From positions 14,870,213 through 14,934,212 of the forward strand of contig OZ234493.1 in the NCBI GenBank assembly GCA_965153455.1: a stretch of 64,000 bases of DNA. The letters are read 5' to 3'. Positions 1 to 64,000 of this stretch are shown here, piece by piece. The first letter of the stretch is position 1. Each line of letters begins with the position of its first letter. This DNA is from Sphagnum compactum (taxonomy: Eukaryota). The position numbers and the translations under genes are program-made. The notes under the pieces are model-generated. The model searched no databases. It saw nothing but the letters and a program-made list of their open reading frames with translations, and had not been told where the DNA came from.

Positions 1-53
1 TGGGAAGAAACTATGGGCATCAAAGGATGAGAAGCTTTGGGTCCATTACCATA

Positions 54-300
54 CATCCACAACACATAAATTCACATGTATCAATGACCTTGCTCGTAAT
101 AGGCATCCACAACACATAACTTCACTCGAACTAAGCATCCAAAACACATAACTGCCATGTAAAATGCATCCACAATACATAACTTCATTTGTGATTAACA
201 ACCACAACACATAACTTCACTTGTAACAAACATCCACAACACATAACATCACTTGTAAAAGGCATCCATAAGACATTAAAATTTGCTCATGACAAGCATT
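54..300. repeat. ~32-bp tandem repeat (consensus catccacaacacataacttcacttgtaaaagg)
   Basis: Unit starts (catcc/caacc) at 54, 104, 136, 167, 199, 231 and 263, with degenerate copies to ~450. Lies beyond the splice donor at 530 of the MULE gene, i.e. intronic. Confidence 0.85.
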
Positions 301-530
301 GAAAACACATAACTTGGCTACACATGACATAATTTGGCATTACAAGCAACATCACCCTGTAACATGTCCACTTACACAAACCAATAACACATAACCCGAC
401 TACAAACAAGATTCCAAAACATGTAGCGCTCCCAATACATAACTTGGCAACATGAACCTACAATAGAAAATGTGGCCTTATTTACTAACAAGGACCCACA
501 GTATAGAAATATGGGAGGTGATAAATTTAC

Positions 531-1926
531 CTGAGGCTATTTATTTTTGCGTTCGCATCATCCACAATGAAGGCATTTGGATGCCAATTGCTCTTGACCA
601 TCAACAAACTTTTGTTTAATGCATCCATCTACAAGGCTAAGTCATGTTGTTTGTAACTTGATGTGATGATGTACACCACAAGGACCCCGTTACACATTCA
701 TCGAACACCATCATCATGTATAATGGAAACTGTAACAACAATGTGATATGGTTTACTTTAGGTGGTTGGTTATTACAAAGTCAGCACACAAATTATTCAC
801 GTACCTTCTTCTCGTTCAATACCCCACCATAATTACATACCTTCTTCTCATTTGTTCTGAAAGTGGCATCAATTGAAACACCACTTTCATGACCACGTTC
901 TAACATCATTTGCCATTCCATTTGTATCCCAATAGTGAAAGGCATATTACTGCCTTGAAAACCCCCTTCAACCTAAAGACCATTCTCTTGATAGAAGAAG
1001 ATTTTGTTTTTGTTCTCAATCACCCACATTCGCACACTTTGTGCATCATTTTTGTGCTTCTTGTATGTCTCTTTTGCTTACTTACGTGCCATGTTCCGAA
1101 TATCTTATTCATTCAAAAATAGGTTTCGTAATAGTTCAGCCCTATTCTCCATCATATCCTTCACCCAAACTTTGTGTTTACTCATCACTTGATAAATAGA
1201 TAGGCACAATCAAAGGTGTTCTAACACAAATGCTTGAGTCTCATTTGATACATGCAAAGAAAATGTTGACCTTAACCCAAATTTCACGATTTTGTGGATA
1301 ACAAGCCCAATTTTGTTGACATGATGGAATGTGGCATAACAATTTTTGCCAATAGTTGGGTGCTAGTATAATTGTTTCAAAATGAATGAACAATAACAAC
1401 CCTTCTTATGGCCATCACCCTAGCTCTTCATCGAAACTTGATGGGCCTTGTTCCCTTCATTAATTACCTCTTTGGTTGTTTTTGCTCTTTTCTTTCGAAT
1501 TGCCCATTCTTATGTATAGCATGGAACCATGCATATTTTCCGTACAATCAACTAGGCCATACTCATAGTGATACTTGAAACATGTCATCAAAGTTGGTAG
1601 TTGTTTAAAACAAAAACATGTGAAAGTCAATTGTTATAACCTAATACAATTGACAAGATCTCTCATTCATGTTCCATGTTTAAGAAGAAATCCTAGTTGT
1701 TCAGGAATCATGTTATTTCCCTCATGTTTTCTCAATAGCTATTGGGTTTAAGGTGTTTCAAGATTGAAGTCATTCGATGTTCTTTCCTAATGAACCTACA
1801 TTGCACACCTCCCTTGTTTTCTTCTCTGACTAGAAAATCTAAAACCTTAATCCATGGAACATGAGCCACATACAACCTTTTCCATATGGTATCTATCTCT
1901 ATATCATGCTTAGGTGTTTGTTGCAA
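531..1926 (-). pseudogene. Mutator-like (MULE) transposase pseudogene, intron-containing, continuing off the window
   Basis: Manual minus-strand translation: the exon ending at 841 reads PFTIGIQMEWQ..MLERGHESGVSIDATFRTNEKK|gt (first catalytic D). Exon 729-531 reads FPLYMMMVFDE..NGVLVVYIITSS..DL...MDALN...WHPNAFIVDDANAKINSLR|gt (second D). Internal stops and a frameshift are present. N-terminal fragment is ORF 1732-1926. Confidence 0.85.
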
Positions 1927-4900
1927 TTCAACTTGTCAACACAAATCCCTAAAAGTAAAAGGACTCAAGGGTGGTGGCATTACACCGCACCCTACTTTGT
2001 CCACCCCTACCTCCTCCATCCAGAATGCACCTTTTAATCATTCAAAAAAACACAAAACCATATCAATTTTGACAATGCACTATTGTTGGTGCTAGACACA
2101 GTGGAAAGAAACCTAACATACCATATGAATTAACGTTGCCACAATCTAAACCCATATAATGGTGCACTTACCAAGACCATAAAAACAAACTTTGAATTGT
2201 AAGCCAAGTATGCAGATGATCTAGATTCCAACTTCTTGCCAATTCAAAGGTACTTCAACCCTACAGCCTAAACTGATCCCACTTCTAAAACCAATCTGCA
2301 ATTGTGTGCCAAGTGGGCACTTGCTCTAGATTCCATTTTAGTGATAATTGAAAGGTACTTCAGACCTGGTTCAAACATTAATCCCACTTCTTCAACTAAC
2401 ATGCAACAAACAACATTCTTCCCATTCTAGCTTGATTCTTGCAACATTTCGAACCGTCGACTTGTAATAGGCAATTTGTAATAGGCAACTATGTCTTGCT
2501 TGTGCTTCTAGCTTGCCACGTTTTGAAAAATGGGTTTATAGGCCATTGTAACCTGGTCTCAATTGTGTAGGAAGGCATGAAACTTAGGACCAGCATTTTT
2601 TTTATGATTTGCAATCTAGCCAAAATGGCAAGATCATCTAGAAGATAATTTAACCAAATCTAGCTACCAACTAGATATGAAAATAGACAAAACAAGAATC
2701 CACCTTTTTTCTTGGCAACCTAGTACTTATGATAAAAATATGGCGATTTGGAATATTTTACCTTCAAAATCTAGCAAATTAATGGCATTATTTTGTGAAA
2801 ATTTCTTTGAAAGGTCGAAATTTTAGTTTTTGGTCAAAATTTGCCATTGAAAAAACCTTTGAATGGGATGTAAAGGATCTCTTTCTAATTAGGGTTTGGA
2901 ATGGGAAAACATCAATTCCCTTCATTTAGTGATACAATGTAGGTTATGTGTGACATTGTAACTTATACTCACACTTGCATGCAACACTTGAACATTCTTC
3001 CTATATGGATCCTATTATAGGTAGGCATTTATTTCAAAAAGAGGTGGATTGCATCAACAATCGCATTTGGGAAATTTTCAAGCACATAGGTGATTCACTG
3101 GAAGTAGAAGATGATGGTTTGAAAATGATCTTTTTTACACTCTTCCCAGTAGTCCTTCCAAACCCATTTTTGCAGAGTTGAAAAAGCGTTTGGTTGTTGA
3201 ACGTTGTAGGAGGCATTCATGCATTTTGTTGGATAAACATTTGCAAATTTGTGATCAAGTTTTGTATCCTTAGCCTTGTTGGCCTCATCGTCCACCTCAA
3301 TTGATTTTGAAGTATGTGGACCAAAACCAGGTTAGGTTATCACAAATGCATATTTTGTATGTTGTTGTTCCTTCGAGGGCAACAATGCAGCCAGCTGTAG
3401 CAAGCACATCTACCATTAATGTGTTAGTTACACCAAACGTGTCGTCGTCTGTGCAAGTTTTCACTCCCACAACATGTTTTTTCATTTCACTTGTTTTCGT
3501 ACGTTAATGATGTTATAGTCATTAAGGAGCTTGTCTCCACATAACAAATGAAATATTAGTAGTTTTAATGTTATTTTACATATTCCATGAGGTGAAAGCA
3601 TGGCTAGCATGGCCTTACTTCTAGTCTTAAGGTGCCCTTTGGAGGTGTCAATTTGGGTGGAAGACATTGTTGAGTGGGGAGCTTGGGTTGGGCAACATAT
3701 GTGTTAATAACTAACGCAGGTGTTCTAAGATGAGTTCAACGAGAACAAAATTCCCTTGTGGAACAAGAGGGAAGAACTTGTGTTTTCTTTTATTTATATT
3801 ACAAAAACAAACTCCAAAAATGTGACCTATCTTGTTTTGAGTTTGTTGGAATTTGAAGTTAGAGTTATAAAAAAAGTTATGACATGGACAATTGGCTTAT
3901 GGCCACCCAACGTTCATAACGATGTTTTTTTTTTTTCAATGTTGATGATGTTGTAATCATTAATGTTTGATTGCATGTTTGTTTGATTATTTCATGTCAT
4001 TGGGGTTTGAACATATGGATTCAATTGCATTTGCAGGTTGGCAGTCATCATTCCTACGACCCAAGAAACCACTCCAATTCTCCGAATAACTAGATCTCGA
4101 TCAACATTAAGGTATGTAGAATGAAACTCCAATATGTGCTTCCTGTCTATAACTTGGCCCTTTGACTTGGTCTTGTAGGTGTTAATTACTATTGGTTTTT
4201 TGTATTCTTTTTCATTTATGAGTCAACATGGGTGTTGGTCATTTCAAGCATGTTGCCTAATGGTCATTGTAGGCCACTCAATAGAACAATTGCCCATCGC
4301 AAGGAAAAAACCAAACTCAGTCCAAGAGGACCCAAGGGGCTTGAATTGCAGTCATGACATCCTTGTAGAACAACGAGCCAAGGAACAAGTGCATAGTGGG
4401 CAAGATTGATTACATATCAGTTTTTGACATGCCAGGATGACTATAGGTCATAAGCTATACATTTCAAAAATTAGATTTTGGGAATGTAAGGAATGGATGA
4501 TTTGCCCTAACCATATTTGGAAAAGCTTTGTAGGACACTTGACTTGACCTATTTAAAATTCAGCAATATAAATATGTAATATATATGATGTACATAGTGG
4601 ACCTACTATTTGTTACAAAAAACTTTCACAAACATAACAACGTTGGAACCATGTGGCATTTATGCATTCTCAAACTATAAATGATTAGATTGACCTTGGG
4701 AGCTTGTCAATGCTCAATCAATAGGAGAGGATGGATGTGACAATAACATTGACATATTTTCTACACTAGAACCTCATAGATTTTTGGTGACCCTAAACCC
4801 GTTGCTTGTTCCATCCTCATCAGTAGTTGTTTTTTGTTGGGTTGTGATGTCAATTGTTGTCATTTCTTTAGTGCTACTAGATGTTACAACATCTAACACA

Positions 4901-5699
4901 TCCACTCTTTCAAGGTCCAGGATTGTAAAGGTAGGTATTTGTTTCTAAATATAGTAATTACAACAACTTTGCTCATTATTTTAAGATTATTATAAAATTT
5001 TGAAATAAAAATCTTAATTATAGGACATAACTTTTCAATTAGGATACAATTTATTATTATTATTATTAAAACATAAATGTCAGAAATACAGTAGTTATTT
5101 TTTATGATTGGGAACTATCATTTTAATTAATGTGAAAATTTATGTTGTAATATTATTTATTCATTTTACATAAATAATAATAAATAATAAGTAAAATAAT
5201 TTATTATAATTATTTTAAATTTTGAGTAAAATTATTCTAAAATTTTATGATTTAGTAACAATTATATATTGTAAGTACATAATTAAATAATCTAGTATAC
5301 TAGAATGTAGTTCTTACAATTATAAAAATTAAATTAATTTATTTAATTATAGTGGAAATATTTTAATTAAAAAAATATTTAAATTTAAAATTATGAATAA
5401 TGAAGTTGAATTATAAATTATGTGTATATTATAATTAAAGTATAAGTAAAGTAATTATTATTAGTTTATAATAATAATATATTAATTACAATAATTTTAT
5501 TGTTATTAAAAATATTAAAATATTCAATATACTAGTCTATGTTGGAATATATTTTATTTATTTGAAATTACAAGTAATTTAATGTAATGAATTTAATATA
5601 ATTATAATAATCATATCAATGACTTTAATTGCAATGAAAATATTAGGAATATTAAGTTTAATCATAAATCAAATTATTATTTTAATTGATGTATATAGA

Positions 5700-5958
5700 C
5701 ATATGTTGATTGCGACTAAACACCACTTCACTTGTGATTAATGTGACTTTAAATGGTTACTCTTGGATGATAAATCCAACCCATATATAGATGTAAACCA
5801 ATTTAGTTGTAGACCAGTCACAAGTTAGTAGTAGGTGATTTGGTTGATGTTAGCATGATGTCACATTAGTCGTAGAGGGCAAAAATTTGTTGCAAAAACC
5901 AAATAGTTGCAAATAGTTGTAAATGCGTTGGTCACATATTGACCTTTTTCTTCTAATG
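5700..5958 (-). mobile_element. CACTA (En/Spm)-like terminus with subterminal repeats
   Basis: Minus strand from 5958 reads CATTAGAAGAAAAAGG (CACTA-type TIR with one change). It is followed by clustered ttagttgca/ttagtcg/gcgactaa subterminal motifs and then an extremely AT-rich stretch at 4950-5700. Confidence 0.6.
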
Positions 5959-6430
5959 CATGTCATGTAAGTTTTCATTGTCTAGTTGGCTTAATTAAGC
6001 TTGAATGACTAGCTATCGAATTAAAAAACCCTTTGTGGTTTTGAATCCCAAATGCTAATGTTTATATACATTGGACATGGGCCATGCGAAGACATGGCAT
6101 GTGATGGGATGGGCAGGGGGTGATGGAGGTTATGCAGGGTGGGGATGTAACGTGCCAACATGGCATTTATGCAAACAACGTAAGGGGTTATGGGCGGGCG
6201 GGTCATGGGTTATGGGGTGTTGCCGACGTCATGGATGTGCTGGCGATACTTTTGTACCAGACGCATTCATTTCCTTTGGCCTGTTTAAAATCCTCTGTGA
6301 TAATGACTTTAAAAAATGGTGTTTCTTACTAGAACGGATGATTACCAAAAACAATACCAAAAAACAAATTGTGACTAAACTGAGCATGTGATTATAAAAG
6401 GGTTTATTGTCCCAGTAATGTACAAAATTA

Positions 6431-7946
6431 AGAGCATCTCCATCAGTGCTCAGTATGCCACTTTGGATAATAAAACTACATGTCTAAGTTTAGTTATTTT
6501 TCTTTTTGCAACCTCACTAATAAAACTGTAACTGGAACTGCATATATGTGGGATCTACTAATAGCAGACCACCTGGACCAATCATTATGATCGACCAATC
6601 AAAAATACTGAACTGCAATCAGATCCAATTTATTACAGTCTTTTTTGGAGGTGCACAACTGTGTTGTGCTGTAACCAAAAGAAAAGGGAAAGGTCAAATA
6701 ACGACTCGACCCCTCTGTTGAGTTCACTCTGACAGAAATATGAATGGGTGTTCGTCTGTTAAACAAACAACATGACAATTACGCTAATCTAAGTCCAGAG
6801 CTTCTGTCTTCTAGTCCTACTAAACCCTAATGAGATGCACACATCACCGATGCAAAAGCCCTTTCACTGAACTTCCTCAGACACAGCTTCTACTCATGCA
6901 AATCAACAAGACAGAATTTCAGAGATCAAAATTCATAGCTCATAATTTACAGAATTTCCCCGACAGCACAAGCTTCCCCACTCCAGTGTGCTCATCAAAA
7001 ATCATGTATCCTACTCAACTAAGTCGCTGGCATAGCGGAAAGTTTCAGCAACACAACCAAGTTCTCTACAAAAAAAACAGACATACAGAGCGATACGTCT
7101 ATATTCTTCTAAGTTCATCTGACCTCTTCAGCTCTACCTCGGCCTCCTTAAGCAATGATCAGCCAGGATCCAGAAACAACTACTGAGCTCAAAACGCTCT
7201 CCAAAAATCAGACCTCTCAGTCTATCTATCCTAATGCAACTCTCTCCTCATCTCCCACATACTATCCTACACTTCCACTGCATTTCTTTCCACCTGTTCT
7301 TCCACTCACGACACTAAACCCAAAAACACAAAAGAAAACTCCTCTAGTTCTCCTCAACCTCTAGCTATCCTCCAAGCTTCTCTGCTTGCTCTTCCTCAAA
7401 TGCTCTTTTCTTTTTCTGTCTATTTGCCTATCTTTTTCATCTCCAGTGCTGATCTACATATCTCTCACAAAAACCAGCCACCCCTTCTAGACCTGCAGCT
7501 CCTCCTCTTATTAGCTTTCTTCTTAGCTTCAATCACAAGCTTCCCTTCTCCCTTACTCAGCTGCCGCCGTTCCTTCCACTTCGGCTCATCAATGCAGCTC
7601 CACTCCTTACCAGCATTCGCGCCGCCTCCTTCCTGTACAACATCTCACACACACCGAGAGAGAGACCTCCCCATGCACTTCCATGCAGCAGTAATGGAGA
7701 GACTGCCGCAGCAAAAATGACGGCTAATAAAGCAAAATTAAACCTCAGAAGCAGGTAGTGTTCACACTGGTGTGTTGACCTATTGTTTGGTCAGAGTGCC
7801 TTTTACCAACCACGCCAAGCTGCACGAATTTGGACCAGAAAAACCAATTTCCTGAGCTAAACTGGCACATTTTGACTTTTTCACAATAAATTTTGCTCTC
7901 TGGAGTCACATACTGAGAACCCGTGGAGAACCCGTGGAGATGCTCT
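6431..7946. mobile_element. Non-autonomous PIF/Harbinger (Tourist-like) element, ~1.5 kb
   Basis: Perfect 12-bp TIR AGAGCATCTCCA (6431-6442) / TGGAGATGCTCT (7935-7946). Left flank is TTA/TAA; the right TSD is imperfect. No transposase recognised inside. Confidence 0.65.
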
Positions 7947-7948
7947 AC

Positions 7949-8130
7949 GCCTGGATAAAATGAATGCAGGAGTCTTTTTTTAATGGAGAAGAGTGTAAAC
8001 TGTAGACCACAAAACCAAGCCTGGATAAAAACATTGAACTTGCAGGGGTCTTTTTAATGGACCGGAGAGTAAACCACAAAACTAAGCCTGGATAAAAAGA
8101 ATGAACTTGTAGGAGTGTTTATATATGGCT
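7949..8130. repeat. ~68-bp tandem repeat, 3 copies
   Basis: gcctggataaaa...tgaa(ct)tgcagga/ggtc recurs at ~7949, 8018 and 8085. Confidence 0.75.
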
Positions 8131-8152
8131 TGAAGAGGAGGAAGCATCAATT

Positions 8153-8390
8153 ACTTTACCTTCAGGTCAGTTTCGTCATTAAATAATCCTCAAAATAATG
8201 AAATGAAATTTTGTGAAAATATGAAGATGTGTTGAAAATCATCATAATTTTCATAGGCTGAATAATTACAGTACTCATATCACAATATTATAGTAGATGA
8301 GGAAAATATATATAATTTCAAAATTTAAAAACGAATTCACTTTTTGAAAAAAATAATCATTTTGTCAATGTTGAGGCTGACCCTAGGCTA
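8153..8390. mobile_element. ~240-bp MITE-like repeat (ggtcagttt...ctgacc ends); second copy inverted at 53499-53750
   Basis: The reverse complement aligns over its whole length with 53499-53750. Each copy has short terminal inverted repeats. Confidence 0.7.
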
Positions 8391-9467
8391 CAGTAGGTCG
8401 GTGGCAATGATATTTTTTTTGGTGGTGAGTTTTCACCATTTTGTGAAAAATATTTTTTCAAAATATTTTTTGTCACAAACTCTCTGTTTTAAAAAAAAAT
8501 CACAAAAGAAAAACTTTAAGAATAAAATTGCTAGAAACCACCACAATTGCCTACAATATAAAAGGGTGCTTATCACTGCTTAAGATTTTTTTATTTTCAC
8601 ATTTTGAATAATGCCAAATTTGGCTAAATATGCTTATGGACCAATGCCTCTTGAGAAACATCGCAAAATTGAAAAACAAAACACTGGTTCAGCCCCAAAA
8701 GCTAGTCTGAAGCAGCTTTGTTTTTAATGGTGAAATTTTGCCAAAAAGAGAAATTAAAGATCACATTTAAAAAAAAAAAGCTGATTTTGGAAGTTTCAGT
8801 CGCCAGAAGTGGGGGAAAGAAAAATAAAATAAAAATCACCAGACTCTTATATTTGGCTCTCATTGTGTACCCAAACAAATAAAAGGATGATTAAAGATTT
8901 GTATTTTATTTCTGGTTTATAGCCAGATTTGGCTAAATATTATTTTGATGTTGCCACTTTTTCTTCATGTTCCAAATTTCAGGGTTTTCTTTTTCGAATT
9001 TCTGCACTGTGGCGATTAAATTTTTGGAAAATTTTGAAAATTTTCGTTTTTTCTAGTGTGGAGTCGAAAAAAATTCACCAAACTTTTGAATTGGAAAAGA
9101 AAAAACCCTTCTTCCCATGGATGATCACCACTTTGGCTATAGCCAAAAATTCCTGGAAAAAACACTGCCTCAGACAGCTCTGTCCTTCCTGTCACTTACC
9201 ACACACATAAAAATTTCTAACTTAGTCGAAATCCCGTAGCTGGAGGAATAGGAGCTTGAAATCCCTATGGAAAGGGGGTATGAGTTGAAAATCCCTGTGA
9301 GATAATCGTAGGGATTCTAAGCTTTTCCTCCTAGGGATTCTAACTTCCCCTCCTTTTGGCCAAGCATAATATTTCCTGCATCTTAGGTTGAAAATTTACA
9401 AAATCACCTCCCTATTATCATACTCATTGAGCAATATCCTACAATACCAAAAGTGTGCCCCAAAAGC

Positions 9468-9711
9468 AACAGAAGATACCGGAGGAGTTTTATCAACTTT
9501 TTGCCAGTCGCACTAAGAGCACGAGACTGAGGAAAACCAGGATCAAAACTTCCGCATGTGGATCATAAAGGAAAACCAGGATCAGAACTTCCGCATGTGG
9601 ATCATAAACGAACTGCGGGCTTGGATTCAGCAGCTGGAGCTCATGGCTGGAGATGGTCGCCGGTCCCATGAGTCGAGGAGGACGTGATCCCCAGCTGGGT
9701 GGAGACTTCAT
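9468..9711 (-). pseudogene. Small membrane-protein family copy 1 (truncated, frameshifted)
   Basis: ATG at 9711 (MKSPPSWGSRPPRL...). Carries an in-frame 39-bp tandem duplication (9531-9569/9570-9608) and a premature stop at 9493-9495. Homology to the other copies is lost below ~9468; no donor or exon 2 found. Confidence 0.8.
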
Positions 9712-10249
9712 AATCAATTTGTGAACAGCAGCAGATGATCGGCAGTAGTGCTGCAGCTCCTCCCCTCCTCCTTCAGCTCCTCCTGCTACAGCAAACAAAG
9801 CCCACTGGTATAGACGTCGTTGTAGCCACAAACGAAGCCTTGAAGATGATGAAAAAGAAGTTCAGGAGGGACAGCAGCGATGAAATAATGTGCAGGGGAA
9901 GAAGCAAGTGAATCAAGAGCCAAACTGCAAAGGAGCTAGAATGAAGTCAAGCATGTACAGATTTACATATTATGTATCGGAGTCGTGATAGGATGCTTGC
10001 CGATTCTTGCACACCATATATTATGTTGTAGGGAGTTGGAGCAGGAATAAAGTGAAAATGTTATTTTCAGGGAGCTAGCCACTAGTCCTACTGTGTGTAG
10101 CTGCAAAACTTGAAGACGGGACATTGGTCCGGATATTGGTCACTGTAGCAAGTCTGTTGTCATTTGTTAGTCGAGGATTCCTCCGTGTCAAGATCATGTA
10201 ATGAGAGAGTTTGGTGCTCTCTTGCACCCCGCACCTGTACCCAACAAGA

Positions 10250-13200
10250 CTCGCTATAGCTGTGCATCCCAGTTCTCCTCATGCCTAGGTACTGCTGCAA
10301 TCACTGTTAATCCACGTTTGATCATCTTGATTAACCTTTTTCCCATCCCATTGAGATGTGAAGGTGATGTGTGTTGGTGTGTGATTCCATAGCTATCACA
10401 CAAAGGAGAAAATTCCCCAGCCCACTCAGAGCCATATTAATCAACACATACTTGGGAACCCCAAACCAACATATGATCTCTGACTCAAAAAGCCTGCAGC
10501 AGCAGTTACACCATGATCTACCACCACCTTAGCTTATGCCCATTTAGAGTAGTGATCCACCACCACTAAAACATATTTATTCCCTTTCCTAGTTTCTTGC
10601 GACGGGTGTCCAAGGCCACCCTGGAAAAGAATTCACATATTGGAATGCTGTGAAGCTCCCCCATACTGGACGGCATAATGCCTGTGTGCTTAACCAACTG
10701 ACATTGCTTGTAGCTCTGTACCACTTCACGCACAGTCTCACTTCTATTATGCCAAAAATATCATATTTTGATTTCATCCAAAGTGTGTTTCTCATTTAAA
10801 TGGCCAAGTTCAACATGCATGTTCTCCACCAACCGCCTTCTCTGTTCAAGCTTGGGCACAGACAGGCATTTGTAGTACAATTCAGCCTCCTGCCAGTAAT
10901 AATTTAGTGTCCTCCTCCTGATGTGCTCCTTCTCCAACTCTTCATAAATAGAAGGAATTTCTCTAGAGTTCAACATGGCCATCCAGCGTCCTGGTTAGCC
11001 TCCTGGTTTCTTTATCCTTAGTTTTGTGAGGAACATCAATGGCAGCCTGCCCCGTGGTCTCACCAACCTCCATCTGTGCTTCCCTCACTAATTGCCACTG
11101 CATTTCCTTGTCCATCCACAACTGACCGGTTGCATTCCAATCCTTCTGATCTTCTTCCCATCATTGTTCTACTGCTTTACAACTTTAGTTTCAGCTTCTT
11201 CTCTCCAAGCCACCTCAGCTTCAATGTGCCACCCTTAGAACTGAGGTTAAAGATATTTGGAATATTTGTTCTTCTTCATCACAAAGTCTGATGATTCGCC
11301 ACAAAGCAACAATTTACATGCAGCCACTTGTTGCAATTATTTAATGTCAAGTCATCACATCTCATCCCTCTCCATTCTTCTTCCCTTCCTACTGTGAAGA
11401 AAGTCATCACCTTCATATCTGGTATTTCAACTTGAAAGTCCTAATCCTCCTCAGGCATACCAACAAGATTCCTACTCTAATTGTCAACATGTAGGGTGCC
11501 TCCTATCTTGTGGATGATCTTGAAACTAAAGTCTTGGAGCATATCCACCTAGTGTCCCTTCCTACCATGGGTGTCTAACACAGTAAGCAACCACTCAAGT
11601 GGCTTGTGGTCCATACCTAGAATAATATGAATGTGGTCTAGATATTGCCTAAAGTGCATCACAACCCAGATCAATGTGTAGCATTCTCCCTCCATTGGAT
11701 GATAGTTTTTTTGGCTTTTGGACAGATCTTTAGTTGCATAAGCCACAACCACTCCCTTTCTCCCATCCTTCTGACACAAAATAGTCCCCACTCCTTTGGT
11801 GGACTAGTCTACTTCCAAAATCAACGGCTCAGTGAAGTCACGTCTCACCAAGATTGGAATTGATGCTAGGCATTTCTTCAACTCCTCAAAAGTCAGTTGA
11901 CAAGCCTTAATCCAGACAAAAGACACAACTTTGCATGTCAGCTTGAACAGAGGTCTTGCCACATGAGCATAACCTCTGGTAAAATTCCTGTAGTAACTTG
12001 TGAGCCCTAGGAATGCCCTCATGTTTATTAGAGTTGTAGGAATTGGAAAAACTTGTATTGTTGCCACCATGCCTGGATCAGGTCAAATTCCAGCAGCATC
12101 TATTAAGTACAATGTCAGAAGCTCCAAACTTACAATTGGAAGGGTTAAGCTTCAGGTTCATGTTTCTTAATCGACTTAATACCCTGTGTAGATATTAGAT
12201 ATTGTAGATGCTCCTTCCAGTCCAAGCTGTGCATGTTGAAATCATCTATAAAAACCTTCACAAAATTAAGCTCATCCCTGAAAATCTCATTCATCACCCT
12301 GGAAAAGGTGCCAATGGCACTTTTTAGGCCAAATGGCATCACTAGCCATTCAAAAAGTACATTCTTGGTGATCACTGTTGTTTTCTTTATTTTTTCTAGA
12401 GCCATTCTAATCTGCCAAAAGCTGGATTGCAGATCAAGAGCTGAAAATATTGTGGATTTTCCCAACTGCGCTAAGACATCTTCCATTAAAGGCAAAGGGT
12501 ATGACTTATCCTTGTTTACTGATTTAAAGGTCTGTAGTCTTCACAAAACCTTGTAGATCCATCCCACTTTGTTGGTAATGTCACCTTGCAGGCATGTTCC
12601 AAATGACTAGCACATATCTTCCCAATTTGCATCAAAGCCTCAATCTGTTCCTTTAACCTCCCCTTCTTCTCAATATCAGAAATGGTTGGGTGTAGTCTGG
12701 CATGGAGGGAAGCCTTCCGTGTCAATGGAGTATTCTCCAATTAGGCAGCATCCAAGCTCTCCCTTATTCCATGTAAAGACATCCTAAAGATCACTCAACA
12801 ACTCCCACGACTCATCAACTTTCTGCATATCCAATTTAGGCCTTACTTGAATTTTTCTTCTTATTTCCGGCCACCGTACTTCTTCTTTCCTACTTGCATC
12901 CTCAGGTGCTTCCATTCCTACTGCTGCAGCTCCTTCCATCAATGCTAGGGTGGTTAAAATAGCTTTGATTGTGGACTCACCATCAGATGTGTGCTTATAC
13001 TTTAGCCCATGTGTCCTGCAATTTTCTTCCTCCATAACCTAGCTAATCCAGTCTAAGAAGTCATCCTCCTTTTCTTCAAATGCTTCTTGGATCCTTTTTT
13101 GCTGGTCTTGCAGCAACACACCCACTAATTGCACTAGTCTTTTTGTCCTAATCAAGGCATCAAACCCTTCATCCTTCATCTCCTCCTCCATTTGTCCTAA

Positions 13201-13820
13201 TTCCAGAAAAGAGCTCTTCAAATTAGGAGGTCATTGTTGTGATTCAATAGCTTCTCTTATGAATTTTTTTGAAAGAAGATGCCTATGATCCAGGTCTACT
13301 TCCTCTGTCACCAACTTTTTCAAGTGCATGTGTCTTTGTTCTGCTGTTGCCACCTTTTCACCAAATGCATCAATCCTAATTCTCTTATTGTGCTACTGGA
13401 GATCACAGACTTAGAAGCCCTTCCATCAACTAAACCATCTACTTGATGCTCACCAATTTCAACAGAGATATGAAGGCTTCTCCCTTTTCCCATGTGATTC
13501 AAACATGCCTCCTTGTACAACTTACTAGATTTCCCCACAAGCTGCACTTCTGCTTGCCTTGTTTGAGTCCCTCATGCCAGCTTGACCAAATCCACCAAAG
13601 TATTCCAACTCTGCGGGCACTGTAATTATCATCTCCACTGAGGGAAAATGAAATCCTCCCCTTCATGAAATGCATAAGAAGTTTTGACCTCATAGTTAGA
13701 ACTTGATTTGTAATTTGGTTTTAATTCCCAAGTAAATTTTTTTATTACATGTCTCTCTTTTTCTGAAGGTGTGTTCACACTTGGTGTTAGGGACTCTAGT
13801 GTTGAGTCCATTAACACCAT
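10250..13820 (-). mobile_element. Decayed Ty3/Gypsy LTR-retrotransposon internal region (PR-RT-RNaseH-INT)
   Basis: Protease (GLVDGRASKSVIS, 13320-13547), RT (RFCEDYRPLN; FSALDLQSSFWQI, VMPFGLK, FIDD, 12145-12740), RNase H (LILEVD; VAYATKDLSKSQKNYHPMEGEC, 11549-12070) and integrase HHCC region (MHVELGHL...YFW...CQL, ~10700-10980). Gypsy domain order, many stops and frameshifts, no LTR pair recognised. Confidence 0.92.
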
Positions 13821-15359
13821 TCTAGTGATTTAAGACTTAAACTTACTTATTGTGAAGATTTTATGTTACACTAACATTCATTTAACATTAAGCTATCACC
13901 CATTTAACATTGGGTGCCACTTAGGATGCCACCTAAATTTTCATTTAACATTGATTTAACATCAAGTGTGAATGCACCATTAGGAGGGTTCCTGAACTTT
14001 GTTATGGTCTTTTTTCACTCTTACTTCGTTCCATCCAAAACAACATAACTTTGAAGATTTATTTATTTATTTTTGGAGTGAAATTTGACAACATGAACTA
14101 TCACAATAATACACTTATAATGGGCTTTTGATTTTTTTTTTCTTTTTTTTAAAAAAATAGAGCATTCACAATGGAAAGCGCACATGTAGTTGTGGGACCA
14201 GAAATGTCATTGTTGTAAAGGTTTCTTCTTATGTTACATTATCTTTGTTATGAGGGTTAATGTTTTCAAAGGTTGTGGTGGAAAGAATCAAAGATTAAAT
14301 CTCATTTTGACATTGTTGAAAAGAATGTTTGACATATTATGCTCGAAATGTTGAACAAAATATATAGAATGACATTTTCAGCTGATAATTCTTACTTTTT
14401 CATCATGTTCAAAATCATCCAAAACAGAGCAATGAAAAAACCATTCAAATTTTGAGGATGCATGGCCTGAAGGAACACATATGGTCTAATGTGTTGAATG
14501 AATGAGATAGTGTTTGACAAAATGGATGAAGGAACACTTACTAGGCCAGTTTGACCATAAGCCCAAATTACAGGGTGTATGGGATAGGTGTTTTCCAGTA
14601 TTCCGCAGGTGAGTCTTTTACCTTGATAATGCCTATCGGTAAATTACATATCCTAACCGGTTGATAATTTTTTCTGTTACCTGCTATTGCCATACCCAGC
14701 TAGTAAATCTTTCTGACTTACCCTGTTTTTATACTACTTCATTAGAATATATTTGGATTTTACCCTTATTTGATGGGAGGTTTTTCCAGGGGTGGGTAAA
14801 AACGGGTATATGCCAAAATCATCTAACTAACATGGTTTGCACTACACGTGGTTATGGAGTAGTTCAAATTATAGGGTAAATATAAGGTAAATCATACATA
14901 AATTTGCCTTTACTCTATGAATAAGGTAAAATGTGGGTCAGCCTCAGGGTTTTTTTTCTTCAAATTGCTCAAGTAGGTTCAGTGGTGAGGACCCCCAGCC
15001 TTATTTAGCATTAAATGGCGATTGTCCTAGGTGCTCTGTAGCCTTTTTTTTTTTCAAAATCCTGCTTTGTACTCGCGACATCCATGAATGGAGTGTCTAA
15101 ATGTGACAACCTTTCACAGTTTTCTCTCAAAACATGACGAAGTTTGCAAAACAATTTTTAAAAATCCTTGTAGGATTCACAGCCCTCTTGTATTCGTCAC
15201 CAAGTGGCGAAATTTCACCCAAAAAAAACACTGATTAGTCTCCTATACCCATATCGAAATTGCGTATTTTCCAAAGCTTGTCTACCTTTATCTGGGTTTG
15301 GGAATGTTTTCGGATCTTATATATCTGTACCCAGCTCATATATTCAAGTCCATGTACAC

Positions 15360-15646
15360 TAGTGCTGGGTGGGTACCAGGTTGGAACCTTGGTACACCAA
15401 TGTTGTCCAGGTAAGCACTGGAGATAATACTAGCTTAAGACCAAGGTTATATCAGTCTCAATATCAGGTATATACTTGCCACATACCAGCCAAAAATCAG
15501 GCTTGGACCATAATACCAGGATCAGGCTGGAATGAAAGCTTTTAGAAAGATCCAATACCAGTACCAGGCTGGTATGAAATTATTAAAAAGATTCAATACC
15601 AGTAGGTCCAGCTCGTATGTTCAAAAGTTGACACCCGCCAACACTG
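15360..15646. mobile_element. MITE-like element with (C/T)AGTG-type TIRs
   Basis: tagtgctgggtgggt ... acccgccaacactg termini, flanked on both sides by gtacac, with internal ataccag subrepeats. Confidence 0.55.
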
Positions 15647-15809
15647 GTACACATCCAAAACTTGTGCTCATCACATTGAATGGAAATTTGTGATGAAGAA
15701 AGAATTAGAGAAGAAATGTTTTTTAATGTGTCTTCCAACCCTATTAGACAAACATGATGACAAAGATGGGATCAGAATTCTGCAAATACGAATAACTGGT
15801 AATTTATAC

Positions 15810-16420
15810 AGCTATTGATGCCTAGACTTGATCAAGGGAGATGAACAATCTAGGAGTTGTGCAAAAATTCTGTGGAGCATGTGAAACCAAAAGTTGAATC
15901 CATGGGCACAATGGCAAATCAAAGAGAGCGGAGAAATTGTTAGGAGAGGAAAGAAGGAACAATTTACTGGAAATTGGGCTGTGGCAAACACATGCAATAT
16001 GCATCAATATGCACAAGTGCACTACGGAATTAGACATGCTTCTGATAATTCTGACACGCAATTGTTATGTGTTATGTGTTATGTCACAATGTCAATGTTG
16101 TAGAAGTGGAATGTTTGTGATGAAGTGGGAGCAATGGCAGCCAAGGAAGAAATTAATGCATTCCTTTCTTCCCAATGGAAGGATCGGCAACATCATTTCC
16201 ATTTAAGGCACCAAAACAGAAATTTTGTTCTTTGATGGGGATTGCAGCTCCATGATGCTACAGATGCCCCTGGTGCAGCAAGGGCCCAGATCTTTGTGTG
16301 GAAGCTGTTTGTGATACTATGTCCCATCAATTGCATGCAAATTGTGGTACACCAGCCAGGAAACTCTTGAACTTTAAAGCTGCCTCACGCAACAAGATGG
16401 ACCAGAAGGGACAGTGAGTG
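15810..16420 (+). pseudogene. Diverged fragment of the unknown 'CPWCS' ORF (copy 2)
   Basis: RCPWCSKGPDLCVEAVC...HANCGTPARKLL aligns with KTCPWCSDPRGTKAVC...YSCGTMANKPL at 46815-46925. Nucleotide anchors ttgatcaagggagatga and gccaaggaagaaatt are shared with copies 3/4. Confidence 0.6.
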
Positions 16421-17724
16421 TAGAACAGATCTTCGAGCGGTTCTGACAATTTGCTATTGCATAATCCCCCGTGCTATCCACACACAAAGCCCTCCACACG
16501 ATGCATGTTTTTTGCTACTGTTGAATATTAATATGCGCACAGCTTAGTCATTAGGGAGAACTAGATTAATTAGGATTAGTAGGAAGTTTACTCAGAAACT
16601 TCTTATATTCTACAATCGGTGGTTTTTTTTTCTGATCTAGCTAGAGTTCAGGAGTTCTGATCTAGAGTTCAATTTAGTTAGTGTCTATTTTTACTGTTGG
16701 CCATGAGGCTTATATTCTCTTTTGCTTTTCTTTTCTTTGAACTGTTCTGTTCCCAGAAGTCAAGTGACTTCTGTGAGATCTCTTTTATCAGCTACCATCA
16801 AGTGAACTCTAAATTGAAAAGCAAGTTAGGCTTGCTGTTGCCTCCGTGCTATCACTTCTGATGCCACCATCACACGCCTTGTGAACAATACCCAACACAA
16901 GATGTCTCAATATCTTGCACTTTATGATTTTCAGGTGGGTTTGGATCAACTTCTATCAGTGGCAGCTCTGTACCTAGCTTCAAATCCCTCTGCACATACT
17001 GACAATGGAGCTTTGGATTAAACAGAGTGACTCAATTGCTCTGTGGAATACAGACCAACAAACTATGGAACCCTCGCTATAACAGAAAAAAATTGATATT
17101 GGTCTTGAGAACGTGTTTTTAAGACGTTCTCAGCACCAGTGTACGAGAATGTTTTAAAGAAATGTCAATATTTCATACATAGGAAGAGGAGCCCTAAACG
17201 GGATGAAAATGGATGAAAATTTACATGCTTCCATCAACCCGACTGCTAGCTGGTGGGCCGAGAAAGAATCTGGAGCCCAATGACATCGGTGGAGGCCTCC
17301 AGATGCTACACATGGCTACTTTCTCATGAATGCCGTGGTTGCATTGCAGGAGAATTAGGGTTTCCACAGTTTGGGGGTCCCCAAGAACATGTGAGCCCCA
17401 AAACGGGCCAGAAGTCACCTTGGTTTGTCAAACCTTAGGGGTCTTTTTGTGTGAGTAAAGCCCCAGGTGAGGGACGTGCTCAAAATAACGGGCCTAGGAT
17501 GAGGTAGTAGTAAGTCTGGTCCCAGATTGGGGGAATGTAGCCCCCTTGTGGGGGCCTTACCCATCATAAAGCACAAGGTGAACTTTTATCACGAGGTTAA
17601 GCATAAATAGAGCACAAGGTGTAAGATAGCGGGGGTTCTTATGTTCATAAAGCACTCAGGTAGATTTTTTTTATGTAAATAGAGGACACCTTGAATCCAG
17701 GAATATAGCCTTCTTGAAAAGAGG

Positions 17725-17792
17725 AGGCAGCTTACACCTACTTAAGGGGCATAAGGTGCCTCCTGTGCTTGCGAAGTAGGTGTAAGCTGCCT
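17725..17792. repeat. Short inverted repeat with 19-bp perfect arms
   Basis: aggcagcttacacctactt (17725-17743) / aagtaggtgtaagctgcct (17774-17792). The cttacacctac motif recurs near 17970, 48976 and 49007. Confidence 0.8.
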
Positions 17793-18396
17793 ACATTAAA
17801 AAAAAAGTCACCTCCAAACTCTGCATTTCCTTTCTAGTGCTTCACTCTAGGTAAGGCCTTGCTGTCAGGGCATTACCACGTGAGAGCTTGGACATTGTGC
17901 CTTGAAGCTTGGGCTCAAACCTTGGCTCCCAGGGTATCAGCAGGCCCTTCCCTACACTTAGACTCAAATCTTACACCTACTCCTTGAGAGTGCTAAGAAT
18001 CTTACTCCTACAAGTAGACATATTTTCTCTCTCACTTCGAGCGTGAGATTTCTCCTTTTTTCTAGCAGAGAGATTTCCATGAAAGAGATTCATGAATATA
18101 AGGTACCCTCCAAATTACTGTTTCTTTCAACCAATATTGTCATTTTTTGGACCAGAAAATTTGGGAAAATGTGGAAGTGTTTATTATTCTAGTGTGGATT
18201 TGACTAATATTACTATTTTGTTTGAAAAATTCGCCAATTTTTCAATTAAATAAATTGAAGAAAAAAGAAAAAAGGAACCTGCTCCAAGCATACTACAAAA
18301 TTTCTCCAAGTGCTTGCAAGTTACTTTAAAAACGTTTCCCTAAACTTTCTAGATCACCAGCATTGTTGATTAAGAGAGCGGATGGCACCAATTACT

Positions 18397-18926
18397 TCAG
18401 CTTGGCACTGGATTCAACAGTCCTGTGGGATGATCTATAGAACGGAATTATCACGCACTGCTACTGAATCATTCCATGGATGCTAATTGGAGACCAACTA
18501 TTTGGTACAATTCCAACTGGCTGTGGAATTTTGCAATTTTTCAAAGCTATAATAGTTCACACAAACTTAGTGTTTAGTCTAGTACTCACCATTGGTTTGT
18601 ACAATCCTCGATGATACACGTGATGATGCATTGGCTTCGACTACGACTGCCTGCAACTGAGCATCATGGGGAGGGACGATTGGCTCCCGCCCACGCGCAA
18701 CAAACTCTCGAGTAAGCTTCAGAAGATGTCGGAGGATGTTTACCGATTCTCGTGTGAGTCGCAGTAAGAGCACGAGAATGAAGAAAACCAGGATCAGAGC
18801 TTCCATATATGGCTTATCAACATCGAAGAACTGCGGGCTTGGAATTAGCAGCTGGAGCTCATGGCTGGAGCTGGTCACCGCCATGAGTCGAGGAAGACGT
18901 GATCCTAAGCTGGGTGGAGACTTCAT
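18397..18926 (-). CDS. Small single-hydrophobic-segment protein, copy 2 (exon 1 18926-18590, exon 2 18434-18397; 124 aa)
   Basis: Open frame MKSPPSLGSR...EALILVFFILVLLLRL..., phase-1 donor G|GTGAGT, 155-nt intron, acceptor ttctatag, exon 2 DHPTGLLNPVPS*. 337+38 nt = 125 codons. Structure is conserved in copies 3 and 4, and exon-1 indels among copies 2-4 are whole codons. Confidence 0.72.
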
Positions 18927-19139
18927 TTTTCAGCTGCCAGCAGACGATCAGAAACTTACTGAAGCTCCTGCGACAAACAAATCACTACTATTATATTAGA
19001 AGCGTAGTCACAAACGAACCCTTGATGAAGAATAAGTTGCAGCAGGACGGTACTGAAACATGGAGAAGAAGCATTGAAGGGAAAGCAAGAGATCAGAAGC
19101 TCCAAACAGCTAGGTTGAACTCAACCCTTTATGGAAAGC

Positions 19140-19151
19140 ATATATATATAT
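19140..19151 (-). promoter_or_regulatory. TATA-like box upstream of copy 2
   Basis: (TA)n run ~215 bp 5' of the ATG, beyond a pyrimidine-rich leader on the coding strand. Its position matches the TATA-like segment in the other copies. Confidence 0.45.
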
Positions 19152-19197
19152 CCCATGATGAACATATTCATCATTCAGACTGGTCGCAAAGACAAGT

Positions 19198-19458
19198 CAT
19201 GGGGGTGCAAAGAAAGAGGTACTCAGCCTGTTGGCTTGGCGGCCCCACTCATGACCTGACACTTCATTGGGTGGCCCGGGAATCAAGCAAAACAGGGGGT
19301 TGCAACTAAGGAGATACTCAGCCGTAGCGTTGGCGGGCCCACCCATCACCTGATACAGCTCCGGGCGGCCGGTAGAATGGTTCGGGTTCTCTGAATGGGT
19401 GGGACCTCCAACCCAAAAGGCTGAGTACCTCCTCCTTTGCAACTCCCTGATTTTGCTT
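19198..19458. repeat. Imperfect inverted repeat / MITE with a duplicated left arm
   Basis: Arms aagcaaaacagggggttgcaa..tactcagcc..cccacccat (19285-19346) and the reverse complement at 19393-19458. An extra direct copy lies at 19198-19260 and another fragment at ~40655-40701. Confidence 0.75.
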
Positions 19459-21099
19459 TATTACCTGATTTGGACTATTCCTCCCCCGCCTGGTCCCATA
19501 TTACTCTTCTTTCCTCAACCTGCACGGCATGGACCGTATGTTCTTTTGCTGCTCATTCATTCACGGTTTGGGTTTGAAGAAAAAGGAATGAAGATTCTAA
19601 GACTTGTTTAGGGCTATTTTTGATAAATAATATTTATTTGAAATAAATTTTCAGTGAATTTTCCAAGATAGGATAATGTAATGAAGTACATAATTGTGTA
19701 TTAATGTTTTGATTTACAAGTAGAAACACACCAAATGCCAAAATGAGTTACAATGAACAATTTAAAAACTTGGGCAGGAATTTCCCAGTATATTGCGAGG
19801 GCACTTTACCAAGTGGAATAACTCAACAGGAAGCCCTTTCCATTTCTGGGAAGGGCATTTCGTTTTTGAAATGCTTGTGTTAACTTTTTAAAACTGTTTT
19901 TACTGCGATACTTGGTGGGTATCAAAAGGATATTCATCAAGCATATTTTTGTAATTAAAAATAAAATAAAAATACTGCGGTGATTTGAACTCTGGAATCC
20001 TTTAAAATTTGAAATTTATTTTAATTTTTAATTTTGATGTAGCCAAAAACATTTTGGCTAGATTTTTTGGCTAGGTCTTTCTGATCGGGTTTTTGACTTG
20101 TCAAATGAGACCAGGCAACAAAAAAAATTATATTTTATTATTATTTTTAAAAAATTATGCCCCAAATATTGATTAGTAATAGGTAAGCAAGGTAACTTAT
20201 CATAGGTAAATTTACACTAACCTATATATACTAGCCTATACCCATATTAACCTAGGTTGTTCTAGCCTACTTAAGTTATACTAGGCGACATAATAATATA
20301 TTGGCCTACATTAACCTAATATACCTATATCATTAGCCTAAGGTACTTATATTTACCTAGACAACTATCTAATCTATACTAATGGGCAAACCTATACTTG
20401 GGTGGTCCCACTTGGGACTACCTCACCAAAATCCAAGGAAAGGTAGACCCATTTTAATTCAATTTAAAAAAAAAACATTATCATGTTTATTATTGACTTG
20501 CACCACATGGTCTTTCTATTTTCCACCTACATTACGAAAAAATTGATACTTACATAGGCTACACAAATAAGAAATTTTTGTTCTTGAAATGTTTTTGACA
20601 TTCCTAACCCCTTATTAATGTGTGTTAAATTCTACCATTGTAAAATAATTGTTATTTAATTTATCAACTTCATTCACCTTAATGGCCCCAATTGTTGATC
20701 AAAATTTAAAAAGAAAATTACTACAAATTTGTAAACATGAATGCAAATACCCTTCTTTACCTTTTAGCCCTAACTTTTGAAAATTGCTCAGAACTTTGTG
20801 GCTACTTCACTCCATTATTTATTAAACAAATTTAAAAATGATCATTTAAAATCTTTTTAAAAAATGAAAAATTACATTTCTTTTCTATTCTTGAACAAAA
20901 GAACCCCAAATGTTACTTTAACATACATTATTTAATTAATTCTGGACTTTTGGAAAAGTCTGAAAATAATTCAAAACAATTTGGATAATTTTTTTAAAAA
21001 TCAAAATTATAAATTGCACTTGGTGGCCAAGAGGCCCAATGCATATTATCATTATTGGTTGTGACCACAAGAATCACATGAAAGAAGAAGGCTAATTTG

Positions 21100-21790
21100 A
21101 ATATTACTTAATACTTGGTGGTCACCATGTGACAAAGAGTCACAATGGAGGACTCAACAAGATTTGAGGGAATTAAAAACATTCCAAGCAAAAAAGGGCT
21201 CAAGAAAATAATCTGAATATTATGTGGATCACAAAAGAAAAAATGAATAGAACTAAAACATGGTGGTCACTAAGTGATAAAGTGTGAAAATGGAGGACTC
21301 AAAATGATTAGAAGGATTTTTAAAAGTTCCAAAGTAAAATAGGGCTCAAAAAGATAATATGAATATTGTGTAGATCACAAAAGAAAAAATGAAATAGAAC
21401 TAAGACATGGTGGTCATTAAGTGATAAAGAATGAGAATGGAGGACTCAAAAGGATTAGAAGGATTATTGAAAATTTCAAAGTAAAATAGGGCTCAAAAAG
21501 ATAATATGAATATTGTGTAGATCACAAAAATAAAAATGAAATAGATATAAAACCTCATGGTCACCAAGTGATAAGAAGTGAAAATGGAAGACTCAAAAGG
21601 ATTAGAAAGATTTTTAAAAATTCCAAAGTAAAAGAGGGTTCAGGAGGATAATATGAAATTGTATAGATCACAAAAGTTAAAATGAAATAGAACTAAAACT
21701 TGGTGGTCACCAGGTGATAAAAAATGGAAATGGAGGATTCACAAGGATCTAAGGGATTCAAAATATCCAAATTAAAAGAGCACTCATGAA
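21100..21790. repeat. ~147-bp tandem repeat, ~4.5 copies
   Basis: (t)ggtggtcac.aagtga anchor at ~21115, 21260, 21407, 21555 and 21700, with conserved atggaggactcaaaaggattagaagga and gggctcaaaaagataatatgaatattg blocks. Confidence 0.9.
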
Positions 21791-22099
21791 ATATCCATCA
21801 TTTCAAATAAATTTTATTAAATAAATAAATCATTAGATTGTGTCGTATCAAATAAAATTTACGAAACTTGCAATGGAAGTTTGAAAGTTCAACAAAATCA
21901 TCCTTTGCTAGCATACAAACCCTTTAAAGTTGCAAACATCGTCACACGGTCTACAAACAATAATACAAACCAATTGCAAGCAAAACTCAGTAATTAAATA
22001 AATAAAGATAACTCAAAGGTGAACAACAAAAATACAATAAATTAATTTTCCTTAGGTATAAAAAAAGTTCATACCTAAAATAAGTTGAGTAATGCCACT

Positions 22100-22765
22100 C
22101 TCCCCATTATCATTTTTCATATATTGCATAAACCAAGAATAATTTGGTGAAGAAGAAAACAAATGGGGCTTTGGTTGGTTGATAATGATTTCATAATGGA
22201 CACCAATTGTCCTTGCCAATGGTAATCCAACAAACATTGGCCATAAACACGATGCCAAGTCCAACCACTGGGCCTTTTTTTTGATAACTTATGTCCTCTA
22301 AAAGATGCAAAGAAAAGATCGCGCTACACTTGGAATTTCGAAAGGCCTTGCTTGGCTCATCGTTAATGAGTAACATTTAGTCTTCTATCCCATAGGGTAG
22401 CCCTCAACATGCAAAGTACACATAATTCAAATCCTTAAGATAATAATATGTCCCTGTAGTGAGTTCACCCAAGGTCCTAACGCATTGATCACGTCCCCAA
22501 ATAAAAACTAATTGATCAACAAATGTTTATGGCACCAACAAAGGAAGAACTTACATCACATCTTGCAACAACATACAAGACTAAATTGCAATATAAATTT
22601 TTTTGAACACTCAAGAAAGAAAACCTTGCATTCCAACTCTTGATTCTAATTTGTTAATGTTAATATTTTTGCCATTCACACAACAATTGTCTTGCAGAAC
22701 ATCACATTTTGGGAAATTATAACACGTCACACCGTTCACATTGAAAATCAACAAATTTTTGGGTT
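22100..22765 (-). pseudogene. FCP1/NIF-like HAD phosphatase domain remnant (3rd)
   Basis: LLIFNVNGVT at ~22735-22760 (motif-I-like), then LLINDEPSKAFRNSKCSAIF and DLASCLWP. Frameshifted. Confidence 0.55.
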
Positions 22766-23329
22766 CAGCAGGATATGACCGAAAGCGCTTATGTAGACCT
22801 TAGACAAATAGAGATGGACATAGATAAAAAACCTACAAAAATTAGGAGATGCTAGTCCAACTAAAAATTTACAAAAATTGAATTGATATTTAAAATATGG
22901 AAGGAAAATTTTGAATGTTGGCCTTGAAAATCTATAAAGAACTAAACAAATTCATTAATCACATGAATTCAAAACACACCAAATACCATTTGGTGGCCAC
23001 TAGATAGATTCAATTCTAAAGAGTTAAAAGTATGACATAGAACACCAGGTAGTCACTAAATGGCTACATAAAAGAAAACAAGTTGGGAGCCAATGTGAAG
23101 TTTAACTTTGGGGCCATTAGGCCAAAAGTAGATGCCTTGAAGACAAAGACTAGATGCAACATTAGCAATAATATAATTAAAGATTTAATAGATTTGAAAG
23201 GAAACATTTCAAGTTTTCAACTAAAGAAATCAAAATGAGTAATTAATACTAGGAAATTTTTCATTTCATTTTCAATTTTGTATTATTACAAAATTAGGGT
23301 TTGTAGGCATTACTAGATTTTGACAAATA

Positions 23330-23760
23330 ACATTTTAAACTATCCAAGATCATCACGATTAATACATCTAATCCTACCAAAAGGATTGTGTTGATGTGCA
23401 AACACCATATTCGAAAATACAAAGAGATTCCAAATAAGGGAGAATAATCCCCAACACATAATGGTCCTCCCCACAAAGGCTATCAAAAGACTCCCAAAAA
23501 ATGGCACTTTATGGCCCATTAAACATACTTTTGTATGGCATATTGTTTATAAACAATGTGTTGTTAGTGTGAATGTAAGGATACATAGAAAAGAAAAGGT
23601 GAAAGTTCTTATGAAAATTTGGCTTGTTAGGTTTATCCGATAGAAAATGCAGATTTTGCATGCAAAACTCTTGATTAAGCACTCTTGAAGGATCGATGAA
23701 AATTTGAATTTCATGCCAAACTTGATCCAAACTACTATAAATATTATGATGTTAGGCTAC
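23330..23760 (-). pseudogene. FCP1/NIF-like HAD phosphatase domain remnant (2nd)
   Basis: KPNFHKNFHLFFSMYPYIHTNNTLFINNMPYKSMFNGP*SAIFWESF...ILPYLESL matches the K-L...NTLLIDDxPYK...N..AIF pattern. Confidence 0.65.
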
Positions 23761-24249
23761 AGATCAAATATACACATGGAATTGCACACATCTCTCAAAA
23801 AATTTCCTTAATCCAAGCTTGAGAATGACGATGGGAAATGGAGCTCTTTGATATCTTCCACTATCGAAGTGTGTGGAGACAAGTATTCCATAAAAAATAA
23901 CACACAATGGACTCACCTTTGGTGATGGCGAATGAGGCACTAGGGAGTCCACTCCTAAAGTTGATGGCATCTCATGTAATTCCTATTCACCAAAGGTTCA
24001 TGAATTTGGCAGTTCCACTTTTTTCACCATCTTAAGAAACGATGCACCAATTATTTAAAAGAACAAGCATCGAGCAATTTTAAAAATCCACCAATTGAAG
24101 TACCATATAAATTAATGAGATGAAAAAATCCAAGAAAGGATTTTAAGAAAAAAAAAAAAGGAAAATTTAGACTATTTATTATGGATGTCGATCAATTTTT
24201 ACAAAAACTAACTTTACACGCCATTGTGCATTTTTCAAACAACATCCGG

Positions 24250-24918
24250 AATTTGAATGACATCATCTTCCTTGAAACTTCTGATGGTGCCGAAGGGATG
24301 GTTCTCCACAAAGGTGGGAACATTAAGCCCAAAGTAATGAAGTGACTTTAAGTACAGGAGAAGAGTCCTCGAAAGATAATTATCCTCTTCTAGCACATCC
24401 TCATAAAACTAAATGAAAATGGCATTAAAGGGCGAATTTTGGCAAATTTTGTGAGGCATATTCTTTACCAACAATGTATTTCCAAATTGAGTATCAAGAT
24501 ACCTAAGGAAAAAATCAGAAATGTACTTATGATCAATATTAATTTTATCAAGAATGAGATGTTCAAAGTGTTTACTATCCTTTTTGTAAGGAAACTGCAT
24601 AGTGTGCTTGTTAATTTTTTGCATAGATTTCAACCAATAATCCTTTGAACGTCAATCTTAGTACATGTCTTTTCCATTATTTTCTTCAAGTAGGTTTCCA
24701 TCTTGTAAAGTTGAGTTGTAGTCCATATGTAAATAGTAGACTGTTTTATACAGCTCATGAGGAATTCTTTGATAACTTTGTTTCGAAATAACCTTCTTGT
24801 TTAGTATGTTGTGATGACGACCTATGCTATACAACAGAGTTAATAGGTTATTGATTGAGAAATATTCCTTCTCAACAAGGGCGCCTTTCAAATTGAAAAT
24901 GATGTGCAAAGGACTCAC
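24250..24918 (-). pseudogene. FCP1/NIF-like HAD phosphatase domain remnant (1st)
   Basis: LHIIFNLKGALV, then after a frameshift KEFLMSCIKQSTIYIWTT, then GNTLLVKNMPHKICQNSPFNAIF and DNYL...YLKSLHYFGLNVPTFVENHPFG. Confidence 0.7.
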
Positions 24919-25499
24919 CTCAAGGTCTTTTATGTGTACGAACGGAGGCTCAATTTAAGACCTTTAAGAATAAGCGTTTGAAGCCCTGACCCACTATCTT
25001 CCTCACTAGTTTCATGGAGAACAAGAGGAAGTTTTTCATCTCTTGCACCATTAGCTCCCACAAGGGGCGATTGTGGTGAGGATGACAAAGAGGGTTGTAA
25101 GGATGAGAAAGATTTAGGTGCACATCAAAGTGGAGACATTGAACGTTGATGCGACAAAGGTTGACTTGGAGATGATGATGGTGTCCTTCATTTCGAATGT
25201 AATTTAGTGCCATCTAGTTGTCCAAATAATTAAATGATGGTCCTCTAATTTCCACTAGGGCCATAATGAGACCTTAACTTGCCCCAACTAGTTGAATCCT
25301 TGGAAAGATTTCATGAAACTCATCGAATACATAGCCTACATGAATAAGAGTATATGTCTTTGGAACTAACGACAACGACTAGATTGCCACAGAAAGAGGC
25401 ACATTGGCACATAAGAAGGTGTTGAAGATGGACCTTGCAAGACAAATGATGACCTGGCGATAGTGTTTTATTTTGAAATTCAAATTCATTTCCATCTTA

Positions 25500-28400
25500 G
25501 TTTTTAAATAATTCAATGGCCCTTGTCTGACTTCCATGAAGGTTGTAATGAAAACCTAATTTTCCTCGATTAGTTGAATTTTCAAAAATATTGTCGTAGA
25601 GTTTTTCGAATTCATACCTAGCATCAACAACAAAAGCCAACACATCTCATGGAACATCGAAATCAAAAGTTACTCGAGGAATATTTTAAAATTTTCCCTT
25701 ACATGGCTGTCAAACACCGTGCAGAAGAAATTTCGTGGACTCATTGTTTGAACACAAGTTCATCACTCCTTTTTTTTCAGGATCAACATTTGTAACTAAA
25801 CATAAGACAAAACTTTTTGTTCCAAGATTCCTAGACTCTATAATATCACCAGACTGTTATTTGCATATAGCATACAGACAAGGTCAAAATGTGGCTACAC
25901 ATTTCAAAAAAGACATATGAAAACCACATGGCAGCCATCTGATGGTATTAAAACAAAATAACCTTCCAAAAATGACCACATCATAAACAATGGAAAGGAA
26001 ACTATGCTCACTCCAAGAATCTTTATGTTCAAAAATGCAATTTAATTGAAATATGTTCGATGATACAAAATTTGCCAAAAAGAACTTTGAAAATAGGGAG
26101 CCCACCTAGTGGTTGCCAAGTTGGATATCATCAAATAGAAAAACATTTAATGACTTAGTGGCCACTAAGTTGGGATATATTTCTAACATAGAAGAATGAA
26201 CCACTTACTAGCCACCAAGTGGGGATATCTCAAATAGAGAAACATCTACCCACTTAATGGCCATGGAGATATATAGGAAATGGGCAGATTGAATAACTAT
26301 TACAACTTGTACTATTGAAGGGTGAAAGCACACTAGGGTGTAACACTTTTAGGCACATGTGAAAGTCCATAAAGTCCATATGGACTCCATGCACTTTAAT
26401 GAAATTCATACAATGTAATTATATTATATATGAAATCGTAATGTTGAATCCTTTTTCATTTTAATCAACTATATTTAATCACATGGTCAATCTTATAAAA
26501 ATTGCCTTGTGACAACATTTTATGGACAGTGTAATGTGTTTTCACCCTAAATACATCATATTTTCATTCAATCGTAAACAAGACGTTCAAAAACAAAGAT
26601 TAAATAAATTATACAAAAGAAAGAATCTTTGATATTTTATTTAGTTTCATTTTTTATTTATAAGGGCTCAACTCTTTAGTAGGTGCTTTATTGGACACTA
26701 CTTTTAAGGCCTCTTATTCCAACCTTTCAATTAGAACCACCCCAATTGAGGGGTTTTCATCAAAGGATGGCAAGGAAATTTCAACAATATTCTAAGCATT
26801 GGATTACTGTAGAAAGACTTTACTAGATGATGCAATTGTTAGTCCCATTGTGTCTTGAGTCTCCATTTCATCTTGGTGATTATTGGTCAATGCATTTGAG
26901 AATCTTCGCTTCCTCCTTGGTGAGTTGAAGTTTGAACGCTTGGTTTTTCTATGCACCAATTGATTCTTACATGTTTTTGGTGCAGGGCCAAATGGTTGGT
27001 CTAAACATTGACAAATATTTTCATGGATATCACCATTTTCCATCCATATTTTTAAGGCCAACCCCTTCAAGCTGTGGATATTCTTCATTCCTTTAAGTCT
27101 CCATTTCATCACCATTAGGATTCGCTCCACATAGTTTTTTGGGTAATACAAACGGGTGGGATGAAAACATAGAGAGACTCATAGATGCAATTTCCTTGCT
27201 TACTTGTTTCGTGTCTTCAGGAACAAAGTCAAATACCTTGCACTTTCTTTCGTAAAACATTATATAATAAGAAAACTTGTAAAAATTGAATTTCAATATA
27301 TTTGATAAAAACATTTTTGCATCCCAATGAAATATTTACGAGGCACAAATGTATGAGGTCTTCTCCTCCATACTCATTGAAGTAACCCATTCCACTTTGC
27401 AAAACTAGATCCAAAGTTGTTTTGAGGGCCTTGGGACTTAAATCTCATAATTATAAAGCCTTTGTTCAATAAGAAAAAACATACCACTACTATGAACCAA
27501 TGACGAAAGCGATTTGGATCCCAACACATCTTTTTGATGTTTACGCTTAATTGATTAAAGAACAAGTAAGTGTAAAAGGGCGCATGAGTCTTCATGAAGG
27601 TTTCCTTCGTCAAAGGAACCTTTGTATCTATTGCTATGTATTGGCCAAATTCCAAATGAAACTTTTTTTAAAATTAGTATTTGTGTACCATTGCAAAAAA
27701 CTACATACATAAAAAAACCTCTTTATTACACATAAACAATAACTTGGAAGTAGACCTTGTAATTGAGAAGGCCCATGAAGAGGCATTGTTCCCAATTTGG
27801 TCCCTTCCATACTACACACTTTCCAACATAACTATATGTTGTCAACATAAATGCCATAGTCGATAGATGGTACATTGTCCATCAATAATCGATTTGTGCT
27901 GGGATCCCCATCGACAACAGCCTTCAAGTCGCCGAACGCTAGAAGATTTGCATACTTGTAGTGTGTGTCAAGGAGGATTGCTTCCATTTTTAATGTTTCA
28001 AAGTCGGTGTTCTTAGTCCATTGTTGCAACACATCCATAAATGACTAGGGTGGAAGCTTTGGCAAAGGATTGATCTTTATTTTCTACTTATAAAGTCTAA
28101 ATTGTCAACTCACTATCCAAAAGCAAGAAAAGCATGTTGTCATACTTATTTCAAGTGCAATCCTATTAGCATGTACCATTAATAGTCATAACCACTGTTT
28201 AATTTTTTGAATTTTGCATTGTAAATAAATAAATATATATATGTACATATATATAGGATAATTTTTTATATAATTTTTGATAATACATTATGTACACATC
28301 ATAAAAAATTGAAATCAATATAATGAATGAAATACACGTAATTTACACTTTTAAAAACTTGTAACCACTACCTAAAAGCAATTTTGACATTTAAAACACA

Positions 28401-29300
28401 ATTTGAAAATATTCTTTAATGATATTTTTGGATATTTTCTAATATACACCTTAACATTATAGTATCAAATTTTTTTTAAAGATTTTAAATGTTTTTTAAA
28501 GACATATTTAAAATATTTTTAAAATATTTTTCAAAAAAACAATAAAAAACAATGGTCTAAAGGGGCATGTGTGGCTCCTTATAATGTGGTTGGACCATTT
28601 CATCTTCTATTTGTGCCAGTCATTCATCGTGGTGTATGGCATGCGGTTTAGAAACCCATAAAATACCATAATTTCATGACGGATTTTACAATGCTCCTTG
28701 TAATCCTAGCAATATTGAAACATGGTCTTAAATTTTGTTCCCTCTTCAAAGTTTGTCGACCTTGCCCGCGCAACATGAATTCATGGTCCAACAACCTTTG
28801 AACAAGGGTGGCCATTTGGGATTTGCATAACCCAACAAGGTAATTAAATGTGGATTTCCTAATTGGTGCAACTCTCCCAGTTAGCAATTGACGAGTTCCA
28901 TCCAAAATGTTCCCATTTTCCCATTCTTGGAGCACAGTCTCCCATAATGCATATGTTTTATCTAGTAACAATAATATGTTAAAACATTCCTTTATTGATT
29001 TAACTCCGAACATAGAATGAAAAGTATTTTCAAAATCTTAGAACCATACGCATGAAGATTTTCAAGCCTTCACATAAATTTCATGCACGAAATTATATTT
29101 GAGTCCTCTTTAAAACAAATTCTGATTAAAAAAATTAAAGGAATTTGCCTTATATTCCTCATTTGTCCTACGTCTTTCATCAATATCTCATATTGGACAG
29201 TTGTACTCAATCCATATTTGACATGTGTGGATTAGACTTTCCTAGTAAATTAAGGATGTTTCCTTTATCACCTTGGGGTAAAAACACAGTCAAAGGAAAC
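25500..29300 (-). pseudogene. Decayed co-oriented coding fragments of unknown family
   Basis: Chain of broken minus-strand ORFs (28648-29013, 27832-28038, 27374-27655, 26804-27314, 25884-26105) with protein-like composition, on the same strand as the FCP1-like remnants. Family not recognised. Confidence 0.4.
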
Positions 29301-29504
29301 CACCAAAATGAGTGGAATGTTTAAAATTACATTTTTATATGTTTGGAAAATCACAAGTGAAGCATGTAGTTTGGAATATCATAATTTGTTTTTGAATATT
29401 TTCCATTAATTGCAAAGTTTACATATTTAAAGCTTGACACAGATCAAAAATATTTTGCATGTTCAAAGCATTCAAACCTCCTTGTTTTTTTCAAACATCC
29501 TATT

Positions 29505-30428
29505 TTATGCACCCCCAAATTCTTTGGAATATTCAAATGTGAGTCCCAAAATGAAAACAACAAAAGAAAAAGGAGTTGGGGTACGTTTCTTCGCTTGTAG
29601 CACTTCAGGGGTAAAAGGGGCGTGCTGGAACTCCAGGATGGGGACCAGAACAAATTACAAGTGGGTCACTTATTTGTATCGATCTTCATAAACCAAACAA
29701 TAAGTTGGTTAATGCATAGTTATAACACTTTTGTTGCACGAATAAGCCACGAGCATACACGAACTCACAAGATTCACCACAATTCGAACTTGGGGGAAGC
29801 CACCACCTTCCCCCTTCTAATATTCTCTGTGATTGGCCATGGGGATTGGACCCAAATGTCAATTTTCCTGGGTTTCCTAAGTAGGGAGTTTCGAAATTCT
29901 CGAAATTGAAACTCTCGCCACTTTGGAAGCCCATAATTTCTTGTGTAAGCCTTCGACTAAAGCAAGGTCTAAGCAAAGTTGTAGCCTTGTCGATAGCTTT
30001 CCAATGATATGTGTCACATCACCTGCACATACGTAATTTAGGGGTTTAGGGTGATTCCCGACTTTTAGTGGTTGGGAGTCAAATTGACACTTTGACTCCC
30101 CGCCCTTCTTTCAACCATAACTTGTGTTGTAAGTACTCAGATGTATTATGCGAGCCCATTTTAAACATCTATGTCTTAAAATATTTCCAATGATATAAGG
30201 AAGTCCTCAATTCAACAAGTTTGATCCCTCAAATTGCTCTTTGAAAATTCGAGACTCCAAAGGGACTCCAACTCCTAAAGTGGGAGTCCACTTGGGAGTG
30301 TGTGGGCTCATTCCCTCACTCTCTCTCGCATTCCTGAGAGTGTGAATGTGACTCCTGGGTTACATTTTTAGTTTACACCTTTTCCATGCCTTTGCTTTAG
30401 TCGTGAGTCCAAAACTAAGGTTGTGACA
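29505..30428. mobile_element. Probable solo LTR (~0.92 kb)
   Basis: GC-richer island ending ...aaggttgtgaCA and starting ttatgcacccc (decayed TG start). Flanks ctatt/ttgtt are only partly matched. No coding capacity. Resembles an abundant moss repeat from memory; not searched. Confidence 0.55.
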
Positions 30429-32779
30429 TTGTTTTTACCAAATGTGCACCATTTTTTTTAAAAAATCAGAAAGGATTTTAACATTGATGATTAGAAGGCA
30501 AAAGGATTGGAATTGATGAAAATTATTTTTATAATTGATTTGAGAACATTTGGTTCAAAAGTGCTTTTGAACCTAAAACTTATGGATTTTGAAAATATGC
30601 CTTTAACAAAAGTTATTCATGTTTATGTGATACAAAACATGAATACATAATATACATGATATAAAATCAATTTGTAGTCAAAATGTGTTTATATTTAAAA
30701 TGTAGTGTTTAAGGAGGTATTTAAAATAAAAAAATTTAAGTTATAAACCAACACAAAAATGACACATGTTATGTGCAATCCTTAGAAAAGGAGGCAAGTT
30801 GTTGCATGAGCCTAGAGCTTGAGCCTAGAACCAAGAGCTAAAACTTGGGATGGTAAAATTGCTTATCCTTTTTACACATGTAAGTAAAACCCAAGAATTT
30901 AATCACAAATTAAATGTTATACAAGTAAACCTAGAAGCAAACATGGGGATGAATGTAAGCTGTCATCCTCATTATGGATGATTTTTTTTTCATTCATCTA
31001 ATGTATGGATGAAAAAAATTTGAATTTACATGTTTTTAATATATGGATGAATATTTATTTTATCATTACATTCTTATCAATGAAACTTTTTTTCCCCATA
31101 GTTTTAATTAACTAAAGCTTCATGAAACACAATTTCATTTTATGTGATATAATATTTGTTGAATAATATAATGTAAATTGCATTATGAATGTATTTGATG
31201 GCTATGGTTTTAAAATGTCATTATTTTCAATATGTCTTAACTATATTACTATTATCATGCTAATATCCACCCCATGGTTGTTGTTATATATATATTTTGG
31301 GCAAACCGACCCAATGTCGTTGACAATAATGAGTTTTTTTTTCCTCTCCAAAGGTCCCACAACTTCCTTCAAACTTATTTATAAACGTCGTGAACAACAA
31401 TGGGATGTTTTTTTCATTCTTCTTCAAGGGTGTTACAATTTTTGTCAAATCTAACAAATGTTTTTGACAATGATGGGTTTTGAATGTTTTAGATATTTTC
31501 AAATTGTCTATTGTCATTGATGACAATGGGGTTATTTTCAATAGTTATTTACTTTCAAGGCACCCTAACTTTTAATAAAATACATATATAGTGTTGTTGA
31601 CAACAATGGGGGGGGGGGGGATAATATTCATCCCATAAGTGAAAAACTCTAGATTGCAATTGAACTAAAACACAACACACAACAAGCAAATCAAATAACA
31701 ACTAAAACCTTAATCATTTTGAACACTAACAAAATGACTAGTTGTGTCTAGGTGGCATGTTTGTTTTGACTAGAAAATAGTAATCACTAGTTGATGTGGC
31801 ATGTGTATTTTGATTAGAAGCTAGCATATTATGTGCTAGTTGATGCTAATTCATAAGTAATATAAATCAAATAAAAAATAAAAAAATTTATATTTAATAA
31901 ATTACAATTTTTAAGGATGTAAAATGTAGGCCTAAGGATGTAGGCCTCTTAGGCATGAATGTAGGCCTTCCTCCCCTAGGCATGTAAACCACTTGTAGGC
32001 CTTTCTTTAGCATGTAGGTCATTTGTAAACTTTAACGCATGGACATGTGTCACAAGAGAAAATTGAACCCCACATCTCTAGAGTGACAAGCAATGTTTTA
32101 ACCATCCAATCATCACTTCATGTGATGACAAATAATGTCATAGAAAAAAATATAAACACACTTTCATTTTGAATTTCACGCATTATAACTTCAAGTCATC
32201 TATATATATATATATCATGAATTCACATAATTATAAATATGAATCAAGATTGGTACTAGGTAACTGGATGATGAATATTTTTGATAATTGGATTAAATTA
32301 GATAATTGGACAATGCTAGCTTTTACCCTCATATGCCCATGGGTAGATACGAGGGTAAATCATGTATACCTTAATTGGCTAACTTGGCTACCTTATTATA
32401 CCTTACCTATTCATAAATCCTATTTTGATTCTGTCCAAGGAATGTGTAGTTGTAAAAACCTGGGTGCTTTCTTTGTAAGGCACCTTACAAGGTGTAACAT
32501 GTGCTTTGACGAGGATGGGCATTTTGACAAATGAAATGCCTGCTCTACAAGCATTTGGTTTTTTGAAATGCTCATCATTGATTTTTCCTAGCTATTATCT
32601 GATGGGTTGGGTACCAGGTATTGCAAGAATTTTTTTATGAAAAAAAAGTGTGACAAGTTTTATGCCATTTGAAGCCCTTCAGGGTGAGCTTTACAGGACT
32701 CTGGCCCACGGTCAGGTCCATCTCACAGGGCCCTTATTCCTGTAATGCCCACCCCTGAAAGGCTTTAGCCTACACTAGT

Positions 32780-34740
32780 TACAGCTAGGAGAAAACATGT
32801 AATGGAAAGTGGCTCTGGAAGTGGACTCTAGAGTTGCAGTGGACCACTGCAAAAGTGCCCTAAAGAAAGGAAGGCCAATCTGGGTCTGCAAAGGGTGGAA
32901 AGTACCTATTGATGAAGAAGAAACTCAAGTTAGAATTTTCCGGTGTAATTTGGGGGGCACCTTACCTTCAGTAAAATTTTGGCTTACCTTTCGATTTTGT
33001 CTTTCCATGCTAAAGTTATCTTTCGGATGAGTTTCAAAACATAGGTATATTGCACAGGGAGTATAATCCAGCCTCGCTCAAATGAATCACAGTCGTCTGA
33101 TATAAAACAATAAGTTTCTTATTTCTTTCCAATGGATAAGGACTAAGGATCTCAAAGGGGACCATTTAGAGAATTCAGGTCCCACACTCAAGAGGTCTCC
33201 CGGCTCCTGCAGAGCCCTCATTCCCAGAACCGTTCTCTGTCCTTACCCTACTGTCCGACCCTACTAGGCAAAGAACATGATCACAAAGTTGGGATTGGAA
33301 TGCAGCAGATGTGAATGGATGGTATTTGTACACTACTTGGATCACTCTTGATCAAGGGTGATGAGGATTGCAGGAGTTGACAGTTTGGGAAGCAATGTAG
33401 GTTTGACTTGACAGTTTCGGAAGCCAGCCACAGTGTTAGGGAAGAATTTGCTGTGCAGAGATTGAGAGTTGGGTGAGAGTAGAGCTAGAGGTCATGCAGA
33501 TTCGTGGGTAAGATATGGCTTGCTGCTTAATTCGGGTGGCTTGGACTCAGTCCTTTCTGCTGTTGAACCCGTAACAGGTTTCTACTACAGGTACTTCTTT
33601 ACACCTCCATACCCCTTGAACTACAATTTTTCCTTGAATCTTCTGGTGAACAATGCCAACATGACTCTAAATCTATGAAGGATCCATGATGTTCTGTTGT
33701 AATAGTTCTTTTGTTTCCATCAAACAAATTTGATGTAGGTTATGACTTTTGACTGCATCTTGCATCCCTTGTCTTACTTCTACACTAGGTGATTGTTTGT
33801 GATGCCTCAAGAAGCCAGAGCGATGGTAGCCAAGGAAGAAATTGGTGTGACGATTGGGGCAATAGCAGGAATATCACCAGTGTTGGTGCATTCTTAATAG
33901 AAGGATTGGCACAAGCATTTGTGTGATGCATCACTTGAAACTGATGCAAAACACAAGAGGGCAATTGAATTTGGCAAAATGCCTACAGAGCTTGCCAAGG
34001 TATGGCTATGTCTGAAGCCCCTGAGTTTGCGGCAGAAAGGTAAGGAAGCAGAAAATGCACTTCAAATGCTAGGTAAACTGGTCTGCATTGCCAGTTTAGG
34101 GATTGGTGTGGTGGACAAGTCTTTGTTAGATTTAAAGCTCCATAATGGGAGTCATTTTGTCATGTGCAGTCTTTGATGAGATTTAAGCTCATTGAGATTC
34201 AAGACATGACTGTGGTGCAGTGACGCACTGGGCACCAAAGCTGTCTGGCATGTACCCCACACACAATGACCCATGAATTACAATTGTGGTACATTGGCCA
34301 AGAAACTCTTGACCTTGAAGCTGCCTAACAAAACAGGGTCCAAAGGGGAGTTTAACATAGATTTGGGGTGCATGTTCCAGGCAGCTATGCTGGAGGATAT
34401 GGTGAAGCAAATGGGCTACAAGTCCTCTCGTTTGGCAGTCATATTCTTAAGTAGTAGTTGGTGCAATTAGGGTTAATACAGATGTGATTGCTAAGCATTT
34501 CCTGCAGGAAGAAGAGGGAGGTACTTACAACCATGTAGCTTCTTTTCCATTTCTGCAACTCTATTTGCTAGGGAAGCATCTGATCATGACTATTATGACA
34601 TCAACCATGCCGAACACTTGAGTTCTCTGTAATGAAACTGCAACATCTGCTACAACATTACAGTTTGTTGAATCATAATGAACACAGGCAGATTTTTTAA
34701 TTGTAGTTGGATGGTACAGAATCTTTCCTCTGTGAAGGGT
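32780..34740 (+). pseudogene. Unknown decayed ORF ('CPWCS' family), copy 3, without LINE
   Basis: Fragments 32809-33030, 33469-33678, 33919-34176 and 34273-34470 align at the protein level with copy 4 (AVEP.T...YRYF.TPPYPLNYNFSLNLLVNNANMTL; GKLVCIASLG.GVVDKSLLDLKLHN; AMLEDMVKQ.GYKSS.LAVIFL.SSWC). Stops and frameshifts present. Confidence 0.55.
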
Positions 34741-36209
34741 TCAAAAAGCATCCCTGTGGGTATCCTCCAGGTATCACAGGAAAAGTTGAAAAATGAGAAT
34801 GAGCCCAGTGCTTTGACCTCAGTAAGGCCTCAAGCCTGTGGCCTCAGCCTTTACCCTACACAAATGAATGCCAGGATTGCAAATTGCAGAACAGGTACTG
34901 ACTGGTTAGGACTCTACTGGATCCGTAAAGAAGACTTAACTATGTTTACCTGGTGTGATCCGTCTAGTGGAATACAGGCCCACAGCCTACGGAACAAAGT
35001 TTTGCAAGAATCAGTTGGGCTTTCAGTAGACATGCCAAAAATTCTCTTATTCTCTTTTATACAATTTGATATGGGATTTTATAGAATTTGGTCCACACTG
35101 ACATTTATGCAATAATGACAAGTGCAAAAGGAATTTCTTTAATACCCCAAAAACCTGCTACTAAAATCTGAATCAAAGTCTCTTTTTCTCCTTTAACCTT
35201 AAGATCTTATGAGTAACAGGCACTTAGAGTGCACATGTGAGGGCTTGGAACCCACAATGGGTTGCAAACTGGTCATGAGGCAAGACAACAACTATGGCTA
35301 TTGCAGATCAACAAGAATCAAGCCTGGCAAGTTGCAAAAGATCAAAACTGTATTCAAGTTCAAGGATCTGGAGCTCGAGGTTTACTTCTTGCACATGGAC
35401 TGCAATCTTGCACAGTACAAGGAGAGCTGGAGAGGAGGACAGAGGAGAACACTCACAGTAAAGATTAGGGCTGGACTGCAAGAGAATCAGGGTGCCAGTG
35501 TTAGTCGGTTGTCAGAAATGGCACCAGATGACCGGCGGTTATCATGACAGTTCTACAGGATATATAACCATGGAACTTCTCAAAAAAATGCAAAATAACC
35601 GGATTCTGCCAGACACCCCACGGTCATTAAAACCATCTACGAAGCGGTCCTGATACATAACCGCAGTTCTCAGAAAACCAAGAACCGAATCTGATATATA
35701 ACTGCAGTTCTCACAAAAATCTATGAACCTGTCAAAATTCTGATACTTTCCCTGTTATTCCCTGAAAACCGCAGGTTCTTTCTAGGGTTTTAAAAGAAGA
35801 AACCAGAGGTTTCTCGATTCCAAACAAATTCAAAATAACCCAAACTTCAGGTTCTTAGATTCTTTAAATTTTCAAAAGCTCTAGAACCAGAGGCTCTTTG
35901 ATTTCTAAATTTCATACAACCAGAAACCGAAGATAATTTGGAAAAATCGAATAACTGACCAAACCTGGTTCTCATCTGGTTACCAAGCAGAATAATTAGC
36001 ATAATTTCCACCCACAGCTTTAGGGGCCCCAAAGAAGCAGATGGGAGCCCAAAACCGGTTCTCAGAAGATACAGGGATTTGTGACAAGCCCTAGGGGTCT
36101 CTAATAAATTTCTCAGCATTTGTTTGGGATAACAGTTTGGGAAACAAATCTGTAGACCTGGCAGCAGCTTTATTGAAGATGAGAGCGGATGCCGCAAATA
36201 GACATCAGA

Positions 36210-37143
36210 TCAGCCTGGTAGATTCTTCAGCGTTCCTGACGTGGGAACCGAATTCGGAATGGAATTGTGAAGCTAATCCTGCGCTCGATCACTGATCAGA
36301 TGCATGCTAGTTAGTTAGAGACCAACTAATAAAGCGAACTCCTCGACACTCAATCTGCAAGCTCAACTCATATATTTTCACAACAGTATTGCTGGCTTCG
36401 ACTAAGCTCACAGGCCGCCTGACTCGGATCTATACAATAGACTTTTAAGTTGCCCTGAACTTCATCAGCTATTTCACTTTTACATTCTCCTCGTCTGCAT
36501 TCCCGCCTTCTGCAGTTCCTGCAAATTAAGAGGGTCGAGTAGTAGTACCATTAGAAAAAAAATTATGGGTCAATAACAATCATGGTTACGTTGGGTGCTC
36601 GCATGACAGCAGGCATAGGGGGTACCCACAAGAATCTCTGGTTCACATGGTTGGTTCGTCTCAAATCGCGGGGAATTGATTCTAGACGCTATGATCATGT
36701 ACAGGACATATTTTGTACAAGTTCAATCTCTGGAAGTTTACAATTTCTCAAAACTAATCGATCACACAGACTTAGTATCTCAAGTGTTTAATCTAGTACT
36801 TACCCATGATTTCTCCAATCCTTGATGATACACGTGATGATGCATTGGGTTCGACTACGACTGCCTGCAACTGAGCGTCATGGGGAGGGATGACAATTGT
36901 TTCCCGCCCATGTGGAACAAACTCTCGAGTAAGCTTGAGAAGATATCGGAGGAGTTTTACCGATTCTTTTGCCAGTCGCACTAAGAGCACGAGACTCAGG
37001 AAAACCAGGATCAGAACTTCCGCATGGGGATCATCAACATCGAACTGCGGGCTTGGAATCAGCAGCTGGAGCTCATGGCTGGAGCTGGTCACCGGTGCCA
37101 TGAGTCGAGGAGGACGTGATCCCGAGCTGGGTGGAGACTTCAT
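36210..37143 (-). CDS. Small single-hydrophobic-segment protein, copy 3 (exon 1 37143-36804, exon 2 36235-36210; 121 aa)
   Basis: Open exon 1, donor G|GTAAGT, inferred acceptor cccacgtcag, exon 2 GTLKNLPG* ending at the homologous TGA. 340+26 nt = 122 codons. Confidence 0.65.
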
Positions 37144-37291
37144 AATCAATTTGTGAGCAGAAGCAGATGATCGACGGTAGTGCTGCAGCTCCTCCCCTCC
37201 TCCTGCAGCTTGTCCTGCAACAGCAAACAAAGCTCACTGGTAAAGACGTCGTTGTAGCCACAAAAGAAGCCTTGAAGATGAAGAAGGAAAA

Positions 37292-37685
37292 GCAGGATGA
37301 AGCACAAGCACTTATGCTTGCTCTATTTGTAGACCCTAGGAAAGTTTTCCTAGAACATCCTGTAACGTCGTTTTTTTCTAGTTGACTAACTGGGCGGGCC
37401 CTATCAGGATAAATTACGAAGGAATCCTTGATTTAGACCCTAGGAAAGTTTTCCTAGAACATCCTGTAACGTCGTTTTTTTCTAGTTGACTAACTGGGCG
37501 GGCCCTATCAGGATAAATTACCAAGGAATCCTTGATTTAGACAAATCAAGGATTCCTTGGTAATTTATCCTGATAGGGCCCGCCCAGTTAGTCAACTAGA
37601 AAAAAACGACGTTACAGGATGTTCTAGGAAAACTTTCCTAGGGTCTACAAATAGAGCAAGCATAAGTGCTTGTGCTTTATCCTGC
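37292..37685. repeat. Fold-back inverted repeat (143-bp arms, 4-nt loop) with a 104-bp tandem duplication in the left arm
   Basis: 37435-37538 is the exact reverse complement of 37543-37646, with loop agac. 37331-37434 is a tandem copy with one mismatch. Outer arm 37292-37330 pairs with 37647-37685 with one mismatch. Confidence 0.97.
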
Positions 37686-37791
37686 CCTTTGCTTGCTTCC
37701 TTGAAGATAAATTTTCACTTTATTCCCGCTCCAACTAGTTGCAACATAATATATGGTATGAAAAAAGCTGCAAGCACACTGTCATGACTCC

Positions 37792-37799
37792 TATAAATA
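37792..37799 (+). promoter_or_regulatory. TATAAATA within the inverted promoter segment (copy 3)
   Basis: Segment 37690-37825 is the reverse-complement homolog of 9945-10080. The same motif is at 51859-51866. Confidence 0.5.
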
Positions 37800-39659
37800 A
37801 TATGTAAATTTGTAGAGGCTTGAGGCTTGAGCCCTGGGGTGGGGGCAATCTCAAATAAGCTACAGCCCTGCCCAGCTCAGCACATTTTGGGAATATCCCC
37901 CACGTGTTAGCAGCCTCACTCAACTTGAATCAGGGTTTCTTTGAGGATTTTGTCATGCAGTCAAAGTGGCGATCATCCAGAAAATAATTTAGCCAAATTT
38001 GGCTACATGTTAGATATGAAAGTAGAAAAAAAAAAGAACCTATGTTGTCTACGTTGTCTTGTGGCTACCTACTAGAAGTTATCATAAAATTCTGATGATT
38101 TGAATTTTTTAGCTTCTTCGAAATCTGGTGAATTCTGGTCATTTCTTTTCCGTGAAAATTCCTTTGCATAGGTCGAAATTTGGCGAAAACTTGCCAGTAA
38201 AAGAAATGCTGACTCAAAGCATGAGGCAAAACCTTACAGTAAGCCAAAACAAATCCAGACTCCCAGGGCATAGGGGTGTGAGGGATCTTATGCCTAGTAT
38301 TTGTGGATCAGGAGGGTCCAATCTATGCCTACCTCTTTAACCCTCCTCTTTTCTAGGAGGTGCATTTCAGGGGGTATACTTGGGGCCAGTGTGTTTTTTA
38401 TTTTTTAATTTTTAGAAATTAAAAAAAATCCAATTTTGTAGGGTAGCAACAGAGGCCAGCATCCCCAGACAGATTTTGACTTAATTAGATGATGTGACTC
38501 CTGAGTTCAAATTTATTTATTTTGTCTTGCAACGAGCTGCTTTGATTTGCCCATCACTGAAAAAATGAAACTATGGAGGCTCTCCAAAATAGAAAGTTCT
38601 GTTTTGAAGTATAGAGTTCATCCCCTTTGGCGCACCTATATAGGTGAAAGGAGGACAACATTTGCCAAAACATATGGGATAAAAGTGAGGTGCTATGAAG
38701 AACATGTTAGGGAACACATTGAGAACTTGGGGAACACATTGGGAACCCATTGAGAACTTGAACGTAAGCTAGTGGGAACACATTGGGAACCAAGGAAGAA
38801 TGAAAAAAAATCCCTGCCCCCCTCCCCCCAAAACTTAAAAGGAAAAAAAGCAAGGCACCTTGCGTGCATGCTCGGGCCTTCCCATTGGCTGCATCAAATT
38901 TCTCTTCCCAAAAGAGTTCGTCACCATTTTCGGCCTGGGCTAATACCCCTTGCACAGAACACCCTACCCATTAAATCATGAATCTAGTGGAGAGACCTGT
39001 AGCAACCACCACCCAAAAAAGAAAATTTTGCAATTTAAAAATTAAAAAAACAATTTGGCAAAAAAGTGAATCAGTGTTGCCAAATGACTATCTGAGGTCA
39101 ATGATATATTTTTCAATTTTCTGATGTTGCATCATTGGCTAGCATCCCAAGAGGGATTTAACATTAATTGGCAACCTATCCAAATAATAAGAAAATTATT
39201 TTTCATAATGCTTCCAAACTAAAATCAGAGTCCAAATGTGGTGAAAATTTTACAACTTTTTTTTTGGAAGTTTGATTATTGTTCCCAATCAAAGAGAAAA
39301 TATTGTGACTGAACATGCTTTTTTTAAAAACATTTCACATTTTGACAAATTTTTACACCGAAAAAAATGATGCTGGAGGCCCTCCAAATACACATAGGAA
39401 ATTTCTCCAAGTGCTTTATTGTATTATACAAGCATTTACGTACCTTAAAGGTTATATGTGAAGCTTGGTGTCTCAATTCTTCTATTTTTTTATGTCCTTT
39501 GAATCTTGATCTCTTGATCGGTGTTTTCATTTCTTTCATTTTTTGATCTTGAAAATTTGGCAAAATTGGTCATTCTTTGTACCCAAATTTGCAATTGGTT
39601 TGGAAATAAAAATCATATGCCACTTGAATTTGATTCAACATAAAAGTTATTGTATTTTA

Positions 39660-39970
39660 TTGGCCTTGCGTACCAAGGCAAGGATATTGTGTTTAGATTC
39701 ATTTTAGAGTATACTAGCTTATGGGATTTTGGCCCCTATGTAATAGGTCTGTTTTTATATGAGGATTGGAAAAGATGATATTTTGGCTTGTATTGAAACT
39801 TGAGAGTTGTTATAGAATTATAATATCTTGAGGGATTTTGATTTGTTTTAGAGGATTTTTTGAAGATTATATTTTTGCATAGTGAAATATTTGAGTTTCC
39901 ATAATTCTTCTTTTGCCTTAAGATACTTTTTATTGTAAATGGCAAGGCCACAGTGTGACACACCCCTTGT
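39660..39970. mobile_element. ~310-bp MITE-like repeat (tggccttgc...gcaaggcca); inverted copy at 49730-50047
   Basis: The reverse complement aligns end to end with 49730-50047 (inside the copy-4 intron). Short terminal inverted repeats present. Confidence 0.75.
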
Positions 39971-42058
39971 TAATTTTGTTTTGATTGAAAATATACGAGA
40001 TATTTATAATACTTGGGCTCTGTGTTGTTGTGCACTACTAAAGACAATCAATTGTCCAAAAAAAATGATTAATGACATTGCATGCAATTTGAATTCAAAT
40101 TTGATTAAATGAGATGCAAATGGATGCAATAAAGCATTGAAAGTTTGCTCGCAACTATGCTGTTGAAAAAATAATCTTGAAACGACACTTTTTCATTGCT
40201 TTTTATTTTAAAATGACTAAATAAATTTCCATTTGAAATTGTCCAAAGAACGACTTATAAAACCTAAAATTGTCCTACCTAAAACTAGTTCCAATGAATC
40301 ATAGACAGGTGGATAGCCACCAAAGCTTTTAGCACCTCGACATACTTATCAAAACAGTACAATTTAAATGTCTGAAAATTTCAGGACTCTTCTGATAATT
40401 TGAATTTTCAAGGTCTTAAATCACTTTTATTTTCAAATCGATCAAAAGTGGCCATACTTTTATTATTGGACTAACATGTATCTAGAGAGTAAAAGTTCCT
40501 CATTATATAAGGTCCAGTGTCTTTTGTACCAAACATGCCGTGTACATTTTGTGGATGGTTTTCCATCCTTGTGTGTATATATATGTATATATACAGGTCT
40601 CTGTTGTTTGTACCAAACATCTGCAAATCTCAATTCATATGACTGAAATATAGAAAGAGATACTCAGCCCGTTGCGTGGGTGGCCCCACCGATAAACCTG
40701 AATCCTTAACATCAGGAGTAATCTGAACCGCACGCTGGGGATGGCGTGTCACTTAAGGAAAATATGTTTGAAATTTCCACACTGAGCAACAACAGACGTC
40801 CTCTTCTGGTAGCAGCTGTGTAGCTTGACTTTCAGTTCATGGAGCCCTAAAACCTTTCACTGAAAATTATGTATCAAAGGGGCAACCTTCCCAACCACAA
40901 TTTCTGGCTCTTGGATATTTTTCATTATTCCCGTAGAGAGGGGAGATTATTGACACATCTATCTATGAAGGAAGGTAGTTTGTTTTGTGGTTATGAGATC
41001 CACCAAACCGGGACGCTTCAGATTGTGTTCTTGATGTCTTTGGGAAGCTCTCGACGAGGAGGGGTGCATGCGCTTGGTTCCATGACATTTGGACTTGCTG
41101 TGCAACAGTTCTTGAATAATGAATGATTTCAGCACTGAAAATTAAATTAAATCAGAGCTGAAAATTTGGGAGGAATTGGAATGTGCCTTTGGTGTTGTTG
41201 GAAAGAAAGATCTTGACAAGCAGGATTTAATGAATTTTTTTGGGTAAGATTTGGATTCAGCGTAGTGGAAGGGCACCTTACAAGGTGTAATATGTGGTTC
41301 GACAGAGATGGGTGTTTTGACAAATAAAATGCCTGCTCTACAGGCATTTTGTTTTCTGAAATGCTCATCCTTGTTATCTCCTACCTAGTATCTGACAGGT
41401 ACCTACAAGGTATTGTGAGAATTGATTTTTATGAATAAATCTAGTGTGACAATTTTTATGCCATTTGAAGCCCTTGAGGGTGAGCTTTACAGGAATCTGG
41501 CGCACAGTCAGGTCCGTCTCACAGGGCCCTTCCCTTATTCCCGTAATGCCCACCCCCCAAAGGCTTTTAGCCTACACTAGTTACAGCTAGGAGAAAACAT
41601 GTAATGGAAAGTGGCAGCAGAAGTAGATTCTAGAGTGGCAGTGACCACTGGAAAGGTGCTCTAAAGAAAGGGAGACCAATCTGGGTCTGCAATGGGTGGA
41701 AATTTTGATGTAGAAGAAACTCAGGGTAGAATTTTCCCAGTGTAATTGGAGAGCACCTTACCTTCAATGAAATTTTGGCTTACCTCTTGATTTTGTCTTT
41801 CCATGCTAAAGTTATTTTCTGACAGGTTTTAAAACTAGATATATTGCACAGAGAGAATAATACTGCATTACTCCAATGACAACAGCCATCCAATATAAAA
41901 GAAAATTGTTTCCTATTTCTTTCCAAAGGGTAAGGACGAAGGATCTCAAAGGGTCATTATGGAGAATTCAGGTCCCTCACTCAAGAGGACTCCTGCCTGC
42001 TGCTGAGCCCTCATTCCCAGAACAGCCCCATATTCACTCTCCTTACCCTACACATCGG

Positions 42059-45000
42059 TCACCCAATCGGTGGAAGAGAGAGGGGGACGAATCGAAGCTT
42101 CCCCCTCGGTGAGGAAACTATCCGATCACTCGCCCCTCTCCATCTCGATCTGGGGGTCACAACGGCCAGCGCCAGGTAATCGCCTGCATTACTTCGACCT
42201 CTCTCTTCTGGGAGAAGAAAGGGGGAAGAAGGACATGTTGGAAGCGTGGGCCGGAGCTCACCCCCCTCCTGACACCCACGACCACAGTTTTGACTGGCCG
42301 GCCTGGCTAGAAACAGCCACGGGCCGGGTAATGCGCTGCAACGCGCGCCTCTCGAAAGAGAAAAGGAAAGCGCGGGGAGCTTGCATCAGAGCCTGTTCAA
42401 AAAAGATTCAGCTGGCCGAAGCCCAGCTGCAATCGAACCCGGCCAACACAAAAATCCGAGACATACTCTCGGATGCACAGGAGAAGCTAGCAGGAATCTT
42501 CCAGAGCTCTGTAGAGAGGAACCACCACCTCACCTCCTCCAGCTGGTTGAGATATGGCGACACCTGCTCCAAATCATTCTTCGACTTCCACCGAGTCGGA
42601 AAGAAAAAAACGCTCCTCCGGGAGCTCGAAACAGAGGAGGGATCAATCGGGGGTCAGAGTGATCTGGCCCTCTACGTTACTAGCTTCTACGCCAAGCTCT
42701 ACACCTCGGACGCCGAGGCCCCAGGAACGAAGGAGGCGCAAGAGGTATGCTGGCAGAGTGTCCCGCGCAAGGCAACACCAGCTATGAACGAGAGATTGGT
42801 CAAGGACCTCTCCTTAAAAGACATTTCAGAAGCGATCAGAGCGCTTCCCAAAGGAAAGGCCCCAGGACACGACGGCATCCCGATAGAGTTCTTCCAGGAA
42901 CTCGAAGCGGAAATTGCCCCCACCTTGCTCCTCGCATACACGGCCATGCTCAGGTCCGGAGCAACATCAACTTTCATAAATAAGGGGATCATCACCCTTA
43001 TCCCCAAATCCGGGGACAGAGCTAAACTGAACAACTGGAGGCCGATCACCCTCCTCGGCAGCATCTACAAAATCCTAGCTAAAACCCTCGCGAACAGACT
43101 CCGGTCGGAACTCAATGAGGTCATCAGACCCAACCAGACCGGATTCGTTGAGGGTAGGTGCATTTTGGACAATGTGTTCATGGCCCAGGAGGGCCTTACC
43201 TGGGCGGAAGAGAGCAACCAGGACCTGGTGCTCCTCCTTCTGGACTTCAAAAAAGCCTTTGACCGCATAGAATGGGGATTCCTATTCAAGGCCCTGGAAC
43301 AACTAAGATTCTGCCAGACCTGGGTGAACTGGGTCACCTCCCTCTACCGGGAGGCCACCTCAACCATCAAGATAAACGGGGCCTCTGGCCCTGACTTCCA
43401 GCTCCAGAGGTCAGTGAGGCAGGGCTGCCCATTAGCTCCCTACCTCTTTATCCTCGCCACTGACGTCCTCGGACACATGCTGGACGACCCCAAGTTCGGA
43501 GTCGAAGGTCTCTCACTTCCCAGGGGAGGCCTGCTAAGAGACCAGACCTTTGCCGATGACACGGCACTTTACCTGCAGGGCTCACCAGCTAACCTTGACA
43601 GGACTCAGGAGGTTCTCAGAACTTTCTGTCGAGCATCAGGAGCCAAGGTTAACTGGTCGAAATCAGCGGCCATCTGGGCCAGTCAGAGAGAGAAACCCTG
43701 GAAGTGGGGTGAAGAGGAGGGGCTAAAATGGATCCCGAAAGGAAAAGGCACGAGATACCTAGGTATCCAGGTCGGATTTCACCTCCCCACGAAGGCTAAC
43801 TTCGACATAATGATGTTGTCGCTCAAAAGCAAGCTCATCTCCTGGAGCCACAACACGCTCTCCTTGGCAGGAAGGATTCTGGTCGCGAACCAGGTCCTCC
43901 TCGCTTCGACCTGGTACCTAGCCGCCTGCTGGAACCCGGACCCCAGGATGAGTAACCAGGTCAGAGGCCTGGTAAGGAATTTCATCTGGGGGGAAAGGAG
44001 GCCCCCACTCGAGCGAAAGTCAAGTGGGAAACGCTTGCTCTTCCCCTAGCACAAGGAGGGCTGGGGGTCACCGACCCCAAGTCGCAATTGGAGGCCCTTC
44101 TCGCCAAACTCTTGGTAAGAGGGCTTGCCCCCGGGGGGGAGCCATGGAAAGAACTGGTCTAGCACAACGCAGGCCGGACGCAACTCCCACGCCACGGCAA
44201 AGGCCCCTCCACTCCGGATATGAATTGGTTACTCGCGGCCCCCAAACTGAAACGCCTGAAATGCTCAATGTGGAGGAGCATCGTGGAAGCCTGGATCAAT
44301 GCGAGGTCGGGCCTGTGCAAAGCAGACCCAACCTCCCCAGCGGAAATTCTCCGCCAGCCTATCTTTGGCAACCAGTCCATCCTAAACCAGAGAAGAGTCC
44401 CACTGGGCGTAGGAGGCCAGAGAGAAGGAAACTCTTTCGCTCAAGTCGGGCACACCAGAGTCAAGGACTTCTGGAACAACTCGACGAGAGGATGGAAGAG
44501 CCTAACCACCCTCGGCATGAGCCATCACCCCTCCAACAGGGAATGCAGGGAGAGGATCGTCTCAAGCATTCCCTGGAGACCGGACGAACTCGAAGACCAA
44601 ACTCGGGTGGGCGACTGGATCGCCAACCTAGCCCCCCCCGCTGGCAACCCCCTAGACTGGGTATATCTTGTTCTCGCTAAGGAAGGAGACACCGCCACGG
44701 TTCTCGAATTCAAAAAAACCTCGACCAGCAGCCGCATCCAGCTGTCGTCCAACCAGGCTATCAAGATCTCCACCATCAACCACCAGCCCATCAGAGTGCT
44801 CTCACAAGAGAACCCCAAGGCGACACTCAAGGTGGCCAGGGACCCCCCGGCCCCCGACAAAAAAGCTTTGCTCTACTGGATCTTCGACTCCGGCCTTATC
44901 CAAAACCTACCATGGGATCCAGGGGAATGGCACTGGCAACCAAGCCCCCCCTTGGGAGACGCCCCCTTCTTCGGCTACTCGGCGAAAAGGGGATATTCCA

Positions 45001-45782
45001 GCATCCGCAAATCCGCCCACATGTCGAGCATGGCCACTTTTCTTAAAGACCTCAACCTTCGCAACTCCACCACGACCCAGCTGACGGCCAGGATCTGGCA
45101 CAGCGCGCGCCCACGGAAGGTGGGCACGCTCATCTGGCTTATCTTAAACAATGGACTCCTGGTCGGGACCTGGCTCCGGACGATGGGCCTCCCCTCGCTC
45201 TGCAAGGTCTGCGATGCCAACAAAGAAGAATCGCCCCAACATTGCCTCCTGGAGTGCGATATGGCCCAACGCGCCTGGGACGCCTACAAACGAATCTGGT
45301 CGAAATGGCACTCGCCAGACAGCCCTGAAATCACCTGGCCCTTTGTCCTCTTGGGCGAAGCCACCATTGAGCAAGAGGACGACCCACTGGGGCGTCTGGC
45401 TTACCACGTCGGCGGATTCACCTACCCCAGACAACCACTGGACATTCTGCGTAGCTTAATTGTCTATAGACTCTGGACTGAAAGGTGTAGGAAACACTAT
45501 GAAAATAAGTACTCTCTCACCGCGGTCCTCACCCAGGCCTGGGTGGCCACCGTTGAGGTTGGTATGGCCTCCTGGAAAGCCATTAAATCTCAGCGGCCCA
45601 CCAAGGACCCGGACACTCAAGCTAGTATTGAGTCTGAGTTTAGGAAAGAATGGCTCCACAGGAGCATCATGGGGACGGATAGCGCCACCATCCGGTGGCA
45701 CTTCCCCCCCCCCTTGTATTTCACCAATTTAATTATTGAATGATGATGGGGCTGCTGCCTCCCTCCCCGTCTGGGGTTTCTC
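42059..45782 (+). mobile_element. 5'-truncated L1-type non-LTR retrotransposon (LINE) with 18-bp TSD
   Basis: TSD ccttaccctacacatcgg at 42041-42058 and 45783-45800. The empty paralogous site is at ~33241-33270. Sharp GC-rich boundaries. Confidence 0.96.
42070..45743 (+). pseudogene. LINE ORF2: endonuclease tail, reverse transcriptase, C-terminal CCHC zinc finger
   Basis: SDHSPL (end of APE endonuclease), KAPGHDG, NWRPITLL, LDFKKAFDR, VRQGCPLAP, FADDT, RYLG and CKVC..EESPQHCLLEC. One frameshift at the G-run ~43988-43992 (continuing AKVKWETLALPLAQGGLG) and one TAG at 44160-44162. Confidence 0.95.
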
Positions 45783-48700
45783 CCTTACCCTACACATCGG
45801 ACCCTACTAGGCAAAGAACATGATCACACAGTTGGGATTGGAATGTGGCAGACGTGAATGGATGGTATTTTGTATAATACTTGGATCACTCTTGATCAAG
45901 GGAGATGAGCATTGCAGGAGTTGACAGTTTGGGAGGCAATGTAGGTTTGACTTGACAGCTTGGGAAGCCAGCCAGAGTGTTAGGGAATACTTTGCTGTGC
46001 AGAGATGGAGGGTTGGGTGAGAGTAGAGCTAAAGGTCATGCAGGTTCATGGGTAAGTATCAAAGGAACTCCTGTATATTATGTTGTGGAAGAGAGATTGG
46101 AGCTTTGAGAGTCTGAGTAGCCATCAGAGAGTAGATATGGCTTGCTGCATAATTGGGGTGGGCTTGGACTCAGCAGTCCTTTGTGCTGTTGAACCCATCA
46201 CAGACTACTGCTACAGGTACTTCATTACACCTCCATACCCCTTGAACTACAATTTTTCCTTGAATCTTCTGGTGAATAATGCCAACATGACTCTACACCC
46301 GTGAAGGATCCATGATGTTCTGTTGTAATGGTTTTTTTGTTTCATCTTTTGTGGCAAATTTAATGTAGGTTATGACTTTTGACTGCATCCTGCATCCCTT
46401 GTCTTGTTTCTGCACTGGGTGGTTGTTTGTGATGGCTCGAGAAGCGGAAGTGATTGTAGCCGAGGAACAAATTGGTGTGAAGATTGGGGCAATAGCAGGA
46501 ATATCACCAGTGTTGGTGTACTCCTAATAGAAGGATTGGCAAAAGCATTTGTGCATGATGCGTCACACAAAACTGATGCAAAACACAAGAGTGGCAATTG
46601 AACTTGGCAACATGCCTACAGAGCTTGCCAACGTCTGGCTATGTCTGAAGCTCTTGAGTTTGCAGCAGAATGCAAGGATCCAGAAAATGCACATCAAATG
46701 ATAGGTAAGCTGGTCTGCATTGCCAGTTTAGGGTTTGGTGTGGTGGACAAGTCTTTGTTGGATTTAAAGCTCCATAATAGGAGGCATTTTGTCCTGTGCA
46801 CTTTGATGAGATTCAAGACATGCCCATGGTGCAGTGACCCACGGGGCACCAAAGCTGTTTGCCATGTACCCCACACACAATGACCCGTGTACTACAGTTG
46901 TGGTACAATGGCCAACAAGCCCTTGAGCTTGAAGCTGCCTAACAAAACAAGGTCCAAAGTGGAGTTTGATATAGATTTGGGGCGCATGTTCCAGCCAGCT
47001 ATGTTAGAGGATATGGTGAAGCAAACAGGTTACAAGTCCTCTATTTTGGCAGTCATATTCTTAGGTAGTAGTTGGTGCCAGTGGGGTTGATGTAGATGTG
47101 ATTGCTGAGCATTTCCTGCAGGAAGAAGAGGGAGGTACTTACAACCATGTAGCTTCTTTTCCATCTCTGCAACTCTATTTGCTGGTAAGCAGCTGATCAT
47201 GACTACTATGACATCAACTATGCTAAACACTAGAGTTCTCTGCAATGAAACTGGAGCGCCTCCTACAACACTACAGTTTTTCAAATCATAATGCACACAG
47301 GCAGATTCTTTTAGTGTAGTTGGACAATGCCTTACTGCCCAGAAATTTTCCTCCACAAAGGGTTCAAAGAACTTAATGGCAGTTTTGTTTTTCAAAGCAC
47401 TTGCTTTTGGCTTCTACCCTGTGATACACAACGCGTGTCCTCCAGGTATCACAGGAAAAAAATTTAAACTAACATCCACCCAGTGCTTTGCTCTCAGTAA
47501 AGCCTGAAGCTTGCGGCCTCAGCCTTTATCCTAAACAAATAAATGCCAGGATTGCAAATTGCAGAACAGGTACTGAATGGTTAGGACTCTACTTGATCCA
47601 AAGAGAGGACTTTACTATGTTTACCTGGTGTGATCTGTCTGGTGGAATAGAGACCCACAGACAACCGACCAAAGTTTTGCAAGAATCAGTTGGGCTTTCA
47701 GTAAATATTCATGTTCTCTGTACAAGTGTGTGTTTTTTATACAATTTGCTATGGGATTTTATAGAATTTGGTCCAAGCTGACGTTTACGCGTTAATTGAC
47801 AAGTGGAAAAAGAATTTGTTAAATACCCCAAAAACCTGCTACTAAAAACTGCATCAAAGTCTCTTTTTCTCCCTTAACCTTAAGATCCTAGGAGTAACAG
47901 GCACTTAAAGTGCAGATGTGAGGGCTTGGAACGCACAACCAGTTGCAAACTGGTCATGAGGCAAGCCAACAACTATGGCTGTTGCATATCAACAAGAATC
48001 AAGCCTGGCAAGGTGCAAAAAATCAAACTGTATTCAAGTTGAAGGATCTGGAGCTTGAGGTTTACTTCCTGAACATGAACTGCAATCCAGATTGCTTCAC
48101 AATTGAGAAGCAGGACAAGGAGAGCTGGAGAGGACAGAGGAGAACACTCCCAGTAAACATTAGGGCTGGACTGGAAGAGAATTAGGGTCCTAGTGTTTGT
48201 CGGTTGTAAGAAATGGCACCAGATGACCAGCGGTTATCATGGCAGTTCGTTAGGATATATAACCATGGGTTTTCGCCCAAAAAAACCAAATAACCGGATT
48301 CTGCCAGACACCCGCACAACCCTTAAAAGCATCTACGAAGCGGTCCTGATACATAACCGCAGTTCTCACAAGAATCTAGGAACCTGTCAAAATTCTGATA
48401 CTTTCCCTGTTATTCCCTGAAAACCGCAGGTTGTTTTTAGGGTTTAGAGGTTTCTCCATTACGGAACAACCTGGGAGAGAATTCTTAGTGTATTTATAGG
48501 GCAGATTACATTTAGTAATCAGGCTTTAGAAAAGAGTCCTACGGCGGAGGTCGTGAGATTGTAAGATCCCTAGGGCGCAGAATGTAAGCCAATACGATCT
48601 TTGGAAAGGAATTTTTTCCAAAAAAAACATTGATTGCCTCGGTTGTTACGCATGGCCTTACCCTGCTGTCAGGGAATTACTATGTGTACCTTGGGCTCTG

Positions 48701-49393
48701 CCCTCGGTGCTCATACAGGAATTCCCTGATAGCAGGGTCTTACACTAAACAAAAGAATTCCAAAAACCATAACTGAAGGTTTCTTTGATTCTAAAAATTT
48801 TCAGAAATTCTGGAAGCAAGAGGCTCTTTGATTTCTAGATTTCATAAAACCAGAAACCGGAGATAATTTGGAGATAACCGGAGCTTGGGTATTGTGCCTT
48901 GAACCTCAGGCTCCAACCTTGGCTCCAAGGGCATCAGCAGGGCCTTTCCTTTCCTACGCTTACACCGACTGAATCTTACACCTACTCCTTGAGAGTGAGA
49001 CGAATCTTACACCTACAAGTAGGCATAATTTCCCTCTCACTCTGAGCGTGAGATCTCTCCTCTCTTCTAGCAGAGAGATTTCCATGAGCGAGATTCATGG
49101 ATATAAGGTACCCTCCAAATTACTGTTTTTCTCAAGCAATATTGTCATTTTTTGGAGACGAAAATTTGGAAAATTATTCTAGTGTGAATTTTAACTGATA
49201 TTAATCTTTTTCTGTGTTAAGAATCGCCAAATATTCAATTCAAAAAATTGAAGAAAAAAGAAGAAAAAAACCTGCTTCAAACACACTACAAAATTTCTCC
49301 AAATCCTTGCAAGTTACTACCAAAAAAGCTTCCCCAAATTTTCTAGATCACCAGCGTTATTGAAGAAGAGAGCGGATCATGGTACCAATTAGA

Positions 49394-51058
49394 TCAGCTT
49401 GGTACTGAATTCAACGGTCCTGTGGGATGATCTGTAGAATGGAAATTACCAAGCTACTTTTTCACTGCCACTGAATCATTCCATGGATGCTAATTAGAGA
49501 CCAACTGATTTAAATTTAAAGAGGTCACTCACACGCAATCTGCAAGCTCAACTCATATCTACATACTAGTGTAGTTGACCCAGAGTGTGAACTGGTTACC
49601 CAACTAATTTTCCCTTCCAAAATTATGTTTATAATTTAAATCGATTGAATTGAACTTCCAATGACAAAAATTACTCAAAAATCAATATTTCTTGCACCTT
49701 GAAGAAATTAGAGTTACACAGATAGAAAAACAAGGGGTGGGTCACACTGTGGCCTTGCCATTTACTTTTTAAAATATCTTAAAGCAAAAGAAGACTTATG
49801 GAAACTCAAATATTTCACCATGCAAAAATATGATCTTCAAAAAATCCTCTAAAACAAACCAAAATCCTTCCAGATATTATAACTCTATAACTAATCTCAA
49901 GTCTCAACACAAGCCAAAATATGGTCTTTCAAAAATCCTTATATAAAAATATACCTATTATTATTACCTAGGGGCCAAAATCCCTTAAGCTGTTATACTC
50001 TATAATGAATCTAAACACAATATCCTTGCCTTGGTAGGCAAGGCCAACAAACTCCATCTCTACACAGTGATGCACAAGGTTTCCTTAGTTCCACAGAAAA
50101 GAAAAGATCAGAAGATCACCTAATTACACTGAACGTGCATGAGCATGCCAAAAAGTTTCTCTGTGATTTTATACAGATAACCAGGTCTGGAAACACAACT
50201 AAAAACCACACACAGAGGCCCCAAACAACAACAAGAAAGGGCCAAAACAAGAAGAAGAAAGAAGCAATGAACGGTCCAATGCCACCGAAGAAGCTAATCA
50301 GAAACACTAGCACACGCTGAGATGGCAACCAGCTGTCTGTCTGCAGGCAACTTGGACTTGGATCTGCTCAAGAGATGAATTTCAAATTGGCTTGAAGTTC
50401 ATCAGCAGCTATTCCACCTATTCCACCTTTATGTTATTCCCCTCATCTTGTAATGCATCCCCAGCTTCTGCAATTCCTGCGAAGACATGAATCCAGTAGC
50501 TCATGTAGTACCATCAGAAAACGAAGAGTGGGGGGCATTGATTTCTTCACACAGCTGTGATCATATGCAGGACCCTCATGACGCGACCATCATGCATGCA
50601 ACGTATTTGGCACAATCCCAACTGGCTGTGGAATTTTTACAATTTCTCAAAGCTATAATTAGTTAATCGATCACACAAGCTTAATATCTCAAGTGTTTAG
50701 TCTATTACTCACCCATGGCTTCTACAATCCTTGATGATACACCGCGTGATGACGTATTGGCTTCGACTACGACTGCCTGCAACTGAGCATCATGACCGGG
50801 AGGGATGACAATTGGCTCCCGCCCACGAGCAGCAAACTCTCGACGAATCTTCCGAAGGTATCGGAGGAGTTTTACCAATTCTCTTGCCAGTCGCAGTAAG
50901 AGCACGAGACTCAGGAAAACCAGGATCAGAACTTCCGCATGTGGATCATCAACATCGAACTGCGGGCTAGGAATCAGCAGCTGGAGCTCATGGCTCGAGC
51001 TGGTCACCGGTGCCATGAGTCGAGGAGGACGTGATCCCGAGCTGGGTGGAGACTTCAT
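49394..51058 (-). CDS. Small single-hydrophobic-segment protein, copy 4 (exon 1 51058-50713, exon 2 49431-49394; 127 aa)
   Basis: Open exon 1, donor G|GTGAGT, acceptor ttctacag, exon 2 DHPTGPLNSVPS*. 346+38 nt = 128 codons. Intron expanded by repeat insertions. Confidence 0.72.
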
Positions 51059-51220
51059 ATTCAATTTGTGAGCAGCAGCAGATGATCGACAGAGTGCTGC
51101 AGCTCCTCCCCTCCTCCTGCAGCTTGTCCTGCAACAGCAAACAAAGCTCACTGGTATAGACGTCGTTGTAGCCACAAAAGAAGCCTCGAAGATGAAGAAG
51201 AAGTTTGAGCAGAAGGACGC

Positions 51221-51802
51221 ACAACTTGAAGCGGGAATAAACTGAAAATTTATCTTCAAGGAAGCAAGCACAGGGCCTTGCAAGGGGACGCACAAGCAAA
51301 GTATGCTTGGAGGAGGTCTATTTCTACCCTAGAACCTCCCTAGGGAAGTTTGGGGAGGTTGGTGCGTGCAACAGTGGTGGCTGAAAGTTCGGGTTGCTGG
51401 GTGCAATGTTGGCCCACAAAGCTCAGCTTGAAAGGTGCAAAGTATGAGCTACAGGGTTGTGTGGGTCAAAGTGTGAGTCAAAGGGTTGTAGGGTTTGTAG
51501 GGTTGTGTGGGTCAAAGTAGCAGGGTTTGTAGGGTTGTGTGTAGGGTTTGTAGGGTTGTGTGGGTCAAAGTAGCTCATACTTTGCACCTTTCAAGCTGAG
51601 CTTTGTGGGCCAACATTGCACCCAGCAACCCGAACTTTCAGCCACCACTGTTGCACGCACCAACCTCTCCCAAACTTCCCTAGGGAGGTTCTAGGGTAGA
51701 AATAGACCTCCTCCAAGCATACTTTGCTTGTGCGTCCCCTTGCAAGGCCCTGTGCTTGCTTCCTTGAAGATAAATTTTCAGTTTATTCCCGCTTCAACTT
51801 GT
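51221..51802. repeat. Fold-back inverted repeat (~232-bp arms, 117-nt G-rich loop)
   Basis: 51221-51452 versus the reverse complement of 51570-51802 shows one 1-nt indel and one mismatch near the outer end. Loop 51453-51569 is built of agggtt(t)gt and gggtcaaagt units. Confidence 0.97.
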
Positions 51803-52204
51803 TACAACATAAAATATGGTATGAAAAAAGCCGCAAGCATCCTGTCTGTGATGACTCCTATAAATAATATGTAAATTTGTACAGGCTTCAGGCTTGAGCC
51901 CTGGGGTGGGGGCAATCTCAAAATAAGCTACGGCCCTGCCCAGCTCAGCACATCTTGGGAATATCCCCCACGTGTTAGCAGCCTCACTCAACTTGAAGCA
52001 GGGTTTCTTTAAGGATTTTGTCATGTAGTGGAAGTGGCGATCATCCAGAAAATAATTTAGCCAAATTTGGCTACATGTTAGATATGACAGTAAAAAAAAG
52101 ATGCATATTAGATGCATAAGTTGCTAATTACTAAAATAAATAAATTTTCACTTTTTGCCAAGACTTGGGTTCTTTCTTCTTGTACCTTTTTCTCCACCTT
52201 ATTT

Positions 52205-52400
52205 GGGTGCTTTGTTCTATTGACTATTGCCAGGTTTTCAGGAACCTATATCATTTCTAGTGCCCCTTTTTTGTGGTGCTTTGTTCTATTGACGATTGCC
52301 AAGTTTTCATGAACCAATATCATTTCTATTGCCCCTTTTTGGGTGGTTTGTTTTGTTGACGATTGCCAGGTTTTCATGAACGAATATCATTTCTAGTGCA
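52205..52400. repeat. ~66-70-bp tandem repeat, 3 copies
   Basis: gtgctttgttctattgac.attgcca.gttttca.gaac..atatcatttcta at ~52207, 52277 and 52343. Confidence 0.85.
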
Positions 52401-55355
52401 GGATGTGATGAAAGAAACCAATGCAACATTGGCAAAACAATGATGTGGGGTGGGTGAAGATAAACTCAAGGTAGAAAAAATGGAAAGATGAAAGGATATA
52501 TCATGAGTACTTTCAAATTCTTGCATTTCAAGTAAATTTTCTTCCATGTGAACAACTCAATGCCGTGTTAATAATAAACCCCATCAATACATTTTTTAAT
52601 TAATCTCTAATGTGTGTGCAACACAAAGGTAAATTTATGAATTGTCATCATTTTACTTTCCACACAAAGAGAGAGTCAAATATAGCAAAAAAACACTCCT
52701 AGCCCTTAGTAAAAATGGACCTTTAGGGCTACTAGTTGGCTCTTGCTTGTTTTTCCTTTATAGGGAATTTTGTATGACCCAAGGGGGCTCACGAACTTGA
52801 TGTTCCCCTTGTGGTTTGCCCGCTTAGGTGGTTCATTTGTGTTCTTGGACGTGGGTCCTTCTTTTTTCCTTGTTTTCCCCCTCTTTTGAGTGCTTTGGTT
52901 TATTTATGGTTGGCAGGGTTTCATCAATTCTGTGTAAGGTAAGCCCAAGGTTGTGGGCCTTATTGAAATAAGGGCCCATGTGAAGTGAAGTTGAATGTGA
53001 GCTTGATTTTGGTTAAGGTGTAGGCAAGGGTTTTTATTGAGTGTAAAGACTTGGGTGTGGTTTTATTTTAAATCTTTTTTCTCAAATCAAATACCCATTG
53101 GGTATCCATAGGGAAATTTTTTTAAAGTAGGGCAAATGCTTCAAGAAACAAAACACTTGAAAAGGTGGGCATTGTGTTTTTTGAAGCATGGAAGAAGGAT
53201 TATAGGCTACAATGTGCCCACCAATTACACTTTGAAAATCTACCCAGGTCTTTATGTGTAAGATGGTTCTCCTCGTGCTTTATGATGTGTAAAGCTCATG
53301 GGTAGGGTATAATCTCAAAATGAGGGCCATCAGGCTACCACCTTGCCCTAGACCCCTTATTTTGAGAACTTATACTCTCACCTTAGGTCTTCACCTAACA
53401 CATAACAAACAAAGGCATGGCCATTTCATGACATTAAGGTTTGGAGTGGCAGATTCAATGATTTTTTATCATGTTCAACAAAGACATCGTGACCATCTTA
53501 GCCTGGGGTCAGTTTCCACATTGACAAAACGAACAATTTTTTTTTTCAAAACATGAATTCGTTCTTAAATTTTGAAATTATATTTTTTTTCATCATCTAC
53601 TATCATATTGTGATATGAGTAGAGAAATTATACAGAATGTAGCCTATGATAATTATGATGATTTTCAACATGTCAACTTCGTATTTTCACAAATTTTCAT
53701 TTCAATATTTTGAGGATTATTTAATGACGAAACTGACCTTAGGGTAAGGTATAAAGTTCATCATTGGAATATAACATGGTCATGAAAATGACATAATCTA
53801 GCACCATACACCTTAATTGATTTAAACATCACCTTCAAACAAATCACGATTGAGCAGCTTAAACATGTTTAGATCACAAGGCATATGAGGGGAGGGTTCT
53901 TACATCTACTTCTTAAGACTGGGAGGAATAGATTAAACCTACAAGTAGGCACAATTTCCCTTCCATTCTTGAGGAGTAGTTGTAATATCTCTCCTCTCTT
54001 CTAGGATGGATATTCATGGATATGCATACCTATGTACTAAAGAAATTTTTTTCCAAATGCTTTAAGATGGGTGAATTGACTAGCTCACCTAAATGGCCTC
54101 ACTAGTGGCTGAACCAACATAATCTGTCATTCCGAGGTTCTTGACCCCATGGCTTAATGTGAATGGTCCTCCACAGACTATTCACTGAACATAAACTTCC
54201 AACTGGTTTTTTTGCTGTTCTAACCGGCTTTTCTATTTATGAACCATGTAATCATCATGTGAATGGATGAAACAATTACATAACCTTTAAGTGAATGGAT
54301 GAAACAATACATCATGTACGAAAACATTGGATATACATATGGTTTTGTCCATCTAGTTGCAGAATATGAGTAGTGAGTCAGTCATCTATTTACATGACAG
54401 TTACAATTTTGATAGGTAGGTCTTGAACCTCTATGGTAGATTATGCTTGGTAATGAGCTTGAAGTTTGGTAGCTCAGCTATTTTCGTTAACTCATGACCT
54501 CCGAGCGATTATCTAGTCCATAATGGGCAGGTGCTTGACCATTCCATAGTACATTATGCTTTGAATTGGCCTGCCCACATGGGTGTGTTGGTATCGAATT
54601 ATTTTATCCAGTCAGTAACAAGGGTTGCTTTGACTGGGTAGCTTTTGAATCAGTCAATTGTTGATCAACCTCACCCAAGTATGTTTAGGGTTTCAAAAAA
54701 ATTGTTGCCATAGTGACAATTGTTCAAAGGAAGATGTGGAACAAGTGCCCATCATCCGGGGAAAGATTTACCAAAATCTAGCTACAAATCAAATATGACA
54801 TACAAATCTTTAATCATCTTTCTCTCTTTTTGGCTATGGACTGAAAACCAGATATAAAAACCTGAAATATTATACTTGAAACCCTCAAATTTCACTTCAT
54901 TTTCAATTTCTTTACTTTTAAAAATTCACCAGAAAAAAGGCAAAAACAAGGTGCCCTGAAGCAGCACACCCACTAGCTTAATTGATTCAAGCTTTAATAG
55001 CAGGTGTCAAACCTGTGACGATGTCATTTTAATGATTTCAGACCCGAACCCCATGTAAGATCACTTGGGCCCAATTCTAAGTTCTTAACCAATCGAATTG
55101 CTCTATTCCGTTTTCAAATTGGACCTGGGCCCTCATGTAAACCGGGGCCTCATTCTCACATTGGAGGGAAAAACAAAACGGGAACACTGAAAAGGTCCCC
55201 CAAGTGCTTGAGTTTGTTGTAAACATTATTGGAACTGCAACATGGCGGTCGGTCTATAGTCGCAATTCCAACAGTGGGAAACAAACAACAGAACAGCAGC
55301 GACAACTCCTCCCCATTACGCGAGCAGAATCGACCCAAGGTACTTGCAGAGAGGG

Positions 55356-55726
55356 ATGTCGAAGGGTTTAGGGTTTAGGGGCACCAAAAGACGAAGAAGA
55401 AGGGAGGAGAGTGATGATGCCAACTGTGAGCTCTGGAATGTGTGTATTCCTGACGCTGCTGATGGCAAAAGAAAGCGTGAATGGGATTTTGGAGGGAAAG
55501 GATTCCACAATGAGCCAGCTGCTACTGCTACCAGGAGGCCACAAGCTGAGATGCAGGAGCTGCTGCTTCCCATTCTGCCCAGCAACGCAGATCAGGCTAA
55601 TGGGAAGAAGAAGCAGCAGGAGGTCTTTAGTAGTGGGATTGACATCACCCCACTAGAGTCCCTTAGCTCACAGGAAGAAGAAATGGAGGCCATGTCCCAG
55701 GAGCCCCAAACCATTGATCTGAGCAG
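55356..55726 (+). CDS. Probable first coding exon of an unidentified gene (basic/acidic, low-complexity N-terminus)
   Basis: ATG at 55356, MSKGLGFRGTKRRRRREES...EPQTIDLS, ending at a good donor AG|GTGAGA. Upstream TGGGCC site-II-like motifs at ~55066 and 55126. Downstream exons not identified. Confidence 0.5.
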
Positions 55727-56959
55727 GTGAGAATTCATGGGGATGAATGGGTCTGGATTTAGGGTTTGGTCTGGGGCAATTGGAATTCCCTTCTACTGTT
55801 CTGGCTGATCAGATCTAGATTCTCTCCCGCGGGGACCTGCTGGATGTTGGGTTATTGGATTCAGTATGAGAGATGCTTAGTGTGGTGGCTCCTCTCTGCC
55901 TTGAAGGTTGATGATGAGGAGTACTTCATTGTGTATGGGAAGGCTGAGAGCCTCTGGCGAGCTCTACTTTTCTTAGAAGTTTATTAAGGGAAAAGGGGAT
56001 TGCTTCTGTGCATGGAAGCAATGAGAGTTTGAGCCCTGAACTGACTGGCAAGGAATTAGGTCAGATAATCATGAAGATTCTGTGTTCACAATGCAGAGTT
56101 GAATGGTGATGGTTGTTTTTTGCACTGGATAGTTACTCAAGAAAAAAATGGACATTTGAGCGAGAAAGATCATGGTTTGAAGATCATAATCAGATTTACA
56201 GCAATCTCTTGGAAAATCTATGTGTGGTAAAAAAAAAATGTGGCATTCCAAAATGTTCGACCATGCAAAGTAAACCTTGTAGTTGTGTTCTAAGCCATCG
56301 AGGAGTTCCTAGTATATTTGTAGGAAGATTATATTTAACAATTTATTTGAGAATGTTTTCTTCACTCATTTTGGGATTTTTTGTTTTACATTTTTTTATA
56401 TCTTTATCAAGGCATGTTCGTGAAGTTTCTTTGATTAGTTGTAATGATTGTCATAAATCATACATATATAATAAATATGGTTTGTACAATGTGAAATGTG
56501 AAAATAATGCATTCATTTTGTATTTTAAGTATTCATTGAAATGTGTTTTACCATTGTAAGTACCATGGCCATGTGGGAATAAAAAGGAAATAGGGCCATT
56601 TCCAAGAAAAGACCGTCTTTTTTCATGTTTAATGTTGTTTTTCTCACTATCATTGTTTCAGATGTTTGTGGTATATTATCATTTTCGTGTTGTTCTAAAT
56701 GACTTATTATATAATAATCTTTGTTTTTTTTTTTTTTTTTTCAAAACACTTGTCAAATAGCAAAGTTAAATTATATACTAGTTATGGGACATCCATGTTT
56801 GTGAATGTTATGTCATGTGTGGCTCGTTTGTCAATAATCTGTTGTACAACATTTAGTGTGAGAATGCACATGCTACTAGTTTTTGTGGTTGTTCAAAAGT
56901 TGATTATATTTTTGGAACCAGGGATTTATTTGTATATTTTGTGAAAACATCGGCCCTAC

Positions 56960-57560
56960 AAAATTGCTTATTTCTTCTATTGTGAAAGTGCGATCCACCA
57001 GCCATCCCAACTCAAAAAAGGACTATTCAAAAGACTTTTTTCTATGATTTGCCCTGTAGTAAATCCCTAGTTTCTTGATTGCATGTGCATGCAAATGTCA
57101 AGAAATGATAATAATTGAACATGAAGTGGATGTGTGGAAAGTAATGTTGCCATGTATGATGGTGGTTGGTATACTACGTAAGTTGCATTTTGAGGTTTAT
57201 TTAAATTTGAATGACATTTAATGCAAATGTGCATGATTTTTTTGTCATAACAAGTTGTGTAGTTTGCCATTATCACGTTGGCAATTGCATATGGTGTGTA
57301 AGTATTATGTTGATTATCAACAACTTTGTATTTGTTAACTAATGTTTTGTAATATTTTCTTTTATTTATCAGTTTCACAATTCCACAAATTGCACAACAT
57401 TGTATTTTTTGAAAAAACGAAGATGTTTCCATTGTCCATTTTTCATTCAATTCGTTTATTGAATGCCATGTTTGGTCATAAGGTTGAAAACATTCTTGAT
57501 GTCTTTTTTTCACAATATCATATACTTGTTTCTTGAATTTCATTTATTTGGTTTTGTCAA
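56960..57560 (-). pseudogene. Cys-rich decayed ORF (CAICG...ICIKCHSNL), possibly the N-terminal part of a Helitron-like Rep protein
   Basis: 158-aa ORF with two CxxC pairs that reads through a stop into GFTTGQIIEKSLLNSP. The family assignment is only a resemblance. Confidence 0.35.
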
Positions 57561-59339
57561 TTTGCAAGCCTTATTAATGTTGCATTGCGATATTAGAAAC
57601 ACGCAAATCAAATCTGTTATACATAACAAAACAACAAATTTTGTCATCTATAATTGAATGTTACAACAAAAAGAAAATTTTAATTGTAGATTGGAAAGTA
57701 AGGTTGAAGTTAACTATAACAAAGAAAATGTATTGTGAACATATATTGTCAATAGAACTTGAAAATGTAGGATAAGATGTCAAAACACATAGATTTGTAG
57801 ACCTAGAAGAAAAGCAATCTTTGTTTGTTTAAATTGTGGATTCCAACACGCCAACACATGATGATCGTCAAATAACTTTATGTATGTGTTTGGCACTCAC
57901 AATGATTACAATGTACTAAATGGATGGATGATCGATTTGTAAATTAACTAAGCAAATTTGATAGGAGAAAATTCATCCTTATTAATTCTATTTAATTTAT
58001 TATAATTTTATTTTTCAAATCATAAAAATGGGACTAAATGCACACGTCATGATGAGTTAAAGTGTGAAATCACCATAATTCATTTTCAAGTAAGGGGCTA
58101 AGGGTTATAACTATTATTCATATTTTTTTTTGTATGTTAAAATATTAGTTTAGTTATTACCATTGAGTTTTATAAAAGCAAAATCAAATTGTTGATTGTC
58201 TTAAATGGATTTTTGTTAATTGATAATTACAATAGCCTAGTGTTTCAATTATTGAAAAATTGGCATAAAGGATTTTTGGAAAGTGCAATGATATTAGTTC
58301 TAAAATTTTAATTTTTAAAACATAATTTGTTATGTAGGTGTTATGGGTGGGAAACAAATTTAATACATACAAGGGTTAATGCTTTAATTTTTATAACCCT
58401 TTCAGAAATCAATGTTTTCAAACAAAATTTTGTGTATGTTGTAAGGTTTTTTCTTTGTTGTTACATGTATAGAATGTCCATTGAGTGAGTAAATCCAAGA
58501 ACAAAATAAATAAATAAATTTGATTTGATTAATGAAAATTTGAACACAATGTACACTTTAGTCATACAGCCCCAAGTAAGGCATTCTAGTCAATAAAGCC
58601 AAAAATGTCATTTTTTTTCAAATGACATTAAGTTTGTTACTACTTATACATTTAAAAATTTAAATTTATTTATTTATTGAAAGTCTTGTGACCAAAAAAT
58701 AATGACAAATAGGTATGTAACATACTCATAGTCTATGTTCTAAAATAAAACACAAATCCATCAAAAAATGTTGTTGAAGAAACATCATTGATTTCAACTC
58801 TATGAACAAGTTGAAATATCAAAATTCTCGTAGATACAAAAGTTTGTGAAAATTTACAATGTTTTTCAAAACTATACAATTTTTTTCAACACGACCTAAT
58901 TTCTACCAAGATGCATACCATTTCATATCATTCTAATCATGTCTGAGCATTTTTTTTAATAGGTGATTTAATTCATATTCATTAATACTAAGGACTTTAC
59001 AGAGATCCATTAGCAAAAAATGTTCTACTTTGGTAGAGTTTTTTTTTTCAACATGTAAAGCAATTAAAGTTTTGAAATCTGCCTTTAGCTATAATCGATG
59101 AACCTTTTTATTGATGACTCCATTGTTGTTCTTTTGTTATTTTGAAGTTGAACTTATTCGGACGACCTTAGGAATTTTCCTCTAAACACAACAACCAACA
59201 ATATGTTTTTAATGCATAAATGTCTTCTCAAATATGGTGAAAGCCAACTTTACAAAAACAAAAAAAGAACTTGAATGAAATAAAATACATACCATGCGAA
59301 TAATGTGTAGTTGCTAAGTAAAATTGTGTGCAGCATCTG

Positions 59340-59713
59340 ACTACACCCAATCTTGACGAGACTGTATGCACAACGCATCAACTTGCATTTCTTCTGAAAT
59401 ATATAACATATTTTGTTTCACAAGGTAGATGGCATATTATCTTTCCAACCCACCAACAATCAAACTCATAGACGTCAACAACATTATTCTCAACCCATGA
59501 TGTGTTGTTTATGTTAGGTGGAACTAGTTTGATTTGTGAGATTTGGACCATTCCACATAAATGTTTTGAGTTGTCATTTTCATTGACAAATTCATCGTAT
59601 CTAACCAAACATTTTTTTGAAAATGTTTTCAGAACTATTGTAGGAAACCAAGCACCATAAAATCCATCTTCTATGCCTTGAACTTCAATTTTTTGTCCTT
59701 CTTGTATCCACAT
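59340..59713 (-). pseudogene. Tandem Agenet (plant Tudor-like) domain remnant
   Basis: IEVQGIEDGFYGAWF...CLVRYDEF...IKLVPP...VVDVYEFDCWWVGKI...YVIYF, then an out-of-frame SRQDWV. This is the typical double-Agenet signature. Confidence 0.85.
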
Positions 59714-62416
59714 GTTTTTGCAACAATAGATTGTTTATAATATCAGAAATCCTTGGTTACAAACTGGAAAAACACAACAAGATGCTCAAAAACCATTTCC
59801 ATGGGCTTTGGAAAAGCTCCTAGATTGAACAAATTCCTTGCAGCAAAGATCTCCAAACATACAATATGTAACAACTCATTATCTATACACTGAAAACAAA
59901 GTACAGTGATCAAGATGCATATTGGTTACCACTTTGCCTGGATGTCAAGTAAATGCATGTTGAAGAAAAGGCAAAAATGGAACAAAAATTGAAAAACTAA
60001 CTTTTATTCCATATATTTTACAATAGCAACAACTTGTTGAAGCCTCTCTTCGTCCTTGCAACATAAACCACTTGGGCATGTTACAAAGTACCTACATTCT
60101 TACAAATATCATACAACAAGAGTGCCCTACAAACAGTTCAATGGGTTTTCAAAGACATGAAAATCACCAATTTGGGCATACTTTTCTATTTATGAAATTG
60201 CAATAGAAGCCAAAGGCCCAAAAGTGCTGAGGTTTATCATCATGAAAAGGTTATGAAACTTATGATCAAAATAGAATCAACAAGTTCCATGGGTTCTCAC
60301 ATCACACTCATTTTTAAAATCACGAACTTCCTTTAGGCAACCCTCTGGAACCACACCATTCAGGGTAAAATCTTCCAGGAGACAATTTTTAGTGTGCCAT
60401 CATATTATAATTTCAAAATGAAACATGTTCCCCATCTTGTGATTCACACCTTCCAAGGATTTGAAGAGCAAAGTCTACAGGGATAGTTCTATGATTACAA
60501 TAATTGTTCTCTCTTCAAAAAAAAAATTGATTCTTGCAAATATCCTACCAATGCATTGTAGCTTACACCATAAGTTTGTGTATTGCATAAAGGTGTGCAA
60601 CAACCAAATTGCAAGAGTCACACATCATCAAGGCTGCCAATGGTGTGAACATTACAGTCCTCTCTCTATTAAAAGAAAGTCACTAATGAACTACAGTAGC
60701 ATACACATAATCCCATGCCAAGACACAAGTTAGATTATAGAACAAAGCAATGGATAAGGGTTATTTTCTAATCTAGGAAATCTCTTTTATAGTATGGGAT
60801 TGATGAAACATTACAATATTTCCATTTGGTAGGCATCTACAAGCACCTTCAAGAAGTATGAGAAGTATCAAAGCTAAAACATTCATAATTTTCCTTCAAT
60901 GGTTTCTCGAATTTTTGTTACTCCCATAAAAGACCAAATTGTTTGTGAATTAATTCCAAAAAGCTCAAAGAACTCAACAATCAATTAGATTCTCTCATTA
61001 ACTTAAAACGTCAATTTTCAAACTATTGATGATGGGACTGGCCGTCCTAAGTGACAAAAGCATTCCATGTGTGGTCTATGAAATGGAAGAGTGCATAATA
61101 CCCCTAAAAAACAAGTTATTTCTATTCTTGTAGCTTGAGTATGCGCTCCTGAATTGTGTTTTGAAACCTTATCAATGAGTAGTAAACAACAAACCTGCAG
61201 ACCATACAATCAATGGATTCAAAAGCTATTGTGTCCACCTTGATGAACTTTCCCAAGAGCGAGTTGCTTCATGATATTGATCCAATAGGTTCAACATATG
61301 CAATCATAAAATAATATCTTCAAAAATGCTGAGAAATTTCTCCTCACTTATGATTTCAATCAACTTTAAGGGAATTGCTAGATGAGCTAACAAGAGACAA
61401 TCATAAGATGATCATCTACTACCACCAACTACCAAAATAAGAATGTTAAATGGCAAATGCTACAAAGATCTTCATAAGTAATGAAGATTTCTCCTTACTT
61501 ACAATTTAAGTGAACCTAAATGGAATTGAGAGGTAACCCCAAAATAATGTTGTCAATTCTCAAATCTAACATAACCACAATTGATGTGCAAGCATGAAAA
61601 AGAGGAAAAACAAACCCTTCAGAGAAAAGAGAGCAAAATCAAAGCTATGGATTGCTTTGGACAACAACATCAGTCATATACATGTTCAGAAACCTCCAAC
61701 AACAACATGTATTTGTATTGAACACCTACCATAACAACCCTACTGACTTCATCAACTCCTGGCTATGGATATCAATGTCAAAAACATAGAATACTAAATT
61801 TTTATCATAATAATTCGAAGGGATGGAGCAATTCAGCTTTCCGAAACATGCACACACATGCAATAATTTCAGTGTAACCAATAAATATTCTAGTACTAGT
61901 ACATGCTTACACAAATAGAACTCTTGTTGATTAATTTAAAAATTGAAATGTGTAAAAATGTTGAAGCAACTGATGTAAAAGTAACTACTACATGGTGGAG
62001 AAGATGAAATAATTAAGGCCCTTATAATAAGGAAAGTTGAACAAACCAAGGAACAATGCAACTAGGCTTTGCATGTATTGTAGTGCAAAGGTTTTTGACA
62101 CATGTTTTGTGACAAGAAAACTACAAAAACAAATACTACTTGTATGTATGTTTATAGAACACATCTTTTGTTCATAATTATTACTATATAATTTGGAAAC
62201 TAACATAATAAGACTAACAATATCTAAGTTGCCAAATTGCAAACCTTTTGTATGGGCCTAGATCACAAGTAATGTTCAAATTTGAATTGATGTACAATGT
62301 AGTAACATTTGTGTAGTAGAATGTGATTCACAATATCAAAAAATGACAGTACTATTGAAAGGACCAAAACTTCATGAATGATGGCATAAAATGTTAAAAC
62401 AAAAGTCAATTATGGA

Positions 62417-63070
62417 GTGTTGCTATGTAAGTTGAAAACTAAGTTCACACAAAGTGTAGCAAGTGAACCCAAAAAATTGAAGGTTGAGAAGACATACCAA
62501 CCAATTGAAGCACAACAAAAGTTATTGGATGTTTGTGGATTTAAGGATGTGAAGACTCCACCAACCTTCAAATCTGTGCCAGAAGTGAATGAATTTATGA
62601 CAAAGTATGCTAATAAAAAAACAACTTTCCTGCAAAAACACAGTGCACTTCCTTGCCCAGGTCAATGTAAAGTTCTTCATCAATTGTTGCTTGAATATAT
62701 GATGTAAGAAATTGATTTAATGAAGTTTCCTAAACAATGCAACATGTCAAATTTTATGCAAGAAACATGAAAGTCATGTCAGAGGTTTTCGGATTAAAGT
62801 ATGTGGATATTGAAGACAACCTCACCAATTGGAAGGCAAAAAAAAATGTTGAAAGAAGTGGTCGTAGGAAACCTTGCAACATTTGAAATGTACAAGTTTT
62901 CTTTGGACTTTAAGATTTTGGACACGAGCATGTGGTTAGATTTATCATTTGAACAAGCTTCCAACATGATAAAACACATGGCCAACAACAATAAACAGAA
63001 TGAAAAATCCTCAATTACGAACCTGATAAACGTAGCAACTGCATCACGAACAAAAAATGAAAAGAAATAA
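62417..63070 (+). pseudogene. Decayed ORF of unknown family
   Basis: ORFs 62417-62707 and 62801-63070 are in the same frame, separated by stops. No motif recognised. Confidence 0.35.
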
Positions 63071-64000
63071 ATGGGCTTATTAGTGTGTATACAATCAATT
63101 GCAAGCAAGTTTTAAGTTCTTGATTGTTTTGTTTGTTCCTTCTCTACACCACTATTGTATGGCTAAACTGCTACAGTCTTGATGCAAATGATGTTCAATG
63201 TCTTGGTTATTGTGTGGATGCACCAATGTAATGTTGATACATATGATATCAATAAATATTAATATGTAATTTGCAATGTTATGTATGCAAGGACACAAGT
63301 CGAATGTATGTTGGACAATCAATTGATGCAAAAAAAAGACTTGAACAACATGCACATTACCTCGAAAGAAAATGAAACATGATGCTTCCAAATTCAAACC
63401 ATTCCAAATGCACTTTAGTCTTCATATTGAATATACCACTACCAAGAAGAATGTAGCTGATAGAAAAGAAAAATAGCTTATAAAAAAATTTAAGACGAAT
63501 ATTAAATTAAGATATAATGTACTTAAAGGACGCCCTTCATGTGATCCAATTTATTGGAAGCAACGAAGATAACATATCATATTGTACAATTATATCTTTT
63601 TATTTATAATCATAATAAAGGATAGAATAAAAAATTTCTTCCACGTTATGAAAAAGAATGAGAAAAGATGCACATTACATACCAGTTTTAAAATAGTCAT
63701 GGCTATGTTCACAAAACTGAATGAAGTTTATGCCACCATACACAAACTTGTTAAAGCGTAGCTTGTTGAGATTGTCTTGAAGAACCATAGGCACGCTTTT
63801 GTTGAACCCGATTGCCACCCCTTTGCACTTTTTGAAAAGAATGGCCACACGGATCCAAAAATTGAAAAACCAGACAATGACTTATGTACACACACCAACT
63901 CATCTACTCTTTATCTGCACAAATTAAATACTAGCACCATGTCTCCATATGTAGTCTAACATCCACAAGTAGACATCCTAACATAATTTCCAAAGAACAA

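Follow-up and report, generated by a model that had tools for sequence, protein, structure and literature searches.

How two neighbouring paralogs can each carry a long, almost perfect palindrome at the same position upstream of the start codon, with outer arms that are related and inner arms that are not, is the question raised by the locus described here. It lies in a 64,000-nt stretch of Sphagnum nuclear DNA (the whole stretch analysed, hereafter the window), to which all coordinates refer; palindromes, loops and repeats are given without strand.

A small gene family with upstream palindromes

The palindromes accompany a two-exon ORF of ~131 aa (131-135 aa among related proteins) for which no Pfam family was found. 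Among 60 protein matches, all those that name an organism come from Sphagnum species, one JGI row giving only an enzyme label, and judging from these matches the family is restricted to Sphagnum; the putative 'membrane protein' label of an earlier note on this DNA has one hydrophobic stretch as its sole basis. dN/dS is high. Copies 3 and 4 are tandem paralogs on the minus strand. Exon 1 of copy 3 (36802-37143, ATG at 37143) holds 114 codons and exon 2 (36472-36519) the last 16 residues, and the intervening intron (36518-36802) is spliced out in RNA reads from a close relative; the copy-4 exons lie at 50711-51058 (ATG at 51058) and 50421-50477. A LINE retrotransposon with RVT_1 and zf-RVT domains (42051-45783, plus strand) is inserted in the copy-4 repeat unit outside the palindrome, and accounts for the unequal lengths of the repeat units. 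Copy 1 (9499-9711, minus strand) is a truncated pseudogene with an internal 13-codon duplication, and copy 2 (exon 1 at 18588-18926, minus strand) belongs to a divergent subfamily.

The copy-3 palindrome (37292-37685) begins 149 nt and the copy-4 palindrome (51221-51802) 163 nt upstream of the respective ATG. In copy 3, arms of 143 nt (37292-37434 and 37543-37685) are 99% alike; they consist of outer arms (37292-37329 and 37648-37685) and an inner unit, with inner arms of 105 nt (37434-37538 and 37543-37647) that are 100% identical and separated by a 4-nt loop (37539-37542). The left arm contains a tandem duplication (37330-37537) of two 104-nt units, 37330-37433 and 37434-37537, that are 99% identical, compared with one such unit in the right arm, and the motif 'tagac' is common to the duplication junction and the palindrome centre. 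In copy 4, the arm at 51221-51452 pairs with 51802-51570 over 233 nt at 99.1% identity around an asymmetric 117-nt loop (51453-51569) of degenerate telomere-like short repeats (agggtttgtagggttgtg...). Both copies scored 30/30 in a palindrome scan, compared with a maximum of 23/30 among 40 random 810-nt segments of the window. The outer arms of the two copies are homologous yet diverged, while a local alignment of their inner parts scored 14, a value matched or exceeded by 222 of 300 shuffles. Re-measurement thus bears out the coordinates, arm identity, spacing from the ATG and contrast between related outer and unrelated inner parts that the earlier note had described.

Beside each palindrome, on the side away from the gene, lies a promoter-like sequence, block B, which at copy 3 (37691-37823, plus strand, with TATAAATA at 37792-37799) and at copy 4 (51761-51888, plus strand, with TATAAATA at 51859-51866) points away from the gene; in copy 4, the outermost ~60 nt of each arm are the start of this block. 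At copy 1, block B (9947-10073, minus strand) has the mirror-image orientation, running in the same sense as the gene as promoter, then leader, then ATG, and no palindrome was found there (scan score 18/30). Copy 2 retains a decayed inverted repeat (19188-19459) with 65-nt arms at 80% identity, upstream of a TA-run TATA box at 19140-19151. The outer arms show homology to the TATA/TSS region of the copy-1 type in one MAFFT alignment, with a shared 9-mer.

The palindrome recurs upstream of family genes

Comparison of the window with 58 related metagenome loci yielded 44 distinct family upstream regions, in which a palindrome was called at a scan score of at least 26/30 (maximum 23 in 40 random controls). 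The related loci are contigs assembled from short metagenome reads and may be orthologs or paralogs, apparently from several Sphagnum species; since palindromes are hard to assemble, their arm identities and loop sequences may hold errors. A palindrome occupies the same upstream site in 28 of the 44 regions and in all three subfamilies, at roughly -130 to -760 from the ATG in the related loci, so that an inverted repeat lies within about 1 kb of the gene there as well as in the window. Under a stricter BLAST criterion, 11 palindromes were found in ~48 kb of family upstream DNA and none in ~251 kb of other DNA. The association of gene and inverted repeat that the earlier note had suspected therefore holds for 28 of the 44 distinct loci, with no instance in the other DNA that was sampled. 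The remaining 16 loci are without a palindrome; ORFs were intact at 20 loci and broken at 3 where the palindrome was present, and intact at 7 and broken at 4 where it was absent, with no significant association between palindrome presence and an intact ORF.

Library chimeras are known to produce perfect palindromes, and it might be argued that those described here were generated by such fold-back chimeras or by the assembler, particularly as none of the reads examined crosses a whole palindrome and Hi-C run X21 gave 0 reads over 36903-37840 (about 2% of the run was read). We consider an artefact highly improbable, because the same architecture occurs in two copies in the window and at 26 further distinct loci from independent short-read assemblies, and because copy-3 arm sequence was recovered in two independent DNA runs: in run X1 a contig matches 37543-37677 with 0 differences and starts exactly at the copy-3 centre, and in run X2 the copy-3 arm has depth in 30/30 bins. 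A contig boundary exactly at the centre is what a de Bruijn graph gives at a true palindrome, and copy-specific variants are mirrored in both arms. The artefact reading, named in the earlier note as an outcome that would overturn its view, was accordingly rejected.

Arms evolve in concert

Across 28 loci, 2394 of 2470 arm positions are paired (96.9%). Arm identity is 0.91 within a locus compared with 0.50 between loci, and over the outer-arm segment that the loci share, the nearest or tied-nearest relative of an arm is its own partner for 28 of 34 arms. Locus-specific substitutions and indels are mirrored in both arms, the indels for instance in L007, L009, L040 and copy 4 ('ggaggag'). Comparing arm with arm and paralog with paralog, as the earlier note had proposed, gave the same picture: the arms within copies 3 and 4 differ by <1%, whereas the flanks of the two copies differ by 7-11% and dS between the genes is 0.119. 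The arms have thus been kept alike since the duplication, as had been supposed.

Several features carry the signature of events at the DNA level. The spacers of L005 and L006 are identical at 92 of 106 positions in reverse complement compared with 56 in direct orientation, a single case of spacer inversion. In copy 4 the gene-side arm has gained ~76 nt of block B copied from the far arm, and the sequence letters place the return junction of this extension at 'ttgt', inside a 10-nt direct repeat; from the letters, too, L007 shows an independent outward extension of the gene-side palindrome that copies block B. The 'tagac' common to the copy-3 duplication junction and the copy-3 centre, and the composition of the arm mismatches given below, point the same way. 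Arm concert, spacer inversion and expansion at microhomology, which characterise inverted repeats maintained by template switching, are all present in this family.

An alternative interpretation, which develops the cis hairpin regulator and DCL substrate suggested in the earlier note, is that the inverted repeat is transcribed into long double-stranded RNA and processed into 21-24-nt siRNAs that control the adjacent gene through RdDM or chromatin looping; selection on this function would keep the stem paired but leave its letters free to vary. Inverted repeats next to Arabidopsis genes, reported to yield siRNAs and to change chromatin topology, provide a precedent (bioRxiv 10.1101/2022.07.05.498814; PMC11746138), and the palindrome has kept its position at 28 of the 44 distinct loci, with all three subfamilies represented, even though long palindromes are reported to be fragile (PMC7999016, PMC8053094); such persistence of a long perfect palindrome could be a sign of selection. 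The predicted stems are extremely stable: the modelled gene-sense RNA folds at -298 kcal/mol in copy 3 (z -36; 0 of 100 shuffles as good) and -481 kcal/mol in copy 4 (z -67; 0 of 20 shuffles as good). A cis hairpin would also be compatible with homogenisation of the DNA.

We nonetheless regard this reading as unlikely. Transversions make up 37 of the 76 arm mismatches at the 28 loci, more than any other class, and the rest divide into 21 G·T and 18 A·C, with no preference for G·U; multi-nucleotide indels common to both arms would be hard to make by compensatory point changes. In two sister subfamilies, the copy-1 and copy-2 types, the TATA box lies between the repeat and the gene, and given this position the palindrome is probably promoter DNA outside the mRNA. 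The one polyA RNA run yielded only 5 reads in all, with none upstream of exon 1 and hence 0 over leader or hairpin, and 16 of 44 distinct loci, 7 of them with intact ORFs, are without the palindrome. A search of curated RNA families gave no match at the gathering score; sub-threshold matches to miRNA precursors (62.7 bits, threshold 70) occurred on both strands, which is expected of any perfect hairpin.

A conserved frame around a replaced core

Conservation stops short of the palindrome centre. For copies 3 and 4, flanks and outer arms can be aligned with ~25-38 loci, whereas the inner 100-400 nt align with only 0-1, and none of 190 locus pairs shows homology that extends to the centre. Three pairs with 95-98% identity in both flanks (L017/L048, L006/copy 3 and copy 4/L023) still have unrelated cores, although conversion of coding regions among paralogs could have inflated flank identity. 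The expected nesting, in which the closer two loci are related the nearer to the centre their likeness should reach, can be made out by eye in L002, L017, L048 and L052 but is statistically weak over the 190 pairs (Spearman 0.13, P = 0.064). Loops are asymmetric and range from 4 to 140 nt. Two of the 28 loops (L002 and L020) contain exact telomere-type 11-mers, and the copy-4 loop is a degenerate array; with ~32 such motifs per 299 kb of background, enrichment in loops is only suggestive. In L002 each arm is built from copies of a ~33-nt unit, eight on one side and three on the other.

Conserved terminal repeats around a variable interior, as found here, are also a mark of MITE and fold-back elements. 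The palindrome might then be a non-autonomous DNA transposon of fold-back, MITE or hAT/MULE-like type that resides at this site, with the outer arms as terminal repeats and an interior rearranged through nested insertions or through excision followed by abortive gap repair. The arrangement resembles that of fold-back and Pack-type elements, the unit arrays of L002 are presumably reminiscent of FB elements, and the end of the copy-3 arm (caggatgaagc) has what we take to be a similarity to the Ac terminal repeat. We consider a resident transposon improbable. No target-site duplication was found at the palindrome boundaries of copy 3 (flanks aggaaaag and ccctttgc are not direct repeats), copy 4 or the family consensus, where the flanks instead read as a decayed continuation of the palindrome. 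All 26 outer-arm matches are located upstream of a family ATG. Searching 299 kb of sampled DNA gave no second match to the cores, and run X2 covers the copy-3 core at low depth (11-99, compared with ~30-65 in single-copy neighbours), core copy number being judged from contig depths of two runs and these 299 kb. Both flanks are homologous in all loci, which allows at most one ancient insertion, and transposition would then not account for the later turnover. A high-copy fold-back transposon with a target-site duplication, the other outcome that the earlier note had named as fatal to its view, was rejected on the lack of such a duplication, the low copy number in the DNA sampled and the gene linkage of all 26 outer-arm matches.

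Discussion

The palindrome recurs at one site, its arms change in concert, its spacer has inverted and its arms have spread outwards, and its core is low-copy and has been replaced between flanks that are 95-98% identical. The probable explanation, in our view, is an inherited promoter-proximal palindrome of a Sphagnum-specific small-ORF family that is homogenised at the DNA level and whose centre turns over fast. The ancestral layout would have been mirror-image block B, centre, block B with the TATA box, leader and ATG, as still seen in L046; on the line leading to copies 3 and 4, most of the gene-side block B was presumably lost, so that the palindrome abuts the leader. Arm likeness may have arisen from template switching during replication, from recombination between arms, or from both, the enzymology (template switch or gene conversion, and breakage at hairpin tips) being inferred, and selection on an RNA stem would be unnecessary to account for the arms. 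The unstable centre would take up insertions (filler DNA, telomere-like repeats and tandem duplications), lose sequence and flip, after which symmetry would be restored; these gains, losses and flips would give each paralog or ortholog its own inner arms inside shared outer arms. Sex-chromosome-type palindromes have gene-bearing arms of kilobases to megabases that undergo arm-to-arm gene conversion; this class was rejected for the Sphagnum structure, which has arms of at most 233 nt and no gene inside.

Each known system compared shares some of these features. Template switching between the arms of inverted repeats reportedly homogenises arms, inverts spacers and expands repeats in yeast and other lineages (PMC8604942, PMC13100816, PMC8794818; for quasipalindrome mutagenesis, PMC7202029), and Sphagnum is alike in arm homogenisation, in spacer inversion (L005/L006) and in spread at microhomology (copy 4); the yeast GRE2 case reportedly also lies in a promoter. 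The repeats in those cited accounts are short, whereas the Sphagnum arms are 100-233 nt, and, unlike the cases described there, the structure is inherited family-wide with a core of hundreds of nt replaced. In Arabidopsis, gene-adjacent inverted repeats such as Ea-IR are described as yielding 24-nt siRNAs and altering chromatin loops and expression (bioRxiv 10.1101/2022.07.05.498814; PMC11746138). As in Sphagnum, these are long inverted repeats a few hundred nt from a gene start and polymorphic between related loci, but they are described as transposon-derived, whereas the Sphagnum palindrome is low-copy and travels with its gene family. With fold-back and MITE transposons (reviewed in PMC12595863) it has in common near-perfect hairpin DNA, a conserved outer and variable inner part and some tandem sub-repeats (L002), and it differs in having no target-site duplication or dispersed copies in the sampled DNA and in flanks that are conserved with the gene. 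Long palindromes are reported to be cleaved at hairpin or cruciform tips and repaired with modification of the centre (PMC7999016, PMC8053094, PMC3315005), and telomerase is reported to add repeats at repaired breaks (PMC2246262, PMC7215372); the concentration of change at the centre, the asymmetric loops and the telomere-type motifs in Sphagnum are similar, but those studies describe loss or rearrangement, whereas the Sphagnum palindrome survives and regains its symmetry. Maize Sirevirus LTRs also carry palindromes in a cis-regulatory, promoter-type region, which have been linked in discussion to siRNA targeting (PMC4728375), but there the region is that of a retrotransposon LTR and not of a host gene family.

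A more speculative extension, which we think doubtful, is a self-renewing palindromic promoter, that is, a heritable fragile site kept by the gene family, at which tip breakage, patching with filler DNA or telomerase-added repeats and re-symmetrisation by template switching would make the palindrome grow and turn over from its centre and so give each paralog a private, perfectly paired core; such a core could be a bidirectional promoter element or a locus-specific source of hairpin siRNAs that switches family members on or off.

Long perfect palindromes are, to our knowledge, usually short-lived in eukaryotic genomes, and this Sphagnum site has kept one through the diversification of a gene family, apparently across several species, while its core was repeatedly replaced. 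Taken together, the family loci are a series of natural snapshots of how a palindrome breaks, is patched, regains symmetry, inverts and spreads outwards, events for which most other work has used engineered repeats in yeast and bacteria. If the palindrome neither feeds a small-RNA pathway nor shapes promoter activity, it would be a clear case of 'compensatory' stem evolution through DNA mechanics, not RNA-level selection, and a caution for structure-based RNA gene prediction. If it does either, it would offer individual regulation of near-identical paralogs in a keystone peat-forming plant.

Palindromes upstream of a Sphagnum gene family

The two long fold-backs proposed in the earlier note, upstream of copies 3 and 4 of the four small-ORF family members in the window, were recovered by a repeat finder and by self-BLAST at 37292-37685 and 51221-51802. 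The copy-3 arms (37292-37434 and 37543-37685) are 143 nt long and 99% complementary, with the innermost 105 nt 100% complementary across a 4-nt loop, and the left arm carries a tandem duplication of 104 nt (37330-37433 and 37434-37537). Those of copy 4 (51221-51452 against 51802-51570) are 233 nt long, 99.1% complementary and separated by a 117-nt loop. RNA folding in the gene sense was predicted at -298 kcal/mol (z -36) for copy 3 and -481 kcal/mol (z -67) for copy 4.

Metagenome contigs scanned with the family alignment gave 58 loci, all set with the gene on the plus strand; near-identical upstream regions were collapsed and those shorter than 690 nt dropped, so that 44 distinct regions remained, the four window copies among them. 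Each was scored by its best pair of 30-nt arms enclosing no more than 140 nt of loop; with 26/30 or more taken as positive, a palindrome was found in 28 of the 44 regions, while 40 random 810-nt segments of the window reached a maximum of 23. Under a stricter BLAST criterion, the ~48 kb upstream of family genes contained 11 palindromes and the other ~251 kb contained 0. The inverted repeat therefore belongs to the gene family and not just to copies 3 and 4, and the association of gene and palindrome suspected earlier is real. The gene-side boundary of the palindrome lies ~130-290 nt from the ATG, and its presence was not significantly associated with an intact ORF.

Two other origins had been named as fatal to this reading, an assembly artefact and a high-copy fold-back transposon with a target-site duplication, and neither was found. 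The structure is carried by independent assemblies and by two DNA runs; a Hi-C run (X21, ~2% read) placed 0 reads over 36903-37840 and is uninformative. No target-site duplication was present, each of the 26 matches to the outer arm is upstream of a family ATG, and the cores (inner arms plus centre) are unique in the 299-kb sample (window plus loci) from which, together with contig depths, their copy number was judged low. In DNA run X2, depth was 11-99 over the copy-3 core and 30-65 over neighbouring single-copy DNA. The terminal motif of the palindrome resembles a hAT-type terminus; membership of that group was rejected, a target-site duplication being absent. A short, very high-copy repeat does lie nearby at 37975-38041 (depth 14,651 in X2 and 254 in the second DNA run, X1, with neighbours in the tens). 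It holds a small palindrome, tagccaaatttggcta, is adjoined in reads by many different sequences, as for the end of a dispersed element, and has a 70% relative at 2581-2823.

The gene family and its surroundings

The window has the character of plant nuclear DNA and contains LINE fragments. The ORFs beside the hairpins start at ATG 37143 (copy 3) and 51058 (copy 4) on the minus strand. A protein search returned 60 matches, with Sphagnum in every match that names an organism. Annotated forms have 131-135 aa and two exons; exon 2 lies at 36472-36519 in copy 3 and 50421-50477 in copy 4, and the intron is confirmed by the spliced joint 36517>36803 in 5 polyA RNA reads, all that run X22 gave. Each of these reads differs from the window at several positions, so their source is a close paralog or strain, and none of them covers the hairpin. 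The protein matches no Pfam family, and its best Protein Atlas match (influenza M2-like small membrane proteins, score 0.76) is too weak to be of use. Since dN/dS is 0.59 between copies 3 and 4 (dS 0.119) and has a median of 0.85 over 508 pairs, constraint on the protein is, judged from these ratios, weak. Other named members are labelled hypothetical, unnamed or uncharacterised, except P0036 (JGI: GNAT acetyltransferase) and P0006, called 'ATP synthase protein MI25' in one source; the latter name looks like annotation carry-over, because P0006 has no recorded Pfam domain and the other labels are nearly all uninformative.

Copy 1 (9499-9711, minus strand) is a truncated pseudogene, in which an in-frame 13-codon duplication (YDPHAEVLILVFL twice) is followed by stop codons. 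A divergent subfamily is represented by copy 2 (18588-18926). The units of copies 3 and 4 (32479-38031 and 41272-52099) are in tandem, with an inverted pair of dispersed repeats (39656-39971 and 49729-50051; 323 nt, 87.6%) flanking the region between them. The copy-4 unit is interrupted at 42051-45783 (plus strand; bounds of 42007-45740 were also obtained) by a LINE that may be young; it is G+C-rich (56%, against about 35-45% around it), and its two long open frames (RVT_1, zf-RVT) measure 680 and 526 aa. A further fragment with RVT_1 occupies 12148-12540 (minus strand). Elsewhere, a fragment of eukaryotic large-subunit rRNA stands alone in intergenic DNA at 3473-3945 (plus strand), matching positions 2412-2985 of the 3401 in Rfam model RF02543 with 111.8 bits, and a tandem array at 21073-21786 has about five copies of a ~147-nt unit at 76-90% identity.

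Arms evolve in concert around private cores

Across the 28 palindrome-bearing loci, pairing holds at 2394 of 2470 aligned arm positions. For the outer-arm segment that most loci share, an arm's own partner is its nearest or tied-nearest relative for 28 of 34 arms, and identity is 0.91 within a locus versus 0.50 between loci. Both arms of a locus carry its particular indels, for example deletions of 9 nt (L007) and 3 nt (L040), insertions in three further loci (L009, L020 and L024), and 'ggaggag' in copy 4. The earlier note had held that arm identity was maintained or regenerated after duplication, and the comparison of arms with paralogs that it called for bears this out: the flanks of copies 3 and 4 are 7-11% apart, whereas each copy's own arms differ by at most 2 mismatches. 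Because the palindrome is common to copies 3 and 4 and to many relatives, it predates their split, and the near-identity of each copy's own arms therefore means that the arms have been homogenised since.

The frame is shared and the core is not. Some 25-38 loci align to the leader, outer arms and far flank of copies 3 and 4, compared with 0-1 over the inner 100-400 nt, and in the 299 kb the two cores had no other match except one of 33 nt (E 0.004). Among 20 loci of the copy-3 type, homology reaches the centre in none of 190 pairs, and cores are unrelated despite 95-98% identity of both flanks in L017/L048, L006/copy 3 and copy 4/L023. A common origin of the cores found no support, in agreement with the earlier view that the inner parts are unrelated: 222 of 300 shuffles reached the alignment score of the copy-3 unit with the copy-4 inner arm, and matches of these two to the copy-2 repeat were no better than shuffles (62/300 and 7/300, respectively). 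By eye, some clades (among L002, L017, L048 and L052) have successive outer layers in common and differ only innermost; such nesting was weak and not established when flank identity was compared with depth of shared sequence (rho 0.13, p 0.064).

Of the 28 cores, 10 contain the 7-mer GGGTCCA/TGGACCC (0.33 expected), although independent enrichment is not claimed, since several of these loci have common ancestry in that layer. TCP-site-like motifs similar to GGNCCCAC recur in otherwise unrelated cores and in the repeat units of copy 2; recurrence of both motifs partly reflects common ancestry of outer layers. TCP-site or telo-box promoter elements were rejected as a property of the cores on the same ground of common ancestry.

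The loops are 4 to 140 nt long and unrelated to one another. That of copy 4 is a degenerate array of telomere-type repeats, and exact plant telomere-type 11-mers occur in 2 of 28 loops (L002 and L020); with ~32 such motifs in the 299 kb, enrichment in loops is only suggestive. Such loops recall reported cases of telomerase-patched breaks (PMC2246262, PMC7215372) and of breakage at palindrome tips (PMC7999016, PMC8053094).

Apparent promoter position and a probable DNA-level process

Copies 3 and 4 have, on the far side of the hairpin and pointing away from the gene, a promoter-like block of 130 nt (block B), with TATAAATA at 37792-37799 and 51859-51866, respectively. Block B instead has the gene's own orientation in copy 1 and loci L044-L046, where the leader and ATG come after it. 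The complete mirror-image arrangement is seen in L046, running from inverted B through arms and loop to B with a TATA box, the leader and the ATG. The far side of the L046 palindrome (~-1200 to -400 from the ATG) consists of four tandem units, each comprising partial inverted block B, an arm and the loop; one unit holds ACCCTAAACCCTAAAC. In copy 2 and its relatives, a decayed repeat of their own precedes a TA-run TATA box, and MAFFT set the copy-3-type outer arm opposite the TATA/TSS stretch of the copy-1 type, which is weak evidence. Together, these layouts suggest that the palindrome is promoter DNA lying outside the mRNA leader, and that it probably arose by inverted duplication of sequence upstream of the gene itself. 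Beyond block B, a search for a divergent partner gene turned up nothing but short ORFs and a very high-copy repeat of ~60 nt.

The 76 arm mismatches, read on the gene strand, comprise 21 G·T, 18 A·C and 37 transversions, with no wobble preference. Because of this spectrum and the position of the palindrome, the hairpin-RNA regulator proposed earlier, a candidate only, seems somewhat less likely. Rfam returned nothing at gathering score on the hairpins, and sub-threshold miRNA matches were generic. The mirrored multi-base indels also fit arm-to-arm copying better than paired point changes. Three rearrangements match those reported for template switching between repeat arms (PMC8604942, PMC13100816, PMC8794818): loci L005 and L006, ~95% identical overall, differ in the orientation of a ~100-nt spacer; the gene-side arm of copy 4, and independently that of L007, has grown outward through a copy of the sequence that continues the far arm, with the return to the original sequence in copy 4 at 'ttgt' inside a 10-nt direct repeat; and the 104-nt duplication of copy 3 has 'tagac' at the unit junction and at the centre.

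Relation to known systems

The closest known process is template-switch or conversion-driven upkeep of inverted repeats. The closest known functional analogue is a gene-adjacent inverted repeat reported in Arabidopsis, and a function here is putative. Our literature search found no paper describing such promoter palindromes in Sphagnum. The case is unusual for its arm length, for a palindrome inherited throughout a gene family and for a core that is replaced very fast yet symmetrically.
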